Assembly: GCA_030041155.1 (NCBI GenBank)
Contig: JASHOJ010000047.1
Location: forward strand, 14,905 to 78,904
Length of the DNA stretch: 64,000 nucleotides
Reading direction: 5' to 3'
From: Candidatus Binataceae bacterium
GTDB lineage: Bacteria > Desulfobacterota > Binatia > Binatales > Binataceae
Part shown: one piece after another, positions 1 through 64,000 of the stretch
Numbering within the stretch: position 1 is the first letter of the stretch
Layout of the letters: each line of letters begins with the position of its first letter
Position numbers and translations under genes: made by a program
The notes under the pieces: model-generated
What the model was told of the DNA's origin: nothing
Seen by the model: the letters and a program-made list of their open reading frames with translations, nothing else
Database searches by the model: none

Positions 1-300
1 CACCAAGGTCACGTTGGGATGATTCGCGTAACTTCCGAGCGACAATTCGATTCGCGCGCGCCGGTCAGACGGAGCTTCGATGAAAAATCGTTTCACCCCG
101 GCGCGTTCGCAGGAGAGCAGAAGCCGCTCCAGCAACGATCTTCCGAAAATGCGATTATCGGGGCGCGAAGGGGCGGCAATCAGGGCCGTTTCTATTGGCA
201 AGGTCTTTTAGAACCCGGTTTCGTGTCGGACTGTCCGACGGGTCAACGTAACATGCTCTTAACCGGAGAGCTAGAAGGTCGAGTTGAGAAAAGTCCATAA
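1..300 (+). CDS. possible 3' end of an unrecognised upstream ORF (partial); may be non-coding
   Basis: Frame is open from the window edge to TAA at 298-300. Third-codon positions are A/T-rich compared with neighbouring genes. No recognisable domain. Confidence 0.12.
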   Translation, partial: HQGHVGMIRVTSERQFDSRAPVRRSFDEKSFHPGAFAGEQKPLQQRSSENAIIGARRGGNQGRFYWQGLLEPGFVSDCPTGQRNMLLTGELEGRVEKSP

Positions 301-385
301 AGTTTGTTTATGAATCGCCTTATCTGTGTACAACCGTGTTAATGGCGCAGAACTGGATGCGCGGGAGTCGGAGCGCGCCGAACTT

Positions 386-415
386 GCCCGACTGAAGGCG
401 CTCAGGGGCTTTTTG
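386..415 (+). terminator. Rho-independent terminator-like hairpin followed by a TTTTT run
   Basis: GCCC...CTGA-aggcgc-TCAG...GGGC nested stem, then TTTTTG at 410-415. Confidence 0.35.
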
Positions 416-655
416 ATGCAACTGACGGTTGCCGTGTAATCGGCGATAAGATCGCGTTCGACAATTGATTATGATGCAGCCGGGGAGATTGCGCCACCAA
501 TTTTTCGCGACCCCGCAAGCCTCTGCGGAACTCTCCTTAAGCTTTTGCGCGCTCTCCTGAGCATCCGCTTGCGGCGCTGATTTACTGGACTCGAATATTC
601 GGCACGCTTATCGAGCGAGAGCCAAAATTCCGCTTTCCGCTTGCATTTCCTCCGG

Positions 656-707
656 GATCGCGCTCACCGCGATCTCGCATCATGTATCAGGCGGGGGAAA
701 GCCGCCT
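656..707 (+). promoter_or_regulatory. two tandem hairpins in the leader of the HAD/NTase operon
   Basis: GATCGCG-ctcac-CGCGATC (656-674) and AGGCGG-gggaaag-CCGCCT (689-707). They lie 36-90 nt upstream of the ATG at 743. Confidence 0.2.
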
Positions 708-742
708 AGAGACTGCGAATCGGCGCTGGTAGACTTTGTGCC

Positions 743-1465
743 TTGCCGATGATCACTACAATCCTATTCGATTTCGGCAGCACCCTTGACGGACCGGTGT
801 ACTGGTTGGACCGCTTCGTTGATCAGTACCGCGCCGCCGGATTTGCTATCTCGCGCGACCGGCTGGACCCGGCTTACTCGCATGCGATCGCCGCTGCCGG
901 CCGAGCTCCGCGAGCAATCTCTCGCTTCGGAATGAAGGACCTGGTGCGTTTTCTTGCCGGGCAACAGGTGGAACTTCTCGCCTCTGAACATCCGCCGAAT
1001 AGCGGCTTGCCGCTCGATTCGCGCGGCAGGAGCCGCTTGGTTGAGACAGTGAGCACGGGTTTCGTTGTGCAGATGCGTCGGGACCTGGAACACAGCCGCG
1101 CGGTGATCGAAAAGCTCAAGCCGCGCTACCGCTTGGGAATAGTGGCGAACTGGTATGGCGACCTCGATCGAATACTGGCCGAGGTGCAGATGAGCGCGCT
1201 GTTTGCCGTCGTTGTCGATTCCGCCAAAGTTGGGTTTCGCAAGCCCGACTCGCGGATGTTCACGACCGCGATGGCCGCCGCGGGATCGCGTCCTGAGACG
1301 ACCGCGATGGTTGGAGATTCGGTTGAGAAAGACTGCGTCCCGGCGCGCGCCCTCGGAATGAAAACCGTACTGTATAGGCCTCTTGGGGAGAAAACAGCCA
1401 GCCTCGAAGCGGCGGCGGATTTCACGATCGCGTCGCTCGATGAACTTCTGGAGCTCTACTGGTGA
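743..1465 (+). CDS. HAD-IA family hydrolase/phosphatase (possibly a phosphomutase)
   Basis: N-terminal motif I ILFDFGSTLDG and C-terminal MVGDSVEKD motif. Stop overlaps the GTG start of the next gene. Confidence 0.7.
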   Translation: MPMITTILFDFGSTLDGPVYWLDRFVDQYRAAGFAISRDRLDPAYSHAIAAAGRAPRAISRFGMKDLVRFLAGQQVELLASEHPPNSGLPLDSRGRSRLVETVSTGFVVQMRRDLEHSRAVIEKLKPRYRLGIVANWYGDLDRILAEVQMSALFAVVVDSAKVGFRKPDSRMFTTAMAAAGSRPETTAMVGDSVEKDCVPARALGMKTVLYRPLGEKTASLEAAADFTIASLDELLELYW

Positions 1466-2178
1466 GCGGTTTCAAAGGGGCAATTCTGGCGGCTGGGCGG
1501 GGCGAGCGCCTGCGTGCCTCGGGCGGCGCGTTCTTGCCGAAGCCGCTGGTCGAACTCGGCGGATCTCCGATGCTCGCGCGGCAGGCGACGGCGCTCCTCG
1601 AGGCCGGCGCAGGCGAGGTGCTTGCGATTATCAACAGCGAGACGGCCGCGCTTCTGAAGCCGGAGAAATTTCCGCCGAAACTCAGCCTGATGGTTCGCGA
1701 CACGCCGAACTCGATGGAATCGCTGTTCGCCTTGGGCGAGCGGCTTTCCGCCGGACATTTTCTGCTCGCCACAGTGGACGCGGTGATGCCCGAATCCGAG
1801 CTGCGGGCGTTCGTCGAGGCCGCGTTCGTACGCCTTTCCGCGTCAAATACAGGCTCCGATGCGGGAGTGCTGGCAGTGGTCAGGTGGCGCGGCGACCGTA
1901 ACCCGCTTTTCACATCCGTAACATCGGCGGGGTTGATCACGGAACTGGGCGCGCGGTCTGCTGAGATGGTCACCGCCGGATTCTATGTGCTGCCGGCCTT
2001 GATCTTCCGGCTGGTGGATAAAGCCAGGCGCCAAAGGCTCGGCGCGATGCGCGAGTTTCTGGCGCTCTTGCTGAATGAAGGATTTTGCCTGCAAGCGATC
2101 GAAGTGAAGAACGCAATCGACGTTGACGAGGCGCCCGACCTGGATGCGGCGCGCCGCCTGGCGGAGAACAATCGATGA
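1462..2178 (+). CDS. sugar-phosphate nucleotidyltransferase (HddC/LicC/IPCT-like)
   Basis: N-terminal GAILAAGRGERL signature of NDP-sugar pyrophosphorylases. GTGA overlap with the upstream gene and ATGA overlap with the downstream gene. Confidence 0.65.
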   Translation: MSGFKGAILAAGRGERLRASGGAFLPKPLVELGGSPMLARQATALLEAGAGEVLAIINSETAALLKPEKFPPKLSLMVRDTPNSMESLFALGERLSAGHFLLATVDAVMPESELRAFVEAAFVRLSASNTGSDAGVLAVVRWRGDRNPLFTSVTSAGLITELGARSAEMVTAGFYVLPALIFRLVDKARRQRLGAMREFLALLLNEGFCLQAIEVKNAIDVDEAPDLDAARRLAENNR

Positions 2179-3008
2179 GTATGCGTGCGATTGGAGTCTA
2201 CCGTGAAAAGGAATTCTCTCCCGGCAAGGTCGAAGCGGATGCGGCTATTCTTGACGCCGTTCTAAGCGAACTCTCCGCCGCCGGCGTTTCGACCGTTGCC
2301 ATGGATGCGCACCAGTTTATCTCGGAAATCGATCTGCGGACCGACCTGGTGATGGCGATGTGCCAGGGCGAAGGCGCGCTGCGCCGGCTTGCCGAGATCG
2401 AGCGGTCGGGCGCGGTGGCAATCAACTCCGCGCTTTCGATCCGCAACTGCTATCGCGATCTTCTGGCGGCAGGGCTTGCACAATCGGGAGTGCCGACACC
2501 CGCGGGCGCGCTGCTCTCGACCAGCGTACTGCCGAGCGCCGGCGCGCTCGGCGGTCTGGACCTGTCACTGCCGCTGTTCGTCAAGCGTGGCGACTTGCAC
2601 GCGCTTGGTCCCGACGATGTACAGCGTGCGGTCGGGCGCGCCGACCTGGAGGCGCGCATGGCGAGCTTTGCGCGCCGAGGTATTCCGCAGGTCTATGTGC
2701 AGCAGGAATTTGCCGGCGACGTGGTCAAGTTTTATGGAGTAAGCGGCGGTTCCTATTTCTGCGCGATTGCCGATTCCGGCGAGCTGCCCGAATCGATCCT
2801 GCAGGGTCTTTCCGAGGCGGCGCAAAGAGCCGCGCTGATGCTGGGGCTCGAGGCGTGGGGCGGCGACGCGGTATTGAGCGGCGATCGGTTTGCTATTATC
2901 GATTTTAACGATTGGCCAAGTTACAGCAGGGTACGGATGCGCGCCGCTCAGGCGATAGCGCGCCGGGCTTTAGCCCTGGTCCGGACGCCCGCGATGGCGC
3001 GGGCATAG
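2175..3008 (+). CDS. atypical ATP-grasp-like protein (possible small-molecule kinase or ligase)
   Basis: PLFVKRGD...H segment and C-terminal EAWGGDAV...FAIIDFNDWP resemble the ATP-grasp catalytic core. There is no Gly-rich loop. Call is from pattern recognition only. Confidence 0.35.
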   Translation: MSMRAIGVYREKEFSPGKVEADAAILDAVLSELSAAGVSTVAMDAHQFISEIDLRTDLVMAMCQGEGALRRLAEIERSGAVAINSALSIRNCYRDLLAAGLAQSGVPTPAGALLSTSVLPSAGALGGLDLSLPLFVKRGDLHALGPDDVQRAVGRADLEARMASFARRGIPQVYVQQEFAGDVVKFYGVSGGSYFCAIADSGELPESILQGLSEAAQRAALMLGLEAWGGDAVLSGDRFAIIDFNDWPSYSRVRMRAAQAIARRALALVRTPAMARA

Positions 3009-3101
3009 ACCGCCTACGAGTAAACGAAGTCGAACAGGGTCGATCGAGATCGATCTCGAGTTAGGTCCGAGTGACCTTGGGGGGAAGAGACAGCTTATCT
3101 G

Positions 3102-4460
3102 ATGGCATCCAACGGCAAGCTTCCGTCAATCCGGACCTCGGTCCCGGGTCCCAAATCGGCTGAAATCTTCGCTCATGAGCAGCGCAACATCGCGCCCGGT
3201 CGGCAGCGAATTTCGCTGCTGGCGGGTGTCGCCTTCGATCATGGCGACGGCGCCACGCTGACTGATGCGGACGGCAACACCTACGTCGATTTTTACGCCG
3301 GCGTCGCGGTGGCGAGCCTCGGGCATGGAAATGCGCGTCTTGCGCAGGCGCTTGCTCGCCAGGCCTCGCGCCTGATCGTCGGCACTTTCGCCACCAAGGA
3401 GCGCGCCGAAGCCTTCGAGCTGCTAAGCCAGGCCGCGCCGGGCAAGCTCAAGCGGTCGCATTTTTATAGTGGCGGCGCGGAGGCTGTAGAGGCGGCGCTG
3501 AGACTCGCACGCTCGGTCACCAAAAAGCACGAGGTGGTCGGTTTCTGGGGTGGTTTTCACGGCAAAACCGGTGGCGTGCTCGGCCTGATCGGCGACGAAT
3601 CAAAGCAGGGTTACGGTCCGCTGCCGGGCGGTCGCTATCAGGTGCCGTATGCCGATTGTTACCGCTGCCCGTTTAAGCTCGAGCATCCCGGATGCGGGCT
3701 TGCCTGCGTCGATTTCGCGCGCGAGCAGATAAAAAATTCGTCGGCCGGCGACGTCGCCGCAATCCTGGTCGAACCGATGCAGGGAACCGCGGGCAATGTT
3801 ATTCCGCCTGATGACTGGCTTCCCGCTATCAAGTCGCTCGCGAAGGAATTCGGTGCGCTTTTGGTCGCTGACGAGATGATCACCGGCTTCGGCCGCACCG
3901 GAAAGATGTGGGGAGTGGAGCATAGCGGCACCGAGCCGGACGTGATCACGGTCGGCAAGGGGATGGGGTCGGGGTTTCCCGTCTCGGGTGTGCTTCTGAG
4001 CGATGAACTCGGCAGGGCGGAGCCATTCGGCAAGCCCAGCGCGTCGTCTTCGAGCTACGGCGGAAATCCGCTCGCGGCAGTCGCGGTGGCAGAGACCCTC
4101 AAGACGATTCGCGACGAAAAGCTGGTCGAGAACTCGCGAAAGGTGGGCGCCAAGATGCTCTCGCGGCTCAAGCAGCTTCAAGAAAAATACGAGTTTATCG
4201 GCGACGTGCGTGGCCGCGGCCTGCTGATCGGAATCGAGCTGGTGCGCGATCTGAAAACCCGCGAACTTCTGAACCGAAAGATAACCGAACTGATTTTCGT
4301 CGAGGCGCTGAGGCGCGGCCTTATCACGATGGGCTATTTTCCGAGAATTCGAATCAATCCGCCGCTCGTGATTACCGAGTCGCAGGCCGAGGCGGGAGTC
4401 GCGATCCTGGATGAAGTCTTCGCCCACGTACGCGATCACGTGGACTGGCGCGCCGCGTAG
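3102..4460 (+). CDS. class-III (omega) aminotransferase, PLP-dependent; possible HpnO-like enzyme
   Basis: LVADEMITGFGRTGKMWG and the PLP-lysine region TVGKGMGSGFP, as in the AcOrn/GABA/ornithine aminotransferase family. Confidence 0.8.
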   Translation: MASNGKLPSIRTSVPGPKSAEIFAHEQRNIAPGRQRISLLAGVAFDHGDGATLTDADGNTYVDFYAGVAVASLGHGNARLAQALARQASRLIVGTFATKERAEAFELLSQAAPGKLKRSHFYSGGAEAVEAALRLARSVTKKHEVVGFWGGFHGKTGGVLGLIGDESKQGYGPLPGGRYQVPYADCYRCPFKLEHPGCGLACVDFAREQIKNSSAGDVAAILVEPMQGTAGNVIPPDDWLPAIKSLAKEFGALLVADEMITGFGRTGKMWGVEHSGTEPDVITVGKGMGSGFPVSGVLLSDELGRAEPFGKPSASSSSYGGNPLAAVAVAETLKTIRDEKLVENSRKVGAKMLSRLKQLQEKYEFIGDVRGRGLLIGIELVRDLKTRELLNRKITELIFVEALRRGLITMGYFPRIRINPPLVITESQAEAGVAILDEVFAHVRDHVDWRAA

Positions 4461-4475
4461 GACAAAAATCGCTCC

Positions 4476-4949
4476 ATGCCCGAATCATCTGGAAACGCGG
4501 CGCTGTTCCTTGATCTCGGCGGCACGCTTATCAAGCTCGACGAGACTCAGGAAATTCCGCAGGATTCAAACGGCAGCGTCATCGTCGAACTCCTCGATAA
4601 TGTCGCCGATCGCCTGCGCCCGATGCGCGAGTACCTGATGTTCGTGGTCACGAATCAGTCCAAGATTAAGCGCGGGCGCTTCACGATGGATCAAATCGAA
4701 GACGCCCTCCGGGTGCTTGACCAGAAGCTCGGCGACATCCTGACCGCCTGGAAGGTGTGCCCGCACGACGATGCTGACGGTTGCGAATGCCGCAAGCCAA
4801 AATGCGGCATGATCACTGAACTGGCCGGCCTCTATGGGGTCGACTTGTCGAACTCGATCATGGTCGGCGACAGCCCCGCGGATGAGGGCGCGGCTCGCGC
4901 GGCCGGAGTCAAATTCATCCACGCTCGCGATTTCTTCGGCTGGCGCTGA
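4476..4949 (+). CDS. HAD-IIIA phosphatase, GmhB (D,D-heptose-1,7-bisphosphate phosphatase)-like
   Basis: LFLDLGGTL motif I, Zn-binding CPHDDADGCECRKPKCGM motif, and MVGDSPADEGAA motif. Confidence 0.7.
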   Translation: MPESSGNAALFLDLGGTLIKLDETQEIPQDSNGSVIVELLDNVADRLRPMREYLMFVVTNQSKIKRGRFTMDQIEDALRVLDQKLGDILTAWKVCPHDDADGCECRKPKCGMITELAGLYGVDLSNSIMVGDSPADEGAARAAGVKFIHARDFFGWR

Positions 4950-5524
4950 AAGCGCGTCGCGCCCGAACTCAACGTGCGTGCGCGCGGAAGGCGGCCAGGG
5001 TTTCGAGTGCGGGGCAGGGACCCGATTCGAATGTAAGCAGACGTCGATGGCTCTCCTCGGCATCCAACTGTTTTCCATCGTCTGCGAGCGCTTCAATCTT
5101 GTTCCGATCCACCCGAAAGCCCCATTTGCATCGTATGCAGAAGTAAATCCGGGTCCCTCGGCTCACTTGCGCGTCGCCGTTCAGGACTGGCCCAATCACG
5201 TATTCATGACGCAGGGCGCGCCCGGTTGGCGGCAATTGTTGGTACGAACGAAAGCTCACGCATATAGCAAGTGGCAATTACTGGACCGGATCGGAAAAGC
5301 GCGGCGGTTAAGCAATTTCACACAAATTGCCAGCGCGGCCGCGGGATGCATTGTTGAACAACGCGATGCGTCATTGCATTCCGCATGGCGCGCGGCCTTC
5401 ATGAATGCAGCGTCTGAGACGACATTGGCTGCAGAGGAACGCCGATGGGTGCGGGTGGACAATTGGCCGGCGCGAGCGAGATACTCAGCCCGATATTTTC
5501 GGAATCGCCCGGGGTGCATCGATC

Positions 5525-6376
5525 ATGAAAATCGGTCTGCTTACGCCATTCAGCGGTCGAAACGGAAATCCAGCAGAGTTCGCACGCATCGCCGAGTCGC
5601 TCGGCTACGAATCCATCTGGGTGCCGGAGCATCCCGCGGTTCCGGCTAATCCCGCGTCGAAATTTCCCGCCGGGGGCGATATTCCGCCGATCTATTTTTC
5701 GATGGGCGATCAGATGATCGCGCTCGCGATGGCTGCTGGAGCCACGACCAAGCTCAAGCTTGCAACCGGCATCTGCCTGGTGCCGGAGCATAACGCGATC
5801 GCGATAGCCAAGCAGATAGCGTCGCTCGATGCGTTTTCGGGCGGGCGATTTATCTTCGGAATCGGCGCGGGATGGCTGCGCGAGGAATCCGAACTTTTCG
5901 GCGTCGACTTTCCGCGCAGGTGGACTCAGACCGCGGAGATGGTTGCCGCGATGCGCGAGTTATGGAGCCGCGAGGAAGCATCGTTCGAAGGCAAGTACAT
6001 CCGTTTCTCGAAAATCAAGTGTGCGCCCAAGCCGCTGCGCAAGGATGGTCCGCCGGTCGTGATCGGAAGCCTGGATAAGAACGCGCTGAAACGAGTGGCG
6101 AAGTGGGCCGACGGATGGTGCCCGATCCGAATCTCGGCTGACTTTCTGGCGGGCAAGCTCGCGGAGCTGAAGCGTGAATGCGCCGAACTGGGGCGCGACT
6201 TCTCCCGGCTCGATATTACCGTGATGGGATACATTCGCGGTGACCGATCCGCCGTGCAGGATGAATTGGCCAAGTTCGCGCAGGCGGGCGCCACGCGCTT
6301 TGTCATCGGCCTCGGCGAATTCACCCCCGAGACGATGGGACACACGCTGGAGCGTTTCGCCGCCACGTTCGTTTAG
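5525..6376 (+). CDS. LLM-class flavin/F420-dependent oxidoreductase
   Basis: Luciferase-like monooxygenase fold starting MKIGLLTPF...ESIWVPEHP. Start chosen at the internal ATG typical of the family. Confidence 0.65.
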   Translation: MKIGLLTPFSGRNGNPAEFARIAESLGYESIWVPEHPAVPANPASKFPAGGDIPPIYFSMGDQMIALAMAAGATTKLKLATGICLVPEHNAIAIAKQIASLDAFSGGRFIFGIGAGWLREESELFGVDFPRRWTQTAEMVAAMRELWSREEASFEGKYIRFSKIKCAPKPLRKDGPPVVIGSLDKNALKRVAKWADGWCPIRISADFLAGKLAELKRECAELGRDFSRLDITVMGYIRGDRSAVQDELAKFAQAGATRFVIGLGEFTPETMGHTLERFAATFV

Positions 6377-6548
6377 GTCGCCACTTTTCCGCGCCAAACT
6401 TCTCAAATCCGCAGTGCAGCCGCGCGATGGCGATGCAGTCGCGGGACTGCATCCAGATGTGCACAAGATCCAATCAATTCCACGGCTTTACGCATGGCAA
6501 TCCTCTTGCTGTTGCGTCTCAAGCGAGACTTACGGAGGACGCTTAGGG

Positions 6549-6797
6549 ATGATTTCCATGATTCTGATCGGACTTATCGCTGGATGGCTTGCCGGTAAGG
6601 CGGTCCGCGGCAACGGTTATGGGATGCTGGCGGACGTTGTGCTAGGTCTGGTGGGTGCGGTGCTGGGTGGCTGGATCTTTGGCGCGGTTGGATTTCATGC
6701 ACATCACCTCGTCAGCTTGATTGGCGTGGCGACTTTAGGCGCGATCACGCTGGTGATGTGCGCGCGGCTGGCTACCGGCGAATTGTTCGACGACTGA
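6549..6797 (+). CDS. GlsB/YeaQ/YmgE-family transglycosylase-associated small membrane protein
   Basis: LIGLIAGWLAG...GGWIFGAVGF Gly-rich transmembrane repeat. GGAGG ribosome-binding site lies upstream. Confidence 0.55.
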   Translation: MISMILIGLIAGWLAGKAVRGNGYGMLADVVLGLVGAVLGGWIFGAVGFHAHHLVSLIGVATLGAITLVMCARLATGELFDD

Positions 6798-6900
6798 AGC
6801 CGGTGGGAGAGTGTGCGCGCGGATGAAGCGGCGGCGCAGCGGTGCGAGTTGGATCGCGCACCTCTCCCAAAGGAGCGACTGAACAAATACAACTTTTGCT

Positions 6901-7935
6901 GTGAAACTGCGCGGCGCAATCTCCGGGTTTGGCGAAGTGGCCGCCCGGGCCCATTTGCCCGGATGGCTTGCACGCGAGGCGGTTGATATCCGCGTGGTGC
7001 ACGATCCTATTTCCGAACGGCGCCACGAGGCGATTCGCCATATCAAAGGCGTGCGGGTTTATGACGACCTTGAGCTGATGCTCGATGGCGAAGCGCCGGA
7101 TTTCGTGGATATCGCGAGTCCGCCGGCCTTCCATGCTGCCGCGGTGCGAACGGCTCTCAAAGCGGGAGCGCACGTGCTGATCGAAAAGCCGATGTGCCTC
7201 TCGCTGGACGAGTTTGATGACTTGTGCTCGATCGCGCGGCAGACTGGCCGCGTCCTGTGCTGCGTTCACAACTGGAAGTACGCGCCCGCCTATGCGAAAG
7301 CCGCCAAACTTATCGCGGAAGGCCGATTGGGAGCGGTGCGATTTATCTCTCTCGACCGCCTGCGAACCGCGCCTGCCGGAGCCGGCGGCTCGGGGGGGCA
7401 GTGGCGTGCTTCCGTCGCCTCGGGCGGCGGCATCCTGATCGATCATGGATGGCACGTCTTTTACCTTATGCAGTGGCTAATGGGTGGCGAACCAGCGCTC
7501 GCGATTTCCGCGAAACTCGGCGATGCCGGCGAAAGCGGAGCCGAACAGACCGCCGATCTGCGCGTCTCGTTTCCAGGAGGACGGCTCAGCGGTAACCGGA
7601 TTGCGCGTGCTTACCTGTCGTGGCGATCGCCCGTCCGGCGCACCTCGGCGCTTATCTACGGCGAAACCGGGATGCTGGAAATCGAAGGCGATAATGTCCG
7701 GCTTATTGATAGCGACGGACGCATAGAGACATTTTCGGCAGAAGACGCCCCCGATGACTCTTATCATGCGGGATGGTTTGCAGGCGTAGCCTCAGCTTTT
7801 GAGCGCGCCATCTCGGAGGGTCCGGACTCACCATCTGCCCGGGTGAATTTGGCCGAGGCGCGCAACGCGCTGGCACTAACTATCGCGTCGCGCGAATCGT
7901 CAGCATCGGGTTCCGAGATTAGTCTGGCTCGATGA
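6901..7935 (+). CDS. Gfo/Idh/MocA-family NAD(P)-dependent oxidoreductase (inositol/sugar dehydrogenase family)
   Basis: N-terminal Rossmann GFGEVA, the DFVDIASPP...HVLIEKPM motif. GTG start. Confidence 0.7.
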   Translation: MKLRGAISGFGEVAARAHLPGWLAREAVDIRVVHDPISERRHEAIRHIKGVRVYDDLELMLDGEAPDFVDIASPPAFHAAAVRTALKAGAHVLIEKPMCLSLDEFDDLCSIARQTGRVLCCVHNWKYAPAYAKAAKLIAEGRLGAVRFISLDRLRTAPAGAGGSGGQWRASVASGGGILIDHGWHVFYLMQWLMGGEPALAISAKLGDAGESGAEQTADLRVSFPGGRLSGNRIARAYLSWRSPVRRTSALIYGETGMLEIEGDNVRLIDSDGRIETFSAEDAPDDSYHAGWFAGVASAFERAISEGPDSPSARVNLAEARNALALTIASRESSASGSEISLAR

Positions 7936-8035
7936 ACTGCGCTCCTGACCGTCGGTCAATTTGAGCATCGGTCCGACGGCTGTCGTTAGCTTTATCTCGC
8001 TGCCTGACCGACTGACCGCTTGGACGGTACTCTTC

Positions 8036-8063
8036 TTGACTTAGATTTTAGCGGCGCTAGAGT
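8036..8063 (+). promoter_or_regulatory. sigma70-like promoter candidate for tetR/hpnH
   Basis: TTGACT (8036-8041), 16-nt spacer, TAGAGT (8058-8063). A 7-bp inverted repeat CCGTCGG/CCGACGG lies just upstream. Confidence 0.3.
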
Positions 8064-8149
8064 AATTATTGACCGAAGGGTTAGCGGCGACGGCTCCTAC
8101 CCCACGGTTAAGTTGCACTGATGCAATCTTCATCTTTCAGGACCAGGTC

Positions 8150-8809
8150 ATGAGTGCATTATCGGCAAGAGCTGGGTCGGTTGAGGTGCGCGGGGGCTCT
8201 CAGGACTCGCGCGACGAAATCCTGAAAGCGGCGATGCATCTATTCGCCAGCCGCGGCTTCCATGAGACCTCGATGTCGGAGGTTGCGCGGGAGGCGCGGG
8301 TCAGCAAAGCGCTGATCTTCTGGCACTTTAAGACCAAAGAAGAGCTATTCGTGGCGGTGTTGAATCGCCTGCTCGAACCCTACTTTATCGATTTTTCCGA
8401 AGAGGCCGGCGTGCTGGACGAGCGCGCGCAGCTACGGAAGCTGGTTGAATTTTATCTATTGTTCGTGCGCGACAACGCGAGTTCGGTGCGATTCTTTATC
8501 GCCCAAATGCTGCACGATCAGCACTTTGCGGAGGGACTCAACGAGCAGGTTCTGAAACTCTACTCGGGCTACCGGAACATGCTTATCGAGCTGATCTCGC
8601 GCGCGCAGGAGAAAAATCTCTGCTCGCGGCAGTTTACGCCGGCGGCTGCGGCGGGCTTCCTGCTATCGGCGCTCAATGGAATTCTGATTGAACATCTTTT
8701 CGTCCAGAACCATCCACTCGATCCGGAGAGCGCGACCGCCATGGTCAGTGGATGGCTTTTCGGCGAAGACCTGAAACCCGCGGATCGCGAGGGAAAAGCT
8801 TTCGCCTGA
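8150..8809 (+). CDS. TetR/AcrR-family transcriptional regulator
   Basis: N-terminal HTH ILKAAMHLFASRGFHETSMSEVAREARVSKALIFWHFKTKEELF. Located 30 bp upstream of hpnH on the same strand. Confidence 0.8.
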   Translation: MSALSARAGSVEVRGGSQDSRDEILKAAMHLFASRGFHETSMSEVAREARVSKALIFWHFKTKEELFVAVLNRLLEPYFIDFSEEAGVLDERAQLRKLVEFYLLFVRDNASSVRFFIAQMLHDQHFAEGLNEQVLKLYSGYRNMLIELISRAQEKNLCSRQFTPAAAAGFLLSALNGILIEHLFVQNHPLDPESATAMVSGWLFGEDLKPADREGKAFA

Positions 8810-8839
8810 ACTTCCTTAGCCAGAACCTGGAGAGCAACA

Positions 8840-9844
8840 ATGCGGATGCCGCTTAAGCAAATGATCGACCTCGGCCGGTATGTGCGAGCCAGAAAAAAGG
8901 CCGGCGAGAAGTACTTTCCGCTGGTGCTGATGCTCGAGCCGCTGCACGCGTGCAATCTAGCCTGTATCGGATGCGGCCGGATTGTCGAATACAAAGACAC
9001 CATCCGCGACATGATGCCGCTCGAAGAGGCGCTCGCCTCGGCTGAGGAATGCGGAGCGCCGCTAGTCTCGATCTGCGGCGGAGAGCCGCTGATGTACAAG
9101 CATATCGTGCCGCTCACCACCCGGCTCATGGAAGAGCAGAAGCGGCACGTGATGATCTGCACCAACGCAATCCTGCTCGAACGATTCGTCAAGCAAGTGC
9201 CGCCTTCGCCCCGTCTGAGCTTCAATCTTCACCTCGACGGGATGCGAGACACCAATGATCGGGTGACCGATCGCAAAGGGCATTTCGATATCGTGATCAA
9301 GATGATCCGGATGCTCAAAGAGAAGGGTTACCGGGTCCAGACCAATACCACCGTGTTCCGGGAAACGACCGCCGAAGAATTGGAGGAGATGGTCAAGTAT
9401 CTCGGCAGTCTCGGAGTCGATGGGATGCTGCTCAGCCCCGGCTATCATTACCAGGTGCTGACCAACGATGAGCTGTACCTGACCGGCGATCAGAGCGTGG
9501 CGAAATTCCGCCGGGTCCGTGATCTCTCGCACGACTACAACGTGATCAACACGCCCATCTATCTGGACTACCTGGTCGGCGAACGCGATCTCCTGTGCAG
9601 CCCGTGGACCACGGTCACGCGCAATCCTCAGGGATGGAAGGGGCCCTGCTATCTAATTACCAACGGCCACTATAAGACGTTCGCGGATATGCACGAGAAG
9701 ACCGATTGGGAGTTCTATCGCACCAAGCAGGATGTCCGATGCCGCGACTGTAAGATGCATTCCGGTTTCGAGGGGACGGTCGCGATGGATTTCGGCAGGA
9801 ACCTGAAGGATTCGTGGCGGATGGTTCGCCATTACATGGCCTGA
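8840..9844 (+). CDS. hpnH: hopanoid biosynthesis radical-SAM protein HpnH (adenosylhopane synthase)
   Basis: LVLMLEPLHACNLACIGCGRI CxxxCxxC motif and overall HpnH architecture. Confidence 0.85.
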   Translation: MRMPLKQMIDLGRYVRARKKAGEKYFPLVLMLEPLHACNLACIGCGRIVEYKDTIRDMMPLEEALASAEECGAPLVSICGGEPLMYKHIVPLTTRLMEEQKRHVMICTNAILLERFVKQVPPSPRLSFNLHLDGMRDTNDRVTDRKGHFDIVIKMIRMLKEKGYRVQTNTTVFRETTAEELEEMVKYLGSLGVDGMLLSPGYHYQVLTNDELYLTGDQSVAKFRRVRDLSHDYNVINTPIYLDYLVGERDLLCSPWTTVTRNPQGWKGPCYLITNGHYKTFADMHEKTDWEFYRTKQDVRCRDCKMHSGFEGTVAMDFGRNLKDSWRMVRHYMA

Positions 9845-9858
9845 AGCGCCACAACGGC

Positions 9859-9889
9859 GCGCGGATTTCCCCGCGGGTGCGATCCGCGC
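9859..9889 (+). other. GC-rich stem-loop between hpnH and ispA (8-bp stem with a nested inner hairpin)
   Basis: GCGCGGAT-(ttccccgcgggtgcg)-ATCCGCGC. No U-tract follows. Confidence 0.25.
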
Positions 9890-9945
9890 CGTCGCGCCAA
9901 CTAACTGCCGATTAGTTCCGGCAGCGCCCGCCAGAGCCAGAAGAC

Positions 9946-10836
9946 GTGTTTGATCTTGATCGGTACCTGAAAGACCGTGCTGCGACAGTTGAACGCGCCC
10001 TTGAGCGCGCCGTGCCGGAGGTCTCCGGTCCCGATGCGCGCCTGTCCGACGCGATGCGCTACAGCTTGCTCAGCGGCGGCAAGCGCCTTCGGCCAATCCT
10101 GGCGCTCGCCGCTTGCGAGTCGGTCGGCGGCGCAATCGAGTCCGCGATGGGGCTCGCCTGCGCGGTCGAGATGATTCACACCTACTCGCTCATCCATGAC
10201 GATCTGCCGTGTATGGACAACGACGATTTTCGCCACGGCCGCCCAACCAATCACAAGATATACGGCGACGCGATGGCCACGCTGGCCGGCGATGCGCTGC
10301 TGACCGACGCGTTCAAGGTGCTGGCCCGATCGGTTTCGGAAGCCGTGCCGCTTGAGCTTATGGTCGCGACTATCGCGGAGCTTTCCGAGGCCGCTGGCTC
10401 GGCTGGGATGGTTGGCGGGCAGGTGATCGATATTCAGAGCGAGAATCAGAAGCTATCGCTCGACGAGCTGAAGCATCTGCACAGCAAAAAGACCGGCGCG
10501 CTTTTCCGAGCCTCGATATTGGGAGGCGCACGGCTTGGCGGCGCGAGCGCCGCGGAGATGGTCTCGCTGGAAGCCTTCGCGCGCGCCGTAGGGCTGGCGT
10601 TTCAGGTGGTCGACGACATCCTTGATGTGGAATCGACCACCGAAAAAATGGGCAAGCGGACGCAGAAGGACGATGCTCTGGGCAAGGCGACTTTCCCCGC
10701 ACTGCTCGGACTCGAAGAATCGCACGCGTTCGCCCGCTCTCTGATGCACACGGCGCACAGCGCGATTGCGGGCTTCGGCGATCGCGCCGAACCTTTGCGC
10801 CAGATCGCAGCGTTCATGGTGGAGCGCAAATCATGA
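9946..10836 (+). CDS. ispA: polyprenyl (farnesyl/geranylgeranyl) diphosphate synthase
   Basis: First and second Asp-rich motifs LIHDDLPCMDNDDFRHGRPT and FQVVDDILD. GTG start. Confidence 0.85.
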   Translation: MFDLDRYLKDRAATVERALERAVPEVSGPDARLSDAMRYSLLSGGKRLRPILALAACESVGGAIESAMGLACAVEMIHTYSLIHDDLPCMDNDDFRHGRPTNHKIYGDAMATLAGDALLTDAFKVLARSVSEAVPLELMVATIAELSEAAGSAGMVGGQVIDIQSENQKLSLDELKHLHSKKTGALFRASILGGARLGGASAAEMVSLEAFARAVGLAFQVVDDILDVESTTEKMGKRTQKDDALGKATFPALLGLEESHAFARSLMHTAHSAIAGFGDRAEPLRQIAAFMVERKS

Positions 10837-11891
10837 GCGCCGCCCCGGCTTATCAAACTCGGTCCGCGCGCCGCGCGATGCTGATCGAGCCGGGCCGTCT
10901 GGAGCTTTGCGCGTACGCTCCGCCCCGCCCGGGTCCGGGCGAGCTGCTACTTCAGGTGCGTTGCGCTTTGAGCTGCGGAACTGACCTGAAGGCATGGCGC
11001 CGCGGTCATCCCTTGTGGAAGCTGCCGATGCCCTTCGGGCACGAGTTCTCGGGCGTGGTGATCGAAGCCGGATCCGGAGTAAGCGCCTTCAAGGCCGGCG
11101 ATGAAGTGATGGCGGCGCCTACCGCGCCATGCGGCGAATGCTTTTACTGCGCGCGCGGGGACGAAAATCTGTGCCCCGATGCGGTCGGGCGGATGCTGCA
11201 CGGAGCATACGCGGACCTGATCGTGATTCCGGCGCATATCGTCGCGCGCAATACGTTTATCAAGCCGCGCGATCTTCCGTTCGAAGAAGCCGCGCTCCTG
11301 GAACCACTTTCGTGCGTCGTGCATGCGCAAGCGATGGCCGCGCCTGCCGCGCACGAGACAGCCATGGTCATCGGCGCCGGTGCATTTGGATTGCTTCACA
11401 TGATTGTTTTGCGCGCCGCCGGTGTTCGCCAGATAGTGGTCGCCGGACGCGGCGACGCGCGGCTTAGGTGGGCGGCCGACCTGGGCGCCGATCGCGTAAT
11501 CGATGTGCGCGCACAGGATGCAGCTTCCGAGATCGCGCGCTTAAACGGCGGTTTCGGCCCCGACCTGGTCATCGAATGCACCGGGCAAGTGGATGGATGG
11601 AGCGATGCGTTCGCGCGGGTACGCCGCGGCGGGCGGGTGGTATTTTTTGGCGGATGCGCGCCGGGAACCGCGCTTAGCGTCGACACTCGCCGGATGCATT
11701 ACGACAACCTGACACTGCTCGCTCCGTTTCACTATCGTCCGCGTGATGTTCAGGCGGCATACGCGATGCTTTCGCGGCGAGATCTGGGAGCCGGGCGGAT
11801 TATCAACGCGCGCCGCAGCCTGGCCGATCTCGCGAGGGTGTTTGAGATGCTGGAGCAGGGGACCGTGCTCAAATGCGCGGTAATTCCGTAG
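10833..11891 (+). CDS. Zn-dependent medium-chain alcohol dehydrogenase (threonine/sorbitol-DH-like) embedded in the hopanoid cluster
   Basis: CGTDLKAW...GHEFSG...Zn-site Cys cluster CGECFYCARGDENLC and a GxGxxG Rossmann motif. ATGA overlap with ispA. Confidence 0.75.
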   Translation: MSAAPAYQTRSARRAMLIEPGRLELCAYAPPRPGPGELLLQVRCALSCGTDLKAWRRGHPLWKLPMPFGHEFSGVVIEAGSGVSAFKAGDEVMAAPTAPCGECFYCARGDENLCPDAVGRMLHGAYADLIVIPAHIVARNTFIKPRDLPFEEAALLEPLSCVVHAQAMAAPAAHETAMVIGAGAFGLLHMIVLRAAGVRQIVVAGRGDARLRWAADLGADRVIDVRAQDAASEIARLNGGFGPDLVIECTGQVDGWSDAFARVRRGGRVVFFGGCAPGTALSVDTRRMHYDNLTLLAPFHYRPRDVQAAYAMLSRRDLGAGRIINARRSLADLARVFEMLEQGTVLKCAVIP

Positions 11892-11909
11892 CGGCGCGAA
11901 TTTAAGCGG

Positions 11910-13889
11910 GTGCAAGCGATTGGTATGAGCCAGATTGTAGAGACTGATTTTCCGGCGCAAGCCGCGCCGATAGCATCACGCGACGAGTTCGCGGCCAAAA
12001 TCGATTTCACCATCGACCGCGCGCAGCGATCGCTTATCGCCGCGCAGTATCCTGAGGGCTACTGGCACGCTCCGCTCGAGGCGAATGCGGAGATGAACGC
12101 CGAGTTCATCATCTTCAATCACTTCATGGAGAATGTCGATCCGGTTCTCGAGTCGAAACTCAAGAAATTCCTGCTCGATAGTCAGAACGCCGACGGCAGT
12201 TGGAGCCTCTATGCCGGTGGCGAGGGCTATCTGTCGAGCACGATTGAGGCCTACTTCGCGCTCAAGCTTGCCGGGATGCGCGCCGGCGACGAGCCGCTGC
12301 TCCAATCTCGCCGATGGATTCTCGCGCACGGCGGAATCGAGAAGTGCGGAACCCTTGCGCGCTTCTATCTTGCCGCGATGGGGCAGGTGCCGTGGGAAGC
12401 TACCGCGGCGATTCCCCCCGAGGTCGTGCTGCTGCCCAACTGGTTCCCGTTCAACGTGTATGAACTGGCATCGTGGGCGCGCGGCACCGTCTTCGGCCTG
12501 ATGGTTCTGCAGGCGATGCGCCCGATGGTGCCGGTGAGCTTTCAGGAAGGCGTGCTGGAGCTTTACATTCAGCCTCCGCACTTCACGCGCTTCAAACAGC
12601 CGGCCGCGGCGCGTCTTTTCTCTCTGCGCTCGATGTTTAACGTGCTCGATCGCGGCCTCCGCTTCTACAATCGGCACGCGCCCTCCGGTCTTCGCTCAAA
12701 AGCGCTTCGCGCGGCAGAGAGCTGGATCGTCGAGCATCAGGAGGCCAATGGTTCATGGGGCGGTATCGAGCCATGCTACCTGCTGAGCGCGATGGCGCTG
12801 AAGGCGCTTGGCTACAAGCTCGATCATCCGGTGCTCAAAAAGGCGCTTGAGGCGTCCAAGGAGCTTATCTGGGAGTTCGGCGATCGCGCGCTCTATATGC
12901 CGTGCGTCTCGCCCAACTGGGACAGCGCGCTTGCGGCCAAGGCGCTGCTCGATTCCGGACTCGATCGGAGTCATCCCGCTCTTACGAAGTGCACCGAATG
13001 GTTCATCGATCATCAGATCTTCGAGCGCGGCGACTGGTCGATAAAACGGCCGAAGCTCGAGCCGGGCGGCTGGGCGTTTGAGTTCTACAACAATTGCTAT
13101 CCCGATGTGGACGATTCCGCCGTGATCCTCGCCGCGATGGCGGAGTGCGAAGGCGCGGATAAGGAGAAGCGCGATCGTTCGATTCGCGCCGGCGCGAACT
13201 GGGTGATGGGGATGCAATCGAAGGACGGCGGTTTCGCCGCCTTCGACGTTGATAATGATTCGCACTGGCTCAATTCGCTGCCGCTCGCGGATGTCGAAGC
13301 GGTGACCGATCCCTCGTGCGCGGATCTGACCGGACGCGTGCTCGAGATGATGGGCGCGGTCGGCTACAAGCCCGACCATCCTGTCGCTCGCCGCGCGATC
13401 GATTGGCTCCGAAAAAATCAGACGCCCGAGGGCGCGTGGTGGGGAAGGTGGGGCGTCGCCTACATTTATGGAACTTTCTCCGCGCTGTCAGGATTGCGCG
13501 CGATAGGCTTTGACATGAGCGAGCCCTGGATTCGCCGCGCGGTCGAGTGGCTCAAGTCAAAGCAGAACGAAGACGGTGGTTGGGGCGAGAGCCCGATGGC
13601 CGACAGGGATTCCGCCTGGCGCGGACGCGGCACCAGTTGCGCCTCGCAGACCGCGTGGGCGCTCATCGGTCTCGTCGCGGGCGAAGATGGTGTTTCTGAT
13701 AGCGCGATGCGCGCGGCGTCTTGGCTCTGGGAGCGGCAGAACGACAATGGCGCGTGGGACGAATCGGAGTTTACCGGCAACGGCTTCCCAAACCATTTTT
13801 ATCTCCGATACTACATGTATTCCCATTATTTCCCGTTGATGGCGCTGGGCCGGCTCAGAAAACGCATCTCTGAAACGCGGGCGTCTTGA
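11910..13889 (+). CDS. shc: squalene-hopene cyclase
   Basis: Multiple QxxxGxW repeats and the catalytic DVDDSAV (DxDD) motif. An alternative ATG start lies at 11925. Confidence 0.9.
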   Translation: MQAIGMSQIVETDFPAQAAPIASRDEFAAKIDFTIDRAQRSLIAAQYPEGYWHAPLEANAEMNAEFIIFNHFMENVDPVLESKLKKFLLDSQNADGSWSLYAGGEGYLSSTIEAYFALKLAGMRAGDEPLLQSRRWILAHGGIEKCGTLARFYLAAMGQVPWEATAAIPPEVVLLPNWFPFNVYELASWARGTVFGLMVLQAMRPMVPVSFQEGVLELYIQPPHFTRFKQPAAARLFSLRSMFNVLDRGLRFYNRHAPSGLRSKALRAAESWIVEHQEANGSWGGIEPCYLLSAMALKALGYKLDHPVLKKALEASKELIWEFGDRALYMPCVSPNWDSALAAKALLDSGLDRSHPALTKCTEWFIDHQIFERGDWSIKRPKLEPGGWAFEFYNNCYPDVDDSAVILAAMAECEGADKEKRDRSIRAGANWVMGMQSKDGGFAAFDVDNDSHWLNSLPLADVEAVTDPSCADLTGRVLEMMGAVGYKPDHPVARRAIDWLRKNQTPEGAWWGRWGVAYIYGTFSALSGLRAIGFDMSEPWIRRAVEWLKSKQNEDGGWGESPMADRDSAWRGRGTSCASQTAWALIGLVAGEDGVSDSAMRAASWLWERQNDNGAWDESEFTGNGFPNHFYLRYYMYSHYFPLMALGRLRKRISETRAS

Positions 13890-13916
13890 AACCGCGTGCC
13901 GTAACTGGTTGCGCAG

Positions 13917-15095
13917 ATGGCGTCAAAGGCAATCTCGATTCTCGGAACCACCGGCTCGGTTGGAGTGACCACCCTCGACGTGGTCGCGCGCTATCGAGAT
14001 CGCTTTCGCGTGGTTGCGATGGCTGCCGGAAGAAATCTAGATCTCCTGGTTCGCCAGATTGCTGATTTCAAGCCCGAGCTGGTTTCGGTTGCCAATGCTG
14101 CCCTCGCCGTGGAGCTGCGCGCTCGGCTTACAGCCGGCAGCCGAGTTGAGATCGCGCACGGGCTTGAGGGTGCGTGCGCCGTCGCGACTCATCCCGAGGC
14201 GAAGCTCGTGGTCTCAGCGCTGGTCGGCGCGCTTGGCCTGCGTCCCACCCTGGCCGCTATCAAGGCGGGCAAAGACATCGCGTTTGCCAATAAGGAGGTT
14301 CTGGTTGTCGCCGGAGAGATGGTCACGCGCGCGGTTCGCGAGTCCGGCGTGCGCCTGCTTCCGGTCGATAGCGAACACAACGCGATTTTCCAGTGCCTTG
14401 AGGGGCGCGGCCGCGACTCGCTCAAGCGAATCATCCTTACCGCGTCGGGCGGTCCTTTCCGCGAGCTTTCCGCCGATCGCTTCGCTGCGATTACGGTCGA
14501 GCAGGCGCTCAAGCATCCCACCTGGCGGATGGGCAGCAAGATCACGATCGACTCGGCGACCCTGATGAACAAAGGGCTGGAAGTGATCGAGGCGCGGTGG
14601 TTGTTCGATGTATCTCGCGCGCGGGTAAACGTTGTCATCCATCCGCAGAGCGTCATCCATTCGATGGTCGAGATGGTTGACGGCTCGGTTATCGCCGAGA
14701 TGGCGATTCCCGATATGGCGATTCCGGTCGCCTACGCGCTCGCGTATCCGGAGCGTCTGCCGCTGCCTCATCTTAAACCGCTATCACTTGCCGAGTGCTC
14801 GCGGCTGACGTTCGAGGAGCCTGACCTCGACCGTTTTCCGTGCCTGCGGCTCGCATTCGACGCGCTCGACGCCGGCGCGACGATGCCCGCGTGCCTGAAC
14901 GCCGCGAATGAGGAACTGGTCGCCGGATTTCTGGCCGGCAAAACGCGCTTTATCGATATCCCGCGGCATATCGAGACAATCATGCGGCGGCATCCGAATT
15001 CTCCGGCGCGAACCCTGGAAGATCTGCTCGAAGTTGACGAATGGGCGCGTGCAGAGGCGCGCCAACTAATCGGCGGCACGCCAAAAGCCGCCTGA
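13917..15095 (+). CDS. dxr: 1-deoxy-D-xylulose-5-phosphate reductoisomerase
   Basis: N-terminal ILGTTGSVG NADPH motif, then LLPVDSEHNAIFQ and ITVDSATLMNKG motifs. Confidence 0.9.
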   Translation: MASKAISILGTTGSVGVTTLDVVARYRDRFRVVAMAAGRNLDLLVRQIADFKPELVSVANAALAVELRARLTAGSRVEIAHGLEGACAVATHPEAKLVVSALVGALGLRPTLAAIKAGKDIAFANKEVLVVAGEMVTRAVRESGVRLLPVDSEHNAIFQCLEGRGRDSLKRIILTASGGPFRELSADRFAAITVEQALKHPTWRMGSKITIDSATLMNKGLEVIEARWLFDVSRARVNVVIHPQSVIHSMVEMVDGSVIAEMAIPDMAIPVAYALAYPERLPLPHLKPLSLAECSRLTFEEPDLDRFPCLRLAFDALDAGATMPACLNAANEELVAGFLAGKTRFIDIPRHIETIMRRHPNSPARTLEDLLEVDEWARAEARQLIGGTPKAA

Positions 15096-15112
15096 TACGA
15101 GGTCGTACTTCG

Positions 15113-16045
15113 ATGGATGCGATACGGACGCGGGAGGCGGGACCGGAAGGCTTAGGTGCCGGATCGGATCTCGCCGCTGATGCGTTCGGCGCGCAATCCC
15201 TCAGGCTCGACGAGGCCTACGCCTGGTGCGGAAAACTCGCGCGCTCGCATTACGAGAACTTCACCATCGCGTCGTGGCTGATGCCGGCGGCGATGCGCAA
15301 GCATATGCACGCGATCTACGCGTACGCGCGAATTGCCGACGACTTCGCCGACGAGGAGCACGATCTCAAAAAGCTCGACGATTGGGAGCGCCAGCTCGAC
15401 CTCGCGTACGCCGGCGCGCCGCGGCATCCGGTATTCGTCGCTCTTGCGGATACCGCCAGAAAGTATGATATCCCGCGCGGCCCATTCGCCGATCTGCTGA
15501 CCGCGTTTCGCTCCGACGTCGATTTCAAAGGCTTCGAGACGATGGACGAGTTGCTGGGCGGCTACTGCGCTTACTCGGCCAATCCGGTCGGCCGTCTGGT
15601 GCTCTATCTGTTCGGCTACCGCGACGCGGAGCGCCAGCGCGCGTCTGATCTGGTATGCAGCGGCCTTCAGCTTGCGAATTTCTGGCAGGACGTCGCGATC
15701 GATCTCGAAAAGGGCCGCATCTATTTTCCGCGCGCTGACCTCGCGCGCTTTGGCGTAACCCCGTCCGATCTCCAGAGTGGAGCTGTGACCGCGCAATTCA
15801 CCGCTCTGATGGACCACGAGATCGGCGTCGCGCGCGCGATGCTGCGCGAAGGAGGACTCACTCTCGCCGGATCGGTGGACCGGCGCCTGCGCCGCGACAT
15901 CCTGATGTTCGCCGGCGGAGGACTGGCGATTTTGCGCTTGATTGAACAGGCAGGCTGCGATGTGTTCCGCAACCGTCCGAAGCTTTCCAAACTCGACTAT
16001 TTCAAACTTGGCTGGAATGCCTTGAGAGGACGACTTGAAACCTGA
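15113..16045 (+). CDS. hpnC: squalene-synthase-like HpnC (hydroxysqualene synthase)
   Basis: Trans-isoprenyl diphosphate synthase fold: YAYARIADDFADE and LANFWQDVAIDLEKGRIYFP. Confidence 0.8.
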   Translation: MDAIRTREAGPEGLGAGSDLAADAFGAQSLRLDEAYAWCGKLARSHYENFTIASWLMPAAMRKHMHAIYAYARIADDFADEEHDLKKLDDWERQLDLAYAGAPRHPVFVALADTARKYDIPRGPFADLLTAFRSDVDFKGFETMDELLGGYCAYSANPVGRLVLYLFGYRDAERQRASDLVCSGLQLANFWQDVAIDLEKGRIYFPRADLARFGVTPSDLQSGAVTAQFTALMDHEIGVARAMLREGGLTLAGSVDRRLRRDILMFAGGGLAILRLIEQAGCDVFRNRPKLSKLDYFKLGWNALRGRLET

Positions 16046-16970
16046 ACATGTGCCGGCTAATGCGGATAACTCGGCGCCCGATGCGGCGTTGGTGGCTGAC
16101 TACGAGCACTGCGCTGAAATAACGCGGCGCTCGTCGTCGAACTTCTATTACGCGTTCATGCTGCTGCCCGTCGAGCGGCGCAGAGCGCTCTACGCCGTAT
16201 ATGCCTTCTGCCGCTTCGTCGATGATATAGCGGACGACGGCGCAGGCCCGGATGGCGCGGAGCGCTCGCCGGCGGATTTGCTTCGCCAGTGGCGCGACGA
16301 GCTCGATCGCGTCTACCGCGGCGCGCCGACCCGCGCTATCTCGCGCGCGCTTGCCGATACCGCGGCGCGATTCGCGATCCCGCGCGGCTACTTCGACGAG
16401 GTGATCTCCGGGGTCGAGATGGACCTCTCGCAGAAGCGCTACGCCACCTTTGACGACTTGCGGCTCTATTGTTTTCGCGTCGCTGCCGCGGTCGGGCTCA
16501 TCTGTATCGAAATTTTCGGCTACAGCAATCCGAACGCGCGGGTGTATGCGGAATATCTGGGAATCGCGTGCCAGCTCACCAACATCCTGCGCGACGTCAA
16601 GGAAGACGCCGGGCGCGGCCGTATCTATCTGCCGCTTGAGGATCTGGCCCGCTTCGGCGTGAGCGAAGATGAAATTCTGCGCGGAATTTATAGCGACGCC
16701 TTCGTGCGCCTGATGGAATTCGAAGCCGCGCGCGCCCGCGATTTCTACGATCAGGCCGATCGCCTGCTTCCCGACGAAGACCGGTCCAGCTTGCGCACGG
16801 CCGAGGCGATGCGGCAGATTTACGGCTCGCTGCTGAACCTGATCGTCCAGTCGAATTACCGCGTGCTGGACAAGCGGCTCAGCCTCTCCGCGACGCGCAA
16901 GCTCTATCTGGTCGGGCGCGTATGGGCCAGTTCCAGGCTCGGCGCGCTGCGCGGCCAGGCGCGCGCCTAA
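16035..16970 (+). CDS. hpnD: presqualene diphosphate synthase HpnD
   Basis: YAFCRFVDDIADD and GIACQLTNILRDVKEDAGRGRIYLP motifs. Non-ATG start (TTG at 16035 or GTG at 16050) overlapping the hpnC stop. Confidence 0.8.
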   Translation: MKPEHVPANADNSAPDAALVADYEHCAEITRRSSSNFYYAFMLLPVERRRALYAVYAFCRFVDDIADDGAGPDGAERSPADLLRQWRDELDRVYRGAPTRAISRALADTAARFAIPRGYFDEVISGVEMDLSQKRYATFDDLRLYCFRVAAAVGLICIEIFGYSNPNARVYAEYLGIACQLTNILRDVKEDAGRGRIYLPLEDLARFGVSEDEILRGIYSDAFVRLMEFEAARARDFYDQADRLLPDEDRSSLRTAEAMRQIYGSLLNLIVQSNYRVLDKRLSLSATRKLYLVGRVWASSRLGALRGQARA

Positions 16971-17000
16971 TAGCATGGGTGAGCGCGAGCCGCCGGCACG

Positions 17001-18380
17001 ATGTCAATGATCGACCCGAAAGATGTGGTCGTGATCGGCGGCGGATTCGCGGGACTCAGCGCGGCGGTGGCGCTTGCCGAAAAAGGTTTTCGGGTCGCGG
17101 TGCTGGAAGGAAAGCCGTCGCTTGGCGGGCGCGCTTACTCGTTCCAGGATCCCGATACCGGCGACTTCGTCGATAACGGCCAGCATGTGCTGATGGGATG
17201 CTATACGGCCACGCTGGATTTCCTGCGCAGAATCGGATCGGCGGATAATCTGGTCTTTCACCAGGATCTCGAAATCGAGATGCTGGCGGGGCCTGGCAAC
17301 AGCGCTACCTTGCGCACCGCGCCGCTGCCCGGACCTCTTCATATGAGCGCCGCCCTGATGCGCTATCGGCATCTCAGCGTCGCCGAGCGGATTCAGGTCG
17401 TGCGCGGAGGGTTAAGGTTGCTCGCGATGCGCCGCCGCGATCGTCGCGCGCTGGAAAAGATGACTGTCACGGCTCTGATGGAATCGCTCGGGCAGAGCGC
17501 GAATGCCTGCCGCGCGTTCTGGTTCCCGCTTTCGATTGCGACGCTCAATGACGAGCCGCGGCTATCCTCGGCGGCGCTGCTCGCCGAGGTGCTCAAACGC
17601 GCGTTTTTCTCTCGCCGCCGCGATTCGGCTTTCGTCTATTCGCGGGTTGGACTGAGCGACCTTTATTGCACCGGCGCTCGCGCGATTATCGAGAACGCGG
17701 GCGGCGTCGTATCCACTCGCGCGATTGTCGATTCCCTCGATCGCGGCGAAGACGGCTCGGTTGCTTGCGCGCGGCTGCGGGACGGCCGCAGGCTCGGCGC
17801 CGCCAATTTCATCTCCGCCGTGCCGCCGCAGAGCCTCACGCGGATGCTGCCCGCGGAGGATGGCGCGGATCCATATTTTTCGCGGCTAGCGGAGCTTGGC
17901 GATTCGCCGATCATCTGCGTCCACGTATGGTTCGATCGGGAGATTACCCGCTCCGCGTTCGTCGGCTTTATCGGCGCCACCACTCAGTGGATGTTCAACA
18001 AGCGCAGGATTTTCGAGCGGCACGGCGAGCGGCATCCCGGCTATTTGAGTTTCGTGATCAGCGGAGCGCGCAGACTGGTCGACAGCTCCAATGATGCGCT
18101 GCTCGACCTGGTGCTGGCCGATCTCTGCGCCATGATTCCCGCCGCGCGCGATGCGAAAGTCGTGAAAGCGCTGGTGCTCAAGGAGAAGCGGGCCACGATG
18201 GCGCCCGACCTGCGCTCTCATCAGCTCCGCCCGGGAACCGTGTCGCCGCTCAAAAATCTGTTTCTTGCCGGCGACTGGGTGCAGACCGGTCTTCCCGCGA
18301 CTATCGAAAGCGCGGTCATCTCCGGAATGGCGGCGGCGTCCGCGGTGGCCGCACGATCAACATCCCTTCAGGCGCAATGA
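17001..18380 (+). CDS. hpnE: hydroxysqualene dehydroxylase HpnE (FAD amine-oxidase fold)
   Basis: VVVIGGGFAGLSAAVALAEKGFRVAVLEGKPSLGGRAYSF dinucleotide-binding motif. Position is directly after hpnD. Confidence 0.85.
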   Translation: MSMIDPKDVVVIGGGFAGLSAAVALAEKGFRVAVLEGKPSLGGRAYSFQDPDTGDFVDNGQHVLMGCYTATLDFLRRIGSADNLVFHQDLEIEMLAGPGNSATLRTAPLPGPLHMSAALMRYRHLSVAERIQVVRGGLRLLAMRRRDRRALEKMTVTALMESLGQSANACRAFWFPLSIATLNDEPRLSSAALLAEVLKRAFFSRRRDSAFVYSRVGLSDLYCTGARAIIENAGGVVSTRAIVDSLDRGEDGSVACARLRDGRRLGAANFISAVPPQSLTRMLPAEDGADPYFSRLAELGDSPIICVHVWFDREITRSAFVGFIGATTQWMFNKRRIFERHGERHPGYLSFVISGARRLVDSSNDALLDLVLADLCAMIPAARDAKVVKALVLKEKRATMAPDLRSHQLRPGTVSPLKNLFLAGDWVQTGLPATIESAVISGMAAASAVAARSTSLQAQ

Positions 18381-19381
18381 TGGATCCGAAGCTCGCGCTG
18401 GTAACCGGCGGCAACGGCTTTGTCGGATGCTATGTCGTGCGCGCCCTCCTTCGACAGGGCTGCCGGGTGCGGGTGCTGGTTCGCGAGCACGCCGACATCA
18501 CGGCGCTTGCCGGCCTTCAGGTTGATCTCGCGCGCGGTGATTTGCGAGACGCCCATGCGGTCAGGCGCGCTGCTGCGGGATGCAGCGAGGTTTATCACGT
18601 CGCTGCCGATTACCGCCTGTGGGTGCCGGATCCGGCGGCCATGTACGCGAGCAACGTCGATGGAACCCGCAATGTAATAGAAGCCGCGCGGGCGGCGGGC
18701 GTCCAGCGTATCATTTACACCAGCACGGTCGGCGTTCTCGGGATTCCGCATGGCGCGCCCGGCACCGAAGAGACGCCCTCGTCGCTTCAGGACATGCCCG
18801 GACCATATAAGCGATCGAAATTCATGGCCGAAGAGGTTGCTCGCGAGGCCGCGCGCGCCGGCGCTCCAGTCGTGATCGTGAATCCATCAACCCCGGTGGG
18901 CGCGCTCGATCTGAAACCGACTCCCACCGGACGAATCATCCGCGACTTCATAAGTGGCAGGATGCCGGCATACGTGGACACCGGGCTTAATCTGGTTGAC
19001 GTGGAAGACTGCGCGCGCGGCCATCTGCTTGCCGCCGAGCGCGGGAAAATCGGCGAGCGATATATTCTGGGCGGGGAAAACCTGACCTTAAAGGAGATGT
19101 TCGAGCGTCTTGAGCGCCTGTCGGGAGTGCCGGCTCCGAAGCACAGAATTCCATACGCGGTCGCGCTCGGATTTGCGCTCGGCGCGGAGACGCTAGCGCG
19201 CACGGTGACCCATCGCGCTCCGCGCGCCAGCGTCACCGAGGTCCGGATGTCGCGCAAGCACATGTTCTTTGATTCGTCGAAGGCGCGCAGCGAACTTGGC
19301 TACGCTCCGGGCCCGGTGGATGGCGCGCTTGCGCGCGCGATCGAGTTCTTTCGCAACTCCGCGCCCTCGCGAGCGGCTTAG
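18377..19381 (+). CDS. hpnA: hopanoid-associated NAD-dependent epimerase/dehydratase HpnA
   Basis: LVTGGNGFVGCYVVRALL Rossmann motif and a YKRSK active site. ATGA overlap with hpnE. Confidence 0.8.
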   Translation: MMDPKLALVTGGNGFVGCYVVRALLRQGCRVRVLVREHADITALAGLQVDLARGDLRDAHAVRRAAAGCSEVYHVAADYRLWVPDPAAMYASNVDGTRNVIEAARAAGVQRIIYTSTVGVLGIPHGAPGTEETPSSLQDMPGPYKRSKFMAEEVAREAARAGAPVVIVNPSTPVGALDLKPTPTGRIIRDFISGRMPAYVDTGLNLVDVEDCARGHLLAAERGKIGERYILGGENLTLKEMFERLERLSGVPAPKHRIPYAVALGFALGAETLARTVTHRAPRASVTEVRMSRKHMFFDSSKARSELGYAPGPVDGALARAIEFFRNSAPSRAA

Positions 19382-19393
19382 CGGAAACCTTCG

Positions 19394-20290
19394 ATGCATC
19401 TGCTGATAGGCACGATCCTGCTCAGGCCGTATGTGTTCGTATTCCTGGTGAGCTTCCTGTTCATCGCGATCGTGAACTTCGGCGTTCGCACCACGATCCT
19501 GTTTTCGATTCTCACCTACGGCGTCGCGCTCGGATGCGAATGGTCATCGGTGCATAACGGGTTCCCATTCGGCCTTTATCATTATGTATACGCAACCCGC
19601 GAGCGCGAACTGTGGGCCGCCGGCGTGCCGGTGTTCGATTCTCTGTCGTTCACTTTTCTTGCGTTTGCCAGTTACACCGTCGCGCTGCTCTTGAGCTCGC
19701 CGCTTTATCGCCGCGGATGGGATCTGCGGATTCTGGACACCTGGAAGATTCGCCGTTCGCCGCGCGTGTGGCTGATGGCGGCGCTGTTCATGGTGATGAT
19801 CGACATGGTGGTCGATCCGCTGAGCGTGCGCGGCGAGAAATGGTTTCTCGGCAGGATATTCTGGTACGACCCGGCCGGACCGCACTTTGGAGTTCCGATC
19901 AGCAATTACCTGGGATGGTACTTCGTCGGCGCGATCACGATCGCGATCTTTGTCGCGCTCGATCAGCTCCTGAATCGATCGGCCGCGCGTCCCGCGGGAG
20001 TGGCGGAGCGATTGCCGTCACGCGCGATTCTGGGGCCGCTGCTCTACGCCGGAATAGCGATCTTCGGAATCACGATGCTGTTTTGGATCGGCGCGGCTGA
20101 AATCGCATGGGCCAGCGTCTTCATCTATCTGCCGTTCGCCGCCCTGGTCGCGCATATTCTGACCCGGAGCGGCTCGTATGGTGACGCCGCGGACCGGGAG
20201 CGTCATCTGGCCGACTTTCACTACGAGCGGGATCTTCCGGTGTTTACCTGCGAATCGGGTGAAACCGCCCCGCTGCGGCGCCGGCTATGA
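19394..20290 (+). CDS. polytopic membrane protein, DUF422 / 'carotenoid biosynthesis protein'-like, hopanoid-cluster associated
   Basis: Seven or more predicted TM helices and a conserved GFPFGLYHY segment. No catalytic motif recognised. Confidence 0.5.
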   Translation: MHLLIGTILLRPYVFVFLVSFLFIAIVNFGVRTTILFSILTYGVALGCEWSSVHNGFPFGLYHYVYATRERELWAAGVPVFDSLSFTFLAFASYTVALLLSSPLYRRGWDLRILDTWKIRRSPRVWLMAALFMVMIDMVVDPLSVRGEKWFLGRIFWYDPAGPHFGVPISNYLGWYFVGAITIAIFVALDQLLNRSAARPAGVAERLPSRAILGPLLYAGIAIFGITMLFWIGAAEIAWASVFIYLPFAALVAHILTRSGSYGDAADRERHLADFHYERDLPVFTCESGETAPLRRRL

Positions 20291-21063
20291 CGGCGGCCGG
20301 AAAGCCTGGCGCGCGGAGTTTCTCCGCGCAGGACCACCGCCTCCAGCGCGTCGGCAAGCGTGCGCGTTGCGCGTCCGAGATTTCGCATCATCCGCGGCAA
20401 CCGCAATATGACGCCCGGGTTGCTTGCGATAAATCTGGCCGCGTCGCGTCCGCGAACCTTGCCGTCCGGGCCGGCGATATCTCCGCCAATCACGTCTTCA
20501 TCGACCGCATCCATCACCGCGCGCATCACCGCGAACCTGAGCCCCAGTCTTTCGGCCTCAAGCGCGATCGCGGCGGTTTCCATATCGACCGCAATCGCGC
20601 CGGTCAGCGTTTTTGCGGCCCGCTTCTCGGCTCCGGTGCCGAGAAGCAGGCGCGAGCTGAGGATCGCGCCGGTCGAGTACTCGACCCGCGCGAGCCGCAG
20701 AAAGCGCCCGAGTTCTGCCAGATTCTGATCCGCGATCACCGCGACGTGCCGTACCGTAGCATCGTGGTCGCGGGCGATTATCCGGTCGGCGAGCACCAAA
20801 TCGCCCGCGGCCAGTCCGCTCGACAGAGCACCGGCTACGCCAGTGCCAATCACGATTTCCGGATCCGGAAAAAGATCGAACGCGCGCCGCGCGGCGGCGC
20901 TCGCGCGGTCGAACCCCATTCCAGTCGCGACCGCCGCAATCTGAATGCCGCCAATTTGCGCGCGAAATCCCTTCAAATGCGGATCGCCCAGCGCAAGCGT
21001 CGGCTTTATCCGGCGTCTGAACGCGCCGACTTCCCGAGCGAACGCATAGAAGATCAGGATCAA
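20221..21063 (-). CDS. hpnG: hopanoid-associated phosphorylase HpnG (PNP/MTA-nucleosidase family)
   Basis: PNP_UDP_1 fold: AVATGMG...VIGTGVAGAL...AVDMETAA. The low-complexity C-terminal tail overlaps the convergent membrane-protein gene by 70 nt. Confidence 0.75.
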   Translation of the reverse strand: MILIFYAFAREVGAFRRRIKPTLALGDPHLKGFRAQIGGIQIAAVATGMGFDRASAAARRAFDLFPDPEIVIGTGVAGALSSGLAAGDLVLADRIIARDHDATVRHVAVIADQNLAELGRFLRLARVEYSTGAILSSRLLLGTGAEKRAAKTLTGAIAVDMETAAIALEAERLGLRFAVMRAVMDAVDEDVIGGDIAGPDGKVRGRDAARFIASNPGVILRLPRMMRNLGRATRTLADALEAVVLRGETPRARLSGRRHSRRRSGAVSPDSQVNTGRSRS

Positions 21064-21189
21064 GTCAACTGTCCCGGCGATGCCTCAAAGTCTTGAGCAG
21101 AACCCCGGATACAAGCAAAATTGCGCGGAGATGAAAGTACGTCAAGCTGCTACCGTACTCTTGGATGCTGCTGGACACGGTTACCGTCT

Positions 21190-22095
21190 GTGAAGCAGCT
21201 TATCATCAATGGCGACGATTTCGGGCTGAGTCCTGAAACCAACGCCGGCGTCCTGCGGGCGCATCGGCACGGCGTTCTCACCAGCGCTAGCCTGATGGTC
21301 GCCGAGGCCGCAAGTGAAGATGCGGTGCGCGCCGCGCGCGACATTCCCGAGCTCGATATCGGGCTGCACGTGGTCGTATGCCGCGGGCGCAGCGTGCTTG
21401 CCGCCGACAAGCTTGGCGGCGCGGTCAATCTGTTCGGTCAATTTCCGCAAAATCCGACCATGGCGGGCATGCGATGGTTTTTCAATCGCCGCATTCGCAC
21501 TCATCTTGCCGATGAGTTGCGCGCGCAGGTCGAGCGCCATCTCGAACTGGTCGGCTATCTGCATCATATCGACGGTCATCTGAACTTCCATGTGCATCCG
21601 GTGATGGCCGACATCCTGATTAATCTCGCGGCTGAGTATAAGGTCGCCTGCATCCGCCTTCCGCGCGAAAAAGTTTTCACCACGCTGAAACTCCGGCGCG
21701 ATCACGCGTCGCGCAAGCTGGTGGAGGCCGCCATCTTTCGCGCGCTGTCGCGCCGAACGCGGCGCATGATGCGCGAGCGGGGAATCATTTCGTCCCAATG
21801 GCTCTACGGGCTGCATCAGAGCGGACACTTGAGCGAGCGGTATGTGCTCGGCGTCATCGAGCGCCTGCGCGACGGCACCACCGAGCTGTACTTTCATCCC
21901 GCCGCGGATATCGGCGGCACGCCGCCCGATCCAGGCGCGCAGATCGAGGTCGAGATTCTCACCAGCCCGCGGGTGCGCGCGGCGCTCAAGGCGCGCGGGG
22001 TCCGGCTTACCACCTTTCGCGATCTCGCCCGCGACGGTGCGCCTATCCGTCGCCCGCCGGACCACAGTTTTGCCGGTCAAGTGCTCGATCGCTAA
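21190..22095 (+). CDS. hpnK: hopanoid biosynthesis HpnK (YdjC/ChbG-family deacetylase)
   Basis: LIINGDDFGLSPETNAGVL...DIGLHVVV YdjC motif. GTG start chosen at the conserved N-terminus. Confidence 0.75.
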   Translation: MKQLIINGDDFGLSPETNAGVLRAHRHGVLTSASLMVAEAASEDAVRAARDIPELDIGLHVVVCRGRSVLAADKLGGAVNLFGQFPQNPTMAGMRWFFNRRIRTHLADELRAQVERHLELVGYLHHIDGHLNFHVHPVMADILINLAAEYKVACIRLPREKVFTTLKLRRDHASRKLVEAAIFRALSRRTRRMMRERGIISSQWLYGLHQSGHLSERYVLGVIERLRDGTTELYFHPAADIGGTPPDPGAQIEVEILTSPRVRAALKARGVRLTTFRDLARDGAPIRRPPDHSFAGQVLDR

Positions 22096-22104
22096 CCTCT
22101 GCGC

Positions 22105-22617
22105 ATGAGCACGATCATTGTTCGACCCGCGGCGTTCTCCGACCTGACCGCTATCACCGAGATTTACAACTACTACGTCATCAACACCGCGATCACGTTC
22201 GTTATCGACCCGCTCACGGTTGAAGAGCACGCCCCGTGGTTCCACGCGCATACTGAAGGCGGGCGCTATCAGCTTTTCGTCGCCGAAGATCGCGGTCAGA
22301 TTCTCGGCTTCGCCGGAAGCGGACGCTTTCGCCCCAGAGCCGCGTATGGCACGACAGTCGAGACAAGCATTTACTGCGCCCATCAGAACATCCGCGCGGG
22401 AATCGGAACGATGCTGTATGCGGCGCTGTTCGACGCGATCAAGCGCGAGGACGTTAATCGTATCGTTGCCGGAATCACGCTCCCAAATGACGCTTCGCTC
22501 GCACTGCACAAACATTTTGGCTTCACGCCGGTGGGAACGTTCTCGCAGGTTGGACGCAAGTTCGGCCGCTATTGGGATGTGCTCTGGATGGAGCGTCCTC
22601 GCGCGCTCGGGATGTGA
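22105..22617 (+). CDS. GNAT-family N-acetyltransferase (phosphinothricin-acetyltransferase-like)
   Basis: IRPAAFSDLTAITEIYNYYV N-terminus and the central acetyl-CoA-binding region typical of the PAT/GNAT family. Confidence 0.7.
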   Translation: MSTIIVRPAAFSDLTAITEIYNYYVINTAITFVIDPLTVEEHAPWFHAHTEGGRYQLFVAEDRGQILGFAGSGRFRPRAAYGTTVETSIYCAHQNIRAGIGTMLYAALFDAIKREDVNRIVAGITLPNDASLALHKHFGFTPVGTFSQVGRKFGRYWDVLWMERPRALGM

Positions 22618-22670
22618 ATTCTCTCGCGCGGCTGCGGATATTGACGTACTGTAACGGCGATACGCTGATG

Positions 22671-22695
22671 CTCCGCATCGGACGCGGAGTTTTCC
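22671..22695 (+). terminator. intrinsic terminator after the hpnK-GNAT pair
   Basis: CTCCGC-atcggac-GCGGAG stem followed by TTTTCC. Confidence 0.4.
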
Positions 22696-22714
22696 ATCAA
22701 AAAGGATTATCGCG

Positions 22715-25282
22715 ATGCACGATCAGGAAGGCGCGCCGCAAACTCCCTCTGTGAGCGAATATCGACTGCCAAAAAATGTAACGCCCAACCGCTACGAGCT
22801 TCGGCTGGAGCCGGATCTGAAATCGTTTACCTTCGTCGGATCGGAAACCGTGGAGGTGACGGTCAACCAGCCGACCCGCGAGATCGTGCTGAATTCGCTC
22901 GAGCTCGAAATCAATAGCGCATCCGCCGAGCGCGCCGGAAAATTGCTCAGCGCTGCTGTCGAGATGGAGCCGGCGCGGGAACGTGCTCATCTTCGCTTCG
23001 ATGACGAGCTTGGCGTCGGCGCGTGGGCGCTCAAGATCGTGTTCCGCGGCGTTCTCAATGACAAGCTGCACGGCTTTTATCGCAGCGAATACACCGATTC
23101 CGCCGGAAAATCCCACACAGTCGCGTCCACTCAGTTCGAATCCACCGACGCGCGCCGCGCGTTTCCATGCTGGGACGAGCCGGAGCTCAAAGCGAGCTTC
23201 AGCGTGACTCTGATAATCGATGAAAAGCTCGCGGCGGTCTCCAATGGCGGAATCAAGTCCGAGCGCAAAATAAGCGGCGGGAAAAAAGAGGTCGTCTTCA
23301 CTGAGACGATCCGGATGTCAACTTACCTGGTCGCGTTTATCGTGGGTGAGTTCGAGGCGACCGCGCCGGTCGATGCTGGCACTTCGCTTCGAATCGTGCA
23401 CGTGCCCGGCAAGGCGGAGTTGACCGGATGGGCGCGGCAGATTGGCGTTTTCTCGCTCAAGTATTTCGCCGATTACTACGGAATCAAGTATCCCGGCGAC
23501 AAGCTCGATCTAATCGCAATTCCGGATTTCGCGTCGGGCGCGATGGAAAATCTCGGCGCGATCACGTTTCGCGAAACCGCGCTCCTCGCCGATGAAAAAA
23601 CCGCTTCGCGCGCCGAGCTCGAACGGGTCGCCGACGTCGTCTCCCACGAAAATGCGCACATGTGGTTCGGCGACCTGGTCACGATGCGCTGGTGGAACGG
23701 CATCTGGCTGAACGAGGCGTTCGCGACCTTCATGGAGATGCTCGCGGTCGACGCGTGGAAGCCGGAGTGGAAACGATGGGACAGCTTTTCGGTCTCGCGC
23801 GCCGCGGCGATGGCGGTTGACGGGCTGCGCAGCACCAGGTCGATCGAGTTTCCGGTGTTAAGCCCCGAAGAATGCCGCGCGATGTTCGATATCCTGACCT
23901 ATGAGAAGGGCGCGGCGGTGCTCAGGATGCTCGAGCAGTATCTCTCGCCCGAAATTTTCCGCGACGGTATCCGCCGCTATCTGAAAAAACATCAGTTCGC
24001 CAACACCGAGACCGGCGATCTGTGGGACGCGCTCGAGTCCGCATCGGCCCAGCCGGTGCGCAAGATGATGGACTCGTGGATTTTTCAGCCCGGCTTTCCG
24101 ATCGTCGAGGCCGCGCTCGCATCCGGCGGTTCGTCGCTCAGAATCTCGCAGCGCCGCTTCTATTATCTGAACGAACAATCCGATCAAGTGTGGCACGTCC
24201 CGGTGATGATCCGCGCGCGCGCCGGAGGAAAGGAGGTTGCGCGAAAGGTGCTGCTGACCGATCGCGAGACAGCAATCGATCTCGGCGGCAAGATCGAGTG
24301 GGCGCTTTTGAACGAGGGCGGCCACGGTTTTTATCGCGTGCACTACGCACCGGAGCTTTTGGCCGGACTCACGCGCAATCTCGCGGCGCTCAGGCCGATC
24401 GAGCGCTTCTCGCTGGTCAGCGACACCTGGGCGGCAACGGTCGCGGGGCTTGGACCGCTTGCCGAATTCATCAGGATGGCGCGGCTGTTCACCGGCGAGA
24501 CCGACCTGAACGTCTGGCGCGCACTGCTCGGCGCGTTCAACTATCTCGACATGATCGCGTCAGACTCCGATCGGCCGGTGCTGGCGGCGGCGGTGCGCGA
24601 AATCGCGGGACCGGCGGCAAACCGTCTCGGATGGGAGGCGCGCACCGGCGAAAGCGAGCTCGAGCGGCAGCTCCGCGGAGTAATAATCGCCGCGCTAGGC
24701 ACGGTCGGCGACGATCCGGAGGTTCAGCGCCGCGCCGCCGCGACTTACGCGCAGTTCGAGGATAATCCGGCGCGAGCTGATCGGGATCTTGCACCGGCGC
24801 TGGTCGCGATTCTCGCGCACGCCGGCGACGCGAAGCGCTACGACGAGTTTCTTCGGAAATTCAAATCGGCGCGCACCCCTCAGGAGGAGCAACGCTATCT
24901 TTTTTCGCTGACCGGCTTTCGCGACAGCGCGCTTCTCTCGAAAACGATGGCGATGACGCTGGATGGGCAGGTGCGCACCCAGAACGCGCCCTACCTGATG
25001 CACTCGCTGCTTTTGAACACGACTTCGCGCTACGACGCGTGGGATTTCCTGCGCCGCAACTGGGAAGAGATGGCGAAAAAATATCCCGACAATGCGCTGC
25101 CGCGGATGTGCGAGGCGATTGTCGCGTTGATCGATCGCGAGGATGAGGTGAAAACGTTTTTCACCACCCATCGCGTGCGCCTGGGCGCGAAAATTATCGA
25201 CCAGCACCTTGAACGGCTGCGGGTCGCGGTGGAGTTTCGCGCGCGCGAAGGCGCGTCGCTTTCATCCACGCTCAAGCGGTAG
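22715..25282 (+). CDS. pepN: aminopeptidase N (M1 zinc metallopeptidase)
   Basis: GAMEN motif and HENAHMWFGDLVTMRWWNGIWLNEAFATFME (HExxH-x18-E). Confidence 0.9.
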   Translation: MHDQEGAPQTPSVSEYRLPKNVTPNRYELRLEPDLKSFTFVGSETVEVTVNQPTREIVLNSLELEINSASAERAGKLLSAAVEMEPARERAHLRFDDELGVGAWALKIVFRGVLNDKLHGFYRSEYTDSAGKSHTVASTQFESTDARRAFPCWDEPELKASFSVTLIIDEKLAAVSNGGIKSERKISGGKKEVVFTETIRMSTYLVAFIVGEFEATAPVDAGTSLRIVHVPGKAELTGWARQIGVFSLKYFADYYGIKYPGDKLDLIAIPDFASGAMENLGAITFRETALLADEKTASRAELERVADVVSHENAHMWFGDLVTMRWWNGIWLNEAFATFMEMLAVDAWKPEWKRWDSFSVSRAAAMAVDGLRSTRSIEFPVLSPEECRAMFDILTYEKGAAVLRMLEQYLSPEIFRDGIRRYLKKHQFANTETGDLWDALESASAQPVRKMMDSWIFQPGFPIVEAALASGGSSLRISQRRFYYLNEQSDQVWHVPVMIRARAGGKEVARKVLLTDRETAIDLGGKIEWALLNEGGHGFYRVHYAPELLAGLTRNLAALRPIERFSLVSDTWAATVAGLGPLAEFIRMARLFTGETDLNVWRALLGAFNYLDMIASDSDRPVLAAAVREIAGPAANRLGWEARTGESELERQLRGVIIAALGTVGDDPEVQRRAAATYAQFEDNPARADRDLAPALVAILAHAGDAKRYDEFLRKFKSARTPQEEQRYLFSLTGFRDSALLSKTMAMTLDGQVRTQNAPYLMHSLLLNTTSRYDAWDFLRRNWEEMAKKYPDNALPRMCEAIVALIDREDEVKTFFTTHRVRLGAKIIDQHLERLRVAVEFRAREGASLSSTLKR

Positions 25283-25288
25283 ATGCGC

Positions 25289-26239
25289 TTAGGCCGCCGC
25301 GCGAACCGCGACGGTATTCGGCTTCGAGGCGGCGCGCCTCAGGATCGCGAGATATCCAGGCTGGATTTCCATTCGCGGGCCGTATCCCTTGGCCAGCAGG
25401 ATCCGATGCGCCGCAGGCAGGTTGTAGCACGGCGCCGACATCAGCAGGTGATGCTCGAGGTGGTAGTTGACGAAGTAGGGCGCGATGAACGCGCGCTCGA
25501 TCCAGTTGGCGTGCGTGGTGCGAGTGTTGCGCAGCGGGTCGTCATTGTCCGCCACCATCGAATGTTCCGCGATGCTGCGGATGCGGGTGATAAGCTCGTT
25601 GAACGTCAGCAGCGGCACGACCCACAAAAGCGGATACAGCCACCAGTACCCGGCGATAGCCAGAGCTGCGAACAGGACCGCGTTGGTGATGAAGAATCCG
25701 TGAAAGCGCGTCCATCCTCTGCCGAACTGCGACGCGATCGATTTGCCGGGAGCCGAAAACGCCCGTCTTAGCGCCCCCACGCGCTGCTTGTACGCGGTCT
25801 GTCCGGTTAAATCGCGAATGACTTTGCGCTTGAAGCTCGAACGCGTGATCGGGAACGGAGCGCCGAGCGCGAGGTCGGGATCGTTCGGCTGCTGAGTGAA
25901 GCGGTGATGCAGAATGTGGTAGCTGCGGTACGCGTACATGTCGGACATCAGCGGATCGCCGAGAATCCACGCGCCCACAAAATCATTCAGCTTGAGATTC
26001 TTGAACAGCAGCCCGTGCGCCGCGTCATGCATCAGGATTGCGAGTCCGAGCTGCCGCGCGCCGATAATCATCACCGCCAGCACGAACGTGATCGGATTCG
26101 GCCACCATACGAACAGCGCCATCGCGAGGAAAATCGTTCCCCACGCGTGCAACACCATCCAGGCGCCGCGCAAATCGGACTTGCGCTTCAGATCGAGCAG
26201 CTCATCGGGGGTGAAGATGTTGCTGGCTTTGAATAACAT
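25289..26239 (-). CDS. membrane fatty-acid desaturase-family protein
   Basis: Histidine boxes HDAAHG, HILHHRF and HHLLMSAP. Confidence 0.75.
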   Translation of the reverse strand: MLFKASNIFTPDELLDLKRKSDLRGAWMVLHAWGTIFLAMALFVWWPNPITFVLAVMIIGARQLGLAILMHDAAHGLLFKNLKLNDFVGAWILGDPLMSDMYAYRSYHILHHRFTQQPNDPDLALGAPFPITRSSFKRKVIRDLTGQTAYKQRVGALRRAFSAPGKSIASQFGRGWTRFHGFFITNAVLFAALAIAGYWWLYPLLWVVPLLTFNELITRIRSIAEHSMVADNDDPLRNTRTTHANWIERAFIAPYFVNYHLEHHLLMSAPCYNLPAAHRILLAKGYGPRMEIQPGYLAILRRAASKPNTVAVRAAA

Positions 26240-26306
26240 CGCTTTTGCAATCTCTCGACGCGGCTCGCTACCGCCGCATCGAGAAAGAATGTAACAGAAA
26301 TATGCG

Positions 26307-27131
26307 ATGATTGCAAGAGGCAGTTATAAACTTCCCGATCTTCCGCCCGCCAGAACGGTGGTGTTGGATTTTCTGTCCAACCGTGCTCCGCGCGAAATGT
26401 CGGTGCAGGCGGTGCTCGCGGCCGGATCGATTTTCGGGTTTTCCGAGCAGAACCTGCGGATGGCGCTGGCCCGGCTGGTCGAGCAGGGACTGGCCCGCAG
26501 CACCGGCCGCGGCAAGTACGCGCTGGCGAGCTCGGGCGAGGCGATGCGCAGCGAGGTGCGAAAGTGGCGCACGATTACCGAAGCAACACGGGCGTGGTCG
26601 GGCGCATGGATCGCGATCTACAACGCCGGCGCGGCTCGGAGCGATCGCAGCGCCATTCGCCGCCACGAGGGCGCGATGAATCTGCGCGGGTTTCGCCCGC
26701 TTACGCCCGACCTGTGGCTGCGCCCGGCGAACCTGCGCGAGAGTATCGGCGGCTTGCGCGAACACATGCACGCTCTCGGATTGCATCCCGAGGCTCTGGT
26801 CGGCGCGCTGGACGAGCTGGATGTTGAAACTCAGACCCGAGCCCGGCGGCTGTGGGATGCCGCAGCGCTGCTCGCATCGTATCGCGCGCTTGCACGGGCG
26901 CTTGCGGAAAGCCGGCGAAGCGTCGAGGCGCTGCCGCTCGACAAAGCCGCCGCCGAAACGATGCTTCTGGGCCGCGACGTAATTCGCCACATAAATCTCG
27001 ATCCGTTGCTGCCCGAAGAGATGATGCCGCGGCATCATTTTCGCGCGCTGGTGAGCGCGATGATCGAATACGACGAGATCGGGCGCCGCATCTGGCGCGA
27101 GCTGATGCGCCGGATCGAGAACGGGCGCTGA
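26307..27131 (+). CDS. PaaX-family transcriptional regulator
   Basis: N-terminal winged HTH (LRMALARLVEQGLARSTGRGKYAL) and a PaaX-like C-terminal domain. Divergent from the desaturase. Confidence 0.5.
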   Translation: MIARGSYKLPDLPPARTVVLDFLSNRAPREMSVQAVLAAGSIFGFSEQNLRMALARLVEQGLARSTGRGKYALASSGEAMRSEVRKWRTITEATRAWSGAWIAIYNAGAARSDRSAIRRHEGAMNLRGFRPLTPDLWLRPANLRESIGGLREHMHALGLHPEALVGALDELDVETQTRARRLWDAAALLASYRALARALAESRRSVEALPLDKAAAETMLLGRDVIRHINLDPLLPEEMMPRHHFRALVSAMIEYDEIGRRIWRELMRRIENGR

Positions 27132-27134
27132 ATT

Positions 27135-27551
27135 TTATGCGAGCAGTCCCTTGCCCGGAATGTGGTTGATCTCGAGCCGGATCCCATCCGGATCTTCGAA
27201 CAGGACCGAGTAATATCCAGGCGCCCACGGCCCGACCTCGGGCGGATGGATGATGTTCGCGCCGATCTGCTTCAGAAATTCGTACGCAGCGTCGATATCC
27301 GAATGTTCGCGCGCGCGAAAGCACAGGTGATGCAGCCCGGATCGGCCTTGCGCGAAGCCTTGCCCGCGGTAGGCGGCATCCGCGCGGATTATTCCAACTC
27401 CGGTTCGCGCCCCAATACAGTAAAACTGCGAATCGGTCTTGCGCACAACGAATTTAAGCCCGAGGAATGGCAGCAGCTTCTCGTAAAAAGGCAGGCACGC
27501 CTCGAAGTTGCTGACGGTCAGCATCACATGCGCAGTTCCGTTGATTTCCAT
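27135..27551 (-). CDS. VOC/glyoxalase-bleomycin-resistance family protein
   Basis: Paired beta-alpha-beta-beta-beta modules; the HVMLTVSNFEA and HLCFRA metal-ligand segments. Confidence 0.6.
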   Translation of the reverse strand: MEINGTAHVMLTVSNFEACLPFYEKLLPFLGLKFVVRKTDSQFYCIGARTGVGIIRADAAYRGQGFAQGRSGLHHLCFRAREHSDIDAAYEFLKQIGANIIHPPEVGPWAPGYYSVLFEDPDGIRLEINHIPGKGLLA

Positions 27552-27629
27552 CTCTTGCGCCTTCTCGGTCGGCCAAACTCGCTCGCTGCCAAATTAAAGT
27601 AATACTTTAATTCAGCATGCGCGCGCGCC

Positions 27630-28640
27630 TCAGTGCGCGAGCATCCGGCGGGCGTCGGGCTGTTGATGGCCCAAAATCGGATGCGGCCGGTAAGATTTCT
27701 CGAGCGCCGCGACTTCCTCCGCGCTGAGCTTGATGTCCACCGCGTCTATAGCCTCTTTGAGGTGCTTCAACTTGGTCGCGCCGATAATCGGTGCTGTCAC
27801 ACCAGGCGCCTGGAGGATCCATGCGCACGCGATTTGCGAGGGCGTAACGCCGCGCGCCTTGGCGAGCTTTTCGACCTCGCCAAGCACCTCGAAATCGGTT
27901 TCGGCGAAGTACATATTTTTTGCAAAATCGTCGGATTTCGCGCGCGCGGTGTCGCCGCTCTTCTGAGCGTTTCTATTTCCCGCCAGGAACCCGCGCGCAA
28001 GCGGACTCCACGGAATCAGGCCGACGCCCTCATCGATGCACAACGGATTCATCTCCCGCTCTTCTTCGCGATAGACCAGGTTGTAATGGTTCTGCATCGA
28101 GACGAACCGATGCCATCCGTTGCGCTCCTGCAAGTTGAGCGCTTTCTGGAACTGCCACGCCGCCATCGAGCTTGCGCCGAGGTAGCGCACCTTGCCCGCG
28201 CGCACCAGCGAATCGAGCGCGTCCAGGGTTTCTTCCAGAGGAGTCGAGAAGTCGAAGCGATGAATCTGGTACAGGTCGATGTAGTCCATCTTGAGGCGGC
28301 GCAGCGAAGCGTCGCACGCCTCCAGGATATTTTTGCGCGAAAGGCCGCTGCGATTCGGCTTCGGCGACATCTGGCCGTGAACCTTGGTCGCGAGCACGAT
28401 GTCTTCGCGCTTCATCATCTCGCCGAGCCATCTTCCGGTGATCTCCTCGCTGACCCCGATCGAGTAAACGTTGGCGGTATCGAAAAAGTTGATCCCCAAT
28501 TCGATCGCGGCGGCGAAGTGATCGCGCGCTTCGTCCATCGTGAGCACCCAATCGCGCCATTTTTTGTCGCCATAGCTCATGCATCCCAGGCAGATGCGGG
28601 AGACAGTCAGGCCGGTTCGTCCGAGTTTCGCGTAGTTCAT
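27630..28640 (-). CDS. aldo/keto reductase
   Basis: LGRTGLTVSRICLGCMSYG N-terminus and an IPWSPLARG C-terminal motif. Confidence 0.85.
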   Translation of the reverse strand: MNYAKLGRTGLTVSRICLGCMSYGDKKWRDWVLTMDEARDHFAAAIELGINFFDTANVYSIGVSEEITGRWLGEMMKREDIVLATKVHGQMSPKPNRSGLSRKNILEACDASLRRLKMDYIDLYQIHRFDFSTPLEETLDALDSLVRAGKVRYLGASSMAAWQFQKALNLQERNGWHRFVSMQNHYNLVYREEEREMNPLCIDEGVGLIPWSPLARGFLAGNRNAQKSGDTARAKSDDFAKNMYFAETDFEVLGEVEKLAKARGVTPSQIACAWILQAPGVTAPIIGATKLKHLKEAIDAVDIKLSAEEVAALEKSYRPHPILGHQQPDARRMLAH

Positions 28641-28665
28641 GAGGATCCTCTTTTCGGTTTATCTT

Positions 28666-29562
28666 TCAGCGAAGCGAACCATACCAGTTCGCGATAGCCG
28701 ATCCGATCTCGTGCGGCGAGTCTTCCTGCACGAAATGAATTCCCTTTACCGTCACCTCGCGCTGATTTGGCCATCCGCGGCAAAAATCGCGCTGCACACC
28801 GGTCAGGATCGCGCCCGGATCGGCGTTGATGAAAAGCTTGGGAATCGTACTCGCCGCGAGCCAATCCGCATAGCCTTGCACCACCGCGACCACGTCGTCC
28901 GGGTCGCCATCGATCGGGATTTCGCGCGGCCAGGTAAGAGTTGGGCGGCGCGATTCGCCCGCTTCAGCGAACGGTTTGCGGTAATTGTCCATCTCTTCAG
29001 CGCTGAGCTTGCGGATGATGCTGCCGGGCAGAATTCGCTCGACAAAAACGTTGCGATTCAGAATCAAGTCCTCGCCCGCGGGACTGCGCAGCGTCTTGAA
29101 CAAGTCGCGCGCGGCGTCAGGCCACTCGGACCATTTGAGAGGCCGCACGATCGCTTCCATGTACGCGATTCCCCGCACGCGGTCAGAGTGCCGGCGCGCC
29201 CATTCGAAGCCGAGCGCCGATCCCCAATCGTGAACCACCAGCGTCACTCGTCCGTTCGGCGCCGCCGCCGCAAGCAAAGCGTCCAGATGCACCGCGTGAT
29301 CGGCGAAGCGGTAAGTCTCCGAGACGGTGCGGCCCGACGCGCCCATTCCGACCAGATCGGGCGCGACGCATCGCGCATGCGAGGCAAGACGCGGGATAAC
29401 GTTGCGCCACAGGTACGACGAGGTCGGATTGCCATGGATCAGGACTATGGTATCGCGGCCGTCGCCGGCGTGACCGGTATCGACATACGCCATCGAGGTG
29501 CCGAGCACTTCCGCGCGTTTGCGGGGATAGGGATCGGTTGCGGAAATTTCGCCGGTGCTCAT
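28666..29562 (-). CDS. alpha/beta hydrolase, haloalkane-dehalogenase-like
   Basis: IVLIHGNPTSSYLWR, the HDWGSALGF nucleophile elbow (Asp nucleophile) and a C-terminal His. Confidence 0.75.
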   Translation of the reverse strand: MSTGEISATDPYPRKRAEVLGTSMAYVDTGHAGDGRDTIVLIHGNPTSSYLWRNVIPRLASHARCVAPDLVGMGASGRTVSETYRFADHAVHLDALLAAAAPNGRVTLVVHDWGSALGFEWARRHSDRVRGIAYMEAIVRPLKWSEWPDAARDLFKTLRSPAGEDLILNRNVFVERILPGSIIRKLSAEEMDNYRKPFAEAGESRRPTLTWPREIPIDGDPDDVVAVVQGYADWLAASTIPKLFINADPGAILTGVQRDFCRGWPNQREVTVKGIHFVQEDSPHEIGSAIANWYGSLR

Positions 29563-29597
29563 AGCAGGATGCTCCGGGAGAATAGCGATCGGATAAT

Positions 29598-29619
29598 GGT
29601 TAAGTCGGGAAACTTAACC
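29598..29619. promoter_or_regulatory. 8-bp inverted repeat (candidate operator) in the divergent promoter region
   Basis: GGTTAAGT-cgggaa-ACTTAACC, between the hydrolase start and the FAD oxidase start. Confidence 0.3.
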
Positions 29620-29749
29620 GATTAATACGGCGTTGTGGTAGCGCACGCAACCTGAAATCGCGCCGCTTGCGCGCGCAGTTTGAGCGGGCGCAAGATCGCC
29701 GCAGCCGGCAATCAGCCGCCGTGCGTAAGAGCGTCATCAGGAGAACATC

Positions 29750-31357
29750 ATGGCGGAGCGAAGGCGCAAATTCTGGGGATGGGGCTACGAAGACCAGGGT
29801 CCGAATCCCGAGCAGCAAAAGCATATGGCGGAGCGGATGGCGGCGCGATTCGGATTGAGCGAGCTTCCAATCACTCCGCCGCCCACAGAAAGCGAGCTCA
29901 AGTTGCGCGCGCCCCGCGCGGCTGCGCCTGCGGCGCTCAGCGAAATCTGCTCGTCTTCGACGTATGAGCGCGCACTGCACAGCTACGGACGCGGATTCGG
30001 CGATATCGTGCGCGCCTTTCGCCGCGATTTTTCGAACCCGTTCGACGTGGTTGCATATCCGCGCGACGAGCGCGACATCGTGCGCCTGCTCGAATGGTGC
30101 GACGGCGCAAAGCTTGCGGCGGTTCCGTTCGGCGGCGGATCGAGCGTGGTTGGCGGCGTCGAGCCTCCCAAGGGAGATAGGTTGCGCGGCGCGGTTTCGA
30201 TCGATCTGAGCAAACTCGATCGCGTATTGGAGGTCGACAAAACCTCGCGCGCGGCACGGATTCAGGCCGGCGTGCTCGGTCCCGCGCTGGAAGACCAGCT
30301 CCGTCCGCACGGATATACGCTGAGGCACTTTCCGCAGTCGTTCGAGTTTTCGAGCCTGGGCGGATGGATTGCCACGCGATCCGGCGGCCATTTCGCGACC
30401 TTGTACACGCATATCGACGATTTCGTCGAGTCGCTGCGCGTGGTCACGCCGACCGGAACTCTCGAAACTCGGCGGCTGCCCGGCTCGGGCGCGGGTCCGA
30501 GTCCGGACCGGATGTTTATCGGATCGGAGGGGATTCTCGGCATCATCACCGAGGCCTGGATGCGCTTGCAGGATCGGCCCGAGTTTCGCGCCAGTGCATC
30601 GGTCGCGTTTCCCGATTTCATGTCTGGCGCGGCGGCGGTCCGGCAGATCGCGCAGGCGGGTCTGTATCCCGCCAACTGCCGCCTGCTCGATCCTGGTGAG
30701 GCGCAGAATTCGGGCGCGAGCGACGGCAGCACGGCGGTGCTGGTGCTCGCGTTCGAGTCGAAAGACCATGCGCTGGAGCCGTGGATGAAACGGGCGCTCG
30801 AGTGCTGCGCCGATCACGGCGGAAAAGTTCCGCAAGAGGCCGGCCGCACACGAACCGATTCGGCCGCGACTCACGAAGGCGCCGCCGGCGCATGGCGCAA
30901 CGCGTTTATCAACGCGCCGTACCTGCGCGACACGGTGGTTGCGATGGGGATGGTCAGCGAGACGTTCGAGACCTCGATCACGTGGGATCGATTTCCGAAT
31001 TTTCACGCTAAGCTGATGGAATGCGCGACCGATATGGTGCGGCGCGTGTGCGGCAAGGGGACGGTGACGTGCCGCTTCACCCACGCTTATCCCGACGGGC
31101 CCGCGCCCTATTACACGGTGCTTGCGCCGGGCAAAAAGAACTCGCAGATCGAGCAGTGGGGCGAAATCAAGCAGGCGGTTTCGGATCTTCTGATCGATCT
31201 CGGCGGCACGATCACGCATCATCACGCGGTCGGCAGAGACCATCGCAGATGGTACGATCGGCAGCGTCCTGAAGCCTTCGCACGCGCTCTGAAAGCGGCC
31301 AAGCGCGAGCTGGATCCGCGCGGTATCCTGAATCCCGGCGTGTTGATCGATCCGTAG
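29750..31357 (+). CDS. FAD-linked oxidase, alkyldihydroxyacetonephosphate-synthase (AGPS)-like
   Basis: N-terminal FWGWGYED segment characteristic of AGPS, a PCMH-type FAD-binding domain (AVPFGGGSSVVGG) and a C-terminal VAO domain. Confidence 0.7.
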   Translation: MAERRRKFWGWGYEDQGPNPEQQKHMAERMAARFGLSELPITPPPTESELKLRAPRAAAPAALSEICSSSTYERALHSYGRGFGDIVRAFRRDFSNPFDVVAYPRDERDIVRLLEWCDGAKLAAVPFGGGSSVVGGVEPPKGDRLRGAVSIDLSKLDRVLEVDKTSRAARIQAGVLGPALEDQLRPHGYTLRHFPQSFEFSSLGGWIATRSGGHFATLYTHIDDFVESLRVVTPTGTLETRRLPGSGAGPSPDRMFIGSEGILGIITEAWMRLQDRPEFRASASVAFPDFMSGAAAVRQIAQAGLYPANCRLLDPGEAQNSGASDGSTAVLVLAFESKDHALEPWMKRALECCADHGGKVPQEAGRTRTDSAATHEGAAGAWRNAFINAPYLRDTVVAMGMVSETFETSITWDRFPNFHAKLMECATDMVRRVCGKGTVTCRFTHAYPDGPAPYYTVLAPGKKNSQIEQWGEIKQAVSDLLIDLGGTITHHHAVGRDHRRWYDRQRPEAFARALKAAKRELDPRGILNPGVLIDP

Positions 31358-31421
31358 GGCCTCGGCGCGCGGTGCTCGCTCGGGATAAGATCACGAGGCG
31401 CGCACCCTCACCCTCGCGTCA

Positions 31422-31452
31422 CGATTCCTGCGACAAAGGAGCGCAGGAATCG
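31422..31452. terminator. 11-bp perfect stem-loop between convergent genes (bidirectional terminator-like; no U-tract)
   Basis: CGATTCCTGCG-acaaaggag-CGCAGGAATCG. Confidence 0.35.
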
Positions 31453-31499
31453 CGCCGCTCTCCCTCTCCCGGCGGGCGAGGGCATCCGTAGTTGCGGCG

Positions 31500-31817
31500 C
31501 TAGTCGTCGATGCCGAGTTTGCGGCGCGCCTCTTCGCTCATCATATGCGGCGTCCATGGCGGATCCCACACGATTTCCACGTTCGCGTCGCCGCATCCGG
31601 GCAGCCCCAGCAGCTTGTCCTGGATTTCCTGCGTGATCATCGCGCCGAGATGGCATCCGGGCGCGGTCAGCGTCATCGTGACGTTGATGTTCGCGCCGTC
31701 GAGCGTGACCGCATAGACAAGGCCCAGGTCAACGATGTTGACCGGAATTTCGGGGTCGTAGCATTCGCGCAGCACCTCGTAAACGTCGGCCTCGGTGATT
31801 GCGAGCGAATTATCCAT
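31500..31817 (-). CDS. DUF59/MIP18-family Fe-S cluster assembly protein (SufT/PaaD-like)
   Basis: LRECYDPEIPVNIVDLGLVY...TAPGCHLG conserved-Cys motif. Start taken at the internal Met. Confidence 0.65.
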   Translation of the reverse strand: MDNSLAITEADVYEVLRECYDPEIPVNIVDLGLVYAVTLDGANINVTMTLTAPGCHLGAMITQEIQDKLLGLPGCGDANVEIVWDPPWTPHMMSEEARRKLGIDD

Positions 31818-31940
31818 CGGCGTGCGAGGTATTATATAAAAGAACTGCCGTCGAGGCATACGCAGCCAAATCGCGGCATGCGCGCCGATAGTCGGATAGC
31901 AGACGGCGCGAAACTCTTAATGCATCAGGAGGGCAGTTAT

Positions 31941-32132
31941 ATGAAGAACCTCGGAATCGTCATCCTGCTGGTTGGCGCGCTGTTGTGCTGCCTCACGATA
32001 TTGATCGCAGCTCACGCGACCGGAGAAAACCAGGTCGCCTCTGTTGCGGTCGCGCTAGCCTCGATAGGTGTGGTCATGGCCGGCTCTGTCCTGGTACGGG
32101 CATCGGGTCAGACTGAACCAGTGCAAAGATGA
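31941..32132 (+). CDS. small hydrophobic protein (63 aa, two TM helices)
   Basis: AGGAGGG ribosome-binding site 7 nt upstream of the ATG. The ORF is nested in the frame of a longer spurious ORF. Confidence 0.4.
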   Translation: MKNLGIVILLVGALLCCLTILIAAHATGENQVASVAVALASIGVVMAGSVLVRASGQTEPVQR

Positions 32133-32183
32133 CGAGGATCGTTCGCCGCGGATTGTCGCGCGTCAACGAGGAGTGAATCGAGC

Positions 32184-32534
32184 ATGGCGGACCGCACCAA
32201 GGAAGAACTTTACGACGACGCGATCGACCTCTTCGCGGACGACAAGTTTGCCGACGCGATCGAGGTCTACAAGCGCGCGCTCGAAATCGATCCCAGTTAC
32301 ACCGACGCGGTTCACGGGCTTGCGATGTGCTATCAGGCGCTGGGCGATCTCGACTCGGCGATCGAAGTGACCAAGCGCCACATCGAGCAGGATCCCGAGG
32401 ACATCCTGGCGTTCACCAATCTCAGCATGTTCTATCAGAAGCAGGGAAAAATTAAGGAAGCAGAAGCCGCCGGCGCCGAGGCGCGCCGACTCGATTGGAA
32501 GCGGCAATTGCGCGAGGGCAAGGCGAAATCGTAA
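32184..32534 (+). CDS. TPR-repeat protein
   Basis: AIEVYKRALEIDPSYTDAVHGLAMCY tetratricopeptide repeats. GAGGAG ribosome-binding site. Confidence 0.65.
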   Translation: MADRTKEELYDDAIDLFADDKFADAIEVYKRALEIDPSYTDAVHGLAMCYQALGDLDSAIEVTKRHIEQDPEDILAFTNLSMFYQKQGKIKEAEAAGAEARRLDWKRQLREGKAKS

Positions 32535-32579
32535 GTGCCGGATTGAAACGCGCGGGCGCGAAGCCGAAAGCGAGGGGAG

Positions 32580-33338
32580 ATGAGACTCAAAGACAAGGTC
32601 GTGATGATCACTGGCGGAGGATCGGGTCTCGGACGCGAGATGGGGCTTACATTCGCGCGCGAGGGCGCGGCGATCGCGGTCAACGACATCAATCCCGAAT
32701 CCGCGCAGAACGTCGCGACTGAGATCGAGCGCGCGGGCGGCAAGGCGCGTCCGTTTGTCGCGGACGTGTCGTCCAGCTTGGCGGTCCGCCGCATGTTCGC
32801 GGACTTTGTGGCGGCGTTTGGCCGAATTGACGTGCTGGTCAACAACGCAGGTATCGGGCGCACACGCGAAACCGATGAGCTAAGCGGCCTGCAGGATCTG
32901 CCTGACGAAGATTGGCACAAGATGCTGGCGACGCATCTCGACTCGACGTTCTATTGCACCCGCGAGGCGCTGAAGCTGATGATCCCGCGCGGCGCGGGCC
33001 GCATCATCAACCTTGGATCGATAGCCGGAACGACGGGGCTTGGCGGCGCGGTTGCGTACTCGACCGCGAAGGGCGGGATCATCTCGTTCACCAAGGCGCT
33101 CGCCAAGGAAGTCGTGCAGCAGGGAATCCTGGTCAACTGTATCGCTCCCGGCTTTATCGAGACTCCGATGACGGCGCCGATCACGGATGAGATGAAGCAG
33201 TACTTCACGATGCTCACGCCGATCGGGCGTTTCGGCCAGCCGCGCGATATCGCGTGTGCGGCGCTGTTTCTTGCCTGCGACGAATCGAACTTCATGGTCG
33301 GTCAGGTGGTCAGTCCGAATGGCGGTTTCGTGATCTAG
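32580..33338 (+). CDS. SDR-family 3-oxoacyl-ACP-reductase-like oxidoreductase
   Basis: TGGGSGLG Rossmann motif, NNAG motif and a YSTAKGG active site. Confidence 0.8.
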   Translation: MRLKDKVVMITGGGSGLGREMGLTFAREGAAIAVNDINPESAQNVATEIERAGGKARPFVADVSSSLAVRRMFADFVAAFGRIDVLVNNAGIGRTRETDELSGLQDLPDEDWHKMLATHLDSTFYCTREALKLMIPRGAGRIINLGSIAGTTGLGGAVAYSTAKGGIISFTKALAKEVVQQGILVNCIAPGFIETPMTAPITDEMKQYFTMLTPIGRFGQPRDIACAALFLACDESNFMVGQVVSPNGGFVI

Positions 33339-33374
33339 CGGCCTCGCCATGGCGGCGGGCAGGAGGGAACTGCG

Positions 33375-34010
33375 ATGTACCTGAATCTGGTGAGTTTTAA
33401 TTTTCGCAGCGCAGACACCGACGCCGAGGAGCGAAACTATTTCTCGAACCACGTGCCGCTCGCGCGGCGTCTGGCGGGCCTCAAGTTTTACTACACCGGG
33501 CGCTTGATGAAGGTGCAGGGACGCGACCCCGACCGCTTCCGCGCTGCGATCCTGGGCTATGACAGCGCGGAGGCCGCCGCGGCCGCGATGACTCCGGAGG
33601 CGACGGCGGAACTGATTGCCGACTCGCGAGCGCATCTGAAAGATCTGTCATCGGTTGCGATAAGCGGCGAGGTCGTCCTGCCGTTCGAGAAGCGGCGCCA
33701 GGGTGACCGCTGCCTGATAATGGCCGCGGAGTTCAATTTTACCGACGGCGCGCGCGATCTGGCGGGCGCGGAGAAGCATTACCGCGAGACCCACGTTGAG
33801 CTCGCGCGCAAGCTGCCGGGCCTGCGCCATTACGTGATCGGGAAAATCGCCGGCGGCGATCGGCATCGGATGGCGGTGCTGGCGTTCGACTCGCTGGACG
33901 CGCTGCGCGACGCTTACCGATCACCGGAGGGCCTGGCGCTCGTTCGCGACGAGCAGGCGACGATTGCCGACGCGAGGGTGCGCCGTATCGACGCGCAGGT
34001 CGAGCTGTAG
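33375..34010 (+). CDS. tandem EthD-like (dimeric alpha/beta-barrel) domain protein
   Basis: Internal duplication: NFRSADTDAEERNYFSNHVPLARRLAGLKFY pairs with NFTDGARDLAGAEKHYRETHVELARKLPGLRHY. Confidence 0.45.
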   Translation: MYLNLVSFNFRSADTDAEERNYFSNHVPLARRLAGLKFYYTGRLMKVQGRDPDRFRAAILGYDSAEAAAAAMTPEATAELIADSRAHLKDLSSVAISGEVVLPFEKRRQGDRCLIMAAEFNFTDGARDLAGAEKHYRETHVELARKLPGLRHYVIGKIAGGDRHRMAVLAFDSLDALRDAYRSPEGLALVRDEQATIADARVRRIDAQVEL

Positions 34011-34121
34011 CCGTCTTCTAGATCGCTCGCCGCGCCCAAACGGCGCGATTTCTCAAGACTTCGGCCTGGGGTTCTGCAATTCTTATCGCGACGGGAGCGA
34101 TGGCTGCATTCCCGCGGACAA

Positions 34122-35675
34122 ATGGGTCAGAGAGCCGCCGGTGTTCTTATTCCGCTGTTTTCAACGCGCGTCGGCGATGATCTGGGCCGCGGCGACATCC
34201 TGAATCTCGCGCCGATGATCGATTTCGCTCGCGATGCCGGCTTGAGCATCATTCAGCTTCTGCCGCTTGACGAGACCGCACCCGACGAGAACAGCCCTTA
34301 CAGCGCGATGAGCGTGCTCGCGATCGATCCGATCTATATAGCGATGCGCGGGGTGCCGAACATCGGACGCATCTCGCTGGCTCGCGCAAGGTCGCGCGTA
34401 GGCCGGGGACGCGGGGTTTCGCGGGGCGTTCTGAGGCCGGTCGTTTTGCCGCTGCTCGAACGGGCGTTCAGATCGGCGCGGCGCGGGCGCAAGCTCGAGT
34501 CGGATGAAGGATTTGCGAAGTTCCAGGACTTGAATCGCGACTGGCTGCCCGAATACGCGCTGTTCCGCGCGCTGAAGGAGCGCTTTTCGTGGGAGAGCTG
34601 GGAGGAGTGGCCGCGCGACCTGGCGCATCATGAGCCCGCCGCGGTGGAAACGGCGCGGCGCGAACTTGCACAGCCAATCGCGATGTACTCGTGGTGGCAA
34701 TACCTTGCCGCGACGCAGTGGAACGCGATGCGCTCGTACGCGCACGATCGCGGCGTGTGGCTGGCCGGAGATATCGCATTCTCACCGGCGCGCGAAAGCG
34801 CGGAGGTGTGGGCGAATCAGGAGATGTTCGATCTCACTCGCACAGTGGGCGCTCCCCCCGATGCTTTCAACCAAAAAGGCCAAAGATGGGGACTGCCGCT
34901 GCCCAATTGGGAGGCGATGCGCGCCGGCAATTTCAAGCTCTGGGAAACGCGCGCGCGGCGCGCCGGCGCAATGTTCGATTTGATTCGGATCGATCACGTA
35001 GTCGGCCTGTATAGAACGTTCTCATTCGGCAACGACTCCGACGCAGAGGGACATTTTTCTCCTCAGGATCGAGACGATCAGATAGAGCAGGGCGAGCGGA
35101 TGATGCGCGCGCTGAGCGCGGCAGCCGCGCCATGCGCGTTCGTGGCGGAGGATTTGGGATCGGTGCCGGAATGGGTGCGCGAATCGCTCACCCGCATGAA
35201 TGTTCCCGGCTACAAAGTCATGCGATGGGAACGCATCGGGTGGGACACGCCGCACGAGCGGTTCGTCGCCCCCTCCGCATACCCCGAGCTTTCAGTTGCC
35301 ACCACTGGAACCCACGATACTGAAACGGTTGCCGAATGGTGGCGCGAGCTGGATGCCGCCAGTCGCGAGAAGTTCTGCTCCGCGCTCCATATATGCGACC
35401 GGATGAGGCCCGACTGTCCCAGGCTGCACGAAAGCTCGCTCGACGCGATCGTGGAAACGCTTTACGCGGCGCCCTCGCGATACGTGATTCTGCCGGTCCA
35501 GGATTTCTTCGGATGGACCGCGCGGATTAATCGGCCCGGAACGATAAACGAGTCCAACTGGACCTATCGTCTTCCGCTCACGATAGAACGGCTCCGGCAA
35601 AACCCCTGGGTCGCGGCGCGAATCATAAAACTGCGCGAGCTTGCGCGGAAGTGCGGCAGAACTCCGGCGGCCTGA
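34122..35675 (+). CDS. malQ: 4-alpha-glucanotransferase (amylomaltase, GH77)
   Basis: GVLIPLFS...LLPL N-terminus, RIDHVVGLYR catalytic region and PGYKVMRWE. Confidence 0.8.
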   Translation: MGQRAAGVLIPLFSTRVGDDLGRGDILNLAPMIDFARDAGLSIIQLLPLDETAPDENSPYSAMSVLAIDPIYIAMRGVPNIGRISLARARSRVGRGRGVSRGVLRPVVLPLLERAFRSARRGRKLESDEGFAKFQDLNRDWLPEYALFRALKERFSWESWEEWPRDLAHHEPAAVETARRELAQPIAMYSWWQYLAATQWNAMRSYAHDRGVWLAGDIAFSPARESAEVWANQEMFDLTRTVGAPPDAFNQKGQRWGLPLPNWEAMRAGNFKLWETRARRAGAMFDLIRIDHVVGLYRTFSFGNDSDAEGHFSPQDRDDQIEQGERMMRALSAAAAPCAFVAEDLGSVPEWVRESLTRMNVPGYKVMRWERIGWDTPHERFVAPSAYPELSVATTGTHDTETVAEWWRELDAASREKFCSALHICDRMRPDCPRLHESSLDAIVETLYAAPSRYVILPVQDFFGWTARINRPGTINESNWTYRLPLTIERLRQNPWVAARIIKLRELARKCGRTPAA

Positions 35676-35718
35676 GGGCGCGCCACATCAGATTTGCCGG
35701 CGCAGTCGTGGGCGGCTA

Positions 35719-36882
35719 TCACGCTTCGCGCAATGATTCGATTACGCCCATCCGTGCGGCGCGCCAGGCCGGCAATACTCCTCCAAGCACGCCGATTATC
35801 AGCGCCGCGATTAGTCCCGACGCAAACGCCGACGGAGTCAGGCGAAACGAGAAGATAAACGTCGCCACGCTCATCAGGCGGCTTTCGAGCCCGGACCCAT
35901 ACGCCACGGCGACGCCCAGAATTTCTCCGGCAATTCCGCCGGCCAGTCCCAGCACCGCGCTTTCGATGATGAAGCTGGCAAGAATATGCCCGCGGCTGAA
36001 ACCGAGCGCGCGCAGAACGCCGACCTCGCGCGAGCGGCGCGCGACCGCCGCGTACATCGTGTTCATCCCGCCGAACACCGCCCCGATAGCGAGGATAATC
36101 GCGACCACCACGCCGATGTTGCGAAGCTGATCGGCGAGGTTCGATTGATTGGCATAGAAGCGCGACTCCGGCGTCGCGTCGAGATCGAGCCGCGCGTCAC
36201 GGGTCAGCGCATCCTGAAAATGCGCGCCCATTCCGGGTTTGAGCGTGACGTGCAGCACTGAATAGAAGCCGCCGGTGTGGATATCCTGAGCGAGCAGATC
36301 GAGATCGGTCCATACTTCCGATTCGCGTGCGCTGCCGTGGTCGGAGAACGTACCGACGATGGTCCAGTCTCGGCGTCCGAAGTGGATCACGTGCGGCGGC
36401 GTCAGCGCGGGAAAGCGCGCCGCGAGCCGCGCGCCGACGATCATCTCCGCCTTGCCGGGGCTCGGCATGCGGCCGGTCTCAATTCGGATGCCGCGGTGAA
36501 CCTTGAACGCGATCGGATAGACGCCGCGCAGATAGGTAAAAGCGCTTGCGTCGATCGGCCCGTCGGGCGTGGGATTGAAGGCGGTTACCGTTTCGGGCGA
36601 GACCAGCGGCTGTCCCGCCGGGTCGGAGGCCATTTCAGGACGGCTGCGGATTATTTCGTACTGCTCGCGAGTGACGGTGCTCGACGCCTCCGCGGTTACG
36701 GCGCGACTCAGCACGATCCAGTCGTCCGCTTCACCCCCGCGCGTCATCGTGGCGCGAAGTCCGGCGACAAATCCAAGCAGCAGGAACAGGATCATCACGA
36801 CCAGCGCAATTCCTAGCGCGGTCATCGCGGAAGTGGTGCGCCGCACCATTATGCTGCGCAAATTGTAGCGAATCGGTACCAT
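35719..36882 (-). CDS. ABC transporter permease, FtsX/MacB-type
   Basis: One N-terminal TM helix, a large periplasmic domain, then a C-terminal three-TM FtsX domain. Confidence 0.7.
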   Translation of the reverse strand: MVPIRYNLRSIMVRRTTSAMTALGIALVVMILFLLLGFVAGLRATMTRGGEADDWIVLSRAVTAEASSTVTREQYEIIRSRPEMASDPAGQPLVSPETVTAFNPTPDGPIDASAFTYLRGVYPIAFKVHRGIRIETGRMPSPGKAEMIVGARLAARFPALTPPHVIHFGRRDWTIVGTFSDHGSARESEVWTDLDLLAQDIHTGGFYSVLHVTLKPGMGAHFQDALTRDARLDLDATPESRFYANQSNLADQLRNIGVVVAIILAIGAVFGGMNTMYAAVARRSREVGVLRALGFSRGHILASFIIESAVLGLAGGIAGEILGVAVAYGSGLESRLMSVATFIFSFRLTPSAFASGLIAALIIGVLGGVLPAWRAARMGVIESLREA

Positions 36883-36913
36883 CGCGATTTCGCCCGCGGC
36901 CCGCGCCGAGCGA

Positions 36914-38068
36914 TCAGGTAACCTGCCTAAGCGCGAGCGCGGGGGGAATCCTGAGTGCGGCGATAATCGGAATTATTCCGCTTAAGATTCCGACCGCGAC
37001 CGCGACCGCGATTGCCTGCGCGGCGCCGGCGCCAGTGACCCACAGCGCGCTCATATATCCGATCGAGCCCATCGTGGTGCCGGCTGCGAAAATCGCAAGC
37101 GCGACTCCCGCCCCGAAAACGCCGCCCGCCGCTCCGAGTGCTGCGCATTCGCCGAGCAGCATCGCGGCGATAGCGGTGCGCCCAAAGCCGAGCGTGCGCA
37201 TCACCGCGACTTCGCTCAGCCGGTCGCGCACCGTCATCGCGGTGGAATTCGCGGCTATCAGCAGCACGGTGAGGATTACGATCACGCACAGGCTCAGGAT
37301 GATCGCGCGCACATTGCCGAGGATCGAAAGGCCGCCGGCCAGCGCGTCGCTCTCGGTCAGGGTGCGGGTCTCGAAATCGGAGTTGTGGAAGGTCGCATCG
37401 ATTTCGCGAATCAGCGGCGCGACCTCGTCGGCGCGATCGACGCGAACCACAAGATTCATCGCGAGGTCGGGGTCGGGCAATCCCGCCTCGCGCCGCGCCT
37501 CCTCCAGGTAATCGCGCCGGAAGGCGAAAACATTGGGATAGCGTCCCGACGGCATCTCGCCCAGCAGCACGAACGTCAGCTTGAGATGTCCCGGGCCGGT
37601 GCCGCGCAGCGTCACTTCCTGTCCCGCGTGCCATCCGTACTTACGCATCAGGACGCGCCCGGCGAATGCGCCGCGCCGTTCCCGATAGAGCGCGCGCCGC
37701 GCCTCACCGCTTAGGTCGTAGTCGGGAAACACGTCGGCTATCTCAAGGCCCTCGGCGACCGCGAGGATCCGGTCGCTCGGATCGCGGTAGGTCGCGGGGA
37801 ACGAGGAGATCGCGACGCAGGCGGCGGCGCCGGGAATTTCACGAATCTGATCGCAGTAGCGCGCCGGCATCCCATAGAACGGCAGGCTCCGATTTATCAC
37901 GATCAGCCGGAGGGTTGCCGACGCGTCGTGAACAATCCGGTCCATCGATCCGGGCACCGAGATCAGAATCAGGTAGACGAAGGTTGCGAGCGCAATCGTC
38001 AGCGCGGTCAGGACCGTACGCCTGAGGCTGCGCCGCATGTTGCGTGCGATTAGCTTGAGCAAATACAA
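36914..38068 (-). CDS. ABC transporter permease, FtsX/MacB-type (paralogue of the downstream gene)
   Basis: Same architecture: MRTLGFGRTAIAAM FtsX motif region. Confidence 0.7.
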   Translation of the reverse strand: MYLLKLIARNMRRSLRRTVLTALTIALATFVYLILISVPGSMDRIVHDASATLRLIVINRSLPFYGMPARYCDQIREIPGAAACVAISSFPATYRDPSDRILAVAEGLEIADVFPDYDLSGEARRALYRERRGAFAGRVLMRKYGWHAGQEVTLRGTGPGHLKLTFVLLGEMPSGRYPNVFAFRRDYLEEARREAGLPDPDLAMNLVVRVDRADEVAPLIREIDATFHNSDFETRTLTESDALAGGLSILGNVRAIILSLCVIVILTVLLIAANSTAMTVRDRLSEVAVMRTLGFGRTAIAAMLLGECAALGAAGGVFGAGVALAIFAAGTTMGSIGYMSALWVTGAGAAQAIAVAVAVGILSGIIPIIAALRIPPALALRQVT

Positions 38069-38281
38069 GTCAAACTCCGCCGCGCCGACTTCGAGCCGTA
38101 TTTCAATTAGCCCTGTTTTGACGGCTGCCTCGCGATCGCGGTCCCCATCCGCGCGTGACCAAAAGTCATCGCGAAACGCGCGCCAACTTTTGTACCCGCG
38201 CGCGCGATTGATTTCAAACCCGCCGTTGTTAGCGCGGCGCCGCTGTGACTATAACCAAGTCAAACGCGGAGGCGACTTAGC

Positions 38282-39436
38282 ATGGGTCCGCTCAAGGGAA
38301 TTACCGTCCTCGATCTCAGCATGGTGGTCGCGGGGCCGTTCTGCACCATGATCTTAGGCGATCTCGGCGCCGACGTTATCAAGATCGAACCGCCCGAGGG
38401 CGATGTCTCGCGCATCGTCGTCGGTCAGGAGCGCGGCGGCGTGCCGATTGGAATCCTCAACTGGAATCGGAGCAAGCGCGCGATGGTGCTGGATCTGAAG
38501 CGCGCCGGCGCCGCCGACGTGTTCCTCAAGATGGCGGAGCGGACCGACGTAGTGGTGCAGAATGTGCGGCCCGGCGTGGTCGACCGGCTGGGCGTCGGCT
38601 ATGCGGCAGTCTCGGCGCGAAATCCAAAAATCGTGTACTGCTCGATCGCGGGCTATGGCTTCAAGGGGCCGTATCGCGACAAGCCCGCCTACGACCCGAT
38701 AATCCAGGGACTCGCCGGCGTGATGGCGACGCAGCGCACCCAAGGCCGTCCGCGCGCGGTCAAGAACATCATCGGCGACAAGGTCACCGCGATGACCGCG
38801 GCGATCGCGATTCTGGCCGCGCTGAATAAGGCTCGGAGCGGAAAGGGCCAGCATATCGAACTCGCGATGATCGACGCGGTCGCGTACTACCTGATGGGCG
38901 ATACGATGGCGCGGCATACTTTTCTGCCGCACAAGCCCGGCGTGCCGCCCTCGATGGGCACGCTCGATCCGTTCAAGACCGCCGACGGATACATCACGAT
39001 CGCACCGCTGACCGACAAGCATTGGACCTCGATTCTCGACGCTATCGGCCATCCGGAATGGTTCCAGGGCGACGAACCTCGGCCCGAACGAGTGAAGCGA
39101 TCGATCAAGGCGCTCATCGATCTTTTTCCGACTCAGACCTCGGCGTATTGGCTGGAACGAATCGAGAAGGCCGATGTTCCCTGCGGGATGGTCAACGACT
39201 TCGATACGATTTGGAACGATCCGCAGTTCATCGAGAATGAAACCTTCGTGGAGTACGAGCATCCAGAGGCCGGGATGGTGCGGGGAGTGCGTCCGCCGGC
39301 ACGATTTTCGGAGACCAGAACCGAGTTTTGGCGTCATGCGCCGTCGCTCGGGCAGCATACGGATGAGATTCTCGCCGACTTTGGCTTCAGCGCGCCGGAA
39401 ATCAGCCGATTGCACGCCGAGCAGATCGTGAAGTGA
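38282..39436 (+). CDS. CoA-transferase family III (CaiB/BaiF) protein
   Basis: LKGITVLDLSMVVAGPFCTMILGDLGADVIKIEPP N-terminal signature. Confidence 0.8.
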   Translation: MGPLKGITVLDLSMVVAGPFCTMILGDLGADVIKIEPPEGDVSRIVVGQERGGVPIGILNWNRSKRAMVLDLKRAGAADVFLKMAERTDVVVQNVRPGVVDRLGVGYAAVSARNPKIVYCSIAGYGFKGPYRDKPAYDPIIQGLAGVMATQRTQGRPRAVKNIIGDKVTAMTAAIAILAALNKARSGKGQHIELAMIDAVAYYLMGDTMARHTFLPHKPGVPPSMGTLDPFKTADGYITIAPLTDKHWTSILDAIGHPEWFQGDEPRPERVKRSIKALIDLFPTQTSAYWLERIEKADVPCGMVNDFDTIWNDPQFIENETFVEYEHPEAGMVRGVRPPARFSETRTEFWRHAPSLGQHTDEILADFGFSAPEISRLHAEQIVK

Positions 39437-39451
39437 CACGCCGCGCGCGCA

Positions 39452-40459
39452 TCACGCGATACTCATGACCTCGATCGACATCCGCGCCTGACCGCTCATG
39501 CCGCTGCCAGTTTGCGGATCGGTCGGCGGCTGTGCGACACCGTTGCCGTCGGTCGCGCGGATTCGAATCACGTATTTGCCCGGCTCGGGCGGCGCGAAGC
39601 GGTACTTCCAGACCGTCCAGACATAGCGCGACCGATTATCGATCAGCGTGGCGGCGTGCCAACTCTTGCCGTCGTCGTATGATGCGTCGACGCGCTTGAT
39701 TCCCGACGGTCCCGCGAGCGCCCATCCGTAGATATCGGCGGGCGCGGTCACGCGCGCGCTTCGGTCAAAGAGCGAGCGCATCCCGCCTTCGACGTGCGGC
39801 GAGAAAAATCCGGAATTGATCTTGCGCCAGGCGCTGTTGCTCCATCCGCGCATCTCCCAATATCCTTTCGCCGGATGGTCGATGAATTCCATCGCGGTGA
39901 TCCACTTCGGTTGCTTCATCCCGTACTTGCCGGGAATGAAAATCCTTAGCGGAAAACCATGATTCGGCGGCAGCGCGACTCCATTCATTCGCCACGGCAG
40001 GAAATTTTCCCGCCGCGTGATCTCATCCACCGGAAGACTCGTGAAGTAACCATCCGCGCCGCGCATCATGACCCACTCGGCGCGGCGATCGATTCGCGCG
40101 CGATCGAGCAGCGGTGAAAGCTGCACGCCCTGCCATATCGCATTGCTGATAAGGCTGCCGTCAGGCGGATTGCCGATACATTCGAGCGTCAGCTCTTCGT
40201 TGATTTGCGGCATCGCGCGAATCTGCGCGTACGAGAGTTCCAGCGGATTCTTAACCAGGCCTCTTATCGCGAAACGCCATGACTCGGCGTCCACACGCGG
40301 CGTCCGACTGTAGGTCGTAATGTAGAACTTCGAGTTTGAAGTCGGCCCGCCAAATTTTGCGTCCGAGGCGGCGGCGTGAGCGATCCGGTCAACCCCGCGA
40401 ATGCCCGCCACGATCACGGCGGCTGACGCAAGGGAGATGAACTTTCGCCGCGATAGCAT
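39452..40459 (-). CDS. sulfite-oxidase-family molybdopterin oxidoreductase (YedY/MsrP/SorA-like), Tat-exported
   Basis: Twin-arginine leader SRRKFISLASAA and a Mo-binding TLECIGNPP region. Confidence 0.65.
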   Translation of the reverse strand: MLSRRKFISLASAAVIVAGIRGVDRIAHAAASDAKFGGPTSNSKFYITTYSRTPRVDAESWRFAIRGLVKNPLELSYAQIRAMPQINEELTLECIGNPPDGSLISNAIWQGVQLSPLLDRARIDRRAEWVMMRGADGYFTSLPVDEITRRENFLPWRMNGVALPPNHGFPLRIFIPGKYGMKQPKWITAMEFIDHPAKGYWEMRGWSNSAWRKINSGFFSPHVEGGMRSLFDRSARVTAPADIYGWALAGPSGIKRVDASYDDGKSWHAATLIDNRSRYVWTVWKYRFAPPEPGKYVIRIRATDGNGVAQPPTDPQTGSGMSGQARMSIEVMSIA

Positions 40460-40539
40460 CTGATGCCCTCGGATCGGGCGCGGGATCTGACGCGCCCTTC
40501 ATGATCGAAAACCGGCGGTGGGCGCACCAGGTTCCTCGG

Positions 40540-41343
40540 CTATGCCGCGGAATCCGGCTCCGGAGCGACTGAGGCGAGCCGGCGCGCCACGATTATGAAC
40601 GCCGAATGCGCCACCATCCGGAACACCGGCCGCACGCTCAAACCTTTCACCTGCCAATGCCGAAGCATTGTCTCGAAGCTCTCGAATTGTCCGAACTCCG
40701 GCCGTGCGCTGAGCGCGTCCACCGTTTCCTTCAACTGAATTGCGGTAGGCACGTAGGAGACCAGCACGCCGCCCGGCCGGAGCGCGTGCGCGGCGCCGTC
40801 GAGAGCGCGAAACGGCTCGGCCAAATCCAGGAACATGCGATCGACGCCGGTCTCATCCGTGCCCTGGTACAAGTCCCCCAGCTTGAGCGTCCAGTTGGGC
40901 GCCTCGCCGAAGTATGTAGCCACATTTCGCTTTGCGATCGCCGCAAAGTCCTCGCGAATTTCGTAGGAAATGAGCCGTCCTGCCGGACCGACAGCGCGCA
41001 GGAGCGCAATCGTCAGCGCGCCGGTGCCCACGCCGCCTTCGACCACGGTCGCGCCGGGGAAAACGTCGCCCCAGATAATCAGCGTTCCCGCGTCTTTCGG
41101 ATAGATCACCTGCGCGCCGCGCGGCAGCAGCGGAATGAGGTCGGAATAGGTCGGGCGCAGGATCAGGAAAGTCTCGCCGGAGGAAAACTTGACCCGCGAT
41201 CCCTCTTCGGTTCCGATGATCTCATCGGCCGCAACCTCGCCGCGGATTGTGATTTTCCGGCCGGGATGGAGTGTCTTCAGGTAGCTGCGACCCTTGCGAT
41301 CGATGAAGACGACCGCGTCGCCCGCTTTCAGATGGGGATCCAA
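40540..41343 (-). CDS. tRNA (adenine-N1)-methyltransferase TrmI/Gcd14-like
   Basis: N-terminal beta-domain and the SAM-binding VVEGGVGTGALT motif. Confidence 0.6.
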   Translation of the reverse strand: MDPHLKAGDAVVFIDRKGRSYLKTLHPGRKITIRGEVAADEIIGTEEGSRVKFSSGETFLILRPTYSDLIPLLPRGAQVIYPKDAGTLIIWGDVFPGATVVEGGVGTGALTIALLRAVGPAGRLISYEIREDFAAIAKRNVATYFGEAPNWTLKLGDLYQGTDETGVDRMFLDLAEPFRALDGAAHALRPGGVLVSYVPTAIQLKETVDALSARPEFGQFESFETMLRHWQVKGLSVRPVFRMVAHSAFIIVARRLASVAPEPDSAA

Positions 41344-41525
41344 GCTGGCTTAGCCATATGCGGCTGCCGTCACTTGTGCAACCTGCGCGCGGGGATGGCA
41401 TTCTTCCAGGCGGGCTTTTCGTGTACACTATGAGGGCTGAACTTGCGGCGCAGCGTGCTCATAGTCGAGCGCGCCGCCCGAAGATCAAATCTGATCCAGA
41501 AATCTGACAGAAGCGAGCTTCCACG

Positions 41526-41696
41526 ATGGCTGAGAAGAAGGCAAAAACCGCGGAAAAGTCGGGCGACGCCGCGCACAAGCATCTGTGCCCCAACTGTGGC
41601 GCGGAGAGCAAGGTGACCCGATTTGCTGGCTACGGCCGCAAGGGCTTTTACCTGGTATGCGAGAAGGCCTGCGGATATATCGGAAAGACCCGCTGA
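41526..41696 (+). CDS. small zinc-ribbon protein (56 aa; below the ORF-track size cutoff)
   Basis: CPNCG-x20-CEKAC gives a Cys4 arrangement. GC-rich third codon positions like neighbouring genes. Confidence 0.4.
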   Translation: MAEKKAKTAEKSGDAAHKHLCPNCGAESKVTRFAGYGRKGFYLVCEKACGYIGKTR

Positions 41697-41715
41697 GTTT
41701 TCGAGGGAATTATCG

Positions 41716-42135
41716 ATGGGCAGGGCACGCAAAAGCAAAACTTCCAAGCGCGACAAGTATGCCGGCTTCGCCGACATGGCCGACGACGCTGAAGAAGATG
41801 CGGATCTTCCCAAGGATGAAGCCGGTCGCCGCAAGATAAAGCGCCAGTACGCCGAGTTGCTTGGCATCCGTATAGAGAAGCTGCGTGGAAGAATCCTCAA
41901 TCGCGAGCGGATCAACAAGACGATCGAGGGGATTTACTTCATCTGCGCCAATTGCATGAAAGTGTGCCATTCGCTCGACGACGGCCTTACCGAAGACCCC
42001 GCGAATCAGCAGAACCTATGCGGCGCTTGCGCCAAGCAGAAGGCCCAGGCAGAGGCGCATGCCGCGCGCGAAGCGGCCGGTCCGCAGACACGCGCCAAAG
42101 CGCCGTCGCGCAAGAAGCGGGCTGCGGCTAGCTGA
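41716..42135 (+). CDS. small basic protein with a Cys-rich zinc-binding motif (139 aa)
   Basis: CANCMKVC...CGAC cysteine cluster, Lys/Arg-rich termini. GAGGG ribosome-binding site. Confidence 0.45.
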   Translation: MGRARKSKTSKRDKYAGFADMADDAEEDADLPKDEAGRRKIKRQYAELLGIRIEKLRGRILNRERINKTIEGIYFICANCMKVCHSLDDGLTEDPANQQNLCGACAKQKAQAEAHAAREAAGPQTRAKAPSRKKRAAAS

Positions 42136-42264
42136 CTCGCAACGTCGCAACTCCTCCGCGATGTCTGTTAGCCTGGAAGGTGAAAGTCACCCGCAAACCG
42201 CGCCCAGCCCAAGCGGCTCCTGATGCCGCTTGTTCGTGAATCACGGAAACGATAAACAGGACCG

Positions 42265-43200
42265 ATGTCTCTGCAACTGATCCGGCCGAATATCAATCTC
42301 GATTTCGTCGGAAAGCGCCATTTTTTCGTAATTCTTTCGACCGCGATTAATATCGCGGCTATCATCCTGCTCATTCTGGTCGGCTTCAACTACGGAGTTG
42401 ATTTCGTCGGCGGCAGCGTTGTTCAGATCCAATTTACCAAGCAGACCGATGGCGGTGCGATTCGCCGTGCACTCGCGCCGCTCGATCTCGGCGAAATAAC
42501 GGTCCAGGATTTCGGCGCCGCTTCGAGCCATACCTACCTACTAAGGTTTGAGAAGGTCGCAAACATCGGCCATATCGGCCCCAAACTCGAGGGGCAGCTA
42601 AACAAGGTCTATGGCGACGGCGTCGCGAAGGTGGTGCGGGTTGAGAGCGTAGGCGCGAAAGTCGGCAGCGACCTGCGCCAGCGAGGCCTCTCGGCGGTCA
42701 TTATTGCAACCATTTTCATGGGCGTGTTTATCGCCTGGCAGTTCCGCCACGTGAGCTGGAGCTTTGGCGCGGGCGCCGTGATCGCCTTGGTGCATGACGT
42801 GCTGGTGGTCTCGCTCGCACTGGTGCTAAGCCAATTCCAGTTCGATTTAACGACTCTGGCGGCGCTGCTGACGGTTATCGGCTACTCGGTGCATGACACG
42901 GTTATTGTTTCCGACCGGATTCGTGAGGACGCGGCCAAGCGGCGGCGGGAACCGATCGCATCAATCATGAACCGGGCGATCAATGAGACCCTGTCGCGAA
43001 CTCTACTTACTTCCGGCACCGTGATCGTGGTTTTGGTCGCGCTGCTGGCGTTTGGCGGACCGATTCTGCGTCCCTCGGCTTTCACGCTGCTGATCGGGAT
43101 TATCACTGGGACTTATTCCTCGATTTATATCGCGGGCCCGGTTGTCCTGTTCTGGGAAGGCCGGCACAAGATCGGATCGGTCTCGTCGCGCGCAGCCTGA
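42265..43200 (+). CDS. secF: protein translocase subunit SecF
   Basis: Typical SecF N-terminus LDFVGKRHFF...GVDFVGG and six TM helices. No secD adjacent. Confidence 0.85.
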   Translation: MSLQLIRPNINLDFVGKRHFFVILSTAINIAAIILLILVGFNYGVDFVGGSVVQIQFTKQTDGGAIRRALAPLDLGEITVQDFGAASSHTYLLRFEKVANIGHIGPKLEGQLNKVYGDGVAKVVRVESVGAKVGSDLRQRGLSAVIIATIFMGVFIAWQFRHVSWSFGAGAVIALVHDVLVVSLALVLSQFQFDLTTLAALLTVIGYSVHDTVIVSDRIREDAAKRRREPIASIMNRAINETLSRTLLTSGTVIVVLVALLAFGGPILRPSAFTLLIGIITGTYSSIYIAGPVVLFWEGRHKIGSVSSRAA

Positions 43201-43264
43201 CAGCGCGAGTTTTCGAATAAGATTCTCCGACGTCCGGGCCACTGCGCGCTCGACGTGAAAAATC

Positions 43265-43594
43265 GTGAAAGCCGTGCTGAAAACCGCCCGCGGTCCCTAT
43301 TACCTGAGCCAGGGCGCAGCGCCGATACACGAAGGCGGCGCATTTGTGCTTACGCTTGCGATCGAGCGGGCCGATGGAATCGAGCGAATCGCGTTTCGAT
43401 GCCGGATCGCCGACACTCTGGTGCCGAACGCCGATACCGCGGCAATAATCGGGCGGCTTGCGGGTTGGATCGAGCGGGAGTTCGAGATGACGCGCGAGTC
43501 CGCGCTCAAGACGATTCGCACCGAACGCTCCCTTTATGAAGTCGTCTTTGACGCCTCCAATCCGGGTCCTTTTGCGGCCGGCAGCCTCGGCTGA
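43265..43594 (+). CDS. hypothetical protein
   Basis: 109-aa ORF with a GTG start and gene-like codon bias. No recognisable motif. Confidence 0.35.
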   Translation: MKAVLKTARGPYYLSQGAAPIHEGGAFVLTLAIERADGIERIAFRCRIADTLVPNADTAAIIGRLAGWIEREFEMTRESALKTIRTERSLYEVVFDASNPGPFAAGSLG

Positions 43595-43654
43595 GCGAGG
43601 ATGAATTGCGGCGAACAAGCCGGGGATTCGGCCCGCGCGCGAGTAGCCCGCCAG

Positions 43655-44779
43655 TCAGCTACGCAACGATGCAATCGCCTGCGCGGCCAGACGCTCCGCG
43701 AAGTCGGGACGCCATCTCGTCCACCCCTCGTCCAAGTTCGGCGTCCGCCCGCTGCGCACTATTTGGCGGTACTCGAAGCAAGCCAACCACAGCGCTCGCA
43801 TGTTCAATACTCCGGGGAGCCGGTCCAGCTCCTCGTCGGTGAGCTGGACGTGCTCGCGGTATCCGCGCATAACCGCGTCGACGTAATCTGCGCCAACTTC
43901 CGCCGCGGTCCTCAGTAGCCACGCCAGTGCAGGCAATCGCGGCCCGCGTCCGGACCCAGCCCATCCAACGATCACGAGATTGCCCGGCGCGCCGACCGCG
44001 GCCCACGCGTGGTAGTTGCCGTGTGTGAGCGCTTCGGGCAGGCCTTCCGCGTCGTCGGCGTTCTCGACCTGGTCGCGGAGCCACTCGAAGCCCTCGCGTC
44101 CTTCAGGAGCGACGGCGTCCTCGACGCTCGCCAGAAAGCTCATCGCCGCCGCGAGATCCTGCTTCGGCCGACCTACGTAAAAGCCGCCGTCGTGTTCCTC
44201 CGATCCTCCATCTCTCGCAACCGCGCCGCCCGCCGCGGGAAGCGTGTGCAGTCGCCCGAGCAGGCTCGCCAGTTCGTATTCCACCGTTGGCGACTCGATC
44301 CGGCCATGCGCATCGGTCGGACGTCCGTCTTCGACAAACTCGGTCACGATCAGGGCGCTCCCGTTGAGCACCGATACGGCCTCGTCATGCGCGAGCCGTT
44401 CGGCGGGAAAGTCGTGCGAGGCCAGGAACCGCAGAATTTCCGCGTCGCCCTCGACGCGGCTTACTTTGTCCGCAGGCGAGGAGAAGATTCGAGCCACCCA
44501 CGGTGAACCGTTCTTGCGCTTGACGAGCAACGTCGAGGGATAATGGCCGGGCCAGGAGCCGCGGGGACGCGATCTGGGGTCGTCGATCGGCGCCATCGAG
44601 TTGATATAAATCCCGTAGTGCGCCTCGAGATGCGCTTTGAGCGCCTCGTGCTCGAAGGGCCGGGTGGGCCGCTCCGCCGACTTGCCCGCCTCCAGCGCGG
44701 CGCGCGCTTCGGTGTATCGCTGTCCGGATTCGCGTGCCCGTTTGCGGACTGCACGCTTGAAACTGCCCTGCTTGGTCAT
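43655..44779 (-). CDS. phosphotransferase (APH/choline-kinase-like) family protein
   Basis: Kinase-like fold with a catalytic THGNYHAWAAV region. Start set at the second ATG, which is preceded by GAGGAGG. Confidence 0.55.
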   Translation of the reverse strand: MTKQGSFKRAVRKRARESGQRYTEARAALEAGKSAERPTRPFEHEALKAHLEAHYGIYINSMAPIDDPRSRPRGSWPGHYPSTLLVKRKNGSPWVARIFSSPADKVSRVEGDAEILRFLASHDFPAERLAHDEAVSVLNGSALIVTEFVEDGRPTDAHGRIESPTVEYELASLLGRLHTLPAAGGAVARDGGSEEHDGGFYVGRPKQDLAAAMSFLASVEDAVAPEGREGFEWLRDQVENADDAEGLPEALTHGNYHAWAAVGAPGNLVIVGWAGSGRGPRLPALAWLLRTAAEVGADYVDAVMRGYREHVQLTDEELDRLPGVLNMRALWLACFEYRQIVRSGRTPNLDEGWTRWRPDFAERLAAQAIASLRS

Positions 44780-45020
44780 AGCAAACCTCCTCGACATGCC
44801 CCCGTCCCCCAGCGACGCGGCACTCGAACAGGTCTGTATGGCAAGGACCTTGAGGGTAGATTCCCCTTCGCCTTGGAGGTCCCGGCTGGGGCAGGTTCCT
44901 CACGGGCTCGGCGTCGGCCCGACGCCGTGGACCCAAAGATGCCATTGCTATCTGAGCGATGTCAACGAAGCGGCGCTGCTTTGGAGATTATCCGCGCACT
45001 ACCAGTCCGCTTAGATGTTC

Positions 45021-46976
45021 TTAGCTCAGCGTTCTGCGATCGATTCCCAGCGACGTGATGCGCGACGACAAAGTCGATGGTTTCATCCCGAGCAGTTCCG
45101 CCGCACCGCCTGGCCCGGAGACTTTTCCATTGGTACGTCTTAGAGCATCTATGACGGCCTCGCGCTCTCGATGCTTTAATTCGTTGCGCGTGGGCAGCGC
45201 ACTGTTTGCTGGCGGTTTCGCCCGGCTTCCGTTGCTTTGCGTCGGCTGTGACGGAGGGAGATCGAAGGTAAGCGGACCTTCGCGCCACAAAATGATGGCG
45301 CGTTCAACCATGTTCTGAAGCTCGCGGACGTTACCCGGCCAATGATAGGTCGCGAGCTGGTCCAGTGCTGTCTTGCTGAGTTTCGGCTCCGGGCGGTTCA
45401 TCCGCCGCGCGCTTTGTCTGACGAAATGTGCGACCAGGGGCGGTATGTCCTCGTGGCGCTCCCGCAGCGGAGGAACTTCGAGTGGGAAAACGCTCAAACG
45501 ATAGAACAGATCCTGGCGAAAGCGGCCTTCATCGACTTCCTTTTTCAGGTCTCGGTTCGATGCTGCGATTACCCGAACATTGACCTTGCGCGTCCGAGTG
45601 TCGCCGACCCGTTCAAGCTCCTGCTCCTGCAGAACGCGGAGCAGCTTGGCTTGCATCGCCAGCGGCACTTCGCCGATCTCATCAAGAAATAGCGTTCCGC
45701 CGTCGGCGAGTTCAAAACGCCCCGGTTTGTCTTTGAGCGCGCCGGTAAAGGCCCCTCTCACGTGGCCGAAGAATTCGCTTTCGAAGAGACCTTCCGGCAC
45801 CGCGCTGCAATTTAATTTGACCACGGGGCGCTCGCGACGCGCACTCTTATAGTGGATAGCTCGCGCGATGAGCTCCTTTCCGGTCCCGCTTTCTCCGGTG
45901 ATCAGGACGGTAGCATCGGTCGGCGCGACTAGTTGAACCTGCTGCATGACTTTTCGCAGGCCGGAACTCCCGCCGACTATATTGCCGAAGCTCTGCTCGG
46001 TGCGGATTTCGTCGAGCAGATACGCGTTCTGAGCTTCGAGCCGCGCCTTATCCTGCTCCAGTAGCACCCGGTCAGTGATATCGACAAGCACGACGCGCGC
46101 GTACTTACCGTCTGCCTCCCGCTTCGACCACCACTCAACCCACACCGAACGACCGTCATCCTTGCGACGCAACTCGAGACCGGACCCGGACGCCTCGGTT
46201 CTACTTTCAACCAGCTTTAAAGCTTCGCGCAGATGGTGTTGGGCTTCCGAAGTATCAGAGAACAGAGATCGCCAATGCAGCTCGGCTATCTCCTCGGGCT
46301 TGACGCCAAGAAGCCGTGCCGCGGTGCGGTTCACTTGGATAATTCCCGCGTCAGAACCGACCACATAGGCGATCGGCGCCTCTTCAAAAAAATCACGGAA
46401 TCTTTCTTCGCTCTGGGCAAGCCGCTGGTTCGCCTCACGCAGTTGCTCGCCAATTGCTCGTTCGGCGCGTTCCAGCCGCTCGACCTTCTCCGCGTAAAGT
46501 CGCAGCTCCATCTGATTCATGGCGAGTGCGGCCAACGTCCGCAACATTTCAGCCTCGCCTGATGCGAGGTCGCGCGGCTTCTGGTCAAGGACCCACACCG
46601 TTCCAAGATCCAATCCCTCGTGGGTACGTAGCGGAGCGGCCGCATAGAATCTGACGCCGAGTTCCGCGACCAGGGAGCGGTCGGCTGCTCGCTCGTCATT
46701 CGCGGCGTCGCTCAGGTGGAAAACTCCTTGCGAGAGCATCGCCGTGGCGCACAATCCTGCGTCGCGCGCCGCCTGATGAACGTCAATGCCGACCCGGGAC
46801 TTAAACCATACCCGGTCCTCGTCGACCAGACTGATGCCGGCCATAGGCACGTGAAAGAACCCGGCTGCCATCTCGGCGATGCGGTCGAAGGCCGGTTCCG
46901 GCGGCGTGTCGAGGATCTGGTAGCGCCGGAGCGCGTTCAAGCGCTCAGCTTCCTTGTCGGGGAGCACGTTCTTCAT
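45021..46976 (-). CDS. sigma54-dependent transcriptional activator with GAF and PAS sensor domains
   Basis: [15 protein letters not shown] Walker A, the GAFTGA-type region and a C-terminal Fis-type HTH. Confidence 0.85.
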
Positions 46977-47224
46977 GGCACCAACGCCCGAGCGACAACT
47001 GACTCTAGTGGGCCGGTCACCGGCCGCGGATTGTCACTCGCCCTGTCGCTCGGTCATGGTTCACTTGCTGGTCCGAATATTCTTCCTTTCGAACTCTTCG
47101 AGCAACCTCACTAGCGAAGAATCGTAAGATTACGATTTCTCGGTAACCGACACTTCGTCACGGATTCGAAAAAACTTGTACTCGATATGGTTTTCACAAC
47201 GGACCACTTGGCACGAAAGCTGAT

Positions 47225-47234
47225 TTTGTACAAA
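47225..47234. promoter_or_regulatory. perfect 10-bp palindrome TTTGTACAAA with an upstream TTGTAC half-site repeat
   Basis: Located 23 nt upstream of the ahpD-like start. A TTGTAC repeat lies about 50 nt further upstream. Confidence 0.25.
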
Positions 47235-47256
47235 GCAACTGGCGGGCTAGCACACG

Positions 47257-47835
47257 ATGAGTGAATCCAAAAGCCAGAATCGCATTAAGCTGGTCGATCC
47301 CGATTGTGCAACCGGCGAGATCAGGCGGCTCTTCGCCGAGATGCGAGCGAAATTCGCCTTGGTGCCAAATCTCTTCCGAGTTCTCGCCAATGAGCCGGCG
47401 GCGCTTGAAGGACTCATGAGCCTTGCTGCCGCACTTGCCGGCGGATCTCTTGAAGAAAAGACTCGCGAGAGGCTCGCGCTCGCTATCGCCGAGAGCAACT
47501 TGTGTGCTTACTGCCTGAGCGCGCACAGGGCTATGGCGGCGAAAATCGGGCTGACCCAGCAAGAAATCGGCGACGCCATTCGCGCGAGTGCGGACGATGC
47601 CAGAACCGATGCCATCCTCAAGCTCGCGCGCGGCATAGTCGTCCAGCGTGGTGAACTCTCCGATGCGGACCTTGCGTGGGCACGAACCGCGGGCCTGAGC
47701 GACGGCGAGATCGTCGAGACAGTCGCCAACGTTGCTCTGAACATCTTCGAGAACTACATGAGCCACGTTGCAAGTGTCCCAATCGACCTTCCCAAGAGCG
47801 AATCTCGCGAGACGTCGGGCGAGGGAGGCGAATGA
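47257..47835 (+). CDS. carboxymuconolactone-decarboxylase/AhpD-like family protein
   Basis: CAYCLSAH CxxC-His motif of the AhpD/CMD fold. Confidence 0.6.
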   Translation: MSESKSQNRIKLVDPDCATGEIRRLFAEMRAKFALVPNLFRVLANEPAALEGLMSLAAALAGGSLEEKTRERLALAIAESNLCAYCLSAHRAMAAKIGLTQQEIGDAIRASADDARTDAILKLARGIVVQRGELSDADLAWARTAGLSDGEIVETVANVALNIFENYMSHVASVPIDLPKSESRETSGEGGE

Positions 47836-47836
47836 A

Positions 47837-49225
47837 ATGCCGAATGTGGAGAAATATGACGACCTGATTATCGGCAGCGGAATCGCAGGCAAATTCGCGG
47901 CATGGAATCACGATAGCCGTCGCCGGACCGCAATTGTCGAGCGCGGGCTGCTCGGCGGTGCGTGTCCCAACGTCGCCTGCCTGCCGAGCAAGAACATGAT
48001 CTGGTCTGCCAAGGTAATCTCGCTTGCCCGGCGCGGCATGGAATTTGGGCTTACTACTGAATCGATGGGCGTCGACATGGTAGTTGTCCAAAGGCGCAAG
48101 CGCGCGATGGTCCGAGAGCTGCGCAAGGCGCATGAGGATCATACCAGAGCGAGCGGCGCGGAATTGATCTACGGCGTTGCGCGATTCGTCGCTGCGCGAG
48201 CGGTCGAAATCGAACTCTGCGGCGGCAGCACAAGAATCATCCACGCCGAGCGCGTGTTTCTGGATCTTGGTTCGCGCGCCGCAATCCCCGAAGTGCCCGG
48301 CCTCGCCGAGGCTACGCCGATGACCCATGTCGAGGCGCTGGAACTCGATCGCCTGCCACGGCATCTAATCGTGCTCGGGGGCGGCTACGTTGGCCTCGAA
48401 CTCTCCCAGGCGTTCCGCCGGTTCGGCTCGGAGGTGACGGTGATTGAACACGGCCCGCAACTGGCTAGCCGCGAAGATCCCGACGTCGGCGCCGCACTGA
48501 AGGATTTGTTCCTCGACGAAGGAATCGAGGTTGTGCTCGATGCCAGGACGCGCCGCGTTGAGGGACATTCCGGCAATCGGATTCGACTCTACGTCAATGA
48601 TCCACGCAGCGATCGCGCGCTCGAGGGCACGGATCTTCTCGTCGCGACTGGCCGCGAGGCAAACACCGATGGAATCGGGCTCGACAAAACCGGCGTTCAG
48701 CTCGACGAGCACGGATACATCAGGACTAACGAGCGGCTGGAAACCACCGCGGAAAATATCTGGGCGATGGGCGATTGCGCCGGCAGTCCGCAATTCACGC
48801 ACGTAGGCTTGGATGATTACAGCATTGTTCGCGCTAACCTAAACGGTGGCAATCGCACCAACCGCGATCGCCTGATCCCTTTCTGCATGTTTACTGATCC
48901 GGAACTGGCGCGGATCGGCAGGAACGAAGTCGAAGCGCGTCGCGACGGTATCGAATACCGAATGGCGAAGCTGCCGATGGCCGAAGTGCTCCGCACGAAA
49001 ACGATCTCTGAGCCGCGCGGCTTCATGAAGGCGCTGGTTGCGAAACACAGTGACGAGATTCTCGGCTTCGCGGCATTCGGATTCGAAGCGAGCGAGCTGA
49101 TGGTCGCGATGCAGACCGCGATGCTCGGTCGCCTGCCTTATACGGTATTGCGCGACGCGATCCTGACTCATCCAACAATGTCCGAAGGGCTAAGTCAGTT
49201 ACTGGCTAACGTTCCGGCGCGATAA
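47837..49225 (+). CDS. FAD-dependent pyridine-nucleotide-disulfide oxidoreductase (class I; MerA/Lpd-like)
   Basis: GSGIAG FAD motif, the redox-active disulfide GGACPNVACLPSK and a C-terminal HPT(M)SE dimerisation motif. GAGGGAGG ribosome-binding site. Confidence 0.75.
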   Translation: MPNVEKYDDLIIGSGIAGKFAAWNHDSRRRTAIVERGLLGGACPNVACLPSKNMIWSAKVISLARRGMEFGLTTESMGVDMVVVQRRKRAMVRELRKAHEDHTRASGAELIYGVARFVAARAVEIELCGGSTRIIHAERVFLDLGSRAAIPEVPGLAEATPMTHVEALELDRLPRHLIVLGGGYVGLELSQAFRRFGSEVTVIEHGPQLASREDPDVGAALKDLFLDEGIEVVLDARTRRVEGHSGNRIRLYVNDPRSDRALEGTDLLVATGREANTDGIGLDKTGVQLDEHGYIRTNERLETTAENIWAMGDCAGSPQFTHVGLDDYSIVRANLNGGNRTNRDRLIPFCMFTDPELARIGRNEVEARRDGIEYRMAKLPMAEVLRTKTISEPRGFMKALVAKHSDEILGFAAFGFEASELMVAMQTAMLGRLPYTVLRDAILTHPTMSEGLSQLLANVPAR

Positions 49226-49401
49226 AGCGCATTCCAAAGGAGTTATAACCGTCATGATTTTACGTCCACAGGGAATTTCTATCGATCGAAAAGCCTCTGG
49301 TTAGCGAGAATGAGCTGTCCGTTTCTTCAGACACAGTAAACAAGCCGCCTAATACAAGGGCGAGAATCGCTTGAATGCGCGGAGATAAGAGGGAGTCAGC
49401 A

Positions 49402-50151
49402 ATGCAAGCTTTAGAAGGTAAGACAGCGGTTATCACTGGAGGTAGCAGCGGAATTGGCCTCGCTACTGCGAAGCGTTTCGTTGCCGAGGGGGCGTTTGTC
49501 TTTATCGCGGGACGGCGCCAGGCGGAGTGCGATAAAGCCGCGAAAGAGATCGGCAGGAATGTAGTCGCGGTCGCCTGTGATGTGACCAAGCTGGAGGACC
49601 TAGATCGCCTCTACAAGGAAGTCGCAGCCAGGAAAGGCAAAATTGACATTCTCTTTGCAAACGCCGGCATGGTCGAAACCGTAGCCACACCCGCAGTGAC
49701 GCCGGAGCACTTCGATAGAACGTTCAACACCAATGCTCGTGGCGCGTACTTCACCGTCCAGAAAGCATTACCCCTGCTAAATGACGGCGCCTCAATAATA
49801 CTGACCGCGTCGGCAGTATGGCAGAAAGGGATGCCCATTTACTCGACCTACGCCGCCACCAAGGCCGCTATTCGATCATACGTTCGGACTTGGACGGCGG
49901 AGTTCGCGGCTCGCGGAATCCGCGCGAACGTAATCAGCCCGGGGCCAGTAGAAACGCCCATCTTTGAGGGGCAGTTCTCAACCAAAGAAGCCGCCGACGC
50001 GCTGCGCGAGCAGTTCAAGGCGAGCGTTCCACTGCATCGGATGGGGCGCCCGGAGGAAATCGCTTCGGCCGCGTTGTTTTTGGCCTCAAAAGAAAGCAGT
50101 TACATCACTGGCATTGATCTGCCCGTCGATGGCGGTCTAGTGGCAGTCTGA
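49402..50151 (+). CDS. SDR-family oxidoreductase
   Basis: TGGSSGIG, NAG and a YSTYAATKAA catalytic YxxxK motif. C-terminal GIDLPVDGGLVAV. Confidence 0.8.
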   Translation: MQALEGKTAVITGGSSGIGLATAKRFVAEGAFVFIAGRRQAECDKAAKEIGRNVVAVACDVTKLEDLDRLYKEVAARKGKIDILFANAGMVETVATPAVTPEHFDRTFNTNARGAYFTVQKALPLLNDGASIILTASAVWQKGMPIYSTYAATKAAIRSYVRTWTAEFAARGIRANVISPGPVETPIFEGQFSTKEAADALREQFKASVPLHRMGRPEEIASAALFLASKESSYITGIDLPVDGGLVAV

Positions 50152-50432
50152 CGCTTTAATGGCCAAACTTGATGCAGGCGACTAGTTCTAGACCTTAGCG
50201 AATCAACGTCCATGAGTGAAAAAATGTAGTTCCCCCACCTTGAAGTTAGTGACCGCTGCGGCGCCCCGGGCTCTCTCCTCCCCCGAGAACTCTAGTTCGA
50301 GGCGCCGCACTACTTGTGATTATCACCTGCGCACAGGAGACGAGCGCGAGAGCCATGCCGGAGGCGCGGTCGGCCCGAATCACGCGGACTTAGCGGCGCA
50401 ACGACATGATCGTCTGCGCCTCCAGCCGCTAA

Positions 50433-50486
50433 TATTACGACAGGGGCATCGATCCGCCCGTTGACGGCGGCCCAGTGTCGGTGTGA
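50433..50486 (+). pseudogene. remnant of a second SDR gene (C-terminal fragment ...YYDRGIDPPVDGGPVSV*)
   Basis: The translated fragment mirrors the C-terminus of the upstream SDR (ITGIDLPVDGGLVAV*). An in-frame stop and no ORF lie upstream. Confidence 0.45.
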
Positions 50487-50537
50487 CATTTCTCGTATCG
50501 GGCAGAAGCTCACGCAATCAATCTGTAGAGGTTCAAG

Positions 50538-51233
50538 ATGTCAGCCTTGAATGTACGAGGTCAGGACCGAGAACGATCCTTTAGCGAAGCGATCGCTGAA
50601 CGTCGCGCGACACCCAGCTTCGACGGCTCACCGGTACCCGATGAGGTGCTCGAGAAAATCATCCGAGCTGGAATCGAAGCGCCCAGCGGTTACAACCTTC
50701 AGCCGTGGCGATTTGTTGTGGTGCGCGCCGCCGAACAGAAACGTCGTTTGCGCGCCGCCGCGATGGGTCAGTCGAAGGTCGAAGAGGCCGGCGCGGTCAT
50801 CGTGTGCTGCGGCGATCCGGATGCTCCGCGTGGCAGAAGTCTGGAAGAAGTTCTGGCGGAAGCCGCAAAGCATGGCTTCACTCAAGAGCAGAATCAGCGG
50901 GTCAGGGAGACTGTAACCAAGATCTTCGGCGGACAGCCCGGAACTGCGTTGGGTCTCGCTCCGAGTTATGCCGTCTGGGTCAATCGCCACGTGATGATTG
51001 CTTTCACAACCATGTTGTGGATGGCAGAGGTCCTCGGCTACGACACCGCGCCAATGGAGGGGTTCTTCGAGGACAAGGTAAAGTCCGCGCTCAGCATCCC
51101 GGACCCCATACGCGTCGTAGCTCTATTGGGGATTGGCAAACGAAAAGGCCCTGACAAGCTTTATGCTGGCCGCCGCGATATGCGTAATGTCTGTTTCTCG
51201 GAGAGATGGGGCAACACCTTCCCGGGAGCTTGA
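50538..51233 (+). CDS. nitroreductase-family flavoprotein
   Basis: RRATPSFDGSPVPDEVLEKII...PSGYNLQPWRFVVV signature. Confidence 0.75.
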   Translation: MSALNVRGQDRERSFSEAIAERRATPSFDGSPVPDEVLEKIIRAGIEAPSGYNLQPWRFVVVRAAEQKRRLRAAAMGQSKVEEAGAVIVCCGDPDAPRGRSLEEVLAEAAKHGFTQEQNQRVRETVTKIFGGQPGTALGLAPSYAVWVNRHVMIAFTTMLWMAEVLGYDTAPMEGFFEDKVKSALSIPDPIRVVALLGIGKRKGPDKLYAGRRDMRNVCFSERWGNTFPGA

Positions 51234-51363
51234 TGAATGAGCATCCGCCCCACACACTGGGACGGCGGATAGCACGCAAATAACCCTTGACAAATCAAGA
51301 GAATTCTCATACTAGACTTGATGGGTCGGGAATTTCGGTCGGCCCAAATCGGGCGCGTTTTTC

Positions 51364-51392
51364 GTTGACCGGCGGGGTAAAGGTGGTTATAG
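51364..51392 (+). promoter_or_regulatory. sigma70 promoter of the isc operon
   Basis: TTGACC (51364-51369), 17-nt spacer, TATAGT (51387-51392). Located about 75 nt upstream of iscS. Confidence 0.5.
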
Positions 51393-51412
51393 TGGACTTA
51401 GTTGGTCCACTA
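51388..51412 (+). promoter_or_regulatory. IscR/Rrf2-type palindromic operator overlapping the -10 element
   Basis: ATAGTGGACTTAGTTGGTCCACTAA: 8-bp arms TAGTGGAC/GTCCACTA, about 19/25 matches to the IscR type-1 consensus. Confidence 0.4.
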
Positions 51413-51465
51413 ATTTGAGTCGGCGAAGCGGGGTACCTGCGATCCCCGAGCGGTGATGGAAATCG

Positions 51466-52683
51466 ATGTTGAAGACTCCCATATACATGGACAATCAAGC
51501 CACCACGCGCTGCGATCCGCGGGTGGTCGAAGCGATGCTGCCGTATTTCTCGGAGACGTTCGGCAACGCCGCGAGCCGCAATCATAGTTTTGGATGGCAG
51601 GCGGAAGAGGCGGTCGATAAGGCGCGCAATCAGATTGCGGCCCTGATCGGCGCAAAGTCCAAGGAAATAATCTTCACCAGCGGCGCAACCGAGTCCGATA
51701 ATCTCGCGATCAAGGGAATCGTCGAGTTTTATCGCGAAAAGGGCAATCACGTAATCACCTGCGTCACCGAGCACAAGGCGGTGCTGGATAGCTGCCGCGC
51801 GCTCGAGCGCCTGGGCAAGGCGAGCGTGACCTATTTGCCGGTGGATAAGTACGGGATGGTTGATCCCGATGCGGTCCGCAACGCGATTACCGACAAGACC
51901 GTTCTCGTCACGATCATGTACGCGAACAATGAGATCGGCACGGTTCATCCGATTCGCGAGATCGGCAAAATTGCCAAGGAAAAAGGCATCATCTTTCATT
52001 GTGACGCGGTGCAGGCGGTCGGAAAAATTCCGGTTGATGTTGAGCTGGATCAAATCGACCTGCTTTCGATGAGCGGTCACAAGATTTACGGCCCTAAGGG
52101 TGTTGGGGCTTTGTACGTTCGCTCCAAGGGGCCGCGGGTTCGCCTTAGCCCGATTATCGACGGCGGAGGCCACGAGCGCGGGATGCGATCCGGTACCCTG
52201 AATGTCACCGGTATCGTGGGCTTTGGCGCGGCGTGCGAGCTCTCGGGCAAGGAGATGCCTGAAGAGGCCGCCCGGTTGAAGGAACTGCGCAGCCGGCTAC
52301 AGGCGGGAATTTTCGAGCGGCTCGACGAGGTGTACCTAAACGGTCATCCGACCGAGCGGCTGCCTGGAAACCTGAACGTCAGCTTTGCGTACGTGGAAGG
52401 CGAATCGCTGCTGATGGGGATAAGCGATGTCGCGGTGAGCTCTGGCTCCGCGTGCACCTCGGCTACGCTCGAGCCGTCGTACGTGATTCGTTCACTCGGT
52501 GTGAACGAGGAGCTGGCGCATAGCTCGATTCGATTCGGCCTTGGCCGCTTCAATACCGCGGAGGAAGTTGACTATGTATCCGACCGCGTGACCAGGGAGG
52601 TCAAGCGGCTGCGCGAAATGTCGCCGCTGTACGAGATGGCGCGAGAAGGAATCGATCTCAAATCGGTGCAGTGGAAGTCGTAA
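51466..52683 (+). CDS. iscS: cysteine desulfurase IscS
   Basis: PLP-Lys motif [10 protein letters not shown] and the catalytic SSGSACTS loop. Confidence 0.9.
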
Positions 52684-52707
52684 GCCGAACTTAGGCGCGG
52701 AGGCGCT

Positions 52708-53130
52708 ATGGCATACTCGGACAAGGTTCTTGACCATTACAATAACCCGCGCAACGTCGGCAGCTTCGCCAAGGACGATGCCAATGTCGGTACCGGCGTG
52801 GTGGGCGCTCCGGAATGCGGCGACGTGATGAAGCTGCAGCTTAAGATCACCGATGACGGGGTAATCGAGGACGCGAAGTTCAAGACTTTCGGATGCGGCA
52901 GCGCGATTGCGAGTTCCAGCTATGTCACCGAGCTGGTTAAGGGCAAGAAAATCGATGAGGCGATGGCGATCAAGAACACTCTCATCGTCAAAGAGCTGAA
53001 CCTGCCTCCGGTCAAGATTCACTGCTCGGTGCTGGCCGAAGACGCAATCAAGGCCGCGATTAGCGATTGGAAGAAGCGCAGGGGCGCCGCAAGCCCGGCG
53101 GCTCCGGCTGATAAGGCGCAACAAGGCTGA
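52708..53130 (+). CDS. iscU: Fe-S cluster assembly scaffold IscU
   Basis: GAPECGD...FGCGSAIASS...LPPVKIHCS three-Cys scaffold. GGAGG ribosome-binding site. Confidence 0.9.
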   Translation: MAYSDKVLDHYNNPRNVGSFAKDDANVGTGVVGAPECGDVMKLQLKITDDGVIEDAKFKTFGCGSAIASSSYVTELVKGKKIDEAMAIKNTLIVKELNLPPVKIHCSVLAEDAIKAAISDWKKRRGAASPAAPADKAQQG

Positions 53131-53182
53131 TCGCGCGGCGCGACTGACTTCCGTCTGGCGCGTCTTTCATCCAGCCATCACG

Positions 53183-53500
53183 ATGATTTCGCTTTCGGAA
53201 AACGCGGTTCACAAGATCAAGACGCTGGTCGCCGACAAGGGCGTCGACGCGGGACTGCGAGTGAAAGTGGTCGGCGGCGGATGCTCGGGACTGTCGTACC
53301 GGATGGAAATCGACGCGGCAAAAGAGCGGGACAAGATTTTCGAGCGCGATGGCGCTAAACTTATAGTGGACAAGAAGAGCTTCCTTTATCTTAACGGCTC
53401 CGAACTCGATTACGCGGAAGAGCTGATGTCCTCGGGCTTTCGCGTAGTTAATCCCAATGCCAAGCGAAGCTGCGGATGCGGGGAGTCGTTCGTCGTATGA
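53183..53500 (+). CDS. iscA: Fe-S cluster insertion protein IscA/HesB
   Basis: GGGCSGLSY...CGCGESF motif. Confidence 0.85.
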   Translation: MISLSENAVHKIKTLVADKGVDAGLRVKVVGGGCSGLSYRMEIDAAKERDKIFERDGAKLIVDKKSFLYLNGSELDYAEELMSSGFRVVNPNAKRSCGCGESFVV

Positions 53501-53528
53501 CGGGCGAAAAGGATGTGGCGGGTCTTTT

Positions 53529-54176
53529 ATGGTCGAATGTCCGTCATGCGGACGGCGGCAAGAGCCGCATTTAACCTGCGCGAGCTGCGCCGCGCCGCTT
53601 GGGGTTGAGCTCGACTGCTTCGAGGCGCTCAGCCTGCCCAAGCGGCTGGCAATCGAGGATGAGGCGCTGGAGCGCGTCTATCACGATCTGAGCCGCCGCA
53701 TTCATCCCGACCGCTATGCGCAGGCGCCGGCCGGCTCGCGCGATGCCAGCATGAGATCAACCGCGCTTCTGACCCGCAGCTATCGCACGCTGCGCGATCC
53801 GGTTTCGCGCGGACTCTATTGGCTGGAGCTTCGCGGTCAGAAGCTCTCCGACGACAACAAGAGCGTGCCGCCGGAAATCGCGGACATGGTGTTCGAGGTG
53901 CAGGAGCAATTAGCCGAGTCGCGCGAAGCCAAGCGCGAGCATCGAGCGGAAAGCGCCGACCTGGCCGCGGGTCTGGAAGACCGGCGCGTGGTTCTGCAGA
54001 CCGCGATGAACGGCTATCAGACCGCGCTGCGCGGAAATTTTGTGATGTGGGATATGGACCGCCAGAGCCAGCAGGAACTCATATCCGAATTAAAATTGAT
54101 CCTGTCCAATATTGCATACCTGCGCACTCTGATGCGCGATGTGGATCATGGACTGGTCGAGTTGAAGGCGGCATAA
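53529..54176 (+). CDS. hscB: Fe-S co-chaperone HscB with an N-terminal Cys4 zinc finger
   Basis: CPSCG...CASC zinc finger, then a J-domain (RIHPDRY) and a C-terminal helical bundle. Confidence 0.75.
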
Positions 54177-54178
54177 GG

Positions 54179-56059
54179 ATGCCCGCAATTCTGGGAATCG
54201 ATCTCGGAACCACCAACAGCCTGATCGCGGTGATGGACCACTCCTCGCCGCGGGTGATTGCCGACCAAGCGACTGCCAACAAAGACAGTGCGGCCACGCT
54301 GTTGCCGTCGGTGGTTGCCATCGCGCCGGATGGAAGCGTGGAGACAGGAAGGCGCGCAGTCGAGATGGAGCCTCACCTTACGGTCGAGAAAAACGGCGCG
54401 GTGAGCGCGGTTGGATTTCCAGGCGCCGAGCATGGCGCGGTGATTCGCTCGGTGAAGCGTTACATGGGGCTTGGCGGAGCGGAAATCGCGCCGGAAGACC
54501 GCGCGCGCTACACCTTCGCCGATCTTTCGGGACCGGTTGTCCGCTTTCAGGTGGGCCACCGGATCTTCACGCCGCCCCAGATTTCGGCGGAGATTCTGAA
54601 GGCGCTCAAGCATCGCGCCGAGCGCGCGCTGGGTGAGAGCGTCGACCGCGTCGTCATCACCGTACCGGCATATTTTAACGACGGTCAGCGGCAGGCGACC
54701 AAGGATGCGGGGCGGCTGGCCGGCCTTGAAGTTGTCCGGCTGGTAAATGAGCCGACCGCCGCTTCGCTCGCGTACGGGCTGGGCAAGATGGCCGAAGGCA
54801 AAGTCGCGGTTTATGATTTTGGCGGCGGCACCTTCGACATTTCGATCCTGAACATCAAGGAAGGCATCTTCGAGGTGCTTGCAACCAACGGCGACACGCA
54901 TCTGGGTGGCGACGATATCGACAATGCCGTCGTCGATTGGCTGCTGACCGGGCTTCCCGATGAATTGCGGCGCGAGCGCCGGGTATGGAATAGCGCGCGC
55001 GCGGCCGCGGAGAACGCCAAAAAAATCCTGACCGATAAGGCCGAGGCAGAAATCGCGCTGGAATTGCCCGGCGGCCGGACCATTGGAAAGACGCTTTCGC
55101 GCGCGCAACTGGAGGAGATCGCGCGTCCGTTTGTCGCGCGCACGCTTGAGCGATGCGCGATGGCGCTGGCCGACGCGAAGCTGGCCGCCGCCGATATCGA
55201 CGCGGTCGTGCTGGTTGGCGGGTCGACCCGGATGCCGATCGTCCGGAGGGACGTTGCGGCTGCGTTCGGGCGCGAACCGCTGTGCTCGATCGACCCCGAT
55301 CAGGTGGTTGCGCTTGGCGCGGCGGTCCAGGCCGGCGTTCTGATGGGCACCCAGGGGGATATGCTGCTGCTTGACGTGGTACCGCTGTCTTTGGGTATAG
55401 AGACTATGGGCGGGGTGATGGAGCGGCTGGTACATCGCAATACCACGATACCGACCAGCGTGACCGAGAAGTTCACGACGGCGGTGGACAATCAGACTCA
55501 CGTCGATATCCACGTGGTCCAGGGCGAGCGCGAGATGGCTGCCGATTGCCGCAGTCTGGCGCGCTTCAAACTCGGTCCGATTGAGCCGCAGCCGGCGGGG
55601 CTTGCGCGAGTGGCGGTGACATTTCTTATTGATGCGAATGGAATCTTGAACGTCAGCGCGCGCGACGAGCGCACCGGCCGCGAGCATTCGGTGGACGTCA
55701 AGCCGTCCTATGGCCTCAGCGAAGAGGAAATCGAGCGGATGCTCGAAGAGTCGATCGATCTGGGCGAACAGGATTTGGAGCGGCGGATGCTGATCGTGGC
55801 GCGCAACGACGCGGATCAGATTCTGGCCGCACTTCACAAACAGCTTAGCGAGTATCACAATCTGATTGACCGGAGCGAGCGTGCTCGAATTGAGGAGTTG
55901 ATGTCGCGGCTGGAGGCCGCGCGCGTCGGCGAGGATCGGCAGCTAATCGCGGGGCTGGTCGAGGAATTGAACGACCAGAGCACTCCATTCGCCGAACGGA
56001 TTATGGACGCCGCGATCAAGCACGCGCTGGAAAAGAAATCGGTCGAGCAGGTTTCATAG
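54179..56059 (+). CDS. hscA: Fe-S chaperone HscA (Hsp70 family)
   Basis: [19 protein letters not shown] and [10 protein letters not shown] Hsp70 signatures. Start is 2 nt after the hscB stop. Confidence 0.85.
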
Positions 56060-56092
56060 CACGCGGACAGAACAGGAGAACGCAACAGTATC

Positions 56093-56311
56093 ATGGGTCT
56101 CAAGTGGGAGCAGGCCGAAGAACTGGCGGAAGTTCTGGCCGAAAATCATCCAGGCCTCAATCCGCTCGATGTGCGTTTTACGGATCTTCGCCAGTGGGTG
56201 GTTGACCTGGACGAATTCGGCGATGATCCAAAGGCATCCAATGAAGCCAAGCTGGAGGCAATCCAGATGGCTTGGAACGAAATTTACAAGGAACAGAGCG
56301 AAGAAGATTGA
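56093..56311 (+). CDS. iscX: Fe-S assembly protein IscX (YfhJ)
   Basis: MGLKWEQAEE...NPLDVRFTDLRQWVVDLDEFGDDP, an acidic 72-aa protein. Confidence 0.75.
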   Translation: MGLKWEQAEELAEVLAENHPGLNPLDVRFTDLRQWVVDLDEFGDDPKASNEAKLEAIQMAWNEIYKEQSEED

Positions 56312-56313
56312 AT

Positions 56314-56343
56314 AGACGCCCGGGGACAGGCGTCTTTAATTTA
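56314..56343 (+). terminator. intrinsic terminator of the isc operon
   Basis: AGACGCC-cggggaca-GGCGTCT followed by TTTAATTTAA. Confidence 0.55.
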
Positions 56344-56362
56344 AGCGAGGAGGTGGCGTGCG

Positions 56363-57001
56363 GTGGAAGCAGCTAGCGGGAGCTTGAGGGCGGCCGAGGG
56401 ACAAAAAATGCAGGAAAAGGAAACCCTGGACGAGAAGTTGCCGGGTCTTTTCGAGCCCGACACTCTGTTGCCGATCCAGTATTTCGAGGCGATGCGCAAA
56501 AAGCATCTGCTCGAAGGCGAAAAACGGCTCATTCTTAGCGTTCTCGAAGATGCGGTCGAATGCTTCATGAAGTGCATCGACGCCGGCACCAATAAGGGGC
56601 AGCGGCTGTTTCGCGATGCCGACGAATGGATCAATCACGAAGACAAGAAATGGGTCTTCTCATTCGACAATGTCTGCGACATGCTCGACATCAATCCCGA
56701 TTACATGCGGGTGGGCTTGCGCCGGTGGAAGGAAAAAAAGCTTGACCTGATTGCGCGGCGCCGCGCCGAGATCGAAGCTGAAGCCGCGTTCGCGCTGGCA
56801 AATCCGCAGGCCGCCGCCGCTATTGCCGCGGTGGCTATACATCCGGCTGCCGTGGCTCCTGCGAGCCCCAGCCGGATAGCGGCCAAGCCGATGCCGCCGG
56901 TTCGTCATAAGCCGGTGCATCAGGTAGCCGCGGTTCACGCCAAGGCGCACTCAAAGTCGCATGGCAAAACCCATGCGGCGCTGCACAAGGCGCACGGCTG
57001 A
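56363..57001 (+). CDS. hypothetical protein with an Ala/His/Lys-rich C-terminal tail
   Basis: GAGGAGG six nt upstream of the GTG start. An alternative ATG lies at 56408. No recognisable domain. Confidence 0.4.
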   Translation: MEAASGSLRAAEGQKMQEKETLDEKLPGLFEPDTLLPIQYFEAMRKKHLLEGEKRLILSVLEDAVECFMKCIDAGTNKGQRLFRDADEWINHEDKKWVFSFDNVCDMLDINPDYMRVGLRRWKEKKLDLIARRRAEIEAEAAFALANPQAAAAIAAVAIHPAAVAPASPSRIAAKPMPPVRHKPVHQVAAVHAKAHSKSHGKTHAALHKAHG

Positions 57002-57053
57002 GAACACTCGCGCATCGACTATCGACGCCACGACATTAATCGTCTTTAACACG

Positions 57054-57078
57054 GAGGCGGTCGGCTTTCGGCCGCCTC
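57054..57078. terminator. stem-loop between convergent genes
   Basis: GAGGCGG-tcggctttcgg-CCGCCTC. Confidence 0.25.
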
Positions 57079-57127
57079 TGCTCGTCCGATCGGGGACCGC
57101 GCGATTGCCGGCTCTTCTTCTGTCCAG

Positions 57128-58141
57128 CTACAGCGCGCGCCACGCGTCGCCGAGCCGCTCGATAGCACGCAGCACGCGTTTGCGCCGCTCCTCCGGCTCG
57201 CGAGCAAAGCACGAGAACTGGATCGCGCTGGCGGTTATTCCGGCGCGCTCATAGTCCTTGAGCCGCTTCGCGCACGCCTCCGGCGTGCCGAAGACAAAAA
57301 TCTTTTCGACCATCCCGTCGGGAATTGATTCGAGCGCTCTTTTGCGGTCGCCCGCCGCCCATGCATCGAAGGCGATGGAGGCTTCGTTTTCGTAGCCGAT
57401 TTCTTTGAAGAACTTGTTGTATTGCGGCACGGTGACGTAAGCGGTGAGAGAGCGCCGGAACATCGCGCGGACGGTCGCGTCGTCTTCATCGACCGCGCAG
57501 ATGATCCTGCACGCAACGTCAAGTTTGGACGGGTCTTTACCGCGCGCGCGCATCGCCGCGCGAGTTTCATCGAGCATCGGCGGAAGCGTCTCCGGAGTGA
57601 TGAAGTTGACGATCACGCCGTCGCCGATTTCGCCCGCGGTCCGCAGCATGAGCGATCCCTGCGCTCCAATGTAAATCGGCGGAGGGTTTTCGGTCGGAAT
57701 ATCAAGGCGGAAGCCGTTCATCCTGATCATCTTCCCGGACATCGTGACCTTCTCACCGCGAAAAATAGCGCGCAGCGCCTCCACCGTCTCGCGAATCATC
57801 GTGACCGGCTTGCGAAACGGCACGTCCATCCATTGCTGAACGATGTTGGGCGTGGAGATGCCAAGGCCGAGCACGAAGCGCCCGCCGGTTAGCTGCTGCA
57901 CCGTCATCGCGGACATCGCGATCAGCGCCGGGGGCCGCGTAAACACGGGCACGATCGCGGATCCGAAGTGCATCTTCGGCGAAAGCATCGCGGCCGCCGT
58001 TATCGGCGAGAACGCGTCGGTCGAGAACGATTCATACGACCACGCCTCGGTATAACCGCATCTGTCGGCCGCGCGCACCAGCTCGGGGAAATGCGAATTT
58101 GAAAACGGGTCGAAAGGGATCGTAATTCCAAGTTTCATCAT
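57128..58141 (-). CDS. LLM-class flavin/F420-dependent oxidoreductase
   Basis: Luciferase-like TIM-barrel N-terminus MKLGITIPF...YTEAWSYESFSTDAFSP. Confidence 0.7.
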   Translation of the reverse strand: MMKLGITIPFDPFSNSHFPELVRAADRCGYTEAWSYESFSTDAFSPITAAAMLSPKMHFGSAIVPVFTRPPALIAMSAMTVQQLTGGRFVLGLGISTPNIVQQWMDVPFRKPVTMIRETVEALRAIFRGEKVTMSGKMIRMNGFRLDIPTENPPPIYIGAQGSLMLRTAGEIGDGVIVNFITPETLPPMLDETRAAMRARGKDPSKLDVACRIICAVDEDDATVRAMFRRSLTAYVTVPQYNKFFKEIGYENEASIAFDAWAAGDRKRALESIPDGMVEKIFVFGTPEACAKRLKDYERAGITASAIQFSCFAREPEERRKRVLRAIERLGDAWRAL

Positions 58142-58205
58142 GACGGGTATTGCTCCACCGCGACGAATCTAGCGCAGGGTGATGCCGATCTGAAACCGCC
58201 GATAG

Positions 58206-61109
58206 CTAGCGTGGAGTTGCGAGCGCGGAGTCCAGAACCTGCGCGAGATGCAGCGGCTCTACGCCGGGGCACAGATGGCGAATCTGCGTCCGGCAGGAAA
58301 ATCCGTCGGCAATAACCGTTGTGTTTGTGCCGGCGGCGCGGATTGCCGGACCGAGGACGCGCTCACCCGCGGCGATCGATACCGCGTAGTGATCGGCGCT
58401 GTAGCCGAACCCGCCTGCCATCCCGCAGCATCCGGCGTCGAGCACGTCCAGCTTGAGACCGCGGCATCGCGCAAGAATGGCGGTCTCGGTCTCAATTCCG
58501 GCGATAGACTTCTGATGGCAATGTCCGTGCAGGATCGCTCTGCCCGCGATCGCCGGCGGATCGAACGACGATGCTTCACGGGCAAGAAATTCATCGAGCA
58601 GCATTGCGCGCGCTCCCAGAGCGGTCGCGCGATGATCGCGAGGGAAGAGCGCCGGCAGCTCATCGCGGAACGTGAGGATACAGCTCGGTTCAAGCCCGAT
58701 AATTGGAATGCCGGCATCAGCTTCCTGCGCAAGCGCGTCCATCGCGGAGGACAGAAGATGCCTTGCGCGATCGAGCATCCCCTGATCGTAGAGCGGCCGT
58801 CCGCAGCAAAGATCGCGCGCGGGTATCGTGACGCGAAAGCCGGCGCGTTCGAGCACGCGGGTTGCGGCGATCGCGACTTCCGGTTCGAAGTGATTGGTGA
58901 AAGTGTCCGGAAACAGGATGACTCGCCGTGCGTCCGACGGCGGATTTTTGCGCGTGTTGCGTGCGAACCACGATCGGAAGGTCTCAGGCGCGAAGCGCGG
59001 CAGAGCGCGAGCGGCGGCGAAGCCGAGCGCGAGCCGCGCCAGAGCACCGGCGGCGGGAGTGTGCGTGATGGCGTTGGCGATACGCGGGGCGAAAGCGGCG
59101 GCGCGCGCGATCTCGTGCAGCCGCCCAAAGAACAGCGCCGCGGGCGGGCGGCGATGCTCCTGATAGTAGTGGGAGAAGAACTCAGCCCGATACGCCGCCA
59201 TATCCACCGAGGACGGACATTCCTTTTTGCATCCCTTGCACGCGAGGCAGAGGTCGAGCGCTTCCTTCACGGCGTCATCGGTGAATCCACGCGGCAGCAA
59301 ATCGGTCGTGAGCCCATCGAACAGGATACGGGCTCGGCCGCGGGTTGAGTGCTTTTCATCGCGGGTCGCCATGTAGGACGGGCACATCACGCCAGCATCG
59401 GTTTTTCGGCACTTCCCGATTCCGACGCACTTGAGCGCCGCGCCCGCAAGGCCGCCTTCATCGCTAAAATCGAAATGAGTGGAAATCTCGCGCGGCCTGC
59501 GAGTCCCGGCAAACGCGGCGGCAATCTTCAGATGCGAATCGATCGGATGCGGATTCACCAGCACGCCGGGATTCATGCGTGAATCGGGATCGAACGCGCG
59601 TTTGAAATCCGCGAAGGCGTCGATAATTTTGCGCGGATAGATGACGGGCAGGAGCTCCGATCTGGCGATTCCGTCGCCATGCTCGCCGGAAATCGAGCCG
59701 CCGAACTCCGCGACAATATCGCCGAGCTCTCGCATCGCGGATCGAAACGTCGCGATTCCTCTTTCAGTCGTGAAATCGAAGCTGATGCGCGCGTGAACGC
59801 ATCCCTCGCCAAAGTGGCCGTAGTAGGTCGCGACGGTGAGCGCATGACGCTGGACCATCGCATCGAAGCGGCGCAGATAATCACCAAGGCGCGCGGGCGG
59901 CACGGCCGCATCCTCGGCGCCGGGCCAGGTGCGGGGCCGTCCGGCAATATAGGCGCTGGAGCCGAGACCTGACTCGCGAATTTTCCACACCGCGTCCTGC
60001 TCGCGCTCATCGGTCAGGAGCGCCGCGCCGGTGCATCGGGGAAGCCTTCGCGCCTCGGCGAGCATCTGCTCGGCGCGCGCCCGCGCCTCAGCGGGATTCG
60101 ACCCGCCCAGCTCCGTGACCAGGAATGCACTCCCGGCAGGCAGGAAGCGGACGCCGGGCATCTTTTTCTCGCGCGCGATATCCGGCAGCTTGTGATCGAA
60201 GCCTTCGAGCGCCTCGGGCCGATGCGCCAGCATCCAGGGCATCTGATCGCCCGCGACGAACACATCGTCAAATCCGAGGACAATCACGGCGACACTTTTC
60301 GGGCGCGGCACGACTCGCAAGCTCGCCTTAAGCGTAATTCCGAGCGTGCCCTCAGACCCGACCATCGCGCGCGCCAGATTGAAGCCGCGTTCGGGCAGCA
60401 GATCGTCGAGATTGTAACCCGAGACGCGGCGCGGGATGTGGGGAAAATGATCGCGAACCTCGTCCCCGACTCGGTCGCGCAAGGCGAGCAGCGCCGCGGC
60501 CAGCTCGCCCTCGCGCTCGGAGCGCTTGCGCGCCGCGGTGACGATTGATTTATCGGGGAGATTCGCATTCGCGCCGAGCGAGAGCGTGGTGCCGTCGTAG
60601 AGCATCGCTTCGAGCGACTGGAGATTATCGGCGGTCTTGCCGTATGCCGCGGAATGAGCGCCGCAGGAGTTGTTGCCGATCATCCCGCCGATTGTGCATC
60701 GATCCTTGGTCGACGGGTCGGGCGCGAAAAAGAGGCCGTGCGGCCAGAGCGCCGAGTTGAGATCGCTCTGAACGACACCCGGCTCGACGACGGCGGTGTG
60801 CGACGCGGGATCGATCGCGAGCACTCGATTCATGTATTTGGAAAAATCGAGCACCAGCGCGGTGTTGGTGCATTGCCCGCCAAGGCTGGTGCCGCCGCCG
60901 CGCGCGAGAATCGGGATTGCGTTTTCGCGCGCGAGCGAAAGCGCGGCCTCGATGTCACCCCGATTGCGAGGAGCGACTATTCCGATCGGGACCTGGCGGT
61001 AATTGGACGCGTCCGTCGAGTAGACTGAGAGACTGCCGATATCGAAGCGGACATCGCCTTCGATAATTGACGCAAGCTTGCGTTCCAGCGCTTTGGTCGC
61101 GGGCGTCAT
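58206..61109 (-). CDS. fused FAD-linked oxidase / Fe-S (CCG-domain) oxidoreductase (GlcD-GlcF/Dld-like)
   Basis: N-terminal PCMH FAD domain, central CxxCxxCxxxCP ferredoxin motifs and C-terminal CCG repeats (CCGRPL, CCGMAGG). Confidence 0.75.
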   Translation of the reverse strand: MTPATKALERKLASIIEGDVRFDIGSLSVYSTDASNYRQVPIGIVAPRNRGDIEAALSLARENAIPILARGGGTSLGGQCTNTALVLDFSKYMNRVLAIDPASHTAVVEPGVVQSDLNSALWPHGLFFAPDPSTKDRCTIGGMIGNNSCGAHSAAYGKTADNLQSLEAMLYDGTTLSLGANANLPDKSIVTAARKRSEREGELAAALLALRDRVGDEVRDHFPHIPRRVSGYNLDDLLPERGFNLARAMVGSEGTLGITLKASLRVVPRPKSVAVIVLGFDDVFVAGDQMPWMLAHRPEALEGFDHKLPDIAREKKMPGVRFLPAGSAFLVTELGGSNPAEARARAEQMLAEARRLPRCTGAALLTDEREQDAVWKIRESGLGSSAYIAGRPRTWPGAEDAAVPPARLGDYLRRFDAMVQRHALTVATYYGHFGEGCVHARISFDFTTERGIATFRSAMRELGDIVAEFGGSISGEHGDGIARSELLPVIYPRKIIDAFADFKRAFDPDSRMNPGVLVNPHPIDSHLKIAAAFAGTRRPREISTHFDFSDEGGLAGAALKCVGIGKCRKTDAGVMCPSYMATRDEKHSTRGRARILFDGLTTDLLPRGFTDDAVKEALDLCLACKGCKKECPSSVDMAAYRAEFFSHYYQEHRRPPAALFFGRLHEIARAAAFAPRIANAITHTPAAGALARLALGFAAARALPRFAPETFRSWFARNTRKNPPSDARRVILFPDTFTNHFEPEVAIAATRVLERAGFRVTIPARDLCCGRPLYDQGMLDRARHLLSSAMDALAQEADAGIPIIGLEPSCILTFRDELPALFPRDHRATALGARAMLLDEFLAREASSFDPPAIAGRAILHGHCHQKSIAGIETETAILARCRGLKLDVLDAGCCGMAGGFGYSADHYAVSIAAGERVLGPAIRAAGTNTTVIADGFSCRTQIRHLCPGVEPLHLAQVLDSALATPR

Positions 61110-61222
61110 CGGCGGAGAACGAGTCTATCGCGATAACGATCCGAAGCGGATATCGCGCGTAAGGCCAGTTCGCGGTCTTTCTAACCGCGGTAACGCGCGG
61201 AAAATGAGCGAGGCAATCGGCG

Positions 61223-62476
61223 CTAGAGGTCGATGTCCTTCATGCCCTCGCGCGGCGCACCGACGATCGCGACCATGTTGCCCTCGGGCGCCTCGTTGTC
61301 GTGCATCAGGCCGTGGGTGTGGCCGATATCGTCGAATTTATAGGTGCCAGCCAGGCATGGATCGATTTTTCCGTCGATAACTAACTGGTTGAATGCATAC
61401 GACTGCTCGTCGTTGGCAAAATGCGATCCCTGCAACCGCTTTTGCCGCATCCAGAGATAGCGCAAATCCACGACCGCATTGTAACCAGTGGTGCCCGCGC
61501 AGATGACGACCATCCCGCCGGTATCGCACACGAAAATCGAGGTTGGAGTCGTGTCTTCGCCGGGATGCTCGAAAACGATGCTCGGGCTTTTGCGCTCGCC
61601 GACGATGTCCCAAATCGCCTTGCCGAAAGCGCGGCATTCGGCGGCCCACTTGTTGTATTTCGCCGTGTCGGTCCAGTGCGGCATCATCCCCCAGTGAGAA
61701 AAATTCTTGCGATTGATGCATCCCCTGGCGCCGAGCCTAATGCAGAATGCGGCTTTTTTTTCGCTGCTGACGACCGCTACCGGAATGCCACCGGCAGCTT
61801 TTACGATCTGGATAGCCATGCATCCGAGTCCGCCCGCCGCGCCCCAAATGAGAACGACCTCGCCCTCGCGCACGACGTTCGGCGGCCAGCCCATCAGCAT
61901 TCGATAGGTGGTTGCGCCGACCAGCGTTGGAGCTGCCGCTTCTTCCCATGTGAGATGCTTCGCCTTCGGCATGCACTGATGCGCCTGTACGCGGGTGAAC
62001 TGGGCGAAGCTTCCCCAATTGGTTTCGTAGCCCCAGATTTTGAAAGTGGGATCGTACATCGGATCGGTGCCGTTGCGGACCGCGGGGCAATCGCGATCCC
62101 ATACACCGCAGTGAATTACCACTCGGTCGCCGACCTTAAGGTTGCTTACCTCGGGACCGACCGCGTACACGATTCCCGACGCGTCGCTGCCGCCGATATG
62201 AAAATCGGTCGGGTCGTATCCGGATTTATTGCGCGCCGCGATAACGTCGATAGGCAGGCCGAGCGCCGCAAAGACGTTGTTGCGATTTATTCCCGCGGCC
62301 ATCACGTACACGAGCACCTCGCCCGGCCGCAACTCGGGAATCGCGATTTTTTCGGTTTTGAATGCCTTGCGCGGATGTCCGAAGCGGTCGGCCCGGATCA
62401 CCTGCGCGTACATGAGTTTCGGAATCTGCCCGAGCGGGGGCACCTCGCCTAATTCGAAGATTTCTCTCTTGCTCAT
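61223..62476 (-). CDS. ccr: crotonyl-CoA carboxylase/reductase
   Basis: Ccr-specific N-terminus [24 protein letters not shown] and MDR enoyl-reductase fold. Start taken at the internal ATG matching the family N-terminus. Confidence 0.75.
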
Positions 62477-62790
62477 CGCGAATTTACTGCCTGCGTGTCG
62501 GCTCCTTGGTTTCCTGAGTCCAACCCCAGTCAATAAAACATCAGAATATGGGGGGCGAAGAGATTACGTATATGTTTGCCACGCATGTGACAACACCAGC
62601 GATCGGCAAGCCCTACTGCCGATATCTGAAGCCGCGAAGATGCCTCAGGTTGACGCGTAGTGTGTAATTCCATAAAAAAAGCGCAAACCGGCGCCTCCGG
62701 ATGCATCGCTATCCGCAAACCGGAACGATTCTTGCCGCCACGGTGCGATAATCCGAGTCTATACACAGGAGAGCCTCAACCCAAGGTAAA

Positions 62791-63264
62791 ATGCCGTCGC
62801 GCAAAATCGAGCGTGGCCACTACTTCGAGGATTTCGAGGTCGGCCACCTTTACAAGCATCATTGGGGCAGGACTATCACGGAGGGCGACAATTCGTTCTT
62901 CACCTCGGTCACGATGAACGCGAATCCCATTTACTTTAATCGGGAATACGCACAGTCGTTAGGCTACAAGGGCGTGGTGGTGAATCATCTGCTGGTGATG
63001 AACGTGGTGTTCGGGCTTTCGGTCGAGGATCTCAGCGAGCGCGCGATCGCGCATCTCGGCTACGAGGGCATGAAGTACCTGGCGACGGTGTATCCGGGCG
63101 ACACGCTCACCTCCGAGTCGCTGGTCGTCTCCAAGCGTGACAGCTCGCGGCCGGATCGCGGAATCGTCAAATTTCGCACCACCGGATACAATCAGCGCGG
63201 CGAGAAGGTGCTTGAATACGAGCGTCCGGTCCTGATTCGCAAGCGCAACGTGAAGTCGGAGTAG
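62791..63264 (+). CDS. MaoC-family (R)-specific enoyl-CoA hydratase/dehydratase
   Basis: Single hot-dog fold, 157 aa. Confidence 0.65.
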   Translation: MPSRKIERGHYFEDFEVGHLYKHHWGRTITEGDNSFFTSVTMNANPIYFNREYAQSLGYKGVVVNHLLVMNVVFGLSVEDLSERAIAHLGYEGMKYLATVYPGDTLTSESLVVSKRDSSRPDRGIVKFRTTGYNQRGEKVLEYERPVLIRKRNVKSE

Positions 63265-63272
63265 AGCATCAG

Positions 63273-64000
63273 ATGGCTCTGGTAACGCCCGAGCATGAAG
63301 AGATTCGCCGTTCGGTCCGCGAATTCGTGGAGGCCGAGGTCAAACCGATCGCCAATGACCTCGATCGGCAGAACAAGGAAATTCCCGAGCGTATTCTGAG
63401 CAAGATGGCCGAGCTCGGCTATTTCGGCGTGATTTTTCCCGCCGATGACGGCGGGCTTGGCCTCGATTACATCTCGATGGCGATCGTCACCGAAGAGCTG
63501 TCGCGCGGATGGCTCTCGGTCGGCTCGGTGATGACGCGCAACGTCATCACCGGCACGCTTATCAGCGCCAACGGCACGCCGGAGCAGAAGAAGCGATACT
63601 TGCCAAAGATCGCGCGCGGCGAAATTCTCACCGCCGCGGCATTTACCGAGCCTGACTCCGGCAGCGACACCGCGTCATTCAAGACTCGAGCGGTAAAGCA
63701 GGGCGACGGCTATCTGATAAAAGGATCGAAGATGTGGTGCACGTTCGCGAACCGCGCGAACATGCTGACCGTGATGACCCGGACCGACCCCGACCCGTCG
63801 AAGCGCCACAAGGGTCTGTCGCTGATTCTGTTCGAGAAAGAGCCGGGTGATAATTTCGCGCCGCCGCATCTGACCGGCTCGCCGATCCCGACCATCGGCT
63901 ATCACGGGATGCGCAGCTACGCGCTTCAATTCGAGGACGCATACGCGCCGGCCGCGAATCTTATCGGCGGTCAGGAAGGCCGCGGCTTTTATCAGTTGAT
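63273..64000 (+). CDS. acyl-CoA dehydrogenase (5' partial; runs off the window end)
   Basis: ACAD N-terminal and middle domains: AELGYFGVIFP, TEPDSGSD and GSKMWCT. Confidence 0.8.
   Translation, partial: MALVTPEHEEIRRSVREFVEAEVKPIANDLDRQNKEIPERILSKMAELGYFGVIFPADDGGLGLDYISMAIVTEELSRGWLSVGSVMTRNVITGTLISANGTPEQKKRYLPKIARGEILTAAAFTEPDSGSDTASFKTRAVKQGDGYLIKGSKMWCTFANRANMLTVMTRTDPDPSKRHKGLSLILFEKEPGDNFAPPHLTGSPIPTIGYHGMRSYALQFEDAYAPAANLIGGQEGRGFYQL

What the first reader, a model, noticed from the sequence alone, without database searches (positions are those of the whole stretch)
743..4949. Translationally coupled five-gene operon for an undescribed nucleotide-activated amino-sugar/polyol-phosphate pathway
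Five co-directional genes with GTGA/ATGA overlaps and short gaps. In order they encode a HAD-IA enzyme (this family includes phosphomutases), an HddC/LicC/IPCT-type nucleotidyltransferase (GAILAAGRGERL), an ATP-grasp-like protein lacking the Gly-rich loop (possibly an ITPK-like small-molecule kinase), a class-III aminotransferase and a GmhB-type Zn-HAD phosphatase. GmhB plus an HddC-like enzyme recalls NDP-heptose synthesis. Here, however, the GHMP kinase is replaced by an ATP-grasp protein, and an omega-aminotransferase is added. I know no described pathway with this gene combination. Its position beside the hopanoid cluster suggests a lipid or envelope head-group product.
Basis: partly seen in the sequence, partly recalled or inferred. 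Interest (0 to 1): 0.68.

Follow-up and report, generated by a model that had tools for sequence, protein, structure and literature searches.

The report
Amino-inositol lipid head-group operon
The five genes are real and form the soluble half of a widely conserved but biochemically untested pathway that probably makes a CDP-activated inositol-type (here probably amino-inositol) head group for a membrane lipid; it is an amino-modified relative of a putative gut-Bacteroides inositol-lipid cluster, not a heptose or hopanoid pathway.

Summary
The organism is a Candidatus Binataceae bacterium.

The operon is collinear in 42 related loci. Nearly always it faces a divergent IPCT/DIPPS-like CDP-alcohol phosphotransferase, whose 5' end is window 1-~200 on the minus strand, cut by the window edge.

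Genes A (HAD), B (nucleotidyltransferase) and C (an orphan ATP-grasp with no Pfam or NCBIfam family) form a core with that transferase. This core is also found in Desulfarculales, Syntrophobacteraceae, Bdellovibrionales and gut Bacteroidales. In Bacteroidales it is the 'putative alternative inositol lipid cluster' of Heaver et al. 2022, which never mentions C.

Fusions link the steps: B-C, A-B-C and C-transferase. Variants carrying the class-III aminotransferase and a Gfo/Idh/MocA dehydrogenase contain myo-inositol-1-phosphate synthase in three lineages.

Best reading: a Kennedy-type CDP-cyclitol phospholipid pathway, probably yielding an inosamine head group, with C as the cyclitol kinase. 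That role is inferred; a ligase role is not excluded.

The heptose analogy is unsupported. Hopanoid adjacency holds in only 14 of 35 loci. I rate this a new variant of a known kind, of moderate-to-good interest.

The parts
1..200 (-). 5' end (about 66 codons) of the divergently transcribed IPCT/DIPPS-like CDP-alcohol phosphotransferase, cut by the window edge. The start codon was not fixed. The N-terminal domain resembles a degenerate nucleotidyltransferase.
   Evidence: tblastn of the L050 transferase hits window 195-1 (55% identity). BLASTP against the L001 orthologue gives E=4e-10. Full-length orthologues carry DGxDGxxAR..G...D...D, and their best NCBIfam hits are DIPPS, archaetidylinositol-phosphate synthase and PIP synthase.
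743..1465 (+). Gene A: HAD-IA-type hydrolase. Motif I is D[FY]GGT, so Asp+2 is replaced by Gly. Proposed role: (inositol-)phosphate phosphatase.
   Evidence: Pfam and NCBIfam. The motif is conserved in 76 orthologues from Binatia to Bacteroidales. It is 28% identical (E=4e-24) to the P. vulgatus cluster HAD. It is fused to B-C in P0207.
1462..2178 (+). Gene B: NTP_transf_3 nucleotidyltransferase. Proposed role: CTP:cyclitol-phosphate cytidylyltransferase.
   Evidence: including weak hits to IPCT/DIPPS, MurU and AglF. PDB relatives are MurU, ManC, HddC-like proteins and IPCT. B lies next to C in 77 of 79 loci. Six B-C fusion representatives were found.
2175..3008 (+). Gene C: orphan ATP-grasp enzyme with no Pfam or NCBIfam family. 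Proposed role: cyclitol or cyclitol-phosphate kinase; a ligase role is not excluded.
3102..4460 (+). Gene D: class-III (GABA-AT/omega-type) PLP aminotransferase. Proposed role: installs the amino group on the oxidised cyclitol.
   Evidence: Pfam 320 bits. The nearest PDB relative is the archaeal GABA-AT-like protein 7vno. Orthologues at 49-62% identity follow A-B-C in L048-L050, L068 and L082.
4476..4949 (+). Gene E: small HAD-IIIA protein (GmhB / HisB-N-like) with a Zn loop. Motif I is DL[GAVCT]GT. It is a Binatia-specific accessory gene. Its role is unknown; a phosphatase acting on an amino-cyclitol phosphate is a guess.
   Evidence: NCBIfam: histidinol-phosphatase domain 85.1 against 84.15 bits, GmhB 90 against 178 bits. 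Found in 43 loci, all Binatia-type.
5525..6376 (+). F420-dependent LLM-class oxidoreductase (likely start at MKIGLL). A frequent but not constant neighbour and a possible alternative oxidoreductase.
   Evidence: TIGR03619 scores 239 against a cut-off of 167. An LLM gene lies within 3 kb of E in 23 of 37 loci, in two identity classes.
6901..7935 (+). Gfo/Idh/MocA oxidoreductase. Proposed role: inositol dehydrogenase that makes the keto-cyclitol substrate for D.
   Evidence: The best NCBIfam hit is IolG (72.6 bits, below the cut-off of 355). Homologues lie directly after the aminotransferase in L048-L050 and L082, and next to MIPS in L068. It is present in 16 of 35 Binatia-type loci.

Best explanation
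The operon is the cytoplasmic half of a Kennedy-type pathway that builds a CDP-activated cyclitol head group. It hands this to a CDP-alcohol phosphotransferase encoded divergently just upstream, which is truncated at the window's left edge. The product is an inositol-type phospholipid.

Proposed order (inferred):
1. myo-Inositol-phosphate synthase, encoded elsewhere in this genome, makes inositol 3-phosphate.
2. The HAD enzyme A removes that phosphate.
3. A dehydrogenase (the Gfo/Idh/MocA protein at 6901-7935 and/or the F420-dependent LLM enzyme) oxidises one ring hydroxyl.
4. The class-III aminotransferase D converts the ketone to an amine, giving an inosamine.
5. The ATP-grasp enzyme C phosphorylates the cyclitol.
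6. B converts the phosphate ester and CTP into the CDP-cyclitol.
7. The membrane transferase couples phospho-cyclitol to a lipid alcohol (diacylglycerol or ceramide).

E is a Binatia-specific accessory phosphatase-like protein.

Shown by these analyses:
- the genes, their folds and their catalytic motifs;
- the conserved order;
- the A/B/C/transferase fusions;
- the co-occurrence with MIPS, with an MprF-like TM protein and with HpnN-like transporters.

Inferred:
- every substrate;
- the kinase role of C;
- the order of steps;
- the amino-inositol product;
- the lipid acceptor.
For: Conservation. A-B-C-D-E is collinear in 42 loci, and almost all with enough upstream sequence have the divergent CDP-alcohol transferase.

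Core across lineages. The A+B+C+transferase core recurs in Desulfarculales and Syntrophobacteraceae (L050, L054), Bdellovibrionales (L068), an unclassified MAG (L082) and more than 25 Bacteroidales loci. The P. vulgatus locus reads NTP - C - CDP-OH_P_transf - LPG_synthase_TM - HAD - MFS - MIPS. This is the putative alternative inositol-lipid cluster that Heaver et al. associated with PI-dihydroceramide production (PMC9246714).

Fusions. NTP-C (six representatives), HAD-NTP-C (P0207) and C-CDP-OH_P_transf (P0244).

Inositol as substrate of the amino variant. MIPS lies inside clusters that carry the aminotransferase and GFO:
- L049: MIPS-A-B-C-AT-GFO.
- L068: GFO-MIPS-C-transferase-LPG_TM..AT.
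- L082: LPG_TM-[A-B-C]-AT-GFO-transferase-X-MIPS.
Binatia locus L041 has MIPS about 5 kb away.

Model matches. The transferase's three best NCBIfam models are all inositol enzymes. The best model for GFO is IolG.

Gene C. It has an ATP-grasp fold with intact ATP and Mg residues. ATP-grasp inositol-phosphate kinases are among its closest structures and profiles.

Background knowledge. Kinase-nucleotidyltransferase fusions such as HldE, Fkp and LicCA are a known theme. The sequence phosphatase, dehydrogenase, aminotransferase, kinase is the established route from inositol phosphate to scyllo-inosamine phosphate in streptidine biosynthesis.
Against: - There is no MIPS in the 64-kb window.
- GFO is adjacent in only 16 of 35 Binatia-type loci, and 10 of 35 have neither GFO nor LLM nearby.
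- All matches to characterised inositol enzymes (IPCT, DIPPS, PIP synthase, IolG, ITPK) are far below the curated cut-offs.
- C is as close to the ligase RimK (HHalign 93%) as to ITPK1 (86%), and Ddl tops both structure searches.
- Known inosose aminotransferases belong to the DegT class, not class III (background knowledge).
- A dephosphorylate-then-rephosphorylate cycle looks wasteful.
- Even the simpler Bacteroidales cluster is functionally unconfirmed (PMC9246714).
- No inosamine lipid is reported in the searchable literature.
Confidence: 0.55

Rival explanations
1. The pathway is the same, but C is an ATP-grasp ligase rather than a kinase. It would activate a carboxylate such as an amino acid and attach it, by amide or ester bond, to the (amino)cyclitol head group. 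The MprF-like TM protein would then flip the decorated lipid.
For: - HHalign to RimK gives 93% probability, E=2e-7.
- 31 of 110 family members weakly hit ATPgrasp_ST, 21 hit RimK and 11 hit TTL.
- D-Ala-D-Ala and D-Ala-D-Lac ligases are the top structural matches.
- LPG_synthase_TM co-occurs in L050, L053, L068, L082 and L083.
- JGI annotates homologues as RimK-type ligase-like.
Against: - Bacteroidales clusters have C but no aminotransferase, and the lipid reported for them is plain PI-dihydroceramide (PMC9246714).
- No gene supplying a carboxylate substrate is conserved in the clusters.
- C is tied most tightly to the nucleotidyltransferase: adjacent in 77 of 79 loci and fused in six representatives.
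- The LPG_synthase_TM homologue also occurs in the BT-type cluster, which lacks C (PMC9246714).
Confidence: 0.25
2. The head group is a different amino-polyol, for example aminopentanetetrol as found in Aquificales, Thermodesulfobacteria and some methanogens. It would be made by transamination of an aldehyde, which is the usual class-III substrate type, rather than by amination of inositol.
For: - Aminopentanetetrol phospholipids exist, and no biosynthetic genes for them appear in the searchable literature.
- Class-III enzymes typically act on omega-aldehydes and omega-amines (relatives: GABA, ornithine and putrescine aminotransferases).
- There is no MIPS in the window, and GFO adjacency is variable in Binatia.
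- A conserved B12-radical SAM enzyme of unknown role lies nearby.
Against: - MIPS lies inside three independent aminotransferase-containing clusters.
- The transferase and GFO both score best against inositol enzymes.
- I could not test whether organisms known to make this lipid carry the cluster.
Confidence: 0.1
3. The product is a soluble di-inositol-phosphate-like compatible solute, possibly aminated. It would be made by an IPCT/DIPPS-type pair, with A as the final phosphatase, and would not be a membrane lipid.
For: - The transferase's best model is the DIPPS half of IPCT/DIPPS (70.6 bits). It also has the same two-domain architecture, with a degenerate nucleotidyltransferase-like N-terminus.
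- B weakly matches IPCT.
- The DIP pathway needs a terminal phosphatase (background knowledge).
Against: - The scores are about eight-fold below the equivalog cut-off of 580.
- The clusters carry an MprF-type TM or flippase-like protein and HpnN/BstA-like lipid transporters.
- The Bacteroidales cluster correlates with an inositol sphingolipid (PMC9246714).
- DIP is a hyperthermophile solute, whereas these are soil and gut mesophiles.
Confidence: 0.1
4. The operon modifies hopanoids. D would be an HpnO-type aminotransferase, and the CDP-activated group would be attached to a bacteriohopanepolyol side chain.
For: - The operon lies about 4 kb upstream of HpnH, and the island continues with SHC, HpnC, HpnD, HpnE, HpnA and HpnK.
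- No separate class-III aminotransferase was found among the hopanoid genes examined.
- HpnH is adjacent in 14 of 35 loci.
- An HpnN-like transporter is present in the L050 and L054 clusters (508 bits, below the cut-off).
Against: - Adjacency is absent in 21 of 35 Binatia-type loci and in every other lineage.
- The A-B-C core works in Bacteroidales, whose loci show no hopanoid genes.
- D orthologues travel with A-B-C, not with hpn genes.
- A TetR gene and two oxidoreductase genes separate the two clusters.
- I did not compare D with an authentic HpnO sequence.
Confidence: 0.08
5. It is an NDP-heptose or other nucleotide-sugar pathway for LPS or capsule, which was the reader's analogy (GmhB + HddC).
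For: E's best model is GmhB, and B weakly matches HddC-like 6-deoxy-mannoheptose pathway proteins.
Against: - Both scores are far below the cut-offs.
- E lacks Asp+2 and is restricted to Binatia.
- No glycosyltransferase, GmhA or GHMP kinase was seen in any of the clusters examined.
- The partner enzyme is a CDP-alcohol phosphotransferase.
Confidence: 0.03

Closest known systems
Bacteroides (Phocaeicola) vulgatus / Prevotella 'putative alternative inositol lipid cluster' (Heaver et al. 2022, PMC9246714)
   Same: It has homologous NTP-transferase (B, 33% identity), HAD hydrolase (A, 28%, with the same D[FY]GGT motif) and ATP-grasp (C, 35%) genes next to a CDP-alcohol phosphotransferase. The same Kennedy-type logic via CDP-inositol was proposed for it. 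In both cases the function is unconfirmed.
   Different: The Binatia version adds a class-III aminotransferase, a GmhB-like HAD and often LLM and Gfo/Idh/MocA oxidoreductases. It has a longer IPCT/DIPPS-like transferase that is only 25-30% identical over about 100 aa, plus a B12-radical SAM gene. It lacks an adjacent MIPS and an LPG_synthase_TM gene. The paper does not mention the ATP-grasp gene at all.
IPCT/DIPPS di-myo-inositol-phosphate pathway of hyperthermophiles
   Same: A cytidylyltransferase is paired with a CDP-inositol-utilising CDP-alcohol transferase. The DIPPS domain is the best-scoring curated model for the transferase. The transferase has the same two-domain architecture.
   Different: The scores are far below equivalog level. 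The N-terminal nucleotidyltransferase-like domain is degenerate (AAPSRPDNR instead of GxGxR). The context contains lipid-flippase and transporter genes. The ATP-grasp, HAD and aminotransferase genes have no counterpart in that pathway.
ATP-grasp inositol-phosphate kinases (ITPK1 / Ins134_P3_kin, PPIP5K)
   Different: The Pfam match is not significant for the window protein (E=0.23), and the best E-value in the family is 3e-5. RimK is an equally close profile match. No activity is known.
scyllo-Inosamine branch of aminocyclitol (streptidine) biosynthesis
   Same: The proposed chemical sequence is the same: phosphatase, Gfo/Idh/MocA dehydrogenase, aminotransferase, kinase, acting on MIPS-derived inositol.
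   Different: The known aminotransferase (StsC) is DegT-class rather than class III. The known kinase is not an ATP-grasp enzyme. The known product is an antibiotic precursor, not a CDP-activated lipid head group. This comparison rests on my own knowledge and was not tested here.

Membership tests
B. vulgatus-type alternative inositol-lipid cluster | NTP-transferase homologous to BVU_RS13095 | tested here: met
   B is 33% identical to the L053 (P. vulgatus ATCC 8482) NTP-transferase over at least 50% of its length.
B. vulgatus-type alternative inositol-lipid cluster | HAD hydrolase homologous to BVU_RS13115 | tested here: met
   tblastn E=3.7e-24 at 28% identity. The motif I variant D[FY]GGT is shared.
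B. vulgatus-type alternative inositol-lipid cluster | Adjacent CDP-alcohol phosphatidyltransferase | tested here: met
   Only the 5' end lies inside the window (1-~200, minus strand). Full-length orthologues with the catalytic motif are divergent neighbours in the related loci. They are only remotely similar to the Bacteroidales enzyme.
B. vulgatus-type alternative inositol-lipid cluster | MIPS in the vicinity | tested here: not met
   There is no MIPS in the 64-kb window by tblastn or HMM. MIPS is present near one Binatia cluster (L041) and inside L049, L068 and L082.
B. vulgatus-type alternative inositol-lipid cluster | Produces inositol phospholipid or sphingolipid | not testable with these tools
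   This requires lipidomics. It is also unconfirmed genetically for the Bacteroidales cluster (PMC9246714).
NDP-heptose pathway (GmhA/HddA or HldE/GmhB/HddC) | GmhB equivalog with a DxDGT nucleophile and general-acid motif | tested here: not met
   PRK08942 scores 90.3 against a cut-off of 178, and TIGR00213 scores 65.7 against 149.6. Motif I is DLGGT.
NDP-heptose pathway (GmhA/HddA or HldE/GmhB/HddC) | Heptose-1-phosphate nucleotidyltransferase, sedoheptulose isomerase and heptose kinase in the cluster | tested here: not met
   B gives only a weak PDB hit to HddC-like proteins (E=0.003). No SIS, GHMP or PfkB gene appears among the annotated neighbours of L001, L050, L053, L068 or L082.
IPCT/DIPPS (di-myo-inositol phosphate synthesis) | Equivalog-level match to NF041135 | tested here: not met
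   The transferase scores 70.6 bits and B scores 33 bits against a cut-off of 580.
ATP-grasp superfamily (gene C) | ATP-grasp fold with the ATP-binding Lys and the Mg-binding acidic and Asn residues | tested here: met
ITPK (Ins134_P3_kin, PF05770) | Pfam gathering-threshold match | tested here: not met
   The window protein gives E=0.23 and 11.4 bits against a threshold of 23. Twenty of 110 relatives hit weakly, with a best E of 3e-5.
RimK-type ligases (PF08443) | Pfam gathering-threshold match | tested here: not met
   The window protein has no hit. Twenty-one of 110 relatives hit weakly, with a best E of 0.001.
HpnO (hopanoid aminotransferase) | Orthology to characterised HpnO and obligate linkage to hpn genes | tested here: inconclusive
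   No HpnO reference sequence or model was available, so orthology was not tested. Linkage to HpnH holds in 14 of 35 loci, while D orthologues follow A-B-C in loci without hopanoid genes.

The most novel reading that the evidence does not exclude
Binatia, an abundant uncultured soil lineage, and several other lineages (Desulfarculales, Syntrophobacteraceae, Bdellovibrionales and an unclassified MAG) make a so-far undescribed class of amino-cyclitol (inosamine) phospholipids. They would do so through a Kennedy-type CDP-cyclitol route whose kinase is a new ATP-grasp family. The same kinase and HAD-phosphatase pair would explain how gut Bacteroidales of the 'alternative cluster' type convert MIPS-derived inositol 3-phosphate into the isomer used for their inositol sphingolipids.
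Probability: 0.33. Interest if true: 0.75.

Novelty: new variant of a known kind. Interest (0 to 1): 0.58.

Why it matters
Bacterial inositol lipids are considered rare. The second, 'alternative' route to them is known only as an unconfirmed gene cluster in gut Bacteroidota.

This locus shows three things:
- The cluster's true conserved core includes an unannotated ATP-grasp enzyme, with more than 1,100 50%-identity clusters and no Pfam family.
- The core extends to soil and sediment lineages far from Bacteroidota.
- An aminotransferase/dehydrogenase-bearing variant exists that would give a zwitterionic amino-cyclitol head group.

If this is confirmed, it would:
- assign a function to an orphan enzyme family;
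- complete a pathway relevant to host-microbe lipid signalling;
- predict a new intact-polar-lipid biomarker for uncultured Binatia.

Tried and rejected
- An exact-sequence look-up of C found no source contig.
- Rfam (E up to 1) and the promoter/terminator scans on 1-9000 gave nothing above background.
- The intergenic regions (200-742, 3009-3101, 4950-5525) have no conserved DNA or significant hairpins. The apparent palindrome in the C/D spacer did not pass the repeat finder.
- Foldseek against the PDB could not separate kinase from ligase.
- The AFDB50 library was unavailable.
- The profile search with A2 returned only 'hypothetical protein' entries from Muribaculaceae and gave no new taxa.
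- Literature searches for inosamine lipids, aminopentanetetrol genes, Binatia hopanoids and follow-up work on the alternative cluster found nothing relevant.
- A as a phosphomutase was rejected, because the family-wide loss of Asp+2 is incompatible with beta-PGM-type catalysis (background knowledge).
- The upstream B12-radical SAM as HpnJ was rejected (81.6 bits against a cut-off of 577.6).
- A heptose pathway was rejected (see the membership tests).

Full report
**Observation**

The five ORFs exist exactly where stated.
- A/B overlap by GTGA and B/C by ATGA. The C/D gap is 93 nt and the D/E gap is 15 nt.
- No terminator-like site or Rfam element interrupts them.
- Pfam and NCBIfam confirm a HAD-IA-type hydrolase (A), an NTP_transf_3 nucleotidyltransferase with GAILAAGRGERL (B), a class-III aminotransferase (D) and a small HAD-IIIA protein with the GmhB/HisB-N zinc loop (E). 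C has no family at all.
E scores below both GmhB cut-offs. Both HAD proteins lack the second aspartate of motif I.

**Organism and conservation**

- Close homologues of C come from Candidatus Binataceae and Binatus MAGs.
- In 42 other loci the order A-B-C-D-E is kept, while the proteins are only 40-88% identical to the window's.
- Almost all loci with enough upstream sequence carry a divergent CDP-alcohol phosphotransferase and a B12-binding radical SAM gene.
- The window begins inside that transferase gene. Positions 195-1 on the minus strand encode its N-terminus.
- Full-length orthologues have the DGxDGxxAR...G...D...D signature and a degenerate nucleotidyltransferase-like N-terminal domain, which is the IPCT/DIPPS architecture.
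- Their three best NCBIfam models are DIPPS, archaetidylinositol-phosphate synthase and PIP synthase, all well below the cut-offs.

**The core and its relatives**

A scan of one genome per species returned 588 relatives of C. Among the 80 loci kept:
- A, B and C travel together from Binatia to Desulfarculales and Syntrophobacteraceae (L048-L050, L054), Bdellovibrionales (L068) and many Bacteroidales, including Phocaeicola vulgatus ATCC 8482.
- The P. vulgatus locus reads NTP-transferase, C, CDP-OH_P_transf, LPG_synthase_TM, HAD, MFS, then MIPS.
- This is the 'putative alternative inositol lipid cluster' of Heaver et al. 2022. They proposed CDP-inositol formation and transfer to lipid, stated that the functions are unconfirmed, and did not mention the gene between the NTP-transferase and the transferase.

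An exhaustive search found 1145 50%-identity representatives of the C family. They include NTP-transferase-C fusions, a HAD-NTP-C fusion in the same order as the operon, and a C-transferase fusion. These four activities therefore act together.

**The amino variant**

Orthologues of D (49-62% identity) follow A-B-C in L048-L050, L068 and L082. In L048-L050 and L082 a Gfo/Idh/MocA oxidoreductase follows directly. That oxidoreductase's best curated model is inositol 2-dehydrogenase IolG, though the score is low.

MIPS is embedded in three of these clusters:
- L049: MIPS-A-B-C-AT-GFO.
- L068.
- L082: LPG_synthase_TM - [A-B-C fusion] - AT - GFO - transferase - unknown - MIPS.

A Binatia locus (L041) has a MIPS, 55% identical to that of L049, about 5 kb from its cluster. 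The window itself has none.

In the window, the only homologues of the L082, L050 and L068 AT and GFO genes are D and the ORF at 6901-7935.

In Binatia-type loci the downstream neighbours vary. An F420-type LLM oxidoreductase lies within 3 kb in 23 of 37 loci. GFO is nearby in 16 of 35 and HpnH in 14 of 35.

**Mechanism**

The best-supported reading is a Kennedy-type head-group pathway. B makes a CDP-cyclitol, and the membrane transferase couples it to a lipid alcohol. In the AT-bearing variant, a ring hydroxyl is oxidised and transaminated to give an inosamine.

For C, I favour a cyclitol or cyclitol-phosphate kinase:
- Its ATP and Mg residues are invariant.
- It is welded to the nucleotidyltransferase by adjacency and fusion.
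- ATP-grasp inositol-phosphate kinases are among its nearest structures and profiles.

A would then be the phosphatase that removes the MIPS-derived phosphate. This gives free inositol for the dehydrogenase and allows re-phosphorylation at the position used for activation. Alternatively, A trims a phosphorylated lipid intermediate, as PIP phosphatase does.

The loss of Asp+2 in A is family-wide, while the nucleophile and motifs II-IV are kept. From memory, the E. coli phosphatase YihX has a similar DxG motif, so activity is plausible, but beta-PGM-type mutase chemistry is not.

The kinase assignment is not proven:
- RimK is an equally good profile match.
- Ddl leads both structure searches.
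- Weak Pfam hits are split between ATPgrasp_ST, RimK, Ins134_P3_kin and TTL.

E is confined to Binatia. Its role and that of the LLM enzyme are unknown.

**Hopanoid link**

The window does carry a hopanoid island: HpnH, FPP synthase, SHC, Dxr, HpnC, an HpnD-like gene, HpnE, HpnA and HpnK. However, adjacency is found in under half of the Binatia-type loci and in no other lineage. In Desulfarculales and Syntrophobacteraceae the cluster carries an HpnN/BstA-like HAE3 transporter, below the cut-off. That fits lipid export in general. I treat a hopanoid acceptor as a low-probability rival.

**Novelty**

The three-gene core plus transferase is known only as a putative, untested cluster. The following were not found in the searchable literature:
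- the ATP-grasp member;
- the spread of the cluster outside Bacteroidota;
- the aminotransferase/dehydrogenase variant;
- the predicted amino-cyclitol lipid.

I rate this as a new variant of a known kind.

Noticed in passing
L001:5760-7091 (minus strand) and the equivalent gene in about 40 Binatia loci; outside the window: The B12-binding radical SAM gene next to the transferase is 88-98% identical between genomes whose A-E proteins are only 40-88% identical. A 42%-identical copy sits in the Desulfarculales cluster (L050). Its best models (BchE, PhpK, HpnJ, ladderane-lipid rSAM) are all far below the cut-offs, so its role is unknown.
   Followed up: partly
window 743-1465 and 4476-4949: Both HAD proteins lack the general-acid Asp+2 of motif I. 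A has D[FY]GGT in all 76 orthologues. E has DL[G/A/V/C/T]GT in 43 orthologues. Both keep the nucleophile and motifs II-IV.
   Followed up: partly
window 21121-22095: This YdjC-family ORF passes the HpnK model (258 bits against a cut-off of 232.6). That implies BHT-glucosamine or cyclitol-ether type hopanoids, yet no HpnI or HpnJ was identified among the neighbouring ORFs I scanned.
   Followed up: partly
window 10833-11891: A Zn-dependent alcohol dehydrogenase is wedged between the FPP synthase and squalene-hopene cyclase, and it is conserved in L001. Its weak best hits are threonine dehydrogenase and scyllo-inosose 3-dehydrogenase IolM (139 bits against a cut-off of 450).
   Followed up: no
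window 19394-20290 and 20287-21096: A CruF/Caroten_synth-like membrane protein and a 269-aa ORF with no family hit lie between HpnA and HpnK.
   Followed up: no
window 4950-5525: A 576-nt spacer separates E from the LLM gene, against about 100 nt in L001. It has no DNA or translated similarity in any related locus. The listed 323-aa LLM ORF probably starts later, at MKIGLL near 5525.
   Followed up: partly
L050:13424-16195 and L054:3863-6616: An HpnN/BstA-like HAE3 (MMPL) transporter sits at the end of the Desulfarculales and Syntrophobacteraceae clusters (508 bits, below the HpnN cut-off of 752). L050 also carries a sulfotransferase and a second radical SAM gene upstream.
   Followed up: partly
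Binatia-type loci, downstream of E: The LLM oxidoreductase following E falls into two identity classes relative to the window protein (59-74% and 44-47%). This suggests that paralogues occupy the same position in different genomes.
   Followed up: no
L082:14069-15772 and L068:6355-7539: Proteins of 567 aa and 394 aa, with no Pfam or NCBIfam match, lie inside the MIPS-containing clusters. They have no counterpart in the window.
   Followed up: partly

Follow-up and report, generated by a model that had tools for sequence, protein, structure and literature searches.

Why a Zn-dependent dehydrogenase should be encoded inside a bacterial hopanoid operon, and which step it may serve there, is the question raised by a locus in the DNA analysed here, a stretch of 64,000 nucleotides from a Candidatus Binataceae bacterium (contig JASHOJ010000047.1; hereafter the window). 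A first-pass annotation had read the ORF beginning at the very end of ispA as a Zn-alcohol dehydrogenase lying in a hopanoid cluster. This reading was borne out, as the ORF is exact and the domains and ligands of a Zn-dependent medium-chain dehydrogenase/reductase (MDR) were confirmed in its product, which we call the window ADH. The genes of the cluster and the sequence elements at the ispA/ADH junction are collected in Table 1. As in the window, hpnH is preceded by a TetR-family gene in all Binataceae loci whose flank is long enough. For hpnC the longest ORF is given, but alignment conservation begins at about residue 55 and the true start is probably later than 15041. A tblastn search with Streptomyces HpnG located the hpnG-like gene, which is on the minus strand beneath a longer but spurious ORF of the plus strand. 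Because the cluster holds hpnH and hpnK together with the hpnG-like gene, C35 side chains should be made from it.

Table 1. Genes and sequence elements of the hopanoid cluster, numbered by position in the window
Feature	Position	Strand	Evidence
TetR-family regulator, head of conserved block	8069..8809	+	PF00440
hpnH, adenosyl-hopene transferase (radical SAM)	8840..9844	+	TIGR03470, 374 bits (cutoff 225)
ispA, farnesyl diphosphate synthase	9946..10836	+	PF00348 2e-55; NF045485 FPPsyn 364 bits (cutoff 275)
Shine-Dalgarno-like GGAG	10821..10824	+	8 nt 5' of ADH start, within ispA 3' end
ATGA start/stop overlap ispA/ADH	10833..10836	+	sequence
Zn-dependent medium-chain dehydrogenase/reductase gene (window ADH)	10833..11891	+	ORF, ATG start, 352 aa
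shc (hpnF), squalene-hopene cyclase	11910..13889	+	TIGR01507, 716 bits (cutoff 431)
dxr, DXP reductoisomerase	13917..15095	+	NF009114, 519 bits
hpnC, hydroxysqualene synthase	15041..16045 (longest ORF)	+	TIGR03464, 307 bits
hpnD, presqualene diphosphate synthase	16035..16970	+	TIGR03465, 326 bits
hpnE, hydroxysqualene dehydroxylase	17001..18380	+	TIGR03467, 426 bits
hpnA, hopanoid-associated SDR/epimerase	18377..19381	+	TIGR03466, 465 bits
hpnG-like nucleosidase/phosphorylase	20221..21063	-	best NCBIfam TIGR03468 HpnG 86 bits, under cutoff 187
hpnK, deacetylase acting on BHT-GlcNAc	21121..22095	+	TIGR03473, 258 bits (cutoff 233)

The window ADH belongs to the Zn-MDR superfamily, with a GroES-like N-terminal catalytic domain and a C-terminal Rossmann domain, and its matches to ADH_N (PF08240, 8e-27) and ADH_zinc_N (PF00107, 8e-22) are both above the gathering scores. 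When aligned to L-threonine 3-dehydrogenase (TDH) and sorbitol dehydrogenase (SDH), it has the catalytic zinc ligands C48, H70 and E71 with E157, as well as the structural zinc ligands C100, C103, C106 and C114, which match both enzymes, and its dinucleotide motif G181-x-G183-x-x-G186 is complete. Across 39 aligned homologues the zinc ligands and G181/G183 never vary, and G186 is kept in at least 90% of these; the four structural cysteines are conserved in all 145 A- and B-type MDR sequences, two types described below. An AF2 model (pLDDT 88.6) matched MDR structures at TM 0.82-0.87 in a Foldseek search against the PDB, a range that covers the fold shared with Pyrococcus horikoshii TDH (2D8A), human SDH (1PL6), whitefly NADP-ketose reductase (1E3J) and Thermotoga IolM. 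With this subgroup the window ADH has in common the Cys-His-Glu zinc site with a second-sphere Glu and the Rossmann GxGxxG, and its structural Cys4 zinc site is as in TDH. Judging from these residues and the model, it looks like a functional enzyme with a predicted zinc site. At 64-65% GC the gene matches ispA, so that recent transfer is not indicated by base composition.

The first-pass annotation had also pointed to an ATGA overlap with ispA and a place directly before shc; both are present, and both are conserved in the family. The ispA stop codon TGA (10834-10836) lies within the ATGA shared by the two genes, and the gap between the ADH stop and shc is 18 nt. Conservation between ispA and shc in relatives, the check that the annotation had suggested, was read from 54 recovered species-level Binataceae genomes, with the downstream gene readable in 51 loci: ispA is immediately upstream of the ADH in 54 of 54 genomes and shc immediately downstream in every one of those 51 loci, the position being unchanged although ADH identity across the loci is only 66-78%. 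A 4-nt ispA/ADH overlap is found in 51 of the 54 loci, written as GTGA in 39, ATGA in 10 and TTGA in 2. All 51 overlapping loci carry GTGGAGCG (GTCGAGCG in L048) at an equal distance from the ADH start, and in 50 of them a GGAG precedes that start by 8 nt. Because the GGAG stretch also encodes the conserved C-terminal Val-Glu-Arg of IspA, two constraints act on it at once. Binataceae keep the gene order TetR-hpnH-ispA-ADH-shc-dxr-hpnC-hpnD-hpnE-hpnA; the flanks outside the GFO/TetR genes vary, whereas the hpn block including the ADH is constant, and the neighbouring non-hpn genes for a GFO/MocA oxidoreductase and an LLM oxidoreductase are also largely syntenic in Binataceae. The ispA-ADH-shc arrangement is thus more than chance, and its conservation in Binataceae reflects one evolutionary event. 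The overlap and the GGAG form a layout that would allow translational coupling, and the conserved overlap and operon position argue strongly for co-expression of the ADH with ispA and shc. A scan for promoters and terminators gave no signal above shuffled background.

Automatic annotation would make this protein an L-threonine 3-dehydrogenase or a sorbitol (L-iditol 2-) dehydrogenase, since Tdh and SDH are its best NCBIfam and PDB matches and 'L-iditol 2-dehydrogenase' is the JGI name for its homologues. We consider this identity very improbable. No NCBIfam equivalog cutoff was reached by the window ADH, the best match being Tdh with 158 bits against 380 (157.7 bits for NF003808; TIGR00692 gave 154.5 against a cutoff of 458), and it is 28% identical to solved SDH structures. 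The Foldseek search against the PDB returned generic MDR matches only, with at most 28% identity to any solved structure, and these do not indicate a substrate. TIGR03366 'HpnZ_proposed', whose cutoff it likewise does not reach, describes an ADH of phosphonate catabolism. In human SDH numbering, Asp203 is the residue for NAD+ and Arg298 the one that binds the polyol; the acidic NAD-binding residue of Tdh and SDH is replaced by Gly-Arg in the window ADH, and the equivalent of Arg298 is His300, which is invariant across all A-type groups. Two further differences set it apart from the TDH/SDH/ketose reductase/IolM subgroup, which has a His where the window ADH has Lys53, and does not share an RRG insertion specific to the A-type clade. 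By curated cutoffs and specificity residues, a Tdh or sorbitol dehydrogenase identity was therefore rejected.

These substitutions bear on the cofactor as well. Gly205 of the window ADH aligns with Asp203 of SDH and Glu199 of P. horikoshii TDH and is followed by Arg206, with R210 also found. Gly205-Arg/Lys206 is kept in all A-type groups (BIN, gtdbA and hopA), whereas the B-type partner MDRs retain Asp. Because Gly205-Arg206 stands in place of the acidic NAD-ribose residue, a preference for NADP(H) is predicted. Oxidation of a polyol side chain or an isoprenoid alcohol had been proposed earlier, but the signature speaks more for reduction with NADPH.

The A-type MDRs form a clade with an NJ bootstrap of 100 and are marked by CGTDLK-x-[WFY]-RRG, F299-H300 and Gly205-Arg/Lys206. 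The nearest non-Binataceae relatives of the window ADH (39-50% identity, 278-350 bits) come from many phyla, include other Binatia and a human-gut MAG, and lie outside hopanoid clusters. Within ±6 kb of 26 more distantly related GTDB homologues, hopanoid genes were looked for and not found; a second, coupled MDR is present at 18 of the 26 loci, and the sporadic cupin, PEMT or housekeeping neighbours give no indication of the substrate. Tandem pairs of an NADP-type A and an NAD-type B MDR, often with cupin or PEMT genes, occur in other Binatia, Dormibacterota, Nitrospirota, Desulfuromonadales, Chloroflexota and other phyla. The window ADH has its closest relative in the A member of such a pair, which shares its motif set and G-R cofactor loop but stands beside a second MDR, while the Binataceae ADH is solitary and within the hpn operon. 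A first NJ tree had placed the tandem-pair genes of other Binatia as sister to the Binataceae ADHs; that exact grouping had a bootstrap of 1% and was dropped.

The first-pass annotation held that Zn-MDRs are not canonical hopanoid genes. This is right for the names hpnA-R and for the NCBIfam models (among 24 hits of the window ADH, none was to a hopanoid model), but two Zn-ADHs adjoining hopanoid genes in Acidobacteria, ug1 and ug2, had already been reported by Sinninghe Damsté et al. in 2017, with ug2 described as a Zn-binding ADH of ~350 aa before hpnC-hpnD-hpnE whose function was 'not established' (PMC5462960). In Terriglobus roseus, ug2 (WP_083344508.1, 355 aa) is 40% identical to the window ADH over 339 aa (E = 2e-78) and shares 4 nt with hpnC; the order there is ug2-hpnC-hpnD-hpnE, a group that is separate from shc, hpnH and hpnG and has no ug1 beside ug2. 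In a metagenome sample seeded with HpnC, 82 contigs were informative; 45 of them have a ug2-type MDR gene immediately before hpnC, and shc-hpnH-hpnA-hpnG-ug1-ug2-hpnC is a common order. Against the window ADH, acidobacterial ug2-type proteins reach 196-260 bits and are among roughly the top 110 of 38,481 MDR cluster representatives. The two enzymes share size, A-type motifs and a predicted NADP(H)-type cofactor loop, and each gene lies in a hopanoid operon, where it has 4 nt in common with an adjacent gene of the pathway. They differ in phylum and position, the window ADH lying between ispA and shc, with shc and dxr before hpnC, and having no adjacent ug1-type partner, whereas ug2 is directly upstream of hpnC. 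In the NJ tree, BIN grouped with hopA in 0 of 100 bootstrap replicates and with gtdbA in 49 of 100, and the mean identity of the window ADH is 45% to homologues not linked to hopanoid genes versus 38% to the acidobacterial branch. By these comparisons ug2 probably belongs to a different branch of the A-type clade, the window ADH being closer to the homologues without a hopanoid link.

Orthologues scattered outside hopanoid clusters had been named as the finding that would speak against a hopanoid function. The outcome is mixed: within Binataceae the gene is never found outside the cluster, the 39-50% homologues are, and the acidobacterial branch is again inside. The association of a Zn-ADH with hopanoid genes is real, is seen in two phyla, and is already known. 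Such a gene is nevertheless absent from the clusters of most hopanoid producers, as in the Streptomyces plasmid cluster. When plasmids were searched by tblastn with Shc, a Zn-ADH was absent from the two regions inspected, one of them in Bradyrhizobium with an isolated shc and the other the Streptomyces hopanoid cluster, where shc comes straight after a polyprenyl synthase gene.

The reading that we prefer is that the window ADH is a soluble Zn-dependent MDR, a fixed member of the Binataceae hopanoid operon, whose translation would be coupled to that of farnesyl diphosphate (FPP) synthase through the overlap and the GGAG, and which may carry out the NADP(H)-dependent reduction of a carbonyl on a metabolite of the hopanoid pathway. 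The preferred step would be the reduction of the sugar-derived C35 side-chain carbonyl, from open-chain ribosylhopane to bacteriohopanetetrol (BHT), or of a keto-intermediate thereof. We consider a real functional link to the hopanoid or isoprenoid pathway probable, and the enzyme is a credible candidate for an accessory enzyme of hopanoid lipid synthesis. Its assignment to the side-chain carbonyl step specifically is doubtful, and as a compromise the explanation as a whole, an operon-fixed MDR that reduces the side chain, is put forward tentatively. Among characterised families the nearest are Tdh, IolM, sorbitol dehydrogenase and ketose reductase, and the substrates of all four are sugars, polyols or amino alcohols. 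Bodlenner et al. are said to have found in 2015 that ribosylhopane reduction in cell-free extracts depends on NADPH. The usual substrates of polyol-dehydrogenase-type MDRs are secondary alcohols and ketones and not aldehydes, which counts against the preferred step. According to a 2026 review, in which the conversion of ribosylhopane to BHT is shown without an enzyme, the step is 'predicted to be nonenzymatic' (PMC13459092). Within the same operon HpnA, like the window ADH, has an NAD(P)-dependent oxidoreductase fold and a role that is not established (PMC5462960 Table S1); the folds themselves differ, the window ADH being an MDR and HpnA, HpnH and HpnG belonging to the SDR, radical SAM and PNP folds. 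Chloracidobacterium thermophilum makes BHT without ug2 (PMC5462960), and therefore this enzyme cannot be the general ribosylhopane reductase. That an A-type MDR, alone or with the NAD-type ug1, is the missing enzyme between ribosylhopane and BHT in Binataceae and Acidobacteria, both among the most abundant soil lineages that bear hopanoids, or determines the configuration or the oxidation level of the BHT tail there, seems to us rather unlikely.

The tightest couplings are with early-pathway genes (ispA and hpnC) and not with hpnG or hpnH, and an acyclic isoprenoid substrate fits at least as well as the side chain. The ADH would then act on an isoprenoid alcohol or aldehyde between FPP and squalene, made together with the enzymes that produce and consume FPP, with salvage of farnesol or farnesal and oxidation or reduction of hydroxysqualene or of an HpnC/HpnD by-product as the candidate reactions. 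Both of the closest overlaps, with ispA in Binataceae and with hpnC in T. roseus, do involve genes that handle FPP, the synthesis of BHT in C. thermophilum without ug2 weakens a side-chain role, and the 2017 paper likewise links ug2 with hpnCDE (PMC5462960). Yet the three-enzyme route of HpnD, HpnC and HpnE as described needs no Zn-ADH step, the nearest characterised families use hydrophilic substrates (polyols, sugars and amino alcohols), and relatives occur beside cupin or PEMT genes with no hopanoid genes nearby. The MDRs known to act on terpenoid alcohols belong to CAD/ADH-type subfamilies, which also counts against this stage, and we regard action there as unlikely. Those same relatives suit a general dehydrogenase of polyols, sugars or small alcohols that has no hopanoid role, brought in by one ancestral Binataceae insertion and retained through the ispA overlap: the closest homologues stand in unrelated contexts in many phyla, mostly in tandem MDR pairs, the gene is missing in most hopanoid producers, and the synteny of the non-hpn GFO/MocA and LLM neighbours means that some of the conserved order is shared ancestry. 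Such an origin would sit uneasily with the retention of the ADH in 54 of 54 species at 66-78% identity, with zinc ligands that are invariant in 39 homologues, with outer flanks that vary while the hpn block and the ADH do not, and with a separate A-type branch that another phylum has within its hopanoid clusters, where a start/stop overlap recurs. We give it a small chance.

The acidobacterial-type contigs suggest yet another use of the reductase, as the reductive half of an epimerisation or remodelling of secondary hydroxyls in the BHT tail that would give lineage-specific stereoisomers or keto or pentol derivatives, the oxidation being carried out by the NAD-type ug1 in Acidobacteria and by another enzyme in Binataceae. 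Right after hpnG these contigs carry two adjoining MDR genes, one for an NAD-type enzyme with Asp at position 205 and one for an NADP-type enzyme with Gly-Arg/Lys. A pair of enzymes using NAD+ and NADPH is the classic layout for alcohol epimerisation, for example in inositol metabolism, and favours this proposal; oxidation of the sorbitol dehydrogenase kind, beside a terminal CH2OH, would fall on C-34 of BHT. The Binataceae cluster, however, holds the A-type gene only, ug2 of T. roseus occurs without ug1, and the acidobacterial B-type proteins are only ~32% identical to the B-type proteins of other phyla, so that the pairings need not represent a single conserved system. On balance, an epimerising pair is quite unlikely.

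Hopanoids, a major class of bacterial membrane lipids, give rise to the geohopane biomarkers, and we know of no enzymes behind the isomers of the BHT side chain. If the window ADH is a passenger gene, it is a caution against inferring function from operon position within one family. If an isoprenoid alcohol is its substrate, it would represent an unrecognised accessory step in squalene and hopanoid biosynthesis. For the side-chain reduction that we prefer, an NADP-type Zn-MDR fixed in the hopanoid operons of two abundant soil lineages provides a concrete candidate.

The dehydrogenase gene that the first-pass annotation had placed directly before shc, with an ATGA overlap to ispA, is found as an ORF encoding 352 aa, and both junctions hold: the ispA ORF stops with the TGA at 10834-10836, leaving ATGA common to both genes, and shc lies 18 nt past the dehydrogenase stop. 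A GGAG sits 8 nt 5' of the start ATG. The flanking genes encode an FPP synthase upstream (364 bits against a cutoff of 275) and a squalene-hopene cyclase downstream (716 bits). No promoter- or terminator-like signals above background were seen between the genes, and the base composition of the locus is unremarkable. Since the hpnG-like gene and hpnK stand beside the block, the hopanoid cluster setting includes C35 side-chain genes.

Features of the hopanoid cluster and its surroundings in the window
Feature	Position	Strand	Remarks
Class-III aminotransferase	3102-4460	+	near cluster; same broad family as HpnO
F420-dependent LLM-class oxidoreductase	5405-6376	+	near cluster
GFO/IDH/MocA oxidoreductase	6901-7935	+	
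TetR	8069-8809	+	start of block
hpnH	8840-9844	+	
ispA	9946..10836	+	NF045485
ADH	10833..11891	+	domains ADH_N, ADH_zinc_N
shc	directly after ADH	+	TIGR01507
dxr	13917-15095	+	
hpnC, hpnD, hpnE, hpnA	15041-19381	+	
CruF/PF04240-like membrane protein	19394-20290	+	directly after hpnA
hpnG-like gene	20221-21063	-	best match TIGR03468, 86 bits, below cutoff
hpnK	21121-22095		follows hpnG-like gene
Aldo/keto reductase	27630-28640	-	near cluster

Scanning GTDB with a single genome for each species yielded 80 loci (54 Binataceae, 26 non-Binataceae), with which the hpn proteins of the window were compared by tblastn. The conservation that the first-pass annotation proposed to check holds at every Binataceae locus with enough sequence: ispA is directly upstream of the dehydrogenase gene in 54/54 Binataceae loci and shc directly downstream in all 51 that extend far enough. 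The dehydrogenases of these loci are 66-78% identical, and none departs from the order TetR-hpnH-ispA-ADH-shc-dxr-hpnC-hpnD-hpnE as far as its sequence reaches. Upstream synteny decays, with an orthologous LLM-class oxidoreductase at just about half the Binataceae loci and the GFO gene absent or displaced in a few, so the hpn block including the dehydrogenase is more constrained than its surroundings.

The 4-nt overlap with the ispA TGA recurs in 51 of the 54 loci (GTGA in 39, ATGA in 10 and TTGA in 2), although, given a TGA stop, chance alone would produce an NTGA start roughly three times in four. GGAG, which doubles as coding for conserved IspA residues, occurs with identical spacing in 50 of the 51 overlapping loci, and in many loci the overlapping start is the sole start codon available 5' of the conserved dehydrogenase N-terminus. 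This arrangement allows translational coupling. The three exceptions (L005, L020 and L041) are long-read MAGs whose ispA or dehydrogenase frames appear broken or fused, the ispA frame of L041 continuing to the dehydrogenase stop; we infer that these are probably assembly (homopolymer) indels and not real pseudogenes. Short contigs labelled Candidatus Acidiferrales/Acidoferrum (L028, DATNLS010000311.1; P0033 and P0042) carry a Binataceae-type GFO-TetR-hpnH-ispA-ADH block at Binataceae-level identity (HpnH 84%), most likely by binning error rather than as an acidobacterial copy.

The sequence of the window enzyme contains the catalytic (C48/H70/E71 with E157) and structural (C100/C103/C106/C114) zinc ligands and the motif G181-x-G183-x-x-G186; the ligands, G181 and G183 are invariant across 39 homologues, and G186 is present in at least 90%. 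Its AlphaFold model has a confident MDR fold (pLDDT 88.6, pTM 0.89). The best PDB matches, each at most 28% identical, are a functionally uncharacterised MDR from Sinorhizobium, YdjJ of E. coli, threonine dehydrogenases of archaea and sorbitol dehydrogenases, and no NCBIfam equivalog came near its cutoff (Tdh 158 against 380; IolM 139 against 450). The enzyme falls among the polyol/threonine-dehydrogenase-like members of the MDR superfamily, outside all characterised families. In HMMER alignments the NAD-ribose-binding acidic residue, Asp203 in human SDH and Glu199 in P. horikoshii TDH, lines up with Gly205; Arg206 comes next, and Arg210 lies beyond it. Among MDR cofactor determinants, Gly-Arg in place of the acidic residue is an NADP(H) signature, because of which the window enzyme would be expected to work reductively in vivo.

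In a separate search, the named top matches of the window protein were almost all Binataceae or Binatus. When 1.84 billion cluster representatives were searched exhaustively with HMMER, the Binataceae proteins stood apart as an isolated group: matches of at least 64% identity were fragments only, and the next full-length proteins were at most 47% identical. Homologues at the 26 non-Binataceae loci share 39-50% identity with the window enzyme. These loci belong to Binatia outside the family, Dormibacterota, Eremiobacterota, Nitrospirota, Desulfuromonadales, Chloroflexota and Armatimonadota, as well as to a human-gut MAG, and none has hopanoid genes within ±6 kb. The first-pass annotation had named orthologues scattered outside hopanoid clusters, along with activity on threonine or sorbitol only, as evidence against its proposal, and here the outcome is divided: the Binataceae gene never leaves ispA, but its 39-50% homologues all lie outside such clusters (26/26). 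In 18 of these loci the homologue has a further MDR next to it (downstream in 17, upstream in L076), which shares 27-36% identity with the window enzyme. Tandem MDR pairs were also present at three of four examined among the nearest representatives, the contig of P0159 being too short to tell; the paired genes share 4 nt at P0123, where PEMT follows, and at P0144, where a cupin follows.

Such tandem Zn-MDR pairs are widespread in many phyla (L055-L080, L081-L087; for example L081 7742-10292 and L086 881-3518), away from hopanoid genes, with a 4-nt overlap in L081-L083 and L086 and sometimes a small cupin or PEMT-family membrane methyltransferase after the pair. One member (A) has an NADP-type and the other (B) an NAD-type loop, a two-cofactor layout that suggests a putative oxidation/reduction (epimerisation) module.

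For Acidobacteria of subdivisions 1-3, hopanoid clusters have been described as containing two unexplained Zn-ADH genes, ug2 (~350 aa) preceding hpnC-hpnD-hpnE and ug1 (~370 aa) following hpnA-hpnG, both listed with function 'not established' (Sinninghe Damsté et al. 2017, PMC5462960). We scanned a metagenome collection for the motif SANPVGRLVL, common to Binataceae and Streptomyces HpnC, and obtained 120 HpnC contigs, 82 of them informative, having either 700 nt or more of 5' sequence or an MDR detectable there. A same-strand MDR lies directly upstream of hpnC in 45 of the 82, and the gene order on longer contigs is shc-hpnH-hpnA-hpnG-MDR(B)-MDR(A)-hpnC-hpnD-hpnE. The acidobacterial-type concatenation, with ug1 and ug2 as the two MDRs, was observed in L090, L096, L119, L131, L170, L190, L193, L196, L204 and L205; a gap ORF in L170 is HpnG-like (TIGR03468, 141 bits). 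Compared with the window enzyme, the hpnC-proximal acidobacterial proteins (hopA) reach 196-260 bits, which ranks them among roughly the top 110 of 38,481 MDR representatives. Their representative P0155 (rank 35) falls into one 90%-identity cluster with proteins of Terriglobus roseus and further Terriglobus strains. The T. roseus protein (355 aa) aligns with the window enzyme across 339 aa at 40% identity (E = 2e-78) and is encoded with a 4-nt overlap to the first of two SQS_PSY genes, after which comes an HpnE-type oxidase; this locus is exactly ug2-hpnC-hpnD-hpnE. It stands alone in T. roseus (L210), beside divergently transcribed MlaE/ABC lipid-transport genes.

In a neighbour-joining tree with 100 bootstraps, the Binataceae and the hopA proteins are each monophyletic (bootstrap 100 for both), and together with the homologues lacking hopanoid linkage they form an A-type clade apart from the B-type partners (bootstrap 100). 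Inside it, Binataceae join the unlinked homologues rather than hopA, weakly (bootstrap 49; mean identity 45% against 38%), and a Binataceae-hopA grouping was never recovered in the 100 bootstraps. A-type proteins have in common CGTDLK-x-[WFY]-RRG-[HY], F272-G-G, F299-H300 and Gly/Arg(Lys) at 205/206, whereas the B-type lacks the RRG segment, has Tyr-Ser at 299/300 and keeps Asp at 205; judged by these residues, the A-type looks NADP(H)-dependent and the B-type NAD(H)-dependent. Two B-type groups are only ~32% identical to each other, and the A/B 'pair' may therefore not be one conserved system.

The window gene is a real, intact, conserved Zn-MDR fixed in the Binataceae hopanoid operon, and a different branch of the same clade sits in hopanoid/squalene operons of Acidobacteria, where a start/stop overlap likewise occurs. 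Because these are two separate embeddings in two phyla, gene context makes a functional link to the pathway fairly probable. As to the reaction, we tentatively put first that the MDR would reduce a C35 side-chain carbonyl, taking ribosylhopane to BHT or acting on a keto intermediate. The sugar/polyol family resemblance, the NADP(H) signature, the presence of hpnH, the hpnG-like gene and hpnK, and the acidobacterial MDR pair directly after hpnG all point this way, and the ribosylhopane to BHT step is still without an enzyme. However, Chloracidobacterium thermophilum makes BHT without ug2, the gene is missing from most hopanoid producers, the closest homologues have no hopanoid linkage, and the genes coupled most tightly to the MDR in the two phyla, ispA and hpnC, are FPP-handling ones.

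That coupling fits at least as well an MDR acting on an acyclic isoprenoid alcohol or aldehyde, which, like a mere passenger gene, we consider an unlikely but nearly equal contender; with substantial arguments against it, side-chain reduction leads only weakly. Epimerisation or remodelling of the side chain seems somewhat less likely again, and a plain threonine or sorbitol dehydrogenase very improbable.

Several neighbouring genes deserve mention. The PF04240 'carotenoid biosynthesis protein' (carotenoid 1,2-hydratase family) inside the operon is kept in a related metagenome contig (L152, 6019-6852), and a hydratase-type protein could act on diploptene or the side chain. The GFO/IDH/MocA and TetR genes precede hpnH in nearly all Binataceae loci reaching there (GFO missing in L037, displaced in L045), and the former, another sugar/inositol-type oxidoreductase, could belong to the hopanoid module; the aminotransferase and aldo/keto reductase are further candidates for acting on ribosylhopane aldehyde. 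The longest ORF at 20287-21096 (+; 269 aa), without a family match, overlaps the minus-strand ORF for an HpnG-like nucleosidase/phosphorylase (280 aa), and the real gene is probably this divergent hpnG, convergent with the main operon. The longest hpnC ORF (15041-15200 region) overlaps the dxr end by 55 nt and adds ~50 N-terminal residues not conserved among other HpnC proteins, so the true start probably lies downstream.

The enzyme class itself is ordinary, and the Zn-ADH/hopanoid-cluster association had been reported from Acidobacteria in 2017 with no function attached (PMC5462960); no later paper characterising it was found in the literature searched. What is new is an independently placed, family-wide conserved copy overlapping ispA in a second phylum, its membership of the same A-type clade as ug2, and the differing cofactor signatures of A (NADP) and B (NAD). 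For a still unassigned step of hopanoid biosynthesis the window MDR is a concrete candidate, and ug2 could be tested in Terriglobus strains, which can be cultured.

Follow-up and report, generated by a model that had tools for sequence, protein, structure and literature searches.

The locus raises the question of whether two divergent genes, one for an alkyl-DHAP synthase-like (AGPS-family) FAD enzyme and one for a haloalkane dehalogenase (HLD), form a functional pair around a shared palindrome, and which chemistry the FAD enzyme performs. Both lie within a 64-kb window, i.e., the whole stretch of DNA that was analyzed, which derives from a soil bacterium, an uncultured member of the Binataceae. 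The AGPS-family gene (29750–31357, + strand) encodes 535 aa, begins with MAERRRKFWGWGYEDQG and is preceded, at a distance of 6 nt, by the ribosome-binding site AGGAG; it appears monocistronic, since the downstream SufT-like gene is convergent. Separated from it by 187 bp (29563–29749), the 298-aa HLD is encoded on the opposite strand (28666–29562, − strand) and is the probable first gene of an HLD–AKR(–VOC) transcription unit. The aldo/keto reductase (AKR; 27630–28640, − strand, 336 aa; PF00248, E = 5e-83) starts 25 nt beyond the HLD stop codon; it is probably co-transcribed with HLD, and a VOC/glyoxalase-family protein (27135–27551, − strand, 138 aa; PF00903, E = 5e-15) follows, so that both neighbors named in the preliminary description are indeed there.

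The Pfam scan of the 535-aa protein returned FAD_binding_4 (PF01565) and FAD-oxidase_C (PF02913), an architecture common to D-lactate dehydrogenase (D-LDH)/GlcD of the VAO family. The best NCBIfam match was TIGR00387 GlcD, though its 138 bits stayed below the cutoff of 568. Both observations would suit a dehydrogenase for D-lactate, glycolate or D-2-hydroxyacids with no more than a likeness to AGPS. Against the PDB, however, the protein matched Dictyostelium ADPS (2uuu; 248 bits, E = 1e-72) and guinea-pig AGPS (4bby; 210 bits, E = 6e-61) with more than double the score of D-LDH (103 bits, E = 1e-28), and a profile of 36 sequences gave 337 and 281 bits for AGPS versus 138 bits for D-LDH. Foldseek ranked in agreement: the best 37 matches were all AGPS, with TMq of 0.55–0.70 (at least 0.62 except for one chain), and D-LDH followed below at 0.50–0.54. 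Eukaryotic AGPS (EC 2.5.1.26), with its VAO-type FAD and cap domains, is thus the best match in both sequence and structure. D-LDH/GlcD enzymes, furthermore, have neither the N-terminal WGWGY domain nor the HHH loop, both of which are present in the 535-aa protein together with the catalytic Tyr and Arg. We consider a dehydrogenase extremely improbable, and the sequence comparison effectively refutes it. The closer affiliation with D-lactate/glycolate dehydrogenases lacking the N-terminal extension, which the preliminary description had named as refuting its assignment, was not found, because the protein is AGPS-like by sequence, profile and structure ranking.

Three residues of the Dictyostelium enzyme, R352, R447 and Y508, are important for catalysis according to mutagenesis (PMC3509576), and with the numbering checked against that paper they align to R311, R393 and Y454 of the 535-aa protein. 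Guinea-pig R419, Y578 and the HHH loop 615–617 are conserved as well, the loop corresponding to H490–492. Among 36 homologues, whose record titles represent at least eight phylum-level groups, R311, Y454 and H490–492 are invariant and R393 is at least 90% conserved. An alignment to the AGPS catalytic residues, including the His/Tyr loop, had been proposed as a check on the assignment, and all of these residues proved to be present. The FWGWGY N-terminus reported earlier was also recovered: K7-F-W-G-W-G-Y13 (codons at 29768–29788, + strand) matches K92-WNGWGY98 of guinea-pig AGPS (chain 4bby), both conforming to the K-[WF]-x-G-W-G-Y motif of the eukaryotic enzymes. All 36 homologues share W11 and G12, F8 and W9 reach at least 90% conservation among them, and the motif is conserved throughout the bacterial clade. 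HMMER left the first 62–66 residues of the protein unaligned to AGPS, and phmmer with the first 105 residues alone returned no match in the PDB; the motif was confirmed by comparison with the guinea-pig N-terminus instead.

The AF2 model, which was built from an alignment of sequences 75–80% identical to the query, shallower than the 36-sequence set, is mediocre (mean pLDDT 69.8) and poor at residues 190–276 (pLDDT below 50). It predicts a confident helix at residues 20–33, following the motif, at the place where the gating helix would be expected. Unlike the eukaryotic enzymes, the protein has no peroxisomal targeting extension and no FAR or GNPAT nearby, its N-terminal domain is approximately 23 residues shorter than in mammalian AGPS over the stretch from the motif to the FAD domain, and its identity to characterized AGPS is only 32–33%. 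The protein cluster of the 535-aa sequence has no name attached, and literature searches with Rv3107c and with the names of the AGPS catalytic residues found nothing useful. Judged by sequence, the product is a true AGPS/ADPS-family member and a VAO-type flavoenzyme, and the AGPS-like FAD oxidase of 535 aa described earlier is upheld, with its reading frame and FAD domains.

We infer that AGPS-like chemistry is the most likely activity of this protein. Oxidized FAD would serve as the electrophile, Tyr454 would abstract the C1 proton from an acyl-DHAP-type substrate, and, after the fatty acid has left from the flavin-N5 adduct, a long-chain alcohol would add to yield the ether bond; Arg311, Arg393 and the His490–492 loop would hold the substrate. 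The genomic context leaves room for another physiological substrate or direction on the same fold and active site, such as ether/acyl exchange or cleavage on another hydroxyketone phosphate, or the breakdown of alkylglycerols or ether lipids, linked to acyl-CoA catabolism rather than to membrane ether-lipid synthesis. No FAR, GNPAT-type acyltransferase or PEDS1/CarF was found in the 64-kb window or within 6 kb of 80 homologues, which, together with the low identity to characterized AGPS, agrees with an altered substrate. The recurrent neighbors in distant loci point the same way, being catabolic acyl-CoA genes: enoyl-CoA hydratase occurs in 19 loci, and acyl-CoA dehydrogenase, CoA-transferase III and LLM-class oxidoreductases recur as well. 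Their adjacency is, however, likely due to chance, because these families are very common in the genomes concerned, and all residues relevant to AGPS catalysis are invariant or nearly so. Domain fusions in relatives also speak against an altered substrate. Two AGPS-like relatives (41% and 37% identical, one of them from a Fidelibacterota MAG) are fused to GlpD-type glycerol-3-phosphate dehydrogenase, an enzyme that makes DHAP; one relative at 33% identity carries a fused PF01553 PlsC/GNPAT-type acyltransferase, and a eukaryotic relative at 48% identity a fused acyl-CoA-binding domain. These fusions support DHAP/acyl chemistry as in AGPS. We regard an altered substrate or direction as possible but rather unlikely.

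Two genes of the window were considered as pathway partners and rejected. The desaturase at 25289–26239 matches PF00487 rather than the CarF/TMEM189 family, PF10520, and is not a PEDS1/CarF equivalent. The HpnA-like epimerase at 18377–19381 lies inside a hopanoid cluster and, with a partial NAD_binding_4 match and no FAR C-terminal domain, does not qualify as a FAR.

The enzyme was previously described as rare in bacteria, which the survey contradicts for this clade. Close relatives occur in at least 599 species-level genomes from approximately nine phyla by record titles, 599 of 600 matching stretches being confirmed, and the protein search gave at least 8000 matches, many of them already named alkyldihydroxyacetonephosphate synthase by JGI. 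The gene family is therefore widespread and already annotated, and this one locus contributes nothing that annotation does not already state. The AGPS-like clade is well conserved, with 56–82% identity across Binatia, Myxococcota, Acidimicrobiia, Chloroflexota, Alphaproteobacteria, Acidobacteriota and others. Protist sequences at 46–48% identity were recorded as well.

Ether-lipid synthesis in bacteria other than myxobacteria and anaerobes is only partly understood. Genetic evidence for a bacterial AGPS homologue exists, to our knowledge, only for MXAN_1676 of Myxococcus xanthus. Its deletion causes a minor drop in alkyl ether lipids; the protein is ~42% identical to human AGPS and is encoded in an operon with a FAR–GNPAT fusion and an NAD-dependent epimerase (PMC9131029). 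The window protein is likewise a bacterial member of the AGPS family, but its gene appears monocistronic and without FAR–GNPAT neighbors, and its sequence is more distant from eukaryotic AGPS. AGPS homologues outside Myxococcota are recorded in genome surveys (PMC13159169, PMC13012113), and our literature search found no report of a tested one. What the locus does show is a broadly distributed clade that keeps every catalytic residue and has relatives carrying GlpD or a PlsC-type acyltransferase as a fusion partner; for these reasons, the clade is a reasonable candidate for biochemical tests. Binatota are well equipped for alkane and haloalkane oxidation. We speculate, as an idea that is unlikely to hold, that the clade gives aerobic bacteria of soils and the sea a genuine way to make alkyl ether lipids without FAR, with fatty alcohols drawn from alkane or haloalkane oxidation and no dedicated reductase. 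If so, bacterial ether lipids in the environment would have a source in this clade that has been overlooked.

On the other side of the intergenic region, the DhaA-like hydrolase of the preliminary description is well defined. It matched the NCBIfam haloalkane dehalogenase family NF002938 with 415 bits (cutoff 241) and, over its full length, the PDB entries 7pw1 (E = 1e-117) and LinB 1cv2 (E = 1e-109). The catalytic pentad is intact (N45, D112, W113, E136, H276; motifs HGNPT, HDWGS, YMEAI and GIHFV) and aligns identically to LinB-type chains, in which the corresponding positions are N38, D108, W109, E132 and H272 of LinB. Compared with LinB, DmbA and DhaA (HLD-II), the Asp-His-Glu triad and the Asn/Trp halide pair are conserved, with no notable difference. 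The divergent gene is thus predicted to encode an ordinary LinB-type (LinB/DmbA) HLD-II and a genuine member of the group. Genes of the dhaA type are reported in all Binatota genomes (PMC8262859).

The presence of both enzymes side by side might suggest a functional pair under one palindromic operator, in which, for example, the primary alcohols that the HLD releases from haloalkanes would go into the ether bond. The products of HLDs are primary alcohols, the co-substrate class of AGPS, and 14 Binataceae loci share the divergent arrangement. These 14 are among the 20 closest loci (L001–L020 and L030 minus one, at least 73% identity; some end upstream), and the HLD neighbor occurs in none of the remaining, more distant ones. 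SufT, TPR, SDR, EthD and MalQ genes retain their order in those Binataceae relatives. The HLD–AGPS adjacency is confined to close Binataceae relatives and is accidental and local: gene order inherited within Binataceae is what keeps the two genes side by side. A functional tie of the AGPS gene to the HLD, the reductase or the VOC protein is not supported by this comparison, as the adjacency is restricted to Binataceae and unrelated flanking genes are kept equally well. A pair would also join enzymes of different chain-length range, since LinB-type enzymes prefer short and medium chains, C3–C10 (PMC8262859), whereas the AGPS tunnel accommodates ~C16 (PMC3509576).

The sigma-70 consensus scanner called no promoter in the intergenic region, and the terminator scanner found no terminator there or downstream of the AGPS gene. 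Two promoter-like blocks nevertheless emerged from the alignment of related genomes. The predicted HLD promoter (29622–29650, − strand) comprises a −35 TTGCGT (reverse complement of 29645–29650), a 17-nt spacer and a −10 TATTAA (reverse complement of 29622–29627); both hexamers have invariant alignment columns, and TTGnnn-17 nt-TATnnn is found in 14 of 14 genomes. The predicted AGPS promoter (29667–29696, + strand), with −35 TTGCGC at 29667–29672, an 18-nt spacer and −10 CAAGAT at 29691–29696, has invariant TTG and CA..AT columns, and TTGnnn-18 nt-CAnnAT recurs in all 14 genomes (17 nt in one). We infer a separate, conserved promoter-like block for each gene. The AGPS gene would be transcribed alone from its predicted promoter, and the HLD would head its own HLD–AKR(–VOC) unit.

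The palindrome, a perfect 8+8 inverted repeat GGTTAAGT-N6-ACTTAACC without strand assignment, lies at 29598–29619 as GGTTAAGT-cgggaa-ACTTAACC, with an imperfect extension to 29593–29626. It occurs once in the window; no second copy was found in the 64 kb with three mismatches allowed. When the intergenic region was shuffled 5000 times, 156 of the shuffles held a perfect inverted repeat with arms of 8 bp or more and a spacer of up to 12 nt; such a repeat was also present in 23 of the 342 tiles, each of 187 bp, that were laid over the window, so that the chance frequency is 3–7% and the palindrome is not statistically remarkable; an expectation of 0.01 applies to that exact palindrome sequence only, picked post hoc. 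None of the 13 orthologous intergenic regions contains the palindrome, which coincides with a gap in the alignment and is best read as a lineage-specific (species-specific) insertion of ~25 nt over the predicted HLD transcription start. It spans roughly −3 to +19 relative to that start and leaves a 2-nt gap to the inferred HLD −10, and its imperfect extension overlaps the predicted −10; this overlap with a predicted core promoter would speak for the operator model. Against such a role, the palindrome lies 48 bp upstream of the predicted AGPS −35, and no regulator gene is adjacent to it. The 187-bp region with its palindrome is thus present as described earlier, but a shared palindromic control of both genes is not borne out, given its absence in the orthologues and the separate predicted promoters.

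The pairing with the HLD and the palindrome, the two features that made the locus look special, fail the comparison with related genomes, and we consider a functional AGPS–HLD pair very improbable. We favor, with moderate confidence, a reading in which an AGPS-family enzyme with AGPS chemistry is expressed from its own promoter, the HLD adjacency is inherited and the palindrome is a species-specific insertion. The nearest regulator gene, PaaX-like and window-specific (26307–27131, ~2.5 kb away), was considered as a binder of the palindrome and rejected, as its own intergenic region has a different, unrelated inverted repeat. Kinship to the AT-rich palindrome at 27590–27613 was likewise rejected, because its half-sites are spaced differently and because the version that relatives carry at that place is not palindromic. 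An Rfam scan of 29400–29900 gave no match. If functional, the palindrome would act on the HLD operon, as an operator or a 5′ mRNA hairpin, and not on the AGPS gene. The minus-strand RNA of the palindrome folds as a hairpin, and the 63-nt leader has a folding energy of −14.3 kcal/mol (z = −2.6).

The AGPS-like ORF (29750-31357, plus strand) begins MAERRRKFWGWGYEDQG, is preceded by an AGGAG ribosome-binding site and encodes a 535-aa protein in which Pfam identified the FAD_binding_4 and FAD-oxidase_C domains. Searched against all PDB sequences, the protein matched Dictyostelium alkyl-DHAP synthase best (ADPS, 2uuu; 1e-72, 248 bits), followed by guinea-pig AGPS (4bby; 6e-61, 210 bits), with 33% and 32% identity, respectively, over 450-459 aligned residues; D-lactate dehydrogenase was far weaker (1e-28, 103 bits). 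A profile of 36 homologues widened this gap relative to the single-sequence search, scoring 337 (2uuu) and 281 (4bby) bits versus 138 for D-lactate dehydrogenase. The AlphaFold2 model was mediocre (mean pLDDT 69.8, residues 190-276 below 50; shallow alignment); with it, the top 37 Foldseek matches were all AGPS chains (TMq 0.55-0.70, at least 0.62 except for one chain), compared with 0.50-0.54 for D-lactate dehydrogenase. AGPS thus ranks above D-lactate dehydrogenase in both sequence and structure searches, and a closer affiliation with the D-lactate/glycolate dehydrogenases is therefore not what was found.

The FWGWGY N-terminus noted in the preliminary description was also recovered. HMMER left residues 1-62/66 unaligned; within them, K7-F-W-G-W-G-Y13 resembles K92-W-N-G-W-G-Y98 of guinea-pig chain 4bby, in which the stretch from the motif to the FAD domain is ~23 residues longer than in the bacterial protein. 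W11 and G12 of the motif are invariant across the bacterial clade of 36 homologues, which by record title belong to Binatia, Myxococcota, Actinomycetota, Chloroflexota, Alpha- and Betaproteobacteria, Acidobacteriota, Dormibacterota and Spirochaetales. Mutagenesis of Dictyostelium ADPS has shown R352, R447 and Y508 to be important in catalysis, Y508 being the proposed base (PMC3509576). Allowing for a +3 offset in the PDB chain index, these residues align with R311, R393 and Y454; guinea-pig R419 and Y578 fall on the same R311 and Y454, and the HHH loop of AGPS corresponds to H490-H492, so that every catalytic residue has its counterpart. R311, Y454 and H490-H492 are invariant among the 36 homologues, with conservation of R393 at 90% or more. 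Judged from sequence, the AGPS-like identification is right.

The protein adds a new member to a family that was already known and annotated. A homologue scan (one genome per species) returned at least 600 stretches, 599 of them confirmed, with 56-82% identity to the query in the best 80. The protein search gave at least 8000 matches at E<=1e-20; among the matches listed, many already carry the JGI name 'alkyldihydroxyacetonephosphate synthase', and the closest homologues all come from Candidatus Binataceae/Binatia MAGs, which places the window in that uncultured lineage. Searching 1.84 billion cluster representatives exhaustively yielded 1755 clusters at E<=1e-30, and AGPS homologues have already been recorded from several phyla of bacteria in published surveys (PMC13012113; PMC13159169). 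The family, initially described as rare in bacteria, is uncommon, yet neither rare nor unrecognised. The query shares more identity (46-48%) with two protist sequences, one of them from Diphylleia rotans, than with Dictyostelium or mammalian AGPS (32-33%).

Among the AGPS-like relatives, the cluster representatives P0179, P0223, P0265, P0126 and P0123 were noted. In two bacterial relatives of ~1100 aa (41% and 37% identical), the C-terminal part is a GlpD-type glycerol-3-phosphate dehydrogenase (DAO and DAO_C), and one cluster of these includes a Fidelibacterota MAG; an 801-aa relative (33%) has an N-terminal PF01553 (PlsC-type) acyltransferase, and a 689-aa eukaryotic relative from EukProt (48%) an acyl-CoA-binding domain. 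By domain content, these fusions connect the family at large with the supply of DHAP and the handling of acyl groups, as AGPS chemistry predicts. Because of the fusions and the invariant active site, we consider it moderately likely that the 535-aa protein catalyses an AGPS-type ether-forming exchange. The same two features make the gene a candidate for biochemical testing.

The divergent gene (28666-29562, minus strand; 298 aa) was described as haloalkane-dehalogenase-like, and this holds: its product scored 415 bits on NCBIfam NF002938 (cutoff 241), matched 7pw1 (1e-117) and LinB (1e-109) over its full length, and fills the HLD-II pentad positions with N45, D112, W113, E136 and H276. The gene is an ordinary one; dhaA-type dehalogenases occurred in all genomes of a Binatota survey (PMC8262859). 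Downstream of it on the minus strand lie the expected aldo/keto reductase (AKR, 27630-28640) and VOC/glyoxalase protein (27135-27551). An AT-rich palindrome between these two genes (27587-27617; 15-nt arms, 87% complementarity) has a perfect 11-bp core in the AATTAAAGTAA/TACTTTAATT region; since relatives have a related non-palindromic CAAGTAATAGTTTAAG at the same position, it is probably the VOC promoter region.

To compare neighbourhoods, tblastn of the window's flanking proteins and clustering of called genes were applied to the best 80 of at least 600 loci. Of the 20 closest loci (at least ~73% identical; some without upstream DNA), 14 have the divergent dehalogenase gene, which was absent from all the more distant loci among the 80. 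The downstream SufT-like, TPR, SDR, EthD and 4-alpha-glucanotransferase genes keep the same order in the same close relatives; because these functionally unrelated genes are equally retained, the adjacency reflects shared ancestry rather than selection for co-function, and a functional AGPS-dehalogenase pairing finds no support. The distant loci have varied neighbours, the recurrent ones being enoyl-CoA hydratase (19 loci), LLM-class oxidoreductase (15), acyl-CoA dehydrogenase, CoA-transferase III and aminotransferase; fatty alcohol supply (FAR), GNPAT-type acyltransferase and CarF genes were not among them. Nor did Pfam detect FAR, GNPAT or CarF in the called genes scanned across the 64-kb window, a set excluding the Fe-S genes (51466-53500) and three short ORFs (56093-57001). 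In this the scanned window differs from Myxococcus xanthus, where MXAN_1676, ~42% identical to human AGPS, is located with a FAR-GNPAT fusion (PMC9131029).

Gene order in the closest relatives is M1 peptidase-VOC-AKR-B12 radical SAM-enoyl-CoA hydratase-dehalogenase|AGPS; in four Binataceae loci (L007, L012, L014 and L030; ~2300-4150 in each), the B12-binding radical SAM and hydratase genes stand between the AKR and dehalogenase genes. The window has lost these two genes and gained, after the peptidase, a fatty-acid-desaturase-family gene (25289-26239, minus strand) divergent from a PaaX-like regulator (26307-27131, plus strand). In the closest relatives neither gene is found at the syntenic position, and the pair (25289-27131) therefore looks like an insertion. 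Between them, a 12-nt inverted repeat TCTCGACGCGGC/GCCGCATCGAGA (26253-26284) is a candidate operator.

The 187-bp gap between the dehalogenase and AGPS-like ORFs does contain the perfect inverted repeat GGTTAAGT-N6-ACTTAACC (29598-29619), but its proposed role as a shared operator is not borne out. When this intergenic region was aligned with its 13 orthologues, the repeat coincided with a gap, and no orthologue holds it or an equivalent repeat; the window contains no second copy, no regulator gene adjoins it, and the control region has no Rfam match. The frequency of comparable repeats was 3% among shuffled sequences and 6.7% among tiles of the window. With a search pattern composed after viewing the alignment, two conserved blocks of fixed spacing were found in 14 of 14 genomes: TTGnnn-17 nt-TATnnn (29650-29622, minus strand) and TTGnnn-18 nt-CAnnAT (29667-29696, plus strand; 17-nt spacer in one genome). 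A consensus scanner called neither; we infer that they are separate back-to-back promoters of the dehalogenase and AGPS genes. On this two-promoter reading, the palindrome would begin 2 nt downstream of the predicted dehalogenase -10, spanning ~-3 to +19, and would lie 48 bp upstream of the predicted AGPS -35. In the dehalogenase mRNA it would fold into a 9-bp hairpin at the 5' end; the 63-nt leader of this transcript has a folding energy of -14.3 kcal/mol (z = -2.6). For the dehalogenase-AKR unit, the palindrome could serve as an operator or, at the 5' end, as a stabilising hairpin; it could just as well be neutral.

Elsewhere in the window, a contiguous hopanoid/squalene cluster (8069-20290, plus strand) encodes a TetR regulator, an HpnH-like radical SAM protein with DUF3463, polyprenyl synthase, Zn-dependent alcohol dehydrogenase, squalene-hopene cyclase (11910-13889), Dxr, two SQS_PSY proteins (HpnC/D-like), an HpnE-like amine oxidase, an HpnA-like epimerase and a Caroten_synth family protein. 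A second FAD-linked oxidase (967 aa; 58206-61109, minus strand) has no relationship to the AGPS-like gene. It also has 4Fe-4S dicluster and CCG domains and resembles a YdiJ-type D-2-hydroxyglutarate dehydrogenase. Genes for Fe-S cluster assembly form a block (51466-56059, plus strand) of IscS-, IscU- and IscA-like ORFs (51466-53500), recognised by eye from translations, followed by an HscA-like Hsp70 (53819-56059); a SufT/PaaD-like FeS_assembly_P gene (31500-31859) lies apart from it.

Follow-up and report, generated by a model that had tools for sequence, protein, structure and literature searches.

The isc operon studied here, from an uncultured, soil-dwelling member of Candidatus Binataceae, raises the question of how such an operon is controlled when its promoter region carries what looks like an IscR-type operator and the operon itself holds no gene for the regulator. 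In the original prediction for this locus, a near-consensus promoter, TTGACC-N17-TATAGT, overlapped by a 25-bp palindrome resembling an IscR type-1 site, was placed in front of the genes iscS-iscU-iscA-hscB-hscA-iscX. Neither the usual leading iscR nor an fdx gene was seen, and control by an Rrf2-family regulator encoded in trans was proposed. We followed up this proposal by computational analysis of the window (the whole 64-kb stretch of DNA analysed, with a G+C content of 61%) and of related isc loci. The reading that we favour, with a probability of about 0.7, is that an Rrf2 protein encoded elsewhere in the genome and predicted to be cluster-loaded represses isc through operators upstream of iscS, without autoregulation.

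The isc operon of the window

All six genes of the operon, namely iscS, iscU, iscA, hscB, hscA and iscX, were identified with Pfam and NCBIfam models, and their order is the one originally read from the sequence (Table 1). The co-chaperone encoded by hscB is divergent and gives a weak match to the DnaJ domain in Pfam. The starts of hscB and hscA were adopted from the gene call on L001.

The reported lack of iscR and fdx also held throughout the 64-kb window. A tblastn search with E. coli IscR returned no match, and an HMM of 70 IscR-like proteins, which were taken from the fetched loci, gave a best E value of about 1 when applied to the six-frame ORFs of the window. E. coli Fdx gave a best tblastn E value of ~4 in the window, which is not significant, and no fdx was found in any of the Binatia loci.

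Downstream of the operon, the terminator-like hairpin at 56314-56335 occupies the position that is held by the Rrf2 gene in other Binatia (loci L009, L082, L087, L089 and L092-94). It is followed by an orf140-like gene, which in tblastn searches shows 43-52% identity to the gene located after the Rrf2 gene in L082, L087, L089 and L092.

Table 1. Control elements and genes of the isc locus, with positions in the window
Feature	Position	Strand	Basis or remark
Distal -35-like hexamer TTGACA	51287..51292	+	Read from the sequence; 17 nt upstream of TACTAG
Distal operator, Rrf2/IscR type-1-like, ATACTAGACTTGATGGGTCGGGAAT	51309..51333	.	27.0 bits; 19/25 type-1 consensus
Distal -10-like hexamer TACTAG	51310..51315	+	Weak, final T missing; read from the sequence
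Proximal -35 hexamer TTGACC	51365..51370	+	Promoter scan; TTGAC[TAC] at fixed 17-nt spacing in ~60 loci
Proximal -10 hexamer TATAGT	51388..51393	+	Promoter scan and conservation
Proximal operator, Rrf2/IscR type-1-like, ATAGTGGACTTAGTTGGTCCACTAA	51389..51413	.	25-bp palindrome, matrix, consensus
iscS, cysteine desulfurase	51466..52683	+	Pfam PF00266; NCBIfam NF010611, 658 bits (cut-off 548)
iscU, scaffold protein	52708..53130	+	PF01592 NifU_N, E 6e-52
iscA, A-type carrier	53183..53500	+	PF01521, E 2e-18
hscB, J-type co-chaperone, divergent	53529..54176	+	NCBIfam HscB models, E 3e-21, below cut-offs
hscA, Hsp70-type chaperone	54179..56059	+	PF00012, E 3e-179
iscX	56093..56311	+	PF04384; TIGR03412 iscX_yfhJ, 86 bits (cut-off 40)
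Terminator-like hairpin	56314..56335	+	Terminator scan; directly 3' of iscX
orf140-like gene	56408..57001	+	tblastn to orf140 of other Binatia; alternative GTG start at 56363

Promoter and operators upstream of iscS

The promoter and operators sit in the 232 bp that separate a nitroreductase gene (50538-51233) from iscS (51466). The promoter TTGACC-N17-TATAGT shares 10 of 12 positions with the consensus and ranks as the top promoter-like site within 50400-57400 in the promoter scan. That it is overlapped by a 25-bp palindrome can be read from the sequence, as had been claimed; the location given, 51364-51412, was correct, but its end fell one base short, the palindrome covering 51389-51413. 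The arms are a perfect 8 bp, TAGTGGAC (51390-97) and GTCCACTA (51405-12). Going by the usual spacing between a -10 hexamer and the start, transcription would begin near 51400. The operator overlaps both the -10 hexamer and this presumed start, reaching to about +13, and ends 53 bp 5' of the iscS start codon.

A single operator had been described, and the proximal site stands as such; a distal one had been overlooked, and two operators are present. The distal operator lies 80 bp upstream of the proximal one and starts one base ahead of the hexamer TACTAG. Together with TTGACA this hexamer forms a promoter-like unit that was not called by the promoter scan, and in the Binataceae loci having the distal site TTGACA is found exactly 17 nt 5' of TACTAG. 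Of the nine loci selected through IscS, five have the distal operator, as do about two thirds of the loci overall, and its distance to the proximal operator varies between 58 and 94 bp. This variation speaks for units that are independent of each other and not for a phased pair. The upstream promoter-like unit is the weaker one and may contribute to the transcription of isc.

Taken by itself, TTGACC-17-TATAGT is unremarkable, with 3 sites observed and 2.0 +/- 1.4 in shuffled sequences, and by our own estimate an 8-bp inverted repeat without mismatches arises by chance about once per 64 kb for any one spacing. The significance of the sites rests on comparative tests. A weight matrix was built only from the sites of other genomes, with the window's own sites excluded, and it scored the proximal site at 32.7 bits and the distal site at 27.0 bits, the third-best site in the 64-kb window reaching 4.8 bits. 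In 100 shuffled windows, the maximum score was 6.5 +/- 2.8 bits on average and never exceeded 14.4 bits.

The sites were also compared to the published, experimentally derived E. coli type-1 consensus, ATASYYGACTRWWWYAGTCRRSTAT, as quoted in PMC6599224. Each of them agrees with 19 of its 25 positions (76%), and no other site in the 64 kb reaches this number, 0.65 sites with 19/25 matches being expected by chance; footprinted P. aeruginosa sites agree with this consensus at 64-76% (PMC6599224). The description of the palindrome as IscR type-1-like is borne out by the consensus match and by the matrix score of the proximal site, and on these comparisons we take both sites to be real and specific.

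Conservation of the operators

The nearest relatives of the window's IscS, at 81-86% identity, come from MAGs that bear the label Candidatus Binatus, Binataceae or 'delta proteobacterium'. Nine Binataceae isc loci were selected through the IscS protein, without use of the motif, and the proximal site is present in all nine. A metagenome scan with TABTRKACYNNNNNGGTCCASTAWT returned at least 80 loci, almost only isc promoters, and in about 58 of the 80 loci listed the motif lies directly 5' of a Binataceae-type iscS (82-88% identity). The palindrome is therefore a feature of orthologous isc promoters, both in the nine loci found through IscS and in the approximately 58 found through the motif, which is what the original prediction implied. 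The remaining metagenome matches are mostly due to chance and include a coding motif (YWTRxVQYY), an apparent small-subunit rRNA gene, identified as such by eye, and low-GC contigs. Two intergenic matches are unexplained, one before an FAA hydrolase gene (L136) and the other a perfect palindrome from another organism (L150).

When about 60 Binataceae loci were aligned on the site, the promoter geometry was found to be constant, namely TTTGAC[TA]-N17-TATA[CT]T ATACC-N5-GGTCCACTAWT. The spacer sequence is variable in this alignment, while the hexamers and the right half-site, which reads GGTCCACTA in the proximal operator of the window, are nearly invariant. Two loci, L146 and L168 (IscS 88% identical), are the window's closest in the set and, like the window, have a more perfect palindrome.

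The Rrf2 gene in other isc loci

Other Binatia, in which IscS is 76-78% identical to that of the window, have the operon order iscSUA-hscBA-iscX-rrf2-orf140 and one operator, GATATTAGACC-N5-GGTCTGAATTG, located after TTGAC-17-GATATT upstream of iscS. They are like the window in gene order, in the absence of fdx, in the presence of orf140 and in that the -10 hexamer is followed directly by an operator with the layout seen in the window. They differ in having the Rrf2 gene within the operon, and hence under its own operator, and in that a single operator was found. Set against them, the Binataceae have an operon tail from which the Rrf2 gene is gone, altered operator flanks and, commonly, a second operator.

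The orf140 homologue directly follows iscX in the window and in every Binataceae locus, including that on a 4.58-Mb chromosome (L216; ENA ERZ25039538 contig_6420), so that between iscX and orf140 the Binataceae differ by the missing Rrf2 gene only. No Rrf2 gene was found in the Binataceae isc loci identified through IscS, with flanks of up to 8 kb per side, nor in the 80 metagenome loci listed, nor within 10 kb on either side of isc on the 4.58-Mb chromosome. The ancestral position of the regulator gene in Binatia is a trailing one, after iscX, and not a leading one. The observation that a regulator gene is gone from the operon was thus correct, but the slot from which it is missing in this class is not the usual leading one.

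In about 65 loci of Acidobacteriota and Nitrospirota, iscR lies directly upstream of iscS, and the iscR-iscS promoters carry the palindrome ATA-NNN-GACY-N5-RGTC-NNN-TAT immediately 3' of the -10 hexamer (for example ATATGCGACTGATTCAGTCGCATAT), often with a second copy upstream. These iscR operons are like that of the window in their IscS proteins (68-75% identity), in the arrangement TTGACA-17-TAnAAT followed by the palindrome and in the frequent second upstream site. They differ from it in being led by iscR, in having an fdx gene, which lies between hscA and iscX or else upstream in divergent orientation, and in lacking orf140. As orf140 was not found in the isc loci of Acidobacteriota and Nitrospirota, Rrf2 is the only co-located candidate binder there. 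The operator layout accompanies the Rrf2 gene in three phyla and orf140 does not, which makes Rrf2 the natural binder of such sites.

A stand-alone Rrf2 gene linked to ribE

A search of 1.84 billion cluster representatives pointed to a candidate for the regulator. Among the matches, P0258, which is 49% identical to the tail Rrf2, ranks after P0255, P0256 and P0257; of these, P0255 was checked and is an operon-tail protein, P0256 groups with the tail clade in the tree and P0257 is unplaced. The P0258 clade thus comes nearest to the tail Rrf2 once the tail type itself is set aside. Those close homologues of the operon-tail Rrf2 whose contexts were inspected were all operon-tail copies (7/7), and the tail-type recognition helix is uniform across the best 120 matches listed. 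The P0258 family, in turn, is a stand-alone PF02082 protein with the NCBI label 'Rrf2 family transcriptional regulator [Candidatus Binataceae bacterium]'. Its gene is adjacent to the riboflavin gene ribE; the synteny ribE-rrf2-acetyltransferase-PMT is conserved at loci of six assemblies, and rrf2 overlaps the ribE stop codon in one lineage. One copy, P0589 on JADEYI010000488.1, comes from the same metagenome assembly as JADEYI010000639.1 (L104), an isc locus without an Rrf2 gene whose counterpart in MAG011 is the contig L003. An Rrf2 homologue of the kind anticipated in the original prediction is thereby found in Binataceae.

By neighbour-joining without bootstrap, the ribE-linked and operon-tail clades come out as sisters, and the pair stands apart from every other representative tried. 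A precomputed assignment to PF02082, the Rrf2 winged-helix domain, exists for each of the ribE-linked matches listed, and the Rrf2 superfamily model TIGR00738 is reached with 109-113 bits (cut-off 73.3). The IscR equivalog models are not reached, the scores being 73-76 bits for TIGR02010 against 207.55 and 51 for NF008110 against 275; judged by these models, the protein should be named Rrf2-family and IscR-like, and not IscR. Three cysteines of the ribE-linked protein align with the cluster ligands C92, C98 and C104 of E. coli IscR, with the spacing C-x6-C-x5-C vs C-x5-C-x5-C. At the position of the fourth ligand of E. coli IscR, His107, the ribE-linked proteins have Tyr or Phe and the operon-tail type has Gln. 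A Glu aligns with Glu43 of E. coli IscR, a residue that helps to tell type-1 from type-2 sites.

The recognition helix of the ribE-linked type, IPKYYLEKVIRDL, differs from that of the tail type, IPxKFLEKIIQDL, and so does the operator flank beside GAC, which is CTA or GTG in Binataceae and TTA or TCA in loci with the tail type. Recognition helix and operator flanks thus appear to change in parallel, which would fit a cognate pair. No operator was detected within the fetched flanks of the ribE-rrf2 loci, where the best matrix score was 7.3 bits, and this suggests that repression of the regulator gene by its own product has been lost.

The conserved sites, together with the ribE-linked candidate in related Binataceae assemblies, lend support to the proposed control by a trans-encoded Rrf2 protein. 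If the Binatia with an operon-tail gene also carry the ribE-linked one, the ribE-linked Rrf2 would be a paralogue, possibly with another role, and further Rrf2 proteins may be encoded in Binataceae.

Alternative explanations for the conserved sites

A different protein might bind the sites, and the orf140-like product (56408-57001), acting alone or as an Fe-S-sensing factor, is the obvious one to consider. The gene is always isc-linked in Binatia, stayed directly after iscX when the Rrf2 gene left, and in other Binatia abuts or overlaps the Rrf2 gene (by 8 nt in L092). Its product is helical, with a conserved Cys-x3-Cys/His ... Cys triad. In Binataceae the helical core is highly conserved and has many invariant residues, among them C52, C56 (a His in proteins of the tail type) and C90, whereas the tail is variable; one homologue has been given the automated JGI label of a ribbon-helix-helix regulator. 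We nevertheless consider direct binding by this protein decidedly unlikely, because the same operator layout is found in Acidobacteriota and Nitrospirota loci with iscR and without orf140. Family and fold searches give no support either: no DNA-binding family was assigned in Pfam or NCBIfam, no match was obtained in Pfam, NCBIfam or PDB sequences, and the AlphaFold model is of moderate confidence only. The Binataceae versions have gained a C-terminal extension, but this is predicted to be disordered. A role for orf140 beside Rrf2, as an Fe-S-linked regulatory partner serving as co-repressor, anti-repressor or cluster donor and, in Binataceae, setting the occupancy of the two operators, would be a doubtful, though somewhat less improbable, proposal.

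The remaining alternatives dispense with a bound protein. The conserved sequence might be nothing other than the promoter, the initially transcribed region or an RNA element of the 5'-UTR, given that the proximal site has its left half on the -10 hexamer and its right half among the first dozen or so transcribed bases. Such an explanation is very unlikely in view of the recurrence of the motif as the distal site, where the promoter context is different. The symmetry, moreover, is one of the DNA: the left arm ATACC is unpaired with the right arm GGTCC in most relatives, so there is no conserved hairpin, and transcription would begin within the palindrome. The fold of the 5'-UTR is not better than that of shuffled sequences (z = 0.29), and no Rfam match was obtained. 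The operators could instead be relics of the lost regulator gene, with nothing bound to them and isc expressed constitutively, as the family-wide absence of the Rrf2 gene from the isc operon in Binataceae might suggest. Yet the right half-site is nearly invariant among loci whose IscS proteins are 81-88% identical to that of the window, in contrast to the diverged spacer and flanks next to it, and the site is present twice in many lineages, which speaks for gain or maintenance and not for decay. In the lineage of the window (the window, L146 and L168) the palindrome is even more perfect than in its relatives. The invariance and duplication of the site make a relic an extremely remote prospect.

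Proposed regulation and comparison with known systems

In the circuit that we propose for control by Rrf2, isc would be transcribed from the sigma-70-type promoter TTGACC-17-TATAGT, and each promoter unit is overlapped by a 25-bp operator of two-fold symmetry, ATA-NNN-GACY-N5-RGTC-NNN-TAW. The overlap with polymerase-binding elements implies repression: an Rrf2 dimer on the proximal operator, which covers the -10 hexamer and the presumed start, would exclude RNA polymerase. The repressor is most likely a three-Cys Rrf2 protein able to hold an Fe-S cluster and encoded beside ribE. With clusters plentiful, the cluster-loaded Rrf2 would occupy the proximal operator, and the distal one too where present, and isc would be repressed; with clusters scarce or damaged, Rrf2 would come off the DNA and the repression of isc would be relieved. 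The binding by the ribE-linked Rrf2, its cluster and the direction of regulation are what we infer from the sequences.

The locus can thus be largely explained as a known kind of IscR-type circuit in an uncultured phylum, in which the regulator gene would have been relocated and autoregulation lost, and current understanding is not overturned. A literature search on Binatota together with IscR found no paper. The Binataceae would offer a natural case of an Fe-S homeostasis regulator uncoupled from its target operon, the operators being kept and often doubled. Since autoregulation of iscR in E. coli is thought to set the balance between the cluster-free and the cluster-loaded regulator, a lineage working without it would be a useful comparison. 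For the uncultured Binatia, the analysis provides a defined promoter/operator model and flags the conserved orf140 as isc-linked.

The operators resemble the type-1 sites of the iscRSUA promoters of E. coli and P. aeruginosa, through which [2Fe-2S]-IscR acts as a repressor, in being 25-bp imperfect palindromes with AT-rich ends and a GAC...GTC core, in the occurrence of two sites in the isc promoter region and in their overlap with polymerase-binding elements. The candidate Binataceae Rrf2 is, in addition, like E. coli IscR in its three cysteines and in the Glu at the Glu43 position. Unlike in E. coli and P. aeruginosa, the gene for the regulator in Binataceae is neither the first of the operon nor anywhere in it. 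The proximal site in Binataceae is on the -10 hexamer and the start, whereas the primary site in P. aeruginosa is between -35 and -10 (PMC6599224). The two Binataceae sites differ as well in being separated by a variable 58-94 bp instead of lying next to each other, and in that each has a -35-like hexamer of its own in front of it. The triplet beside GAC also differs, being CTA or GTG in Binataceae and SYY in the type-1 sites of E. coli and P. aeruginosa.

orf140 and additional genes of the isc region

The gene that we call orf140, which is conserved but uncharacterised, follows the Rrf2 gene in a constant order in the isc operons of Binatia, and the two reading frames overlap by 8 nt in L092, one of the non-Binataceae loci that carry an Rrf2 gene at the operon tail (among them L082, L087 and L092; tail type). 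In Binataceae, orf140 lies directly 3' of iscX. The orf140 protein had no family match in Pfam or NCBIfam. Its helical core is strongly conserved and residues C52, C56 and C90 are invariant, except that position 56 is His in the tail type. A bundle of helices is the predicted fold, and the C-terminal tail is predicted to be disordered; in the window, Ala, Pro, His and Lys are abundant in this tail.

L008 encodes a second orf140-like copy, a few kilobases beyond the 3' end of the isc operon. A gene of unknown function at a similar position in L216, the isc locus of a 4.58-Mb Binataceae chromosome, is possibly another such copy. L216 also carries an additional gene between hscB and hscA, the product of which has a weak match to DUF4156; this gene is absent from the window.

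Coordinates of orf140-like genes, additional genes, conserved elements and motif matches
Feature	Locus	Position	Strand	Remark
orf140-like gene	window	56408-57001		alternative start possibly GTG at 56363
orf140	L082	6474-6896
orf140	L087	6476-6904
orf140	L092	8470-8898
second orf140-like copy	L008	10442-10708	minus
possible second orf140-like copy	L216	11276-11908		210 aa
hscB-hscA insertion gene	L216	7428-7805		125 aa
A/T-rich element with ATGATTTTTCTGG	L225	~7290-7315		upstream of ribE-rrf2
A/T-rich element with ATGATTTTTCTGG	L221	~7255-7280		upstream of ribE-rrf2
A/T-rich element with ATGATTTTTCTGG	L226	~5270-5295		upstream of ribE-rrf2
perfect palindrome TTACTGGACCTATAAGGTCCAGTAA	L150	2514-2540		intergenic
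motif match	L136	233-257

Probable strain-level variation at the edge of the isc regulatory region

The Logan contig L001 is identical to the window in iscS, iscU, iscA and the operators, except for a GT-to-AC change in the operator spacer (TTAGTTG as against TTAACTG) that leaves both arms the same. Upstream of ~51245, the two sequences diverge completely (L001 1-300 compared with window 51136-51250), and the nitroreductase gene located upstream of isc in the window is missing from this part of L001. The comparison points to a strain-level rearrangement right at the border of the regulatory region.

Conserved element upstream of ribE-rrf2

A conserved A/T-rich element precedes ribE-rrf2, the locus of the stand-alone Rrf2 gene that is the candidate relocated isc regulator of Binataceae. 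The copy in L225 forms a 9-bp inverted repeat, CCAGAAAAA-GTATGA-TTTTTCTGG. The element could serve as promoter for this candidate gene or be a further operator in front of it.

Motif matches away from isc

In several phyla, an unrelated gene contains a conserved coding stretch (...YWTRxVQYY...) within which the motif arises, and eight metagenome matches (L105, L116, L122, L129, L140, L141, L149 and L164) are of this kind; genomic context must therefore be checked in scans based on the motif only. The L150 palindrome is of the same operator type and occurs on an unrelated contig (54% G+C); the genes around it encode a NUDIX protein, a protein with a tRNA-editing domain and a phosphoglycerate dehydrogenase, and there is no Rrf2 gene nearby. 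Among the matches listed, L136 holds the sole non-isc match on a Binataceae-like contig (62% G+C); flanked by an unknown gene on one side and a gene for an FAA hydrolase on the other, this match may mark a second member of the regulon or be due to chance.
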